A stretch of DNA of 64,000 nt from Ranitomeya imitator (taxonomy: Eukaryota). The notes under the pieces are model-generated. The model was not told the origin of the DNA and did not search any database. It saw only the letters and a program-made list of their open reading frames with translations. The position numbers and the translations under genes are program-made. Shown here piece after piece: positions 1 to 64,000 of this stretch. The stretch is taken from NCBI RefSeq assembly GCF_032444005.1, contig NC_091288.1, forward strand, positions 210,614,001 through 210,678,000. Direction: 5' to 3'. The stretch's first letter is position 1; the number at the start of each line of letters is the position of its first letter.

Positions 1-25400: not shown

Positions 25401-26402
25401 CCTAGTAAGCCAAGCATCCTGTATGGCTCTTTCATTTTGAATGTATTTACTTCTGTTGGATAGAAATCTTCTGGTCAACCAGTTGGCAGCTGCTGATACT
25501 TTAGAAAGCACTTTAGCTTTTGGTTTAAATTTATCTTTTGCTTTTTTTCGACCAAACAATCCCCCAAATAGCTTCCCTGGTCCTTTTTTTTCTTGTTGAT
25601 CTGGTTTTGGAGCATTGCCTCCTAATCTTATCAGTAAAAATGAAGGCTTTGGTTTTGACCCATCACTCGCTGCACTAGCTTTTGGCAATGGTTTCTTTGA
25701 GCCTTTCCGTAAGCCCACCATGAGCTTGGATGTTTTTTTCAACATGGAAGCTGACTTCTTTTTCTTATCTAGTAGAGACGAAGCTGCAAACTTTCTTCTT
25801 AAGCCCATAAACAGTTTTGATGCTGTCTTGAAGTGACCTTTTTTTGATCTCCTTGGTTTTAGCTGCCCGAATTTCATGAAAAGTTTCGATGTTGCCTTTA
25901 AACTTCTTTTTTTCTTAGGAGGAGCGGCTGCTTTTTTGGCCAGTCCAGCCATGGCCTTTGTTGCCCCTTTTAGTTGGGCTCTTGTTATATCCCTTTTTGG
26001 ATCCTTTGCTTTAGAAACTTCTGGTTCCTCTACTGGATCTTTTCTTCCTTTACCTTTGTTCATTCCAGCCACTGCCTTAGAAGCACCTTTTAACGCTGCC
26101 GCACCTTTTAGCGCTGCCACACCTTTTTCTCTTCCTCTCTTTCCTCTAGCCGCTGGTACAATATCTTCATCTTCTTCTTCATCATTTTTGCCACGTTCTA
26201 CCTCAGACACTTCCTCCTCCTCTTCCTCCTCGCTTACTATTTCTTTTTTTGTTTTCTTGGCATCCTTTCCTTTCTTTTTATCATCTTTTTCTTTACCTTT
26301 GCCACCTTTCTTTTCATCTTTGCTCTTGGGTTCAGGCTTAGAGGGTGACTCTCTTCCACCACCTCTCTTGGCTGGTTTCGCATCACCTTTTTTGCCGCCC
26401 AT
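1916..26402 (-). CDS. MYO15A: Unconventional myosin XVa, multi-exon gene span (human-equivalent exons 2-21); 3' remainder lies beyond window position 1
   Basis: 20 exons with GT-AG boundaries join in one frame. Contains P-loop GESGSGKT, switch [10 protein letters not shown], switch II DIYGFE and motif [21 protein letters not shown] matching recalled MYO15A N-terminal extension; synteny with DRG2/GID4. Confidence 0.96.
2095..2249 (-). CDS. MYO15A: MYO15A exon 20 ([11 protein letters not shown]...[19 protein letters not shown])
   Basis: 155 nt, cag/gtataa boundaries; loop 2 and [10 protein letters not shown] motif. Confidence 0.92.
2377..2454 (-). CDS. MYO15A: MYO15A exon 19 ([26 protein letters not shown])
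   Basis: 78 nt, cag/gtaaga; FLDKN motif. Confidence 0.93.
2903..3028 (-). CDS. MYO15A: MYO15A exon 18 ([14 protein letters not shown]...HFAGKVTYQ)
   Basis: 126 nt, cag/gtaggt. Confidence 0.93.
3278..3409 (-). CDS. MYO15A: MYO15A exon 17 ([19 protein letters not shown]...[10 protein letters not shown])
   Basis: 132 nt, cag/gtaacg. Confidence 0.93.
3757..3852 (-). CDS. MYO15A: MYO15A exon 16 ([32 protein letters not shown])
   Basis: 96 nt, cag/gtgaga; relay helix [13 protein letters not shown]. Confidence 0.94.
4565..4688 (-). CDS. MYO15A: MYO15A exon 15 ([15 protein letters not shown]...ILDIYGFE)
   Basis: 124 nt, cag/gtaatg; switch II DIYGFE. Confidence 0.94.
4786..4844 (-). CDS. MYO15A: MYO15A exon 14 ([20 protein letters not shown])
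   Basis: 59 nt, cag/gtgggc. Confidence 0.92.
4934..5047 (-). CDS. MYO15A: MYO15A exon 13 ([38 protein letters not shown])
   Basis: 114 nt, cag/gtaagt. Confidence 0.93.
5685..5846 (-). CDS. MYO15A: MYO15A exon 12 ([19 protein letters not shown]...[12 protein letters not shown])
   Basis: 162 nt, tag/gtaaga. Confidence 0.93.
6465..8050. repeat. Minisatellite, 29-bp unit (cagctctgctgcatcagtcattgctgttt) with 232-bp higher-order period
   Basis: Marker tgatatatcggtcatcaatg recurs every 232 bp. Confidence 0.93.
8590..8745 (+). mobile_element. 156-bp Penelope-like insertion headed by degenerate hammerhead motif
   Basis: 11-bp direct repeat TACCATAGAAG (8579-8589, 8746-8756); TTGGGAA-A-GGTCC(ACATCTCT)GGACC-GAA-ACAT-C; T-rich 3' end. 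Confidence 0.65.
8877..8990 (-). CDS. MYO15A: MYO15A exon 11 ([16 protein letters not shown]...YYYLNQ)
   Basis: 114 nt, cag/gtacag; ERNYHIFY motif. Confidence 0.94.
9106..9169 (-). CDS. MYO15A: MYO15A exon 10 ([21 protein letters not shown])
   Basis: 64 nt, cag/gtaagt; YLLEKSR motif. Confidence 0.94.
9244..9347 (-). CDS. MYO15A: MYO15A exon 9 ([34 protein letters not shown])
   Basis: 104 nt, cag/gtgagt; switch I. Confidence 0.95.
9488..9559 (+). mobile_element. 3' end of a non-LTR retrotransposon with (TTTGAA)n tail
   Basis: GCCAATAAAGC followed by ATTTGAATTTGAATTTGAATTTGA. Confidence 0.5.
9567..10058. other. Assembly gap (492 N)
   Basis: Run of n. Confidence 1.
10059..10635. repeat. Degenerate (GATA)n microsatellite with a duplicated block (10059 and 10301)
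   Basis: Direct reading; flanks assembly gap. Confidence 0.9.
10659..10664 (-). CDS. MYO15A: MYO15A 6-nt micro-exon 8 (ATAGAG, Ile-Glu)
   Basis: Minus strand reads tttcacag-ATAGAG-gtactg between phase-0 exons 7 and 9; human MYO15A has a 6-nt exon (Ile-Lys) at this position (recalled). Confidence 0.7.
11043..11133 (-). CDS. MYO15A: MYO15A exon 7 ([30 protein letters not shown])
   Basis: 91 nt, tag/gtgaga; P-loop. Confidence 0.95.
11215..11289 (-). CDS. MYO15A: MYO15A exon 6 ([25 protein letters not shown])
   Basis: 75 nt, cag/gtgagt. Confidence 0.94.
   Translation of the reverse strand, partial: SPFRNCKRSLHQTDGCQTQPVYYH
11466..11483 (-). promoter_or_regulatory. Candidate CTCF site in MYO15A intron 5
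   Basis: Minus strand GCCACCACTAGAGGGCGC matches CTCF core CCASYAGRKGGCRS. Confidence 0.6.
12494..12603 (-). CDS. MYO15A: MYO15A exon 5 ([20 protein letters not shown]...GETAP)
   Basis: 110 nt, tag/gtaagt. Confidence 0.94.
12647..12951. mobile_element. 305-bp Penelope-like insertion with about 126-bp inverted arms, each carrying a hammerhead motif
   Basis: 14-bp direct repeat TATCTTCTTCAAGA (12633-12646, 12952-12965); arms 12693-12818 and 12825-12951, spacer CAGATC; CTGAAGA core and AATAAA in each arm. Confidence 0.75.
12830..12869 (+). ncRNA. Minimal type I hammerhead ribozyme-like motif (mirror copy on minus strand about 12775-12813)
   Basis: CTGAAGA(12834-40)-A-GGAGC(CTCTGT)GCTCT-GAA-AGCT-T-GCAA. 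Confidence 0.55.
13395..14770. repeat. Minisatellite, 29-bp unit (gtcctctgctacctgtctgcagtctccag)
   Basis: Direct reading of tandem units. Confidence 0.95.
15086..15149 (-). CDS. MYO15A: MYO15A exon 4 ([21 protein letters not shown])
   Basis: 64 nt, cag/gtgagt. Confidence 0.94.
15239..15321 (-). CDS. MYO15A: MYO15A exon 3 ([28 protein letters not shown])
   Basis: 83 nt, aag/gtgagt; begins exactly with ATG; DMTQLE motif at start of motor domain. Confidence 0.92.
16578..16848. mobile_element. Kolobok/T2-type MITE
   Basis: TTAA on both sides, TIR AGGGGTTGT...ACAACCCCT. Confidence 0.75.
17745..20068. repeat. Minisatellite, 45-bp unit (about 52 copies) with 720-bp higher-order duplication
   Basis: atacaggagatgcccaggttataccagctgtacatatataattat; sequence at 18001 equals 18721, 18661 equals 19381. 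Confidence 0.97.
20536..20672. other. Assembly gap (137 N)
   Basis: Run of n. Confidence 1.
20673..20960. repeat. (TATC)n/(GATA)n microsatellite
   Basis: Direct reading; flanks assembly gap. Confidence 0.9.
21363..26402 (-). CDS. MYO15A: MYO15A giant exon 2: 1680-aa N-terminal extension (basic, then Tyr/acidic, then Pro/Ser-rich)
   Basis: 5040-nt stop-free frame from ATG 26402; phase-0 donor AAG|gtgcgg at 21362 matches phase-0 exon 3; [10 protein letters not shown] motif. Probable acceptor about 26567 (cctaaacag). Confidence 0.9.
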
Positions 26403-28716
26403 AATGATAATTTTCCAAGCTCATGCTAGTGCTCCTCTGTGGACACTAAACGGTGCGATGTCTCTGCCGTCTCTGAGATTATATACGGCAGCGTTCTGTA
26501 TTCACTTTGGTTGAGAACGCAAAAAGCAAATTGTAGATCGAAAACTCTACGAAACGGAATGCTCATGCTGTTAGGTGATATGGGGAGCGGAATTAAATAG
26601 TAACGTACGCGCAACCAAAGTCTTTGCCTTAATTAAGAAAAAATACTCCGTGCTTCCAGGTGGCTCTGAGACCGATGCAAAATGCTCATGAATATCAAGC
26701 TCATTGCAATCAACATCTTCAATTACCTTGCTCTGGTGGTGGCATGATTGATGACCAAATCACCCATCCTTTGGTTCACAAGAAAAGTCACTTCGTAAAC
26801 TGTCTCTTCTTTGCAGGAATCCACCAAGCTCAGTTTCCAGGCAAAACGGTAAATCCATGTAAGTACATCAGGCTTAAAGGAATCTTGAGAAATCTAGAGA
26901 CTCTCAGTATAAGTCCAGAGGTATTCCTGTTACATCAAGCCGCAGTGATGCTTCTGCAGAGCACCGAGAAGTAGGAAGCCAAGATATAGTGGCCGTCCTC
27001 TTGTGCTGTAACACTATATTCTTGGCTCAGTTTAATATGAATAATGCAAGTAGCCTGTACCATTCCTACTTTACCACCCTGAGACTTTTTCCAACAAAAA
27101 AAAAAGACTTAAGTGCTGAGATGCAAGAAGCCGAATGTGCATGAAAGACCGAGGGTACATGGTCACATTATATTATCCTTTTAATTGGAGGACGATTTTG
27201 CAGATGCAGGATATACTGTTTTACACAATGCAGAAATATAGTGAAAAAGGATATCTATGGGATCTATCCTAAACATTAAATATTGTGAACATGGGTTGAA
27301 AGACTTGTGGAAAGTTTAATAAAATATACCTAAAAATCAACTATACTGCTTAAGTTTTACAGTTTCCTTTCCTTTTTTAATGAAAGGGAAAAAAAAGAGT
27401 TTTAATTTTTTTTTATTCTCACAGTTAATCTATGGGGCATTGTTTATAGAAAAAAAAAAAAATAGTGAATCCAAAATACATAAAGTCTGATTTATCTTTG
27501 TCTGAAAACTAAATTCAGAGATGACATTTTGCATTATAAAGCACAATATAATCCAAATAAAAAAAAACCAATGTATTCTGTGTAAAAAAAAAAAAGTAAT
27601 ATTCTGTTTAAAAACTAGCACTTTCGTAGAAAAATCCTATTTTTTATCTGTTCATATAATGATAGGCTAAATTAATATGTAAGGTATTTTATTCTCATAC
27701 ACAAAAAAAAAGACTTTTTTTTAATCCAGTTTTGGTCCATGTGTTCATTTTTACCATCCATGTCGGATCTGGTTTTCAAGTTTGCAAAAAAAAAAAATGA
27801 TGGAAGTTTCCCAAATTTCTCCTACAACCCGTTAGTGAAAAAGATGGCTGCAACGAGGTTGGCTTTCGTGTGGTGTCCATTTTAATTTTCGAAGGACACA
27901 TTCACTTGAGTAGGCAAATTTGGTCTGAAAATTGGACCAAAACTTTGACCTGTTTCCGCTTCTTGCGGACTATTGGCCCACAAAAAAATGGTCATGACCC
28001 AAAGATTAGAGTGTGTCTGTATGTTACCCATTAACAAAAACGTACAGTACACATACGGGAATGGGCAGTAAAGGCTAACTGATTTAGCCATAGACTATTA
28101 CTTACCCGAAGGAAAAAAAAAGCCTTCTTTTGGCCTCCATTGGGTTGATTTGTACATGAGAAAAAGTTCTCGATTCTAATCGACCATAGCTTTAAATACT
28201 AATTAAAATGGTGGTGGAGCTTCTTTAATAGAATAAATTGATAGTCAAGTACCTGCCATCGTGGTCAAAAACACATAAAACTTGACAGAATCTGTTAATT
28301 CTTCTAATACCGTCTTAATTATTTTCTGCCAGCGGGGAGCTGTGAAAAATTAATGAAAGCTTTGGATTCAGGTCTCTTTCGATTCATACAACTTTAATCA
28401 GAGATGTTTCCAAATTTGTCTTTTGCTTTGTTTGAACAGATCGATTTCTCATCTTCACAAGTAATATATTGTTAAAGACGTCTGGGAGAGCGTCTTCAGC
28501 AACCGGTGCGCCTACTCAGCTGTGAAGGAAAGCTGCCACTCACCTCTACCTAGTAGACCGGGCAAAACTTCCAAAAGGTCCCCTACAAAACGGCCGTAGA
28601 CCGGGGTAACAGACCTACGGCCAACTTGGTAACAGACCTATGGCCATGCATGCCATTCTGGAAAAAAACATTAACTTCCATTAAACATTCCTAGAGGTAA
28701 CCCTATTGTAGAGTCT

Positions 28717-28870
28717 CATGCCATGACTAAGACCTGATGGTCGAAACGCGTCGGCGTTGACCACCTGGGACCCCCATCTCTTTTTTTTGCAAATCTTTGC
28801 ATTTTAAAGTGTTTCCAATGAATTGACTTTTTAGAAGATCCATGCTGGAGATTATTTTTTTCTTTTTTTT
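28717..28870 (+). mobile_element. 154-bp Penelope-like insertion headed by hammerhead fold
   Basis: 13-bp direct repeat TATTGTAGAGTCT (28704-28716, 28871-28883); T-rich 3' end. Confidence 0.7.
28718..28757 (+). ncRNA. Minimal type I hammerhead ribozyme-like fold with A3-U8 core pair
   Basis: Stem I ATGCC/GGCGT; core ATGACTA + A; stem II GACC(TGAT)GGTC; GAA; palindromic stem III ACGCGT; predicted cleavage after C28752. Confidence 0.6.
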
Positions 28871-31107
28871 TATTGTAGAGTCTAGAACATTTTAGAAGGA
28901 TGTTTTATATAATTTATGACCCATCAATCTTGAATAGATCTTCCAAAAATGTGTCTATGGACACCTAAAAAATAATTGTGAAGTTTTTTAACACTTTTTT
29001 ACTAAACAGGTACCATAAAAACATGGATGAGCAATGTGCTAAACAAGGGGGATTTTAGTAACAAATGTTAACTCTCCCAACGGCGCCTCCACAGAAGACT
29101 TTATGAATTACAATGAAAAATGCTGTCTGTCATGGGCATGAGTCCTCCAGAGTGCAAGATAACCACCGTTTGTTCTAGACAACCCTTGGTTACCTCTAAA
29201 TCCCTCACAATCTGAAGACTCAATCCACGTCATATTCTGCAAAGTTGTCAATCACCTAATTAAAAGATTTTTTAGTTGAAAGAAAAATCCACCATTAAAA
29301 CATTTTCTGACGTTTCGCCATTGTTCACAAGCAGCTAAAACATTGTAGCACCTCTAATAAAAGAATTGTGAGCCATCTAGGCCCACGGACTCCTGATGCT
29401 TCCTTACTTCTATGCTACAGATTTGACATTCAGAAGATTGGGAAACAAGGGTGACATTATTAATGCCCTAGTGTCTAATAAATATATATATTCACACTTA
29501 GGCGAAACTGGTTCGCATAAGTACAAATGGGCACCTGTTTAAAGTTCTCAGCATCTCCGGGTCATTAAATAGTTAACACCAGATCCCATCTATCATGTTA
29601 CTCCATAAATGTACATTTTGACTTGCACAATATTCTTTTGTGACTGCGCTGCCCCCACTTCCTCATCAAATATACAGAGGGGTGATGTCAGGGGCTCCTT
29701 AAGTTGCACGAGGAGCCGAGTCTCTTCCTCCTGTGAACTGGTTGAGCTAATCCAGACCCAGAGATGTCACATGACGGAGCCACTGTATACAACCACTTTG
29801 AAGAATCACCATTTGTGACAATGGGTCATGATTAATAATTTTGGCAAGGGTCGGGGTTAAGGCATTGGGTCCTAGGATGATACCGGAGGATGGCGCAGTA
29901 ATAGTCGTTAGCATGCAGTTTTTTCCCCTACCATATAAAGTTTCATGACAATGTGCCCTGATTTTTAGAAGTTCCTGATTTTGGGACCTTCTAATCTAGG
30001 TCACACACACATGCCATAACGCACATATTAAGGGGGCACCGACAGGAGACTTGATCCCACCCATCAAATCCATTTAAGATAACACGACAATGGCGCTGCA
30101 GGGGTTAAGTCCCAGAAATGTAATCTGTGTGCGGAAAAGCCCCCTACCGATGTCTTCTGTTCTTGATTGTTGACCATAAAGTGTAGGACCCCTTTTAAAA
30201 GTACCTGTCACTTGCCATAATTGTTTTTGAAGCTGATGTAAATGCCGCTGTTCTCCTGAATCCGGCGACGTTTTTCTTTTCTTCCTGGGCCTCTCTGTTC
30301 TTGATATATGGCCTCCTCTTCTCTGTACATACATCCATTTTTTTTTTTTTAGCCAGTTGGGCATGATCCTGAATTCTTCTCTGTGGGCGTGTTCTTGAGG
30401 ACCACACCCTCTTGGCTAACAAGATTAGATTTATATACAGGCAAGAAGGGGTCAGATCTCAGGAACGGAAAGGAGCAGAACAAGAAGAAAAACGGCGCCG
30501 GATTCAGGAGAACGGCGGCTTTTACACCAGACATAAAACTGCATATTTATGCCAAGTGAGATACACACTTTAATTATCAAGGTAAGTGGCCCCAATGACC
30601 TTCCTCTTCCTTAATTAGTATTTAATAGTAATTTAATGGGAAAAAAAATGCAAAATTATTTCTGTAAAATGAAGATTAATCATTAAAAGTTTTACTACTT
30701 TATTAAATACTGTGTTCCAGTTCTTCACATTTGTCGGCTACGCAAAATGGAACATATTTTTTGCACACTCACTGAGAAAGCCTCTTGCCTGACTATAGTC
30801 TCCAAGTACCCAGAGTGTCCCGAAAGACTCTCCTTTTTTGCACGCATTGGGCCAATATGCATTGATAGACAATTTTTTTAACTATATATTTTTTCCTTAT
30901 CCTGTTTGGTATGTTTTTGTACTATTTTTTATTAACGGCTGGTGTATGTTACTGTATGACTATATAATGTCATATGTCAGGGTATACATTGGGGAATATT
31001 CAACCTATACCTCCGATGGAAATTAAAAACAAGATGCGAATCAGTTTACAGAGGCAGAAAACCTGTACCGAAAGAATACTTCTGATACAATTGTAGACCA
31101 TCCTCTG

Positions 31108-31760
31108 TGTCACGTCCTCCTGGGAGATCTGGGGTTAGAAGATCAGGGGTTAGAAGATCACTACGTATTGTGAATGGCAGATCTTCCATTTAGCCTGTGT
31201 GTTTATGTCCCATATTAAATGGACTTGGTTTCCTTTGGTGCTGAAGAAGTTAACGACCCTTTCTATGCTGGTCAGAAACTTACAGCTGCTTCTGATCTGG
31301 TCATTACCTCTCCCCATAAAATCTAGCCAAACCTTCTCTGTCTTACCAGTTAAAGCTTTGCTTCCTAGCTCCTTGGGGAGGCAGTGCTGAATTGGTGATC
31401 GTTGTTGATATTAGAAATTGTTGTGCGCCATTTTTGGGTGTATGCTTTCCTCATTGTATTATTTCCATTTGGTTGGTACATTCCTATCCTTCCCTATATA
31501 CATCTCTACCTTTGGTGTGTGTATGTTTGCTACTTTCTGTTATTCCTGTGTTGTCTCTGTGTCTTGTTTACCTTATATTTCTGTCCCAGGTCTCATGGGG
31601 TGCGGGAGAGGACAGATCAGGGTTTAGCAGGAGCATAGTAAGGTGGGGGACTCAGGCCTCTCTACCTTCAAGAGTACCCTTTTTACAGGGATAGTTAGTG
31701 TCTCAGTTTCAGGGACAGTTTGTGGCCCCCTTCCTTACTGAAGGCTGTCACAGCGTAACA
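31108..31760. mobile_element. Solo LTR, 653 bp
   Basis: TGTCACG...CGTAACA termini and 5-bp TSD CTCTG (31103-31107, 31761-31765). Confidence 0.8.
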
Positions 31761-32348
31761 CTCTGTGAGACGGATACATCATAATAAACCATCTGAACAG
31801 GACATATGCATGTGGCTCCTAGAGGATTGTCCACAATTGAAGCAAAAGCTAACAAGCTGAAGTGTGAAAATAGTGAGGAATTGAAAGACTGAGCCTATTT
31901 GGAGTAGCATGCAGGGACACCAACATGTTGCTTCTGCTTCAGATGTTTTATGAATCCTTAGCATCATTACCTGCTGGTGGGCCTCAGACCCGATGATGGA
32001 CGTCAGAAGAAATAGAGCCTTCCCCAAACATTGTACATAGATGGCGATTCCTGACCCTACAGCCTTCTGTCCGCTCGCTCTCCGTGATGGTGGCAGCTGC
32101 ACGTCACCAGCACAAGTAAATAACAATGACAATGGTCTGATTTACATTAAAAAAGGAGCATGGACTGAGCCATCATCTGTAGTCAGGGCTGTGCCGCCTT
32201 ACCTGCTGTCACCTGGTGCTCTGCCAGGACAATGCTGTAGGTGACACAATATCTGGCCTCCATATCCTCAGCGACTTCATAGGACCATCTGCAGCTGCTG
32301 TATCTAAGCCTATCATGTGTTACACGGTCTTCTGAGCTGCGTATCTAA

Positions 32349-33277
32349 GGCTACTTTCACACTTCCATCTTTTCAGATCCGTTGCAATGCGTCATTTTGG
32401 GAAAAAACGGATCCTGCAAATGTGCCCGCAGGATCAGTTTTTTTCCCCATAGACTTGTATTAGCGACGGATGGCCACACGTCGCATCCGTCGTGCGACGG
32501 ATCCGTCGTGTTTTGGTGGACCGTCGTCTGGAAAAAACGTTCAATGTAAGGCTGCTTTCACACTTGCGTCGTGCACTGCACGTCGCTATGCGACATTGCG
32601 GCGCACCGACGCAAGCAGTGAAAGTGCCGCACAACAGGGGCAGCGGATGCATTTTTCCAGCGCATCCGCTGCCCCATTGTGAGGTGCGGTGAGGCGGGGG
32701 CGGAGTTCCGGCCACGCATGCGCGGTCGGAAATGGCGAACACAGCGCAGCAATTTGCTGCCGGCGGTCCGCCACAACACGGCGCAACCGTCGCACGACGG
32801 TTGCGACGTGTGACAATGCGTTGCAATGCGTCGCTAATGTTAGTCTATGGGGAAAAAACGCATCCCGCAGACAACTTTGCAGGATGCGTTTTTTCCCCTA
32901 AACGACGCGTTGCGACGTATTGAAAACGACGCTAGTGTGAAAGTAGCCTAACGTTTTTTGTCTGCGTCGGAAAAACGTACAGCGACGGATCCTGCGGCGT
33001 CCGTCGTTGGCTAGAATGGAAGCCTATGCGCGCTGCATCCGTTGCTGTCCGTCAAATGGCGGAATCCTGCAGCAGATTCCGTTTTTTTACATTGAGCATG
33101 CCTGGAAGGATTTCAATTCCTTTAATTTAACCCATTTTTCCTGCAGCTGCTGCATCAATGGATCCGTCAAAAAACAGGATCCAGTGCATCCGTTTTTTAC
33201 AATCTGCACAGGATCCGTCTTTTCAACATTTTGACGGATTGTGACTGATTCTAAAAGACGGAAGTGTGAAAGTAGCC
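32349..33277. mobile_element. PIF/Harbinger-type MITE (outer)
   Basis: TIR GGCTACTTTCACACT, TAA TSD both sides. Confidence 0.85.
32550..32948. mobile_element. PIF/Harbinger-type MITE nested in the outer element
   Basis: TIR GGCTGCTTTCACACT / AGTGTGAAAGTAGCC, TAA TSD 32547-49 and 32949-51. Confidence 0.85.
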
Positions 33278-34439
33278 TAAGCCTTTAATGCGTAGCGTTG
33301 TCGCATCACAAAACATACTGCAGGCTTAGTTGCACAAGGGCCCAGTCACAGTCCATCTACTTTCTCGCTCCGTAGATTTTCTTTCTCAAACTCAAGACAT
33401 TTGGGGAGGGAAAGTTCTCCCTGAATCTCTCCATGCTCAGTAGTTGCTTTCATAAATGTATGTTTCATTATTTTTTTAAATTGTTGTTTGTGTCAAGACT
33501 CAAACTCACAACCTGTAGCCTGGCAGGCAGGAGCTTTAGCGGTGATCCACAGGCTTGCACTGCAAAGTATAGGAAAAGGGGAAAATCTGCCTAAAGAGCT
33601 AAATAGTGAAGTTTACGTAAAAAATGAAATAGGTGGCGCTAACAGGACTACACGCCCCATTATCCATCGGTAATAAATCCCAATATACACGGTATTTATA
33701 ATCCCGTCCCCGCACAGCACTACTCTTCCCATCATTCTCCGTACACGGATACCAGTCCATGCACCACACATTATAACGGGATGTGAATACGTCCTGTGCC
33801 AACTTCAATAGACTTTATTTATTGACCCACGTAAGTCATGTTTCCCCCCCCAGCAGCGCCATAGTCCTACCCAGCCCGGTATCCTATAGAGCGGTAGAGA
33901 CAGGTGGTGACACCATTACAGATTGTGTACATTACACGGGAAGGAGCAGCCTGGGAAATACAAGCTTCCCGTAACCTAGAAGCCGTCGGAACAAACAAAA
34001 GCCATTGGTGCGGACGGATCATGTAACCGCAGGACGGCGCTTACCTTCCCCTACAGCCGCCACATGTCCACAAGGGCTGCAGTCCCAAAGCCAGGCGCCT
34101 CCCCCGCCGTAGGTGTCTTGTAAGTCCGATTATAGGGTTAGGAGACCCCCGGAGCCATGGCTGCGGCCCCGCACACACCGCACACCGGCCTTCGCTCCTT
34201 CCCAATGCATATTTCATGACAGCTATTATTCTCAAATCAGCCATGGATGGAGAGGGGACCGCGACGCTACACTTAACCCCTCAAGTACTGCAGCCCTCAG
34301 GATAATGGAGCCATCACGGTATATTACAGGTCACGTGTCTGTAGGTAATAATTGTACGAGCATCACCTTCTCACGGGAGAATAATATATAGATAAGCGGC
34401 GCTACATGGGCACTGCTGATCTCACCTTCACTACTGCTT

Positions 34440-35620
34440 AACCTCATAATACACATCTCAGCTGCTGCAGAACCTCAAAATACGCACCTCAGCTGCTGTA
34501 GAACATCATAATACGCACCTGAGCTACTAAAGATCATCATAATACGCACCTGAGCTACTGGAGAACATCATAATACACCATAGCTACTGCAGAACATCAT
34601 ACTACACACTTCAGCTGCTGCAGAACCTCAAAATACGTACCTCAGCTACTACAAAACATAACACGCACCGCTACGGCTGCTGCAGAACATCATAGTACAG
34701 CTGAGCTGCTGCAGAATCTCATAGTACGCACAGGAGCTGCTGCAAAACATCATGATACGCACCTTAGTGATTGCAGAACCTCATACTACACACTTCAGCT
34801 GCTGCAGAACCTTAAAATACGCACCTCAGCTGCTGTAGAACATCATAATACGCACCTGAGCTACTGGAGAACATCATAATACACCATAGCTACTGCAGAA
34901 CATCATACTACACACTTCAGCTGCTGCAGAACCTCAAAATACATACCTAAGCTACTGCAAAACAACACGCACCTCGGCTGCTGCAGAACATCATAGTACA
35001 CATGAGCTGCTGCAGAATCTCATAGTACGCACAGGAGCTGCTGCAAAACATCATGATACGCACCTTAGTGATTGCAGAACCTCATACTACACACTTCAGC
35101 TGCTGCAGAACCTCAAAATACACACCTCAGCTGCTGCAAATCATGAATAGCCACTTCAGTTGCTGCAGAACCTCATAATACACACCTGAGCTGCTGTAGA
35201 ACATCATGATACGCACCTGAGCTCGCGCCGATCATCATAATACATCTCAGCTCATGTAGACCATAACAGACCGCAGCTGCTGAACTTTATACTATGCACT
35301 TCAACTGCTGCAGAACCTCACAACACGCATCTGAGCTGCTGCAGAACATCACGATACACACTTCATCTGCTGCAGAACATCGTAATACACCTGTGCTGTT
35401 GCAGAACATAATACACACCTCAGCTGCTGCGGAACCTCACAATACACACTTCGGGTGCTGCAGAACCTCAAGATACGCAACTCAGGCGTTGCAGAACCTG
35501 ATCATACACACCTCAGCTGCTGCAGAACTTCATAAAACACACCTCAGTTGTCACATAACCTCATCATACACGCAGCAGCAGCTGCTGCAGAACCTCATAA
35601 TACACACCTCAGCTGCTGTG
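34440..35620. repeat. Degenerate minisatellite, about 31-bp unit (cagctgctgcagaacctcataatacacacct)
   Basis: Direct reading; internal block duplication (34560-34830 vs 34860-35130). Confidence 0.9.
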
Positions 35621-37354
35621 ATGCTTTCTTACTGGTGTGTTCTTTCCTATATTCCGTTACACACTTACATTATGTAAATTTATGGAGGGAACGTCCAAGC
35701 ATAAATGCGCTACCCGACCGCAGTGACTGAGGCGACCGCCATGCACAGATCCTACTGTAATTAATGGAACCCCCTCCAGTTCTTGCCGTGCTCATTACCA
35801 GCCCAGTTTTAATTAACAAAAAAAAAAGTAGTCACTGAGGTAAAATGGCCCCTTTGCAGCAGGTTTCACACAACTATAAAATAAGGGCACACTGCCACGA
35901 ACTCGGTATAATATCATAGAATCATAGACCCAGTTGCAGGTTGGACTTTTTTGATGTTATACGAGCACAAAATGGTGCATATAAGATCGTGGATTTAGGT
36001 ATGTAATCTCTTTCTTGAGAGGGCTCAACCTTTTAATTCACTTATTGCCACCATTTTTCATTTATATTTCACTGTTCTTCTTCTTCCCGGTCAGTAGTGT
36101 CCGTTTCGCCTCACAGACCTTTCATTTTCCAGTCAGAATTCCTTGTGGCGCTCAGACAGATTCTGCCTCTGCTTTCCCTCCAAAACTCCGCATTCTCATT
36201 GGTCAGAGCTCTGTAGTACATGAAAGAAAGCTGGAGAGGGAGGTGTGCAGCCATTTTGAATAAATACCATGCAGCACCACAGTAACACGAGACCCCACCA
36301 TTACACAATTACCACTTATGACCCAATTTCTCATACCCGAAAATAAACAAACCCCACCAGAAAAGGACACTAAACTAAGGACTGCAAACCAGACCCCTCT
36401 CATTCCCACATAAGTCAATATAGGCCCTAAAACGAACCCCTTCCTCCTAAATAAACTGACCATGGGGACCGCTAAAAGAGACCCCAAAATAAACATAGGC
36501 CCCAGACTAAACTCTCAAAACAAATGCAGTCCATGACCAGACCACTACCCCCTCCAAAAAAACAACACACACACACAAAACACACACACACAAAACACAC
36601 ACACACAAAACACACAAAAAAACCAACAAAAACATTCCCCGTCATTTTTTTTAGGCACTTTGCTGTAAAAATGACACGGTTACACGAGTCTACGGGTCAG
36701 TATGAATACGGCAATAAAAAACTTGAAGGTTATTTTTTTTTAAGTTAATTTTTTTTCTTTCAAAAACTACAAAAATTAAATTAAAAAACTATATCAAAAT
36801 TATATAGAAAAACAAAAATTAGTATTAAAAAAAATCTGAAAAAAACAAAAACAAAAATTCAAAAATGTGTAAAAAAACAACCAAACAAACAGAAATTAGT
36901 ATACAAAACGTAAAAAGTCGCCATTTTACAGGACCGGTGACGTTTTCATTTTATGTTGATTGAGGGTTTGCGTCTTATTTTATTGGGAGGAGACTTTTTG
37001 TTGATTTTTTTTTTTTTTTTACTTTTTAGCTTTTGTTGCCACTTTTCCATGCAGCTAACCACCACCAGCTCATATATTGTACAATCGATGAAATGATAGC
37101 AATTTCAAGCCTCCTGGAGGAAAGAGGAAGTGAAACTAGCGGTAGGAAGGAATAATAATAATAAAAAATAAATTTAATTTATGGCAATAATCGTACTGAT
37201 CTGCAGAGACATCTTGCCAGGTCATTTTTACTTCACAATGAAAAATTGTAGAAATAAAAACATAAAAAAATAAAATGATTTTCCTCATAAAATTGCTGTT
37301 TAAATGTATTTTATGTCCCCGAAATAAGTCAGGATTGACAGAAAACTCAACATT

Positions 37355-37445
37355 GCTGCCCATAGCAACCAATCACAGCAAACCTTTCATTTGTTCACAA
37401 TGGCGGCAGACCTAAAAGCAGAGATATGATTGGCTGCCAAGGGCC
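37355..37445. mobile_element. Small degenerate MITE-like inverted repeat
   Basis: GCCCATAGCAACCAATCA ... TGATTGGCTGCCAAGGGC. Confidence 0.45.
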
Positions 37446-37750
37446 AGGTTTCCTCTCAGACAATTTTAATAAATGGTGCCCCAAAAACCTCGCAAAGAAA
37501 CACAAATTAGACCAGTCGCCAAGGTACAGAGATTGTGTATTTGCTAACTGCCAGAATCGGGCTCCAGGTCCTGAAGTAATGCGGTTGGGGTGATGCATGG
37601 CTCCGATATCAACAGTGTCCATTCCAGAGAACACAGCCGTAACATTGAGTGTTGTGTTTCAGGCATGTTATGTCGTTTTTTGGGGGGATTTAATCAGAGG
37701 GTATAAAGGCAGCAGTACGTAACTTCTAGGTGTAGGTGTTGTCAGCCATT

Positions 37751-37837
37751 TTATTTCTTGACTATTTGGATGACGTCTTCATGGTCCATGTTGTGCGTCA
37801 GTCCGACTCTCTGCGGGCTGTACTTGGTGCTGGTTCC
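37751..37837 (-). CDS. DRG2: DRG2 exon 13 coding part ([28 protein letters not shown])
   Basis: tag acceptor, TAA stop at 37751-37753. Confidence 0.95.
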   Translation of the reverse strand, partial: GTSTKYSPQRVGLTHNMDHEDVIQIVKK

Positions 37838-40800
37838 CTAAAAATACAAAAGAAAAATGTCAGAAATAGCTATAAAATCCCATCGGAAGTTAACAAAATG
37901 TATCCTACTAGGCCACCATTTTGAAGGTTGAACTACTATCCAGATTACAAAATTTGCTAATATCAATGCAACCGGGCCCTACAGTCAAGATCACTGTGTA
38001 AATGCCTTACTTATCCTGTATTATACTCCAGAGCTGCACTAGCTATTCTGCTGGTGCAGTCACTGTGTACATACATTACATTACTGATCCTGAGTTACAT
38101 CCTGTATTATACTCCAGAGCTGCACTCACTATTCTGCTGGTGCAGTCACTGTGTACATACATTACATTACTGATCCTGAGTTACCTCCTGTATTATATCC
38201 CAGAGCTGCACTCACTATTCTGCTGGTGCAGTCACTGTGTACATACATTATATTACTGATCCTGAGTTACCTCCTGTATTATACCCCAGAGCTGCACTCA
38301 CTATTCTGCTGGTGCAGTCACTGTGTACATACATTACATTACTGATCCTGAGTTACATCCTGTATTATACCCCAGAGCTGCACTCACTATTCTGCTGGTG
38401 CAGTCACTGTGTACATACATTACATTACTGATCCTGAGTTACCTCCTGTATTATACCCCAGAGCTGCACTCACTATTCTGCTGGTGCAGTCACTGTGTAC
38501 ATACATTACATTGCTGATCCTGAGTTACACCCTGTATTATACTCCAGAGCTGCACGCACTATTCTGCTGGTGCAGTCACTGTGTACATATATTACTGATC
38601 CTGAGTTACATTCTGTATTATACTCCAGAGCTGCACTCACTATTCTGCTGGTGCAGTCACTGTGTACATACATTACTGATCCTGAGTTACACCCTGTATT
38701 ATACTCCAGAGCTGCACGCACTATTCTGCTGGTGCAGTCACTGTGTACATATATTACTGATCCTGAGTTACATTCTGTATTATACTCCAGAGCTGCACTC
38801 ACTATTCTGCTGGTGCAGTCACTGTGTACATACATTACTGATCCTGAGTTACATTCTGTATTATACTCCAGAGCTGCACTCACTGTTCTCCATTCTCCAG
38901 CCTACACAGCAGCTATTATTTATCCTGCCATCATAAGGCAGTTAATTAATGGGACTGATCTGCAGTCTGTGGATGGGGTGGTGCTATTTTAGGCAGACAG
39001 CAGTGATATTTTTCTAATCAAGGACAATAAAGCAGTAAGGCATATTAACTATATACTCACCCAAACTAGTGCATATTTAAACTGGCTGGTGAGCGTCCTG
39101 TGAATCCGGTGACACTGGAAAAAAAACAAACATATATTTGAAAGGTAACAGAGTGTATGCGTTGTCTGATAGAATGAAGGCTGCAAGGTTATAGCATCCG
39201 CTATTAGCAGCCATGGAGCTATGACTTAGAGTCTGCCAACATGCACAGCCCCAGCTCTCCTCTCCTCCTCTGCCAACATGCACAGCCCCAGCTCTCCTCT
39301 CCTCCTCTGCCAACATGCACAGCCCCAGCTCTCCTCTCCTCCTCTGCCAACATGCACAGCCCCAGCTCTCCTCTCCTCCTCTGCCAACATGCACAGCCCC
39401 AGCTCTCCTCCTCTGCCAACATGCACAGCCCCAGCTCTCCTCTCCTCCTCTGCCAACATGCACAGCCCCAGCTCTCCTCTCCTCCTCTGCCAACATGCAC
39501 AGCCCCAGCTCTCCTCTCCTCCTCTGCCAACATGCACAGCCCCAGCTCTCCTCTCCTCCTCTGCCAACATGCACAGCCCCAGCTCTCCTCTCCTCCTCTG
39601 CCAACGTGCACAGCCCCAGCTCTCCTCTCCTCTGCCAACATGCACAGCCCCAGCTCTCCTCTCCTCCTCTGCCAACATGCACAGCCCCAGCTCTCCTCTC
39701 CTCCTCTGCCAACGTGCACAGCCCCAGCTCTCCTCTCCTCCTCTGCCAACATGCACAGCCCCAGCTCTCCTCTCCTCCTCTGCCAACATGCACAGCCCCA
39801 GCTCTACTCTCCTCCTCTGCCAACATGCACAGCCCCAGCTCTCCTCTCCTCCTGTTAGTTTAAACATCTGTTATACAAGGACTGTGAATGGGGAAAAAAA
39901 CAAGAAATATTTTACAGTGCAACCTGCATAGGTTATTAATTAGATCTCTTACATCTGAGGAGACTCGTGTGCTTACTTTGAAAATCTGGATGTATAATTT
40001 TGATTAAAATGAGCATCCAAAAGTATTCAGTCTCCAGTCGGCCAGGATGACTGACAGCTGCAGCTTGTACTAAGCAGTGTGAGATTTCAGCAGCAGAGAA
40101 AAGCTGTTAGTCAGGATAGGAGGGAGGAGAATCAGCATCAGCAGGTAGGAGGGACAGTGAGGAGCTGTCCATCAGATTCAGAAGCAGAAGGGAGGAGGGA
40201 CAGTGAGGGGCTGTCCATCAGGATAGATGTAGATTCAGCAGCAGCAGGGAAGAGGGACAGTGAGGGTCTCTCCATCAGGATAGATGTAGATTCAGCAGCA
40301 GCAGGGAGGAGGGACAGTGAGGGGCTGTCCATCAAGATAAACGAAAATTCAGCAGCAGGAGGGACAGTGAGGGGAGACATCAATAAAACTAGATCGATGG
40401 AGATTCAGCAGCAGTTAGGATGTACACTGAAGAGCTGTCCATCAGAATAGATGGAGAGTCAGCAGCAGCAGGGAGGAGGGACAGTGAGGAGTGGGCACGG
40501 TGTAAAGAAAAAAAAAAATGATACAGGCTTTCTGACATTATCAAGGTAAGTACATGAGCCTCATCAGGTCCAATAACGGTTTAATATTATATGCATTTTG
40601 ACTGTCTTCTGGTGACAAATCCATTTTGAAGTGGCACTAAATTCAGACTTGCTGTAACATAAATTTGGACACTTCCATTTTTGACCAGTTTTCTTCGTGT
40701 GACTTTACAGTCTGATCTGCTCCGATATTATTAATATACGGGCAAATCCTCACCAGTGAACTGGGATACGACACCAAAACAGAACCTGAATCACGCACAG

Positions 40801-43800
40801 CAGCGCCATTTATGAATCCATTTCCACAAGTTTTTGGTGTAAACCGATCCCCCGAAATTGACAAATGACATACAAACAGAAGGTATCTTTTTTCTGCAAT
40901 TTATTGGTTTTAATAATTGCCGAGAAAGTGTCCTTGGTTATTATAGAGTAGGACTAAACGCCTATAAAAGTGCCGCAAACAAGAAGAGGAATTCTTACCA
41001 CGTGCTCCACAGAGGCGCCTTTACGGAGGATGATGGCATCTGCAAAATCAGGCCGCTCTGTGGATGAAGAGGGAGATAAGATCACAGGTTCTCACTGCTG
41101 GTGGCAGCAAGTGTTCATTTCCCCACAGCGCCTCCACAGGGAACATGAAGCATTGCAGAGTTCCCAGTGAATTCACTCATCGGTTCTTGTCACGCATTAA
41201 GGTCAGAGCAAAAGGAGCTTATGTATAGTCCACTCAGTAAAGGTGGAAGGGAACTTAATTAACCCTTACTAGATAGTTCAGACATAAAAAAAGCATCCAA
41301 CTGGCTGGGGAGAGAGTAAAACATCATTACCTCCTCGCTTCTTAGTGTAGATACAGGTAAGTGCCAAATATTCCCATAACATTTCCAGTAAATAGTCCAG
41401 GTTCAGATTCATTCCACAACTGAAAAAGAAAAAGCCAGAGAGGGATGGGACGCGAGAAAAAGCCAGAGAGGGATGGGACGCGAGAAAAAGCCAGAGAGGG
41501 ATGGGACGCGAGAAAAAGCCAGAGAGGGATGGGACGCGAGCAAAAGCCAGAGAGGGATGGGACGCGAGCAAAAGCCAGAGAGGGATGGGACGCGAGAAAA
41601 AGCCAGAGAGGGATGGGGCGTGAGCAAAAGCCAGAGAGGGATGGGGCGCGAGAAAAAGCCAGAGAGGGATGGGACGCGAGAAAAAGCCAGAGAGGGATGG
41701 GACGCGAGAAAAAGCCAGAGAGGGATGGGACGCGAGAAAAAGCCAGAGAGGGGGCGTGGGAAAAGCCAGAGAGGGGGCGTGGGAAAAGCCAGAGAGGGAT
41801 GGGATGCGAGAAAAAGCCAGAGAGGGATGAGACACGGGAAAAAGCTAGAGAGGGATGGGATGCGAGAAAAAGCCAGAGAGGGATGAGACACGGGAAAAAG
41901 CTAGAGAGTGATGGGATGCGGGAAAAGCCAGAGAGGGATGGGACGCGGGAAAAAGCTAGAGAGGGATGGGATGCGGAAAAAGCTAGAGAGGGATGGAATG
42001 CGGGAAAAGCCAGAGAGGGGGCGTGGAAAAAGCCAGAGAGGGGGCGTGGAAAAAGCCAGAGAGGGGGCGTGGAAAAAGCCAGAGAGGGGGCGTGGAAAAA
42101 GCCAGAGAGGGGGCGTGGAAAAAGCCAGATAAGGATGGGATGTCAGAAAAGCCATAGAAGACTCAACTTCTCACCTGATGACCACGCTGTGTGGCTGCCG
42201 GGCCAGTCTGTCCACCTCCTCCATGGAGATCTGATCTATTTTATTATACACCTATAGATGATATATGGGGAGGACAATAAGGGGGTTACTGAACAGAGCA
42301 ATACCAACTCCTCCATACTACTATCTGTCACATCAAAACCCTGTAGAATATAATAATAAATGGGTCCTCCGTGCAGATACGGCCCAATCGGTGTGAAAGG
42401 AGACGTGCTGAATATTTCTCATCTACTTACATACAGACACGGCATGTACACCCTGTTCCCCACAATGACATCTATGAAGTCATCCGGGCTGCAATCCTCC
42501 CGAAACAGCACCTCGGCGTTGAACATTTCTGGTGAAAAGCTCATTAAGGTCCAATCTATAGGTTGCGGTGGGTGAATGTATGGTTTAGGTGTATGCAGCT
42601 CCCCAGCAATAATGATACATGAAGGATTCTAATGCAGAGACCAATCATGGATCATAGAAATCCTCTACTTCCCATCCTTTGTATTGTGCAAAGATGGCTG
42701 CCGTCAGATAGAACCCCGTACTGTCAGTCACCATTCTCTAGGACCATAACGTTTAGGGGCAGGATCCGAGGATCTGTATGGCAGGACCACCGTGCACTCA
42801 GCCTCCTCCACTATATGGACAGATACATTGCGGCAAGCAGGAAGGATACTGTATTCGTGCAGAATGAGCTGTACCAGCTTCTCGGAGCACTGGGTCAGGG
42901 GGAGAGTCGAGTTGAACGAGATGCCGCCTCCTTTCTTGGGCTAGCAATAAATTAAAAAAAAGAAAATTACAACAGTGTGAATGAGGAAGCGCTATAAGTG
43001 CGAAACGGCCATCGCCGATGTAGAATCTTGTTTCGGCATGGAATAATCAAGCATTATTGGCGAGTGGCGCCACTTTATGCAGAAATTCTACTACTATACC
43101 AGAGCAGAAACTTATCTATTTATGATATGGAGCAAAAAAAATAAAAAGGAAAGAAGTGACAATTTCTTTGCTTCAAATTTTGGCACAGTTTTTTTTTCTC
43201 TTTCTACAACATTTTTCTAAAAATGCAGCATATTAAGTTGCCCATGTTTCGTCAGGATCCACTGACAAGCTAATAGGGCGATTATTATTTTTTGCTCCGC
43301 TGTATGGTCCCTGTGAGGATAAGCGGCAGCAGCGGCATCCAGGCACCGCTCATCAAATTCAGTCCAGAAATGTTTGGCAACAACTAAGAAATCACGCGTG
43401 AAACCCACCGATCGGTTCACTCAACGCTTACATTACATCTACGGACCCCGAACTTTGTGTAATGGGATCTATCTATATATACATTATTATACTGGGAGGA
43501 GATTAGTAAGAAAATAGTCAAAATTACGCAAAAAAAAAAAAAAAAAAGTCAGCTCCATGAACCCCATATTCCTTCTCAGTACCCCCGACCTTACGAGAAC
43601 TGCAGACCCCCGTGACAATGTATTTTCCAATCACTTACCTTAAAGTATATATTGGGCTTTTCCTTGTTCAGTCGTATACCCACAGACTCCAGCTCTTTCT
43701 CCAATAAGGATCTGGTGAAAAGAAAGTCACGACAGTGAGCGTACGATAGGAGTGCCCACCACGTGCCAGCAGGGCGTGATCTGGTGCCCGCCGCGGACTG

Positions 43801-46800
43801 CTCACCTCTGGACTTCACCTTTCGTGGCATCCAGCATCATAATGACCACGTCCGATGTCCGAGCGACAGCAATGACCTGGCGACCTCTGCCCTTCCCTAC
43901 AGGGGGATATGGTATAGGGTGCATTATGGACGATGCAGCGTGCCCCGTTCATGCAGAGCATCACAGGCGATTATCAGGAGCACCGGGGTCCTGGTCTGTG
44001 AACGCAAGAGCTAGCCCTCACCTTGCGCTGCACCTTCGATAATTCCCGGCAGATCCAACAGCTGGATGTTCGCTCCTTTGTACTGAAAGCACAGAAATGT
44101 ATCACGGACGGCCCAAACCACAGGTGCTTTCCCCAGTTTATATGTATAAAGAGCTAAAGCAGAGCTCTGCTTGTTGTCAGTGAATGGGGACATTCAGAAG
44201 TTCATTCAGTGGCTTTACGGTATCTAATACTTCTAATTTAACCCCTTTAATGACCGTCGATATCAGTTAAGGGTACTTATTCCTCAGCGCCGCTTTTTAA
44301 CGGCGCTGAGAAATAAGGGTATAGCGCCCCCCCCCCCAGCGTCAGAAAATCTCTGGGGTCTCCGAGAGAGAACATGATCCAAACTGGTTTTTACAGTCTC
44401 CTGTCATGTGATCGCTGCTATTCAGTGAATAACGGAGACCCCATTTTTTTTTCTTTTGAAGATTGATTTACAGTTCATTTCTCTCTCCCCTGAATTGATC
44501 TAACATACCAATGGAGAGCGAAATCGGAGGCACCGACTATTGCGGATCCCTGCATAGATTTTTTTGGGATGTCCAACAACCTAACCTAATGTGTTGTAAC
44601 CATGGATTCAAAATGCTCACTATACCCCTGGAAAAAATCCTTGAGGGGTGTGGTTTCCAAAATAAGGTCACATGTGGGGGGGGGGGGGGGGGGTTTACAC
44701 TGTTTAGGCGCATCAGGGGGGGCTACAAACACAACATGGGGCCCGCCATTGATTCACAAAGTCAAATGGCGCTCCCTCCCTTCTGAGCTCTGCCGTGCGC
44801 CCACATAGTAGTGTACCCCCACATACGGGGTATCGGCGTACTCAGGAGAAACTGCACAACAAACGTTGTGGCCCCTTTTTTTCCTGTTACCCTTGTGAAA
44901 GTAAAAAAGTTTGGGTCTAAAATAATTTTTTGTGTGAAAATAGTTAAATGTTAATGTTTTCCTTACACATTGCTTCAGTTCCTGTGAAGCACCTGAAGGG
45001 TTAATAAACTTCTTGAATGTGGTGTTGAGCACCCGGAGGGGTGCAGTATTTAGAATGGTGTCGCTTTTGGGTACCTTCTGTCATATAGACCCCTCGTAGT
45101 CACTTAAAATGTGAGGTGGTCCCTAAAAAAAATGGGTTTGTAAATTTTGTTTCAAAATGAGAAATCGCTGGTCAACTTTTAACCCTTATAACTACCTAAT
45201 AAAAAAATTTCCAAAATTGTGCTGATGTAAAGTAGACGTGCGGGAAATGTTTGTTATTAACTATTTTGTGTGATATGACTCTCTGATTTAAGGGCATAAA
45301 AATTAAGAGTTTAAAAATTGCAAAATTTTCTACATTTTGGCCAAATTTCCTTTTTTTTCCCATAAATTAGCGAAGTCATATTGAAGAAATGTTACCACTA
45401 TCATAAAGTACAATATGTCACGAGAAAACAATCTCAGAACCAGTGGGATTCGGGAGTTATTAGCACATAAAGTGACAGCGGTCAGAATTGTAAAAAATTG
45501 GCTTGGCCATTAAAGGTCAAAATTGGTTCCGTCACTAAGGGGTTAATAAAAGCAAGCAGAGATCTTGAAAACGGTACGGTAAAAAATAAATAAATAAAAT
45601 CATGCAGAAGTCCAATCATTGTCACCTCTATCACTCCCGGGATGCAGGTCAGCGTGGTGAACTCATAGGAGGCAGCCTCACTGGCGGTGGAGGTCATCAG
45701 ACTCAAAAACGTGGACTGGAAAAAAAAAACATTAAAATTCCAAAAATCATTCAAAGAACACTGTAAATAGTTTTATCATCATACTCCAGTCACATCCAGA
45801 GCTGCATTCACAATTCTGTGCGGTGCTCAGCGGTTTATGAAACATCCATAGATTCTGAATAGGGGGCAGCACTGAGCAAGGGCGACTAAGGATCTAGTCA
45901 GTCTCCTCCTAACTGGTCGGCTGTGACTGGAGAAATACCGGGCATCTGTACCCTGTGACGTAACACATCACATTCACAGTGGATAGATGATCTGTTAGTG
46001 GGTGAAATACCCCTTTAAGATGCCGGATGACACTGCTGCCCCCAAGAGGCCAAGTGCGGGATATACCAGGAGACGCCACATCCTTCACTATGCAGGACCA
46101 TAGCGAGCACTATAGGACGTCATCACTGCGGTGCGGCTCTGCACAATGCAGGTGGCAGCCAACATTTAGGATGCAGCTCTGGGTGTGATCAGGTCTGCTC
46201 TATGGCAGATTGATGCTGTTATGCAGATTTAGAGTACAGCGGTCACAAGGGATCAGGGGGGTTACCGACCTTACCCACAGAGGGGAACCCGATCAGCGCC
46301 ACTCGGGCATCTCCAGATTTCATCACATCGAAGCCCTCGCCTTTGGCGGCAGCAGATTTGGAGGGCTCCAGGAGCTGGGCTCTGTACTTGGCGAGCTTCG
46401 CCTTCAGCAATCCCAAGTGATACTCAGTGGCTGGAAGACAAGGAGGAAGAGATCATAGGCGGCCATGTACTAACCAGTGTAGCATCCCCCCACTAACAAC
46501 TACAGGGTCCTCCCCACTACACCCCCCGTATAACCAGTGCAGGGTCCTCCCCACTAAATCCCCCTATAACCAGTGCAGGGTCCTCCCCACTACACCCCCC
46601 GTATAACCAGTGCAGGGTCCTCCCCACTAAATCCCCCTATAACCAGTGCAGGGTCCTCCCCACTACACCCCCCGTATAACCAGTGCAGGGTCCTCCCCAC
46701 TACACCCCCCGTATAACCAGTACAGGGTCCTCCCCACTACACCCCCCTGTATAACCAGTACAGGGTCCTCCCCACTACACTCCCCTGTATAACCAGTACA

Positions 46801-48476
46801 GGGTCCTCCTCACTACACCCCCCGTATAACCAGTGCAGGGTCCTCCCCACTACACCCCCCATATAACCAGTACAGGGTCCTCCCCACTACACCCCACATA
46901 TAACTAGAGCAGGGTCCTCCCCACTACACCCCCCATATAACCAGTACAGGGTCCTCCCCACTATATCCCCCTATAACCAGTACAGGGTCCTCCCCACTAC
47001 ACCCCCCATATAACCTGTGCAGGGTCCTCCCCACTACACCCCTCTATAACTAGTGCAGGGTCCCCCCATTATACCCCTCTATAACCAGTGCAGGGTCCCC
47101 CCCACTATATCCCCCTATAACTAGTACAGGGTCCTCCCCACTACACCCCCCATATAACCAGTACAGGGTCCTCCCCACTATATCCCCCTATAACCAGTGC
47201 AGGGTCCTCCCCACTATATCCCCCTATAACCAGTACAGGGTCCTCCCCACTACACCCCCCATATAACCAGTACAGGGTCCTCCCCACTACACCCCCCATA
47301 TAACCTGTGCAGGGTCCTCCCCACTACACCCCTCTATAACTAGTGCAGGGTCCCCCCATTATACCCCTCTATAACCAGTGCAGGGTCCCCTCCACTATAT
47401 CCCCCTATAACTAGTACAGGGTCCTCCCCACTACACCCCCCATATAACCAGTACAGGGTCCTCCCCACTATATCCCCCTATAACCAGTGCAGGGTCCTCC
47501 CCACTATATCCCCCTATAACCAGTACAGGGTCCTCCCCACTACACCCCCCATATAACCTGTGCAGGGTCCTCCCCACTACACCCCTCTATAACTAGTGCA
47601 GGGTCCCCCCATTATACCCCTCTATAACCAGTGCAGGGTCCCCCCACTATATCCCCCTATAACTAGTACAGGGTCCTCCCCACTACACCCCCCATATAAC
47701 CAGTACAGGGTCCTCCCCACTATATCCCCCTATAACCAGTGCAGGGTCCTCCCCACTATATCCCCCTATAACCAGTGCAGGGTCCTCCCCACTACACCCC
47801 CCGTATAACCAGTGCAGGGTCCCCCCCACTACATCCCCCTATAACCAGTACAGGGTCCCCCCCACTATATCCCCCTATAACCAGTGCAGGGTCCCCCCCA
47901 CTACACCCCCCGTATAACCAGTACAGGGTCCCCCCCACTACATCCCCCTATAACCAGTACAGGGTCCCCCCCACTATATCCCCCTATAACCAGTGCAGGG
48001 TCCCCCCCACTACACCCCCCGTATAACCAGTACAGGGTCCCCCCCACTATATCCCCCTATAACCAGTGCAGGGTCCCCCCCACTACACGCCCCGTATAAC
48101 CAGTGCAGGGTCCCCCCCACTACATCTCCCTATAACCAGTACAGGGTCCCCCCCACTACACCCCCCTATAACCAGTACAAGATCCCCCCCACTATATCCC
48201 CCTATAACCAGTACAGGATCCCCCCCACTATATCCCCCTATAACCAGTACAGGAGCCCATTCCTCCCCTCTATACCCCCCTATTTGTATCCCCTTTATAG
48301 TGACACATGCAGGGTCCTCCCCACTATTTGCAGGGTCACCTGACCATATCCCCTTATAGTGACACATGCAGGGTCCCTCACTCCCCAGTGCAGCCCCTTC
48401 CCCCCATCTCACCCTTGTTCTTCTGGGTCCTGGCGATCTCCTTCTCGATCTCGGAGATCTTCTCCAGGATCCCCAT
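37751..48476 (-). CDS. DRG2: Developmentally regulated GTP-binding protein 2, complete gene span, 13 exons, 1095 nt = 364 aa
   Basis: [21 protein letters not shown] start; GFPSVGKS (G1), DLPG (G3), NKID (G4); TGS-domain C-terminus [10 protein letters not shown]; exon lengths sum to 364 codons plus stop. Confidence 0.97.
38005..38887. repeat. Minisatellite, 86-bp then 78-bp units (ccagagctgcactcactattctgctggtgcagtcactgtgtacatac...)
   Basis: ORF-track starts recur every 86 bp. Confidence 0.95.
39061..39114 (-). CDS. DRG2: DRG2 exon 12 ([18 protein letters not shown])
   Basis: 54 nt, cag/gtgagt. Confidence 0.95.
39231..39852. repeat. Minisatellite, 37-bp unit (ctgccaacatgcacagccccagctctcctctcctcct)
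   Basis: Direct reading. Confidence 0.95.
40085..40490. repeat. Degenerate about 60-bp tandem repeat (gattcagcagcagcagggaggagggacagtgagggg...)
   Basis: Direct reading. Confidence 0.8.
40999..41057 (-). CDS. DRG2: DRG2 exon 11 ([20 protein letters not shown])
   Basis: 59 nt, cag/gtaaga. Confidence 0.95.
41331..41419 (-). CDS. DRG2: DRG2 exon 10 ([29 protein letters not shown])
   Basis: 89 nt, cag/gtaatg. Confidence 0.95.
41427..42130. repeat. Purine-rich minisatellite, 28-bp unit (aaaaagccagagagggatgggacgcgag), filling DRG2 intron 9
   Basis: Direct reading. Confidence 0.95.
42175..42251 (-). CDS. DRG2: DRG2 exon 9 ([26 protein letters not shown])
   Basis: 77 nt, tag/gtgaga. Confidence 0.95.
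42431..42528 (-). CDS. DRG2: DRG2 exon 8 ([13 protein letters not shown]...[10 protein letters not shown])
   Basis: 98 nt, cag/gtaagt. Confidence 0.94.
42529..42849 (-). other. DRG2: U12-type (minor spliceosome) GT-AG intron, DRG2 intron 7
   Basis: 5' site GTATCCTTCC; branch-like CCTTAAT (42543-42549) about 14 nt upstream of CAG. Confidence 0.88.
42850..42940 (-). CDS. DRG2: DRG2 exon 7 ([12 protein letters not shown]...LVQLILHEY)
   Basis: 91 nt, tag acceptor, U12-type donor gtatcctt. Confidence 0.94.
43639..43711 (-). CDS. DRG2: DRG2 exon 6 ([24 protein letters not shown])
   Basis: 73 nt, cag/gtaagt. Confidence 0.95.
43806..43896 (-). CDS. DRG2: DRG2 exon 5 ([30 protein letters not shown])
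   Basis: 91 nt, tag/gtgagc. Confidence 0.95.
44022..44082 (-). CDS. DRG2: DRG2 exon 4 ([21 protein letters not shown])
   Basis: 61 nt, cag/gtgagg. Confidence 0.95.
44242..45542. mobile_element. Non-autonomous piggyBac-like element (1.3 kb) in DRG2 intron 3
   Basis: TTAA TSD both sides; TIR CCCCTT(T)AATGAC / GTCACTAAGGGG; no transposase ORF. Confidence 0.8.
45626..45715 (-). CDS. DRG2: DRG2 exon 3 ([30 protein letters not shown])
   Basis: 90 nt, cag/gtgaca. Confidence 0.95.
46270..46430 (-). CDS. DRG2: DRG2 exon 2 ([16 protein letters not shown]...GFPSVGK)
   Basis: 161 nt, cag acceptor, donor gtcggt (frame requires this donor). Confidence 0.92.
46470..48250. repeat. C-rich minisatellite, 35-37-bp unit (taaccagtgcagggtcctccccactacacccccgta), filling DRG2 intron 1
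   Basis: Direct reading. Confidence 0.95.
48413..48476 (-). CDS. DRG2: DRG2 exon 1
   Basis: ATG at 48476, 64 nt, gtgaga donor. Confidence 0.95.
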
Positions 48477-48544
48477 GTCTGCGGCCTCCTCACTGCTGCC
48501 AGCACAGACGTGAAAGGAAGCAGCCAAGCACACTGGAGCCGGGG

Positions 48545-48602
48545 AAGGGCGGAGCTTCTAGCTGACGTCATTAGCCGGCGCCCGTCACTCGGTCGCCATC
48601 TT
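48545..48602 (-). promoter_or_regulatory. DRG2 proximal promoter: GC box, full CRE palindrome, YY1-like motif
   Basis: GGGCGGAG 48547-48554, TGACGTCA 48563-48570, CGCCATCTT 48594-48602, 70-125 nt upstream of ATG. Confidence 0.7.
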
Positions 48603-50201
48603 TAGTAAGGGCATTCTTCCCTTCATTTTTGCTCTTATGTCTCCTTTGACACATTATACAAGTGGTTGATTTTGAGACTAAATGCACAAATAAAGGCACA
48701 CTTGGTACTTGTTTATCCCAAAATTAGTTTGTCGGTCTAATCACGGGGCCTGACACCCCATCAGCATACTTTCTACATTGTTTTACCTGTTCTCAGGGAG
48801 ACTAAAGAGGATTTTGTGCTCATATTTGGGCTTAAGCTGTATGGGCAGTGAAAGGGGTTGTTCCTGACTAGCTCTGTGATAGTGGACAGCTTGGTTGTTA
48901 GGAATGCACTCCTTAGCAACAGTTGTCAGGGTGTAATAATCTGGACCAGATTATTTGGGATAAAATTGATATTAATCTGAGCACAGAGACGCCTGGCAGC
49001 TCTGTGTCACTTCCCCGCCCTCATTTTGGCCCAGAGACAAGATGGGCTCCTACAGAAGTGCCCTGGCCTTTGACGTGACGCACGCCATCACAGTCAGCAG
49101 ACCGTGGCATATTCCCCTAGTTTCAGGTTTTTAAAAACGCCAAGAGTTTGATGTAAAGTGACCAGAACCATTCCTGAGGTGTTTTCCAACATGGAGCCGC
49201 TCCATAATTTACAATAGACGTCAATGAGGCTTTAAAAACAACAAAAACCCACAAGCGCTTGAGGCCTTTTTAATTTTGTTGCCATAAGAACGCGAACATT
49301 TTATTCATTGCTTAACAGGTTTATAAAAAAAAATGGGAGAAAATCGTAAAAAAATAAGAAAAAACAAAAGACTCCTCAAAAACACAGATAAAACATTTCA
49401 AGACAAAAAAAAAATCACCACAGAGGGGAAAAAATATTTTTGCTGATTGTTTGGAGCAGAAATTGAATGGAAAGTGAGTTGAGAATTGGATCGTTGACGC
49501 TCGGTGGCTTTGTGCACGCGGAGTATTTCGGGGAGGTTTGAGAGCAGAAACTGAGAAGAAACTTTTCCAATTCCTCAAAAATGCAAAACTCTTCAAAAAC
49601 TTGGGAGGTACGGCACAGGTTCCTGCAAGGAATAAACTCCCAAAACTCAGCGGGTATATAGCCCATTTCTGCTCCAAAACCTCTGCGTGCATATAGACTT
49701 GAGGATTTTGGAGCGTTTCTGCTCCAAAAACTTCTGGAAAAAAAAAGAAATCTCATTGTGAACATAACATTATGGAATGTGGACGAGTTTTCGCAGCGAA
49801 TCCTGTCCAAAATCCTCCTTAAAAAACGTAGAAAACTTGTCCAAATTATTTTTGCTGTTCAGTTTTGTGAACTTAAGAGGACCTGGTAGAAAAAAAAAAG
49901 GGAAGATCACTTTTTTTTGTAGCGGATACTGAAGGAAACTTCTTTAAAAAAGGCATTATCCAATTAAAAGGCTGAAAAGAACTCTTCAAAACCTCTTCAG
50001 GAAAAGAAAAATTTCACCCACGACTCCCTTTTCTGAAGCGTTTTTTTGCTTGAAAAACTTGCAGTTATTGACCAAGTCTAAAAATGTGTTTGAGGCAGTT
50101 GAAGATTCTGAGTTTTTAAATGGAATCTGCTTCAGAAAATGACCCTTCTTTGAGAAGTTTTTAGTTTCCTGAAGCGATTTTGGGAGTTTTTCTTCCTTTA
50201 A

Positions 50202-50395
50202 GGCTGCCGTCACACTAGCAGTATTTGGTCAGTATTTTACATCAGTATTTGTAAGCCAAAACCAGGAGTGGGTGATAAATACAGAAGTGGGGCACATGTT
50301 TCCATTACACTTTTCCTCTAATTGTCCCACTCATGGTTTTGGCTGCAAATACTGATGTAAAATACTGACCAAATACTGAACGTGTGACGGCAGCC
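50202..50395. mobile_element. Harbinger-type MITE
   Basis: TIR GGCTGCCGTCACAC, TAA TSD; long internal inverted arms; truncated second copy about 53155-53225. Confidence 0.85.
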
Positions 50396-50413
50396 TAATG
50401 TTGTTTTTTTTAA

Positions 50414-50784
50414 GGCTGTGTGCACACGTTGCGGATTGGGGTGCAGAAGTTTCAGCACAAAATCCGCATCTCCTGGCAGAAAACGCAGGTGCAGATTTGA
50501 CGCGTTTTTTATGCGGATTTTGTGCGTTTTTGTTGCAGACTTGATGCATTTTTTACCCCTGCGGATTTCTATAATGGAAGGGTGCAGAAACGCTGCAGAT
50601 CCGCACAAAAGAAGTGACATGCTCCTTCTTTTGATCCGCAGCGTTTTTCATGCGGAATTTTCCGCACCATCAGCACATTTTTTTTTTTCCTATCGATTTA
50701 CGTTGTACTGTAAATCACTTTGCGAATCTGCACGGAAAAAAACGCTGTGGATCCGCACTAAATCCGCATCGTGTGCACACAGCC
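50414..50784. mobile_element. Harbinger-type MITE
   Basis: TIR GGCTGTGTGCACACG, flanked by TAA/TTA. Confidence 0.8.
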
Positions 50785-52452
50785 TTAGTCTTTTGACAGG
50801 ACAACGCCTAGTTTGGAGCGGTTTTGTTATCAGATTTAGAGCTGAGCGAAGCCGAACCCAAAAGTTCAGGGATCATACTGCACAATAGCGTCCGGCGGTG
50901 AACTCCGAACGCAGACTTCTCCCTAAAGTCTGTTGTGTTTGGTGTTTCAGGGAAAGTCAGGGGTGAGAGAGATAAGAATGGGATGAGAGAGACAAGAATT
51001 TTTTTTCCCCAGATCCAAAGTTCGGGTCCAACTCTGATACCAGAACCAAACTTTGGATCGGGTACCAAAACTGAAACTTCCACGGGTCCGCTCATCTCTA
51101 ATCAGGATCCAATACAACGAGACATGCACTTTATTTTCTAAAAAACAGTTTTTCAAACCTTGAAAGTGGGAAAAAAAAAGCACTCAAAAAGCTGAACCGA
51201 ATAAAAAGAGTCAAAGTATTAATTTAGCGCTTTTTTAGTTTTTTTTTTTTAAAGCAGATCCGTTCCAGAAAAAAATTCACATTTGTTCACTAGATCCCAT
51301 ATTAGGGCCGGATTTGGACATCGGAATTTCATGGTCCTTGCATGGACCGCTAGTTCCGGATCGGCCGAGGATCTCCTGATCAGAACAGTCCCATCTGGGT
51401 ACACATCTCAAGTTTTTCCCAAAAATCACAGTGTGAACACAGATGAAGGGTAAGCATCATATAAGAAAACCTCTTTGGATTTAACATTTGCACCGCTCGC
51501 CATTTTTCGCACTTTTTCAGGAGGGTTCTAAGTGAAATGTGCAGGAAATAAAGCCATTGTGTGCACATACAGTAAAGGAGTTTCTTTGCATTACGGTGCG
51601 GCCACGCACGTCAGTGGATTTCGGTCACAAATGCTGATTTCTTGCAGAAAATCCACGGCGTGACTCGACATTTAGTTTTACGCATTATGTGGATGTTTCT
51701 TGCAATATGCAGCAGTAAATCAGCCCTGTGTGCACACCCTATTCACACAGCGCTTTTGGATAGATCACGGCATTGGTTGTGTTCTTTACGGAGGTAGCAG
51801 AACGCCCGATGGCTCAGCGCTGGACAAGGTCTCCTGCATTCGTAGCATAAGGGCGTGTGCACACATGCTAGGCTTTCCGCTGCTGATTATTCTGGAGATC
51901 TGCAGCAAAACTTACAAATTCCACCTGCAATTGTAATTACATGCAACATATTTAGGGAACATTCATATGGATCATTTCCGATGTTGGATTTTAGCAGCAA
52001 ATCTATAGAAACAATCTTCATGCAAAGTTCTGCAGAAATGCCAACAAGCTGGAAAAAAAATCAAATTTGCAGCATTTTGATGAGATTTCTTAAAATCTAA
52101 TCCACGTTTCTGGTACCATAATACACAACAGATTTTCCATTGTGGAAGTACATTATATGTTCGAAATGGGTGGCAAACCCTTAAAATGTTAATTGTAGAC
52201 TTTACCGACTCGGTAATCTCTCATTCATGATGCCGTCACTGTAAAACATAGCAAATCTCCCACTTAATCCAGGCAGAAAATCTGCAGCGTAGCAGCCATG
52301 TGTAACTGTAGCCTTAGGGGGATGTGGAATCAGGAGTTTTTCTTTTTTTTGTGTGGAGGTGAAGTTTTCTAGTGGAAATAGCTTCAAGAAACGCTCCTTT
52401 GGGGAGTATTTTTTTTGTCTTGAAGCCTTTTGGAAGGTTTGTTTCTCCCTGA

Positions 52453-52739
52453 GGGTACGTGCGCACGCTGCGTAGCCGCAGCAGTTTTCCATGAGTTTAC
52501 AGGTCCATGTAAACCTATGGAAAACAAAATCCGCAGTGCACATGCTGCAGAAAAAAAAAACGCGTGGAAACGCAGCGGTTTACATTCCGCAGCAGGTCAA
52601 TTCTTCGTGCGGATTCCGCAGCGGTTTACACCTGCTCCATAATAGGAATCCGCACAAAAACCAGTACATCTGCAGTGCGGTTTTCCCAAAATCAGTGCGG
52701 AAAAATCCGCACACCATTCTGCAGCGTGTGCACATACCG
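52453..52739. mobile_element. Harbinger-type MITE, abutted by a second related element at 52741
   Basis: GGGTACGTGCGCACG ... CGTGTGCACATACC. Confidence 0.6.
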
Positions 52740-54897
52740 AGGGTACGTGGCCGCGATCCGGAGTTGCTGCGGGTTGGATTCTGCGTACTTGTGCAACGTC
52801 AAACCCGCAGAGTCCAGACGTTACAGAATAGAAGAAATCCCATGCCCACTATGCGTCCACAGACACTCGCGGAGACGGACATGCAGCGCGTCTTTCCATA
52901 CGCTAGTCTCCGCAAGAGAAAATTTCCCCCATGTATTGAACACGGTGAACACATGCGGAATCACCTGCGTTCAATAGACGGCAGAGCTGTGGCCGCAGCG
53001 GACATGTGCTACATCCAAAGCGCTGCCACTTCCAGATTGTGTGCACCCGACCTGATACGTCATTGTGGAGCCTTTTGCTTGGACTGCGCCTAGTTTGTAG
53101 CTGATTCCACCAGGAAAATGACACATGCATTTCCCACCACCCATCAATCGCTTTCGGCCACATTCACACATTGAGTATTCGGTCAGTATTTAACATCAGT
53201 ATTTGTAAGCCAAAACCAGGAGTGGGTTTCGCCGTTATTCTCGCAGAAGCTCCACCACCGGCGTTTTTCCCTCTAACCTCTGGAGCAGCCCAATGACTAA
53301 TCGTGCCCTTCTTTTTGACCGCTTTACCAACCCCGCAGCGGTTAAAAGAAGTGAAATGAGATGAAACATGTGCATTATGTTCAGTTTATGGGGGTGGAAG
53401 GCGCAGTGTGCACACAGGCCCAACAATTAAAACAGACCCAGAGCTGTCACTTCATTTGAGAAATTGGGCAAAGGCCCATGCCCTTGTATCCGTCCACTTC
53501 CAGGCTGATCAAGCCTCCTCCCATCATAGATTTTTTTTTATTATATTTTCTTTATTGTGCATTTGCTGCAATGAAATATCAAATCGGTTCTTGTGCTCCA
53601 GTTGCTGCCAGAACTCAATGCATTGCGATGTGCCCTAGTGCAAGAGATGCTCTAGATTTAACCCTACATTTACCTGGCAGTATTCTGCCCCACTCTATGG
53701 TATTATATATATAAAAAAAAAGAAAAATCAATTTGACCTCTCCATCCATTCTAATCGGTGTAAATAACACATTGAAGCAACAAGTCAGAAGTGTAACAGC
53801 AAGAGTTTCTCTTTGACGGGGAATTAAAAATAAAAAAAAGTTAAAGTGTTTTTTCTCAACAAATGTGCAGCGACTGTGGAATAGATGAGAAGTCTGAAGC
53901 TTTTTTTTTTTTTTGCTTGCGGAGAATCAGAGAGAAAAGCCAGCCACGCTTTAATCCATGACACATAGCAAATACGACAACAACTCCAAAAAAACAGGCT
54001 CCTCGCAAAAATAAAAAAAAATGGTCACTTGCGTCAACAGTCCACCTCGCCGCTGGTCATTTTTTATTACCCATTCAGCTGTGGTGAGCACAGTCTGCCA
54101 GCCGGTGGCGCTGTTCCCACACTTTGCATTCAGACCCTTGAGAAGCCCGGATATCTAGAATTCATTAAAATGAGACTGAACAAGCAGGGGGTGCAACGCG
54201 TCTCCGTCACCCGTTTACGTATACCCTGGAAAAATAGGCCGCCGCAAAATACGGAACTGAATCTTCAGCAGCTCGGTCGGCTCTCAGGAGGCATCCATAG
54301 AATTTTTTTTTATACTTTGATTAAATATATGTGTATTTATAATATATATTTATAGATATATATAAAAAAAAAAATCTGACATTTCCCATTTTCAATGTGA
54401 AAACGGAGAAACGTATTGCAGTCCGAAAACCTTTTCCTTTTTGACATTGGGACCGGAGGACGGGGTGGTGGTGGTGGGGGAAAGTTTTGCTAATTGGTAT
54501 TAGGAATGGGGTAGATCCCCCACAGATGGAGTGTGAAGCTCGTATGTTCAGGGGTGTTTCCGCAGCACCCACCCCCACCGTGATGCAATAATCCATATTC
54601 TGGTCCAATGGGATGCATTTAGGCAAAGGGGTCCATGTTAGTCTTGGAGGGATAAAGCTGAAGGCGCAGTAATGTCAAGCAGGAAAAAAAAAAAAAAATT
54701 AAAACAAAAAACCCAGCGGATTAAAATAAAACCCGCGTACAGAGTGGATGCCGCTGCACGCGTCATTGCTTTAACACTCATACATTCTTCTCAGAGTCGC
54801 TGGGACAGTTAGGAAACGGCAGGTTTCGGTGCGGACAGCTCCGCTCTGTCGGTGCGACGGTGGTGATGGCGGTGGCAGCGGCGAGGTCAGGCTCCTG

Positions 54898-54961
54898 TCA
54901 CCGGAATTCGTAGATGGGTGCACTGTGTTCTGGGACATGCGTCAGGTTTAAGGACTGATAC
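54898..54961 (-). CDS. GID4: GID4 exon 6 coding part ([20 protein letters not shown])
   Basis: cag acceptor, TGA stop 54898-54900. Confidence 0.95.
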
Positions 54962-57900
54962 CTGCAAGGTGAAGAGAAACAGAAGACTCATTGAAGTGAG
55001 TGGAAACAGCCTTATTTACAGACACTGGGTGCCCAAGTCCAATGCTTTGCACAGCAGAAGATTCGTTACAGTAGTCATTAAGTGATGGCAATACACCTGC
55101 GCTGTGTGATGGAGATTGCCGTCACTGGTACTGTATTACATCGCCATATGGTGCCAAGTGCAATAAAACACTAGCAATACAACAGCGCCCTCTGGTGGTG
55201 CAAGTATATGAATTTTTTTTGCCTTTGACCATAACATTCTTCTTGCAGGAATGTCACTAGGAGCCCTGCAGCGCTCACCATTCTGAGCTCCGGTGATAAT
55301 AGTAACCCTCTATGGATGCCGCCGACTTCTGGAAGCAAATGTAGTAGAAGCCGGCAAAGGAAGCGCCGCTGATGTCTTTGATTGTGTGATCAGGCACCAG
55401 GAACTGTTCCTGCAGAGGAGAGAGAGGAAACCATGTAAACCCTAAATCGCATGGGGGGGGGGTCTATAATCTGCACCCATCTCGTTATAGACGGGGGGGG
55501 GGGGGGGGGGGGGTTATAACCTGCACCCTGCTCGTTATAGACGGGGGTGGGTATATAATCTACACCCCTCTCGATATAGACGGGAGGGGGGGGTTCTATA
55601 ATCTGCACCCATCTCATTATAGATGGGGGGGGGGGGGGGGGTGTTATAATCTGCACCCTGCTCGTTATAGACGGGGGTGGGTATATAATCTACACCCTTC
55701 TCGATATAGACGGGAGGGGGGGGGGGGGGGGTTCTATAATCTGCACCCATCTCATTATAGATGGGGGGGGGGGGGGTGTTATAATCTGCACCCTGCTCGT
55801 TAGTGACGGGGGTGGGTATATAATCTGCGCCCATCTCGTTATAGACAGGGGGGGGGGGTTATAATCTGCACCCTGCTTGTTATAGACAGGGGTGGGTATA
55901 TAATCTGCACCCTTCTCGTTATAGACGAGGGGGAGGTTGTCCATAATCTGCGCCCTTCTCGTTATAGACGAGGGGGGGGGGTGTCCATAATCTGCGCCCA
56001 TCTCGTTATAGACGAGGGGGGGGGGGGGTTGTCCATAATCTGCGCCCATCTCGTTATAGACGAGGGGGGGGTTGTCCATAATCTGCGCCCATCTCGTTAT
56101 AGACGAGGGGGGGGTTGTCCATAATCTGCGCCCATCTCGTTATAGACGAGGGGGGGGTTGTCCATAATCTGCGCCCATCTCGTTATAGACGAGGGGGGGG
56201 GGGGGTTGTCCATAATCTGCGCCCATCTCGTTATAGACGAGGGGGGTTGTCCATAATCTGCGCCCATCTCGTTATAGACGAGGGGGGGGTTGTCCATAAT
56301 CTGCGCCCTTCTCGTTATAGACGGGGGGGGGGGGGGGGGAGGGGGGGGGGGGTTGTCCATAACCTGCGCCCATCTCGTTATAGACGAGGGGGGTTGTCCA
56401 TAATCTGCGCCCATCTCGTTATAGACGAGGGGGAGGTTGTCCATAATCTGCGCCCATCTCGTTATAGACGAGGGGGGGGGGGGGGGGTTGTCCATAATCT
56501 GCGCCCATCTCGTTATAGACGAGGGGGGGGGGGGTGTTGTCCATAATCTGCGCCCATCTCATTATAGACGAGGGGGGGGGGGGGTTGTCCATAATCTGCG
56601 CCCATCTCATTATAGACGAGAGGGGGGGGGGGGGGGGGGGTGTTGTCCATAATCTGCGCCCATCTCGTCATAGACGAGGGGGGGGGGGGGTTGTCCATAA
56701 TCTGCACCCTTCTCGTTATAGACGGGGGGGGGATCTATAATCTGCACCCCTCTCGTTATAGACGGGGGTGTGTGTCTATAACCTGCACCCTTCTCGTTAT
56801 AGATGGGGGGGGGGGGGGGGTCTATAATCTGCACCCTTCTCATTATAGATGAGGGGGGTCTGGTCTTTTTAAGAAAGGTTACAGGAAAACGCACCTTCCA
56901 CCTCATGAAGACGTAATCGCCGGCTTTCAGTTCCTCGAATCCAAAGTCATCGGAATTAAAGGTTTTGGCGTACTGGTAGAAAGCCTGGAACTTCCCCTGT
57001 GTGGAGAGACGATGGGTCAGTGCCCAGGGGGGCAGAATACGAGCGGCGGAGAGTGACCGGCCCACATACTGCCCACGCTCACCCAGTGCTTCCTGTCCAC
57101 GTCCTCATCCGCGTCCCACTTTCTGGTTAAGAAGGGATGTTTTCTACTGATTATCTCCCCTTCAAAGAAGGTGGTGAGGGTCGGGTATTCCTGAAAAGAG
57201 GATGAAGGAGGGAATAAAGCAGATTCTATAGGTGGGAGCTGTAACACCAGACAAAGGGAAAGACGAGGCATCTCGCTGAGCTGGGCCAGAGGTGGCCGTC
57301 CATGTGTGATCCTCTCCATTCACTTCTATGGGAGTTCTGATAATTGCCAAGCAAGCATGCTCCCATAGAGGTGACAAGAGGTGAGCTTGGCGACCACCTC
57401 CTTACCTCCCCATGCTAGAGATAGACACGGGGTTTAGAAAAGAGGGATTCTCAGCCAGAAATATCCGAGATGGGAATAGCCCTTTAAAAAAAAGGGACAG
57501 TGCCGTCACAGAGGTGGAGGGACGACTAGAGACCCAGCTCCTAGGACAGCGCGCTATATGGTGGCCTGCAGCTTCCTGTACCCTGAGCGGTCCAGATGGC
57601 AGGATCACAGCCGTGCCCCCTCAAGGTCTCCTAAAATGCACACACGAGGAAAGAGGCGCCCAGTGCCCCAAGCTGCAAAAAGGAAGAGCTTATGGGGTCA
57701 CCGAGGGGCTTCCTGATCTATATTGTGACCCTCCGAACCTGGCGGGGGTACATGGACGGACGAACAAAGCAATCTGTGCTGTAAGGAGAGTCCGCCTATG
57801 ATTAAAAATAATCAGCCCATGCCTTTAAACAAAAAATTAAAAAAACGCCCCTTTAATAATCATGGCCGCCATTTCCCTACTATTGGTCCAGCCATCTAGA

Positions 57901-60190
57901 GCAACCCCCACGGCACGCAGGAGAAGGGCGCCCCACGGCTGTCAGTAATGGGGTCACTCACCTCAGTAAGGCCTTTTATCTTCAAGTATCCACACAGATA
58001 AGCGTTCTCCATGTCCACGTGCTGCGGAGCAGAAAAAGGGTTAATAGCACCCGGGCCCCTATGACAACACATCCTGTCCACTGGGGCGCTGCACCCCAGT
58101 CACCCACATCATGTCCCAGGATCTCTGCTTGCTGTAATGTATCGTCTACACTGGATACAACTGTAACGACCCCACAGCTGTGAACATGTATAATTCCACA
58201 CTCTGAAAACGACTGCTAAACCAGTGATTGGCTGCAGCGGTCAGATGATTGATAGACAGGGCATCATCACAGCGGCACCAATAGATTTAAAGGATAAGAG
58301 ATGTTTATAGGGAAATCCAGACATTCCCGCGGATTGTGACGTTCCCGAGTGGCTTCGATTCATAGAAATCTTGAAAATGATGAAGAACCGAAAGAAGGAA
58401 TGTGTTAGAAAGCCGAAAAAAAAAAAAAAAACCCAACAACTTGCTGCCTTCAGCAGAACATTCACTCCTGAACTTCTGTTACAATGTATCAGTCACATGT
58501 GCGGATTGTGCAGGACTCCGCGGTGACGGATCGTCGGCTCCGGAGTCCTGTGGATCATCACTATGCAGCAGAGGATAGGTGCGAGGACAGCGGGGGGCTA
58601 CACAGGGAGAACAGCAGCCATGGAACGGCACAGAGGAGGCTTCTCGCCCTACAGGGGGCAGTATACACGTGTGATGGAGGCTGTCAGGTAACGCTATCAG
58701 CCTGCCCAGAGGATTGCCAAGGATCAGAGGGGTCCGGCAGCTGCTCATCTCCGAGATCGCTGCAGCCCAGGCACAGGGGGCTGCGAGCACCTGGATAATG
58801 GTGGTGATGGCAGCTGAAGACCCCCTGCCCCTGGCCCCAATAACGCTTTAAGGCAACAACAAGGGGGCAATCTGTGCAGTCTCCAAGGAAAGTGAGGGGT
58901 GCAAGATAAGAAGGGAGGGGGGCCACAACACCAGGGGGCAAAATATTGAGTAGGGGAACAGGAGCAGAAAAAGGAAGAACACCCGAGCCCCTCCACCATC
59001 TGGACGAGCACCCAGGCCCCCCCACCCGAAGAAGCACCGGGCCCCTCGCCCGGAGAACACCCTCGCCCGGAGAAGCACCGGGCCCCCCCCCCCACCCTCG
59101 CCCGGAGAAGCACCGGGCCCCCCCCCCCACCCTCGCCCGGAGAAGCACCGGGCCCCCCCCCCCACCCTCGCCCGGAGAAGCACCGGGCCCCCCCCCCCAC
59201 CCTCGCCCGGAGAAGCACCGGGCCCCCCCCCCCCACCCTCGCCCGGAGAAGCACCGGGCCCCCCCCCCCACCCTCGCCCGGAGAAGCACCGGGCCCCACC
59301 ACCCTCGCCCGGAGAACACCCTTGCACGGAGAAGCACCGGGCCCCACCACCCTCGCCCGGAGAAGCACCGGGCCCCACCACCCTCGCCCGGAGAAGCACC
59401 GGGCCCCACCACCCTCGCCCGGAGAGGCACCGGGCCCCCCCCACCCTCGCCCGGAGAGGCACCGGGCCCCCCCCACCCTCGCCCGGAGAGGCACCGGGCC
59501 CCCCCCCCCACCCTCGCCTGGAGAGGCACCGGGGACCCCACACGCTCGCCTGGAGAGGCACAGGGCCCCCCCCCTCACCTGGAGAAGCACCGGGCCCCCC
59601 ACCACCCTCGCCTGGAGAGGCACCGGGGACCCCCCACCCTCGCCTGGAGAAGCACCGGGCCCCCCCACCACCCTCGCACGGAGAAGCACCGGGGACCCCC
59701 CACCCTCGCCTGGAGAAGCACCGGGGACCCCCCACCCTCGCCCGGAGAACACCCTCGCCTGGAGAAGCACCGGGGACCTCCCCCCTCGCCTGGAGAGGCA
59801 CCGGGGACCCCCCACCCTCGCCTGGAGAGGCACCGGGGACCCCCCACCCTCGCCTGGAGAAGCACCGGGCCCCCCACCACCCTCGCACGGAGAAGCACCG
59901 GGGACCCCCCACCCTCGCCTGGAGAAGCACCGGGCCCCCCACCTGGACGAGCACCGGGCCCCCACGCCGCACAGCCGGTGTCTCGCCCCTCCGTGCAGGC
60001 AGCCCCCGCTCACCTGCAGCACCACCTCCACATCGTACGAGTTGCCTTTGCTCTTCTGGTGCCCCCGGAACTTGGAGCCGCTGTACAGCAGGGTGGTGGC
60101 CACCCCGGGCTGCTGCGTGTTGATGGGAGGTGGCGGGATGAGGGACGAGGAGCCGGAAGCCGTGCTGCTAGCCTCGGTTCGGACCGGCAT
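54898..60190 (-). CDS. GID4: GID complex subunit 4 (Pro/N-degron recognin of the CTLH E3), complete gene span, 6 exons, 642 nt = 213 aa
   Basis: MPVRTE...[59 protein letters not shown] match recalled vertebrate GID4. Confidence 0.96.
55185..55201 (-). promoter_or_regulatory. Candidate CTCF site in GID4 intron 5
   Basis: Minus strand GCACCACCAGAGGGCGC matches CTCF core. Confidence 0.6.
55279..55409 (-). CDS. GID4: GID4 exon 5 ([23 protein letters not shown]...HRSSEW)
   Basis: 131 nt, cag/gtgagc. Confidence 0.95.
55455..56850. repeat. Minisatellite with variable poly-G run per unit (ataatctgcgcccatctcgttatagacga-Gn-ttgtcc), GID4 intron 4
   Basis: Direct reading. Confidence 0.93.
56895..56996 (-). 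CDS. GID4: GID4 exon 4 ([13 protein letters not shown]...YVFMRWK)
   Basis: 102 nt, cag/gtgcgt. Confidence 0.95.
57083..57190 (-). CDS. GID4: GID4 exon 3 ([14 protein letters not shown]...DVDRKHW)
   Basis: 108 nt, cag/gtgagc. Confidence 0.95.
57962..58021 (-). CDS. GID4: GID4 exon 2 ([20 protein letters not shown])
   Basis: 60 nt, cag/gtgagt. Confidence 0.95.
58985..59965. repeat. GC-rich minisatellite, about 30-33-bp unit (ccctcgcccggagaagcaccgggccccccca), GID4 intron 1
   Basis: Direct reading. Confidence 0.93.
60014..60190 (-). CDS. GID4: GID4 exon 1 coding part
   Basis: ATG 60190, 177 nt, gtgagc donor. Confidence 0.92.
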
Positions 60191-60544
60191 ATCCAGGGCC
60201 GGCCCCCCTGCCGATGGGCACAGCTCGTCCCGCAGGGCTCGGCCGTTTCTCCGCTCCCGGCCTGAGCGCCTGGGCCTCTTCACCACCGAGCGCGGCGATT
60301 GGCCGACAGACGCTCCACCCACACTCTCACCTGCGATACGATTGGTCGAAGTGCCAAGCGTTGAATGACGGGAGATGTAGTTCTCGTGTCCAGGAGCGGA
60401 GGCTGTGATTGGTTGGAAGAGGGATGTGACGTAGGAGGAGAGATACCAGGGTCACCAGCAAGATGGCTGCGCCCAGAGGAGGAGGCGCCGGGAGGATCAG
60501 CATGGCGCCGCTCACCTGCTCCGGGCGGTGTGTACTGTGAGCAG
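60191..60544. promoter_or_regulatory. GID4/ATPAF2 bidirectional CpG-rich promoter
   Basis: Divergent starts 60190(-) and 60995(+); ATTGG/CCAAT at 60297, 60341, 60408; TGACGT 60427; CAAGATGGC 60459; probable ATPAF2 non-coding exon donor GCAG|gtacat at 60544. Confidence 0.7.
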
Positions 60545-60994
60545 GTACATTGGCAGCAGTGGGTGGCCCTAAGAGTCGCCCTGTCCTCCCTTTTTATAAC
60601 TGGGTGTCATCACAAATCTTGCACCTCTCACCTTCAGCCTCTGTTGCTGGCTGCTGAGTGAGTCACCTGAGCATCTCTCAGTGAGCTCCCTCTGTCCAAT
60701 GCAAGTTCCTTCCTCTCCTTTTTCTGATCTATAACTACAGACCTCATCAAAGTTGAATGTGATCTGTAAAAGCCAAATGGAGCAAAATTTGTCCTGAAAC
60801 CCAATTGCAAACTTGATTTTTAACCGCAGAAATAAATGCGTTTCAATAGATGTCTGCGCAGGTGGACATCCCCTTTAAATGTAAAATAGCCGCTTACTTT
60901 AAAGACTAGACAATTCTTGGTTTCTGTTCACACTCAGCATTTTGTCCTCTTTTATTTCAGTTTTCTAAACTAAGTGCAAACCCCCTCTGTCAGG

Positions 60995-61118
60995 ATGCTG
61001 CCGATCCTTCACCGTATGCTGTCCATGCGGCCTGCGGGTGTGAACGGAGGCCTGTGCCGCAAACTGCGCTCCCTGGACAGCGTCGTCACACAGAGGAGGT
61101 CCTATGCCCCCCCGACTG
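60995..61118 (+). CDS. ATPAF2: ATP synthase mitochondrial F1 assembly factor 2, first coding exon (mitochondrial presequence ending RRSY|APPT)
   Basis: ctgtcag|G-ATG acceptor, ACTG|gtgagt donor; RSYAPPT matches recalled human RAYAPPT; Arg-rich presequence with R-3 cleavage motif; head-to-head with GID4 as in human. Confidence 0.88.
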
Positions 61119-61437
61119 GTGAGTGCCGAGATGTGACCCCCATAGATGAGCGGGTGCTTCTTATATAGGAAACACCTCTTATTATAAATTCTCTCCATTC
61201 TCAAGAATCACTTTCATTTGTTTATTGCTTGTTGCCAAGGTTACCAACCACCTCCCCATATTCCAGTGTATTTAACGGTACAATAAATGGCGTCATTCAA
61301 ATCGATAACTCGCCCCTCAAAAAACAAAACCTCATATGGATATGAGACTGGAAGAGTAAAAAAAAGTTCCAGCTCTTCTAAAATGGGGAAGAAAAAAATA
61401 AAAGCGCAAAAATGAAAAATCACCTAGTCTGGATTAA

Positions 61438-61566
61438 AGGGGTTGTGCAAGACACGCCTGGTAATGGAGCTCAGCTGCAATACCACATACAACCTGTGAA
61501 CAGGGGTGGTGCTGTTTATCTAAACATTTTATATGTGACGTACGAGTCTGATCCTGGACAATCCCT
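61438..61566. mobile_element. Degenerate Kolobok/T2-type MITE
   Basis: TTAA-AGGGGTTGT ... ACAATCCCT-GTAA. Confidence 0.5.
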
Positions 61567-61644
61567 GTAATAAAATCACTTATGTTTATGTGAATTATAA
61601 CTTGTATCCGATCTAGTTTCTGTTTTGTTTTTTTGTTGCTCTAG

Positions 61645-61689
61645 AAAGAAAGAAGTTTTATAAGAGTGTCAGCATCTCCCAAGGTGAAG
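61645..61689 (+). CDS. ATPAF2: ATPAF2 second coding exon (ERKKFYKSVSISQGEG); gene continues beyond window
   Basis: 45 nt, tag/gtgagc, phase 1; matches recalled human ERKRFYQNVSITQGEG. Confidence 0.92.
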
Positions 61690-61850
61690 GTGAGCAGCTC
61701 GCACTTATATTCTGCCTCCAAGGATTGAGATATATATAGAAAGATCCACAGACAAGTGTTACATATAAGTCTACCTTGAGTCACCACAAAGGGGAGCTCA
61801 TTGCAGACTGGGTTTTTATTAGGTTCAAAACAAGATCAGTAAGCACTGAG

Positions 61851-63910
61851 CTCCCTCTAGTGGTGGCTGCCCCGCGCTCCCTCTAGTGGTGGCTGCACTG
61901 AGCTCCCTCTAGTGGTGGCTGCCCCGCGCTCCCTCTAGTGGTGGCTGCACTGCGCTCCCTCTAGTGGTGGCTGCCCCGCGCTCCCTCTAGTGGTGGCTGC
62001 CCCGCGCTCCCTCTAGTGGTGGCTGCACTGCGCTCCCTCTAGTGGTGGCTGCACTGCGCTCCCTCTAGTGGTGGCTGCCCCGCGCTCCCTCTAGTGGTGG
62101 CTGCACTGCGCTCCCTCTATTGGTGGCTGCACAGCGCTCCCTCTAGTGGTGGCTGCCCCGCGCTCCCTCTAGTGGTGGCTGCGCCGCGCTCCCTCTAGTG
62201 GTGGCTGCCCTGCGCTCCCTCTAGTGGTGGCTGCACAGCGCTCCCTCTAGTGGTGGCTGCCCCGCGCTCCCTCTAGTGGTGGCTGCCCCGCGCTCCCTCT
62301 AGTGGTGGCTGCCCCGCGCTCCCTCTAGTGGTGGCTGCGCCGCGCTCCCTCTAGTGGTGGCTGCCCCGCGCTCCCTCTAGTGGTGGCTGCCCCGCGCTCC
62401 CTCTAGTGGTGGCTGCCCCGCGCTCCCTCTAGTGGTGGCTGCCCCGCGCTCCTTCTAGTGGTGGCTGCCCCGCGCTCCCTCTAGTGGTGGCTGCCCCGCG
62501 CGCCCTCTAGTGGTGGCTGCCCCGCGCTCCCTCTAGTGGTGGCTGCGCCGCGCTCCCTCTAGTGGTGGCTGCGCCGCGCTCCCTCTAGTGGTGGCTGCGC
62601 CGCGCTCCCTCTAGTGGTGGCTGCGCCGCGCTCCCTCTAGTGGTGGCTGCGCCGCGCTCCCTCTAGTGGTGGCTGCGCCGCGCTCCCTCTAGTGGTGGCT
62701 GCGCCGCGCTCCCTCTAGTGGTGGCTGCGCCGCGCTCCCTCTAGTGGTGGCTGCGCCGCGCTCCCTCTAGTGGTGGCTGCCCCGCGCTCCCTCTAGTGGT
62801 GGCTGCGCCGCGCTCCCTCTAGTGGTGGCTGCCCCGCGCTCCCTCTAGTGGTGGCTGCCCCGCGCTCCCTCTAGTGGTGGCTGCCCCGCGCTCCCTCTAG
62901 TGGTGGCTGCCCCGCGCTCCCTCTAGTGGTGGCTGCCCCGCGCTCCCTCTAGTGGTGGCTGCCCCGCGCGCCCTCTAGTGGTGGCTGCCCCGCGCTCCCT
63001 CTAGTGGTGGCTGCGCCGCGCTCCCTCTAGTGGTGGCTGCGCCGCGCTCCCTCTAGTGGTGGCTGCGCCGCGCTCCCTCTAGTGGTGGCTGCGCCGCGCT
63101 CCCTCTAGTGGTGGCTGCGCCGCGCTCCCTCTAGTGGTGGCTGCGCCGCGCTCCCTCTAGTGGTGGCTGCGCCGCGCTCCCTCTAGTGGTGGCTGCCCCG
63201 CGCTCCCTCTAGTGGTGGCTGCGCCGCGCTCCCTCTAGTGGTGGCTGCCCCGCGCTCCCTCTAGTGGTGGCTGCGCCGCGCGCCCTCTAGTGGTGGCTGC
63301 CCCGCGCTCCCTCTAGTGGTGGCTGCGCCGCGCTCCCTCTAGTGGTGGCTGCGCCGCGCTCCCTCTAGTGGTGGCTGCGCCGCGCTCCCTCTAGTGGTGG
63401 CTGCGCCGCGCTCCCTCTAGTGGTGGCTGCGCCGCGCTCCCTCTAGTGGTGGCTGCGCCGCGCTCCCTCTAGTGGTGGCTGCGCCGCGCTCCCTCTAGTG
63501 GTGGCTGCGCCGCGCTCCCTCTAGTGGTGGCTGCGCCGCGCTCCCTCTAGTGGTGGCTGCGCCGCGCTCCCTCTAGTGGTGGCTGCGCCGCGCTCCCTCT
63601 AGTGGTGGCTGCGCCGCGCTCCCTCTAGTGGTGGCTGCGCCGCGCTCCCTCTAGTGGTGGCTGCGCCGCGCTCCCTCTAGTGGTGGCTGCCCCGCGCTCC
63701 CTCTAGTGGTGGCTGCGCCGCGCTCCCTCTAGTGGTGGCTGCCCCGCGCTCCCTCTAGTGGTGGCTGCGCCGCGCTCCCTCTAGTGGTGGCTGCGCCGCG
63801 CTCCCTCTAGTGGTGGCTGCCCCGCGCTCCCTCTAGTGGTGGCTGCGCCGCGCGCCCTCTAGTGGTGGCTGCCCCGCGCTCCCTCTAGTGGTGGCTGCGC
63901 CGCGCTCCCT
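61851..63910. repeat. 26-bp tandem array, 79 full units plus a partial (ctccctctagtggtggctgc[gc/cc]cgcg), in an ATPAF2 intron; each unit carries a CTCF-type motif on the minus strand
   Basis: Register checks: 62501, 62969, 63281 and 63853 are all 61851 + 26n. Confidence 0.97.
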
Positions 63911-64000
63911 GTATATACAGACCTCTGTATCTGAGAAGCAAAGTTTTGCCATCTAAAGGGATATTTATTTATTTATCTAGATGAGAATATACAGGTCCCA

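What the first reader, a model, noticed from the sequence alone, without database searches (positions are those of the whole stretch)
61851..63910. 79-copy, single-orientation tandem array of CTCF-type motifs beside the GID4/ATPAF2 promoter
Seen: 79 exact 26-bp units with no indels over 2054 bp. On the minus strand each reads CCACCACTAGAGGGAGCGCG, matching the CTCF core CCASYAGRKGGCRS except C to A at one tolerant position; four units (62501, 62969, 63281, 63853) have the full consensus GGGCGC. Variation is almost confined to the 7-bp linker (cactgag, cactgcg, cacagcg, ccccgcg, cgccgcg), trending to more CpG rightwards, while the motif part is nearly invariant (two variant units seen). A 26-bp period is about 2.5 helical turns, so neighbouring sites alternate faces of the helix. 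Known: CTCF binding is orientation-dependent for cohesin blocking and CpG-methylation-sensitive, and clustered CTCF sites in tandem repeats form strong boundaries. Inference: a minisatellite-built, copy-number-variable, methylation-switchable super-anchor/insulator 1.3-3.4 kb from a bidirectional housekeeping promoter, oriented towards GID4-DRG2-MYO15A.
Basis: partly seen in the sequence, partly recalled or inferred. Interest (0 to 1): 0.82.

Follow-up and report, generated by a model that had tools for sequence, protein, structure and literature searches.

The report
Transposon-seeded minisatellite of 79 CTCF-like motifs
A frog ATPAF2 intron holds a real tandem array of 79 near-identical 26-base units, each carrying a strong CTCF-type motif in one orientation, but the unit comes from a dispersed hairpin repeat in a minisatellite-rich region, so it is most likely an ordinary repeat expansion whose insulator role is possible but untested.

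Summary
There are 79 in-register 26-bp units with no indels at 61851-63910. Every unit carries a CTCF-type core on the minus strand; four units match the full consensus. Variation sits mainly in the 7-bp linker, and CpG count rises rightwards.

Corrections:
- The array lies inside ATPAF2, 733 bp downstream of its first coding exon. It is about 1.5 kb from the GID4/ATPAF2 divergent promoter.
- The four "perfect" units look like one mutation copied by block duplication.
- 75 of 79 units have no CpG at the core positions known to be methyl-sensitive.
- A 26-bp period is shorter than a full CTCF footprint.

Origin:
- The unit is the right arm of a 32-bp inverted repeat at the array's left edge.
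- It belongs to a dispersed repeat family. One solo copy sits at 11444-11511, and 43-50 contigs per run in two related species carry it.
- The window holds 12 large minisatellites.
- A relative about 5% diverged shares the locus and the first unit.

My best reading is a transposon-seeded, recombination-driven minisatellite with a passenger CTCF motif. CTCF binding is plausible but could not be tested: no ChIP, methylation or Hi-C data were reachable.

The scan's first readers noted at least 13-16 similar co-oriented CTCF-like arrays elsewhere in this genome. All are unchecked, and the recurrence deserves a genome-wide test.

The parts
61851..63910 (-). Minisatellite of 79 units of 26 bp plus a 6-bp partial unit. 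Each unit holds a CTCF-type core on the minus strand. G+C is 72% and CpG observed/expected is 0.73-0.85 over most of the array, lower at its left end.
   Evidence: TRF; unit table; weight-matrix scan; CpG profile
61778..61809 (+). Left arm of a 32-bp inverted repeat. It carries a weak plus-strand CTCF-like site at 61781-61799 (11.1 bits).
   Evidence: Local alignment 25/32 against the reverse complement of 61837-61868; weight matrix; single-strand DNA hairpin -23.5 kcal/mol, z -4.7
61810..61836 (.). 27-bp A+T-rich spacer (hairpin loop) between the two arms
61837..61868 (-). Right arm of the inverted repeat: 14 bp of flank plus the first 18 bp of unit 1. This is the segment that was amplified into the array.
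   Evidence: The second unit's linker, cactgag, equals the flank just before unit 1
62501..62526 (-). First of four variant units (also at 62969, 63281, 63853) with the full consensus core CCACTAGAGGGCGC. Each is followed by a run of the commonest unit.
60995..61118 (+). ATPAF2 first coding exon (ATG to GTGAGT donor; peptide ends ..RRSYAPPT). The array starts 733 bp downstream, inside the following intron.
   Evidence: ORF, sequence, peptide word. Identity rests on a recalled human ATPAF2 N-terminus and on conserved synteny with GID4; no Pfam hit.
60014..60190 (-). GID4 exon 1 coding part. Downstream exons lie near 57977-57997, 57104-57172, 56898-56981 and 55290-55376.
   Evidence: ORFs; Pfam Vac_ImportDeg E 9.6e-11 and 6.9e-4 on exons 3 and 2; peptide words
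60298..60412 (.). Core of the divergent GID4/ATPAF2 promoter: three ATTGG (inverted CCAAT) boxes at 60298, 60341 and 60408 in 58-72% G+C DNA
   Evidence: sequence; composition
59018..59963 (.). Second G+C-rich (about 80%) minisatellite, 32-35-bp unit, starting about 50 bp after the GID4 exon 1 donor. The promoter is therefore flanked by G+C-rich arrays on both sides.
   Evidence: TRF; composition
11444..11511 (-). Solo copy of the same dispersed repeat family, with an exact consensus CTCF core at 11466-11479 (19.8 bits)
   Evidence: aligns over about 70 nt with the family consensus rebuilt from contig overhangs
55185..55198 (-). Solo exact-consensus CTCF core (21.1 bits), about 100 bp downstream of the GID4 exon that encodes ..YYHRSSEW
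54095..54113 (+). Nearest strong plus-strand CTCF-type motif to the left of the array (17.6 bits). It is convergent with the array and would enclose GID4 and the promoter.

Best explanation
This is a transposon-seeded minisatellite in the intron after ATPAF2's first coding exon.

Origin. A dispersed repeat carrying a short inverted repeat (32-bp arms, 27-bp loop) sits at 61778-61868, and each arm holds a CTCF-like sequence. The right arm plus 7 following bases was amplified head-to-tail into 79 units. I infer the mechanism to be replication slippage at the hairpin followed by unequal exchange.

Later change. Blocks of 12-20 units were re-duplicated. The linker drifted from cactgag to cgccgcg through A/T-to-G/C changes only. 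That is what GC-biased gene conversion would give in the recombination-rich, minisatellite-dense regions of frog chromosomes.

The motif. The CTCF-type motif is a passenger inherited from the parent repeat. It was neither built nor clearly maintained by selection in place.

Consequence if the array is unmethylated (inferred, not shown). CTCF could occupy at most about every second unit. It would then form a one-sided barrier to cohesin arriving from the promoter/GID4 side.
For: Shown:
- The array is real.
- It is one of 12 large minisatellites in 64 kb. This matches the published picture of Xenopus tropicalis, where portions of transposable elements expand into minisatellites in recombination-rich, G+C-enriched extended subtelomeres (PMC10794172).
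- The inverted repeat at the left edge matches 25/32 and folds at -23.5 kcal/mol, z -4.7. None of the other 11 arrays has such a flank.
- The unit belongs to a dispersed family. In each of three runs, 43-50 contigs match up to 61870 and then continue into a shared non-array sequence. The solo copy at 11444-11511 aligns with that consensus, including 13/13 bases of the downstream block.
- Only 8 distinct substitutions exist. All four that reached high frequency are A/T-to-G/C changes in the linker.
- The four full-consensus units fit a repeated block pattern.
- CTCF-motif enrichment in tandem repeats does not guarantee binding: human alpha-satellite arrays enriched for motifs gave no DiMeLo-seq signal (10.64898/2026.07.18.739380).

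Inferred: the slippage and unequal-exchange mechanism, gene-conversion bias, and the absence of a selected function.
Against: - Substitutions are over-represented in the linker (5 of 8 in 7 of 26 positions, binomial p 0.037). All 3 linker A/T positions changed, against 1 of 7 in the motif (Fisher p 0.033). This is a weak hint that the motif is protected.
- The locus and first unit, and probably an array, are shared with a relative about 5% diverged. The array may therefore be old and homogenised rather than young.
- CpG observed/expected of 0.73-0.85 would fit germline hypomethylation, as at bound CTCF sites, though youth or gene conversion explain it as well.
- First readers flagged at least 13-16 co-oriented CTCF-like arrays in 754 windows of this genome. 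That is more than my rough chance estimate of about 1e-3 per array would give.
- The parent transposon family was not classified.
Confidence: 0.6

Rival explanations
1. The array is a working, CTCF-occupied clustered anchor. Many co-oriented sites raise the chance that at least one is bound at any moment. They stall cohesin coming from the GID4/DRG2 side, and strength is tunable by copy number and chromatin state.
For: - All 79 units score 12.7-19.5 bits, 77 of them at least 16.5 bits, in one orientation.
- A convergent plus-strand site at 54095 would close a roughly 8-kb loop around GID4 and the promoter.
- There is a marginal excess of change in the linker.
- The locus is shared with a relative.
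- High CpG is retained next to an active-looking CpG-rich promoter.
- Xenopus TAD borders use the vertebrate CTCF motif in convergent orientation (PMC8270788).
- Tandem CTCF arrays such as Dxz4 act in an orientation-dependent way (10.1101/165340).
Against: - No occupancy, methylation or contact data exist for this species in the tools.
- The 26-bp spacing is below a full footprint.
- The motif is inherited from a dispersed repeat.
- The stronger variant unit did not sweep the array.
- Dense CpG arrays in gene bodies are usually methylated in vertebrates (established knowledge).
- An 11-kb-scale housekeeping gene pair has no obvious need for such a barrier.
Confidence: 0.3
2. The array serves meiosis rather than interphase insulation. 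In this reading it is a promoter-adjacent G+C-rich minisatellite, possibly CTCF-bound, that tethers a default (promoter) double-strand-break hotspot to the chromosome axis or recruits break-promoting proteins. The comparison is with mouse mo-2 minisatellites and CTCF sites bound by HORMAD1 and IHO1.
For: - In mouse, mo-2 minisatellite arrays accumulate MEI4, and CTCF sites are bound by axis proteins (10.1101/2024.03.06.583329).
- The divergent promoter here is flanked on both sides by G+C-rich minisatellites.
- Linker changes are all towards G/C, as gene conversion near a hotspot would give.
Against: - This is pure analogy, with no meiotic data for any frog here.
- G+C enrichment increases away from the promoter, not towards it.
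- The other ten minisatellites in the window, leaving aside this array and the 59018-59963 array that flank the promoter, are not promoter-adjacent.
Confidence: 0.05
3. The copy number or the perfect regularity is an assembly artefact, that is, a collapsed or mis-polished repeat.
For: Short-read contigs cannot span the array. Both species' contigs stop in the first unit, so the figure of 79 is unverified.
Against: - The array has an ordered internal variant map with a clear left-to-right gradient and block structure, which polishing errors would not create.
- The unit and its junction are seen independently in runs of two species.
Confidence: 0.03

Closest known systems
Frog subtelomeric minisatellites derived from portions of transposable elements (Bredeson et al. 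2024, PMC10794172)
   Same: A short piece of a dispersed repeat is amplified head-to-tail in a region packed with other minisatellites. G+C enrichment accompanies the expansion.
   Different: The published examples are a 52-bp piece of SINE/tRNA-V plus CR1 and Kolobok fragments in Xenopus. Here the seed is one arm of a 32-bp inverted repeat of an unclassified family, and the unit happens to be a CTCF-type motif. Whether this window is subtelomeric is unknown.
DXZ4 / Dxz4, FIRRE and ICCE macrosatellites (PMC3218863, PMC3491370, PMC6125249, 10.1101/165340)
   Same: These are copy-number-variable tandem repeats in which every unit carries a co-oriented CTCF motif. Orientation decides the direction of long-range contacts, and binding depends on chromatin and methylation state.
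   Different: Their units are about 3 kb or more with one site each, so spacing allows full occupancy, and CTCF binding is demonstrated. Here the unit is 26 bp, shorter than a footprint, and binding is untested.
CTCF-motif enrichment in human gamma satellite, rDNA and some alpha-satellite higher-order repeats (10.64898/2026.07.18.739380)
   Same: Tandem repeats whose monomer carries CTCF motifs beyond a G+C-matched expectation.
   Different: Monomers are about 171-215 bp or larger. That study also shows that motif-rich alpha-satellite arrays gave no DiMeLo-seq binding signal, which is a caution that applies here.
Transposon-borne CTCF sites (mouse SINE B2; PMC8136502, and Schmidt et al. 2012 recalled)
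   Same: A mobile or dispersed element carries a ready-made CTCF motif and spreads it through the genome.
   Different: B2 spreads by retrotransposition as single sites. Here a single insertion was amplified locally into a tandem array.
Clustered CTCF boundaries (Kentepozidou 2020, cited in PMC7566886; Pcdh/HOXD tandem sites, PMC10703910)
   Same: Several nearby co-oriented sites act together to strengthen a boundary.
   Different: Those clusters have 2-10 sites spaced hundreds to thousands of bp apart and of independent origin. They are not 79 identical sites at 26-bp spacing.

Membership tests
Minisatellite / VNTR | Head-to-tail repeats with a unit of about 10-100 bp over 0.5-20 kb | tested here: met
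   Period 26, 79.3 copies, 2061 bp, 0% indels
Minisatellite / VNTR | Internal variant-repeat map with polarity or block duplications | tested here: met
   9 variants. The left third is heterogeneous and the right two thirds are homogenised. A full-consensus unit followed by a run of the commonest unit recurs four times. CpG gradient rho 0.61.
Minisatellite / VNTR | Copy number varies among individuals | not testable with these tools
   Only short-read contigs were available, and they stop in the first unit
Transposon-derived tandem repeat | The unit is homologous to a segment of a dispersed repeat found elsewhere in the genome | tested here: met
   43-50 contigs per run share the unit followed by a common non-array continuation. 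The solo copy at 11444-11511 aligns with it.
Transposon-derived tandem repeat | The parent element is classifiable (terminal repeats, target-site duplication, coding capacity) | tested here: inconclusive
   Only a 32-bp inverted repeat with a 27-bp loop is seen. No further copies were found in the window by blastn. No frog repeat library was available.
Functional CTCF binding site / insulator | Match to the vertebrate CTCF core motif | tested here: met
   77 of 79 units score at least 16.5 bits and 4 are exact consensus.
Functional CTCF binding site / insulator | CTCF (and cohesin) occupancy in vivo or binding in vitro | not testable with these tools
   No ChIP-Seq run was listed for this DNA, and the species has few public runs
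Functional CTCF binding site / insulator | Site unmethylated or accessible | not testable with these tools
   Only the indirect CpG observed/expected of 0.73-0.85, which youth or gene conversion also explain
Functional CTCF binding site / insulator | Spacing lets each site be occupied (full footprint about 40-50 bp, recalled) | tested here: not met
   The period is 26 bp, so at most alternate units could hold a fully engaged protein
Functional CTCF binding site / insulator | Site conserved in related species or under constraint | tested here: inconclusive
   A relative about 5% diverged shares the flank and first unit, and has contigs of units with 4 differences in 72. The motif-versus-linker contrast gives p 0.03-0.04 on 8 events.
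Methylation-switchable CTCF site (H19/IGF2-type) | CpG at the methyl-sensitive core positions (2 and 12 of the core; recalled from Wang 2012 and Hashimoto 2017) | tested here: not met
   The core is CCACTAGAGGGAGC in 75 units. Position 2 is followed by A and position 12 is A. Only the 4 variant units have CpG at position 12. CpGs lie 3' of the core and in the linker.

The most novel reading that the evidence does not exclude
In this frog lineage a dispersed hairpin (foldback-type) repeat carrying CTCF motifs repeatedly seeds co-oriented CTCF-motif minisatellites across the genome. These arrays would be CTCF-occupied on alternate units. They would then act as copy-number-tunable, one-sided barriers to loop extrusion, or as axis anchors next to promoter recombination hotspots. 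That would be a minisatellite-scale counterpart of DXZ4, and this array would be one instance, sitting 1.5 kb from a housekeeping divergent promoter.
Probability: 0.15. Interest if true: 0.75.

Novelty: new member of a known kind. Interest (0 to 1): 0.4.

Why it matters
If the array is only a by-product, it is still a clean worked example of how a frog minisatellite is born from one arm of a transposon hairpin and then drifts towards G+C.

If it is bound, it would be a natural dose series of identical CTCF sites at sub-footprint spacing beside a simple housekeeping promoter. That would help test how boundary strength scales with site number, spacing and methylation.

The larger question is genome-wide. 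First readers flagged more than a dozen similar arrays in about 48 Mb of this genome. A census against a G+C-matched null would show whether CTCF motifs are truly over-represented in frog minisatellites, and whether one repeat family accounts for them.

Tried and rejected
- Searched public runs holding 61200-61930 with the library word ChIP-Seq: none was listed. Without the word filter only short-read contigs of two organisms were served, and none is on record as RNA. Occupancy, expression and copy number therefore could not be read.
- Exact 21-mer of the unit in metagenome contigs: no match.
- blastn of both flanks, the two solo sites and the promoter repeat against the window: no further copies beyond the array itself. 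A four-way alignment of the solo sites and the array edge showed shared sequence only around the core. The family link to 11444-11511 became clear only with the consensus from contig overhangs. The site at 55185 could not be tied to the family (score 24).
- Asked whether a flanking inverted copy of the unit is a general feature of this window's minisatellites: it is not, as only this array shows one.
- Pfam on the ATPAF2 first exon, the DRG2 first exon and the 1682-residue ORF gave nothing. ATPAF2 and DRG2 rest on short peptide words and synteny, and MYO15A is unverified.
- Literature: neither the X. tropicalis CTCF/Rad21 ChIP and Hi-C paper (PMC8270788) nor the frog genome paper (PMC10794172) mentions tandem arrays of CTCF motifs. 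Searches for CTCF with amphibian satellites or Xenopus transposons found nothing relevant.
- Rejected as explanations: a coding repeat, because CTAG gives a stop on both strands in every unit and no ORF of 45 or more codons is listed inside the array. G-quadruplex or R-loop former, because there is one GGG per 26 bp and no G/C strand skew (from the unit sequence).
- The summed contig depth over the units, about 1300 times single copy in one run, is not used as a copy number, as the tool warns.
Full report
**1. The observation**

The stretch 61851-63910 is a perfectly phased minisatellite. Tandem Repeats Finder gives period 26, 79.3 copies, 97% matches and no indels.

Cutting from 61851 yields 79 units in nine variants. 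The two commonest differ only in the linker (gcgccgcg x40, gccccgcg x26).

- 71 units score 16.5 bits (p about 1.2e-6).
- Four units score 19.5 bits.
- Two units score 18.65 bits.
- Two weakened units score about 13 bits.

Even with the array's own 72% G+C as background, the per-array chance of such a site is about 9e-4. CpG per unit rises rightwards (rho 0.61, p 2.5e-9).

**2. Where it sits**

- GID4 runs on the minus strand. Its exon 1 coding part is 60014-60190, and further exons lie near 57.98, 57.1, 56.9 and 55.3 kb. Pfam Vac_ImportDeg gives E 9.6e-11.
- DRG2 lies further left, also on the minus strand, with exon words at 48456, 45635 and 44044.
- Three inverted CCAAT boxes at 60298, 60341 and 60408 mark the divergent promoter.
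- ATPAF2's first coding exon is 60995-61118 on the plus strand and ends in a GTGAGT donor.

The array therefore lies inside ATPAF2, 733 bp into the intron after that exon and about 1.5 kb from the promoter core. It is not upstream of either gene.

A second G+C-rich minisatellite (59018-59963) starts about 50 bp after the GID4 exon 1 donor, so the promoter is bracketed by two such arrays. The window contains 12 large minisatellites in all.

**3. Where the unit came from**

The left edge is an inverted repeat. 61778-61809 pairs with 61837-61868 (25 of 32) around a 27-bp A+T-rich loop. As single-stranded DNA it folds at -23.5 kcal/mol, z -4.7. The right arm is the first unit with its preceding flank. 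The second unit still carries the flank's own cactgag as its linker. None of the other 11 arrays has a flanking inverted copy of its unit.

Contigs of four public runs were laid on 60000-62010. In three of the four runs, 43-50 contigs match up to 61870 and then continue into a shared, non-array sequence. Others match 61784-61864 on the opposite strand, as a palindromic element would.

The solo site at 11444-11511 aligns with the consensus rebuilt from those overhangs over about 70 nt. This includes a 13/13 block downstream of the motif.

The 26-bp unit is therefore a piece of a dispersed, hairpin-bearing repeat that already carried the CTCF-type motif. Two unchecked first-reader notes elsewhere in this genome describe foldback transposons with a CTCF pair at the hairpin tip, which fits. 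I could not classify the family.

**4. Age and relatives**

The best-holding runs belong to 'organism A'. A second species label, 'organism B', has an orthologous contig from 60414 to 61877 with 74 mismatches and 34 gap letters in 1450. It stops in the first unit exactly where organism A's own contig stops. Organism B also has contigs that begin with 72 nt of units differing at 4 positions.

The locus and the first unit, and probably an array, therefore predate the split of two species about 5% apart. Copy number cannot be read from contigs.

**5. How the array evolved**

Relative to the flank-like unit there are only eight distinct substitutions.
- The four that reached high frequency are all A/T-to-G/C changes in the linker, taking cactgag to cgccgcg.
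- The remaining linker change is a rare T-to-A seen in 2 units.
- The three in the motif part are rare: one T-to-G in 4 units and two singletons.

The four full-consensus units are each followed by a run of the commonest unit, which indicates one mutation copied by block duplication.

The published model for frog genomes is that high recombination drives tandem-repeat expansion and G+C gain (PMC10794172). The pattern here fits that model.

The excess of change in the linker is marginal: binomial p 0.037, and Fisher p 0.033 on A/T positions. This is a hint of protection of the motif, not a demonstration.

**6.

In favour:
- The motif is strong and uniformly oriented.
- By the convergent rule, a minus-strand site faces lower coordinates, because cohesin meets the CTCF N-terminus first at convergent sites (PMC7566886). 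Here that means the promoter, GID4 and DRG2.
- A plus-strand site at 54095 (17.6 bits) would be its convergent partner.
- Frog TAD borders use the same motif convergently (PMC8270788).

Against:
- A 26-bp period is below the roughly 40-50 bp full footprint of the 11-finger protein (recalled; modular binding by ZF3-7 plus flanking fingers is stated in 10.64898/2026.07.18.739380). At most alternate units could be fully engaged.
- The known methyl-sensitive core positions are not CpG in 75 of 79 units, so a direct methylation switch is not encoded in the core. Dense flanking CpG could still close the chromatin.
- Motif-rich tandem repeats are not necessarily bound, as human alpha-satellite arrays show.

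No ChIP, methylation, Hi-C or long-read data were reachable for this species.

**7. Verdict**

The most likely reading (about 0.6) is a transposon-seeded, recombination-driven minisatellite whose CTCF motif is a passenger.

A real CTCF-occupied clustered anchor remains a serious rival (about 0.3). A meiotic role by analogy with mouse mo-2 arrays and axis-bound CTCF sites is a long shot. An assembly artefact is unlikely given the ordered variant map.

**8. Recurrence in the genome**

The scan's first readers noted at least 13-16 other co-oriented CTCF-like tandem arrays in 754 windows of the same genome. All are unchecked. That is more than my rough per-array chance would predict.

A CTCF-bearing repeat family that seeds minisatellites would explain this most simply. 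The recurrence, rather than this single array, is what deserves a proper census.

**9. Comparison with known systems**

It works like, but is not shown to be, a small-unit counterpart of DXZ4/FIRRE-type CTCF macrosatellites. By origin it belongs with the transposon-derived minisatellites of frog genomes. I file it as a new member of that known kind.

Noticed in passing
window 59018-59963: A 32-35-bp minisatellite of about 80% G+C starts about 50 bp after the GID4 exon 1 donor. Together with the 26-bp array it brackets the divergent promoter with G+C-rich tandem repeats on both sides.
   Followed up: partly
window 120-1852, 6467-8069, 13371-14773, 17758-20068, 34440-35618, 38013-38889, 39232-39853, 41427-42158, 46503-48253, 55500-56858: Ten further large minisatellites (units 28-86 bp, 10-55 copies) lie in 64 kb, several inside DRG2 and GID4 introns. 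None carries a CTCF-type motif of 8 bits or more, except one weak hit (8.5 bits) in the 59018-59963 array listed above.
   Followed up: partly
window 21354-26402 (-): An uninterrupted 1682-codon ORF with no Pfam domain. Its position left of DRG2 would fit the giant N-terminal exon of MYO15A, but this was not verified.
   Followed up: partly
window 55185-55198 (-) and 54095-54113 (+): Two strong solo CTCF-type sites (21.1 and 17.6 bits) lie at the 3' end of GID4, in divergent orientation to each other. The plus-strand one is convergent with the array.
   Followed up: no
window 60680-60830 and 61156-61563: Summed contig depth rises 20- to 200-fold over single copy in both species. These stretches of the ATPAF2 5' region and intron are therefore dispersed repeats.
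   Followed up: no
window 60454-61419: A very small run of another sample (X3, 121 million letters) holds one 1000-nt contig at depth 53 covering exactly this stretch and nothing of GID4 exon 1. It looks like target capture or a promoter-enriched library rather than whole-genome data.
   Followed up: no
window 17758-20068: The 45-bp unit of this 51-copy array contains an internal A+T-rich near-palindrome (ctgtacatatataattatatacag).
   Followed up: no
window 55500-56858: A 43-48-bp array inside a GID4 intron in which every unit carries a run of 8-17 G. It has strong G-quadruplex potential on the plus strand.
   Followed up: no
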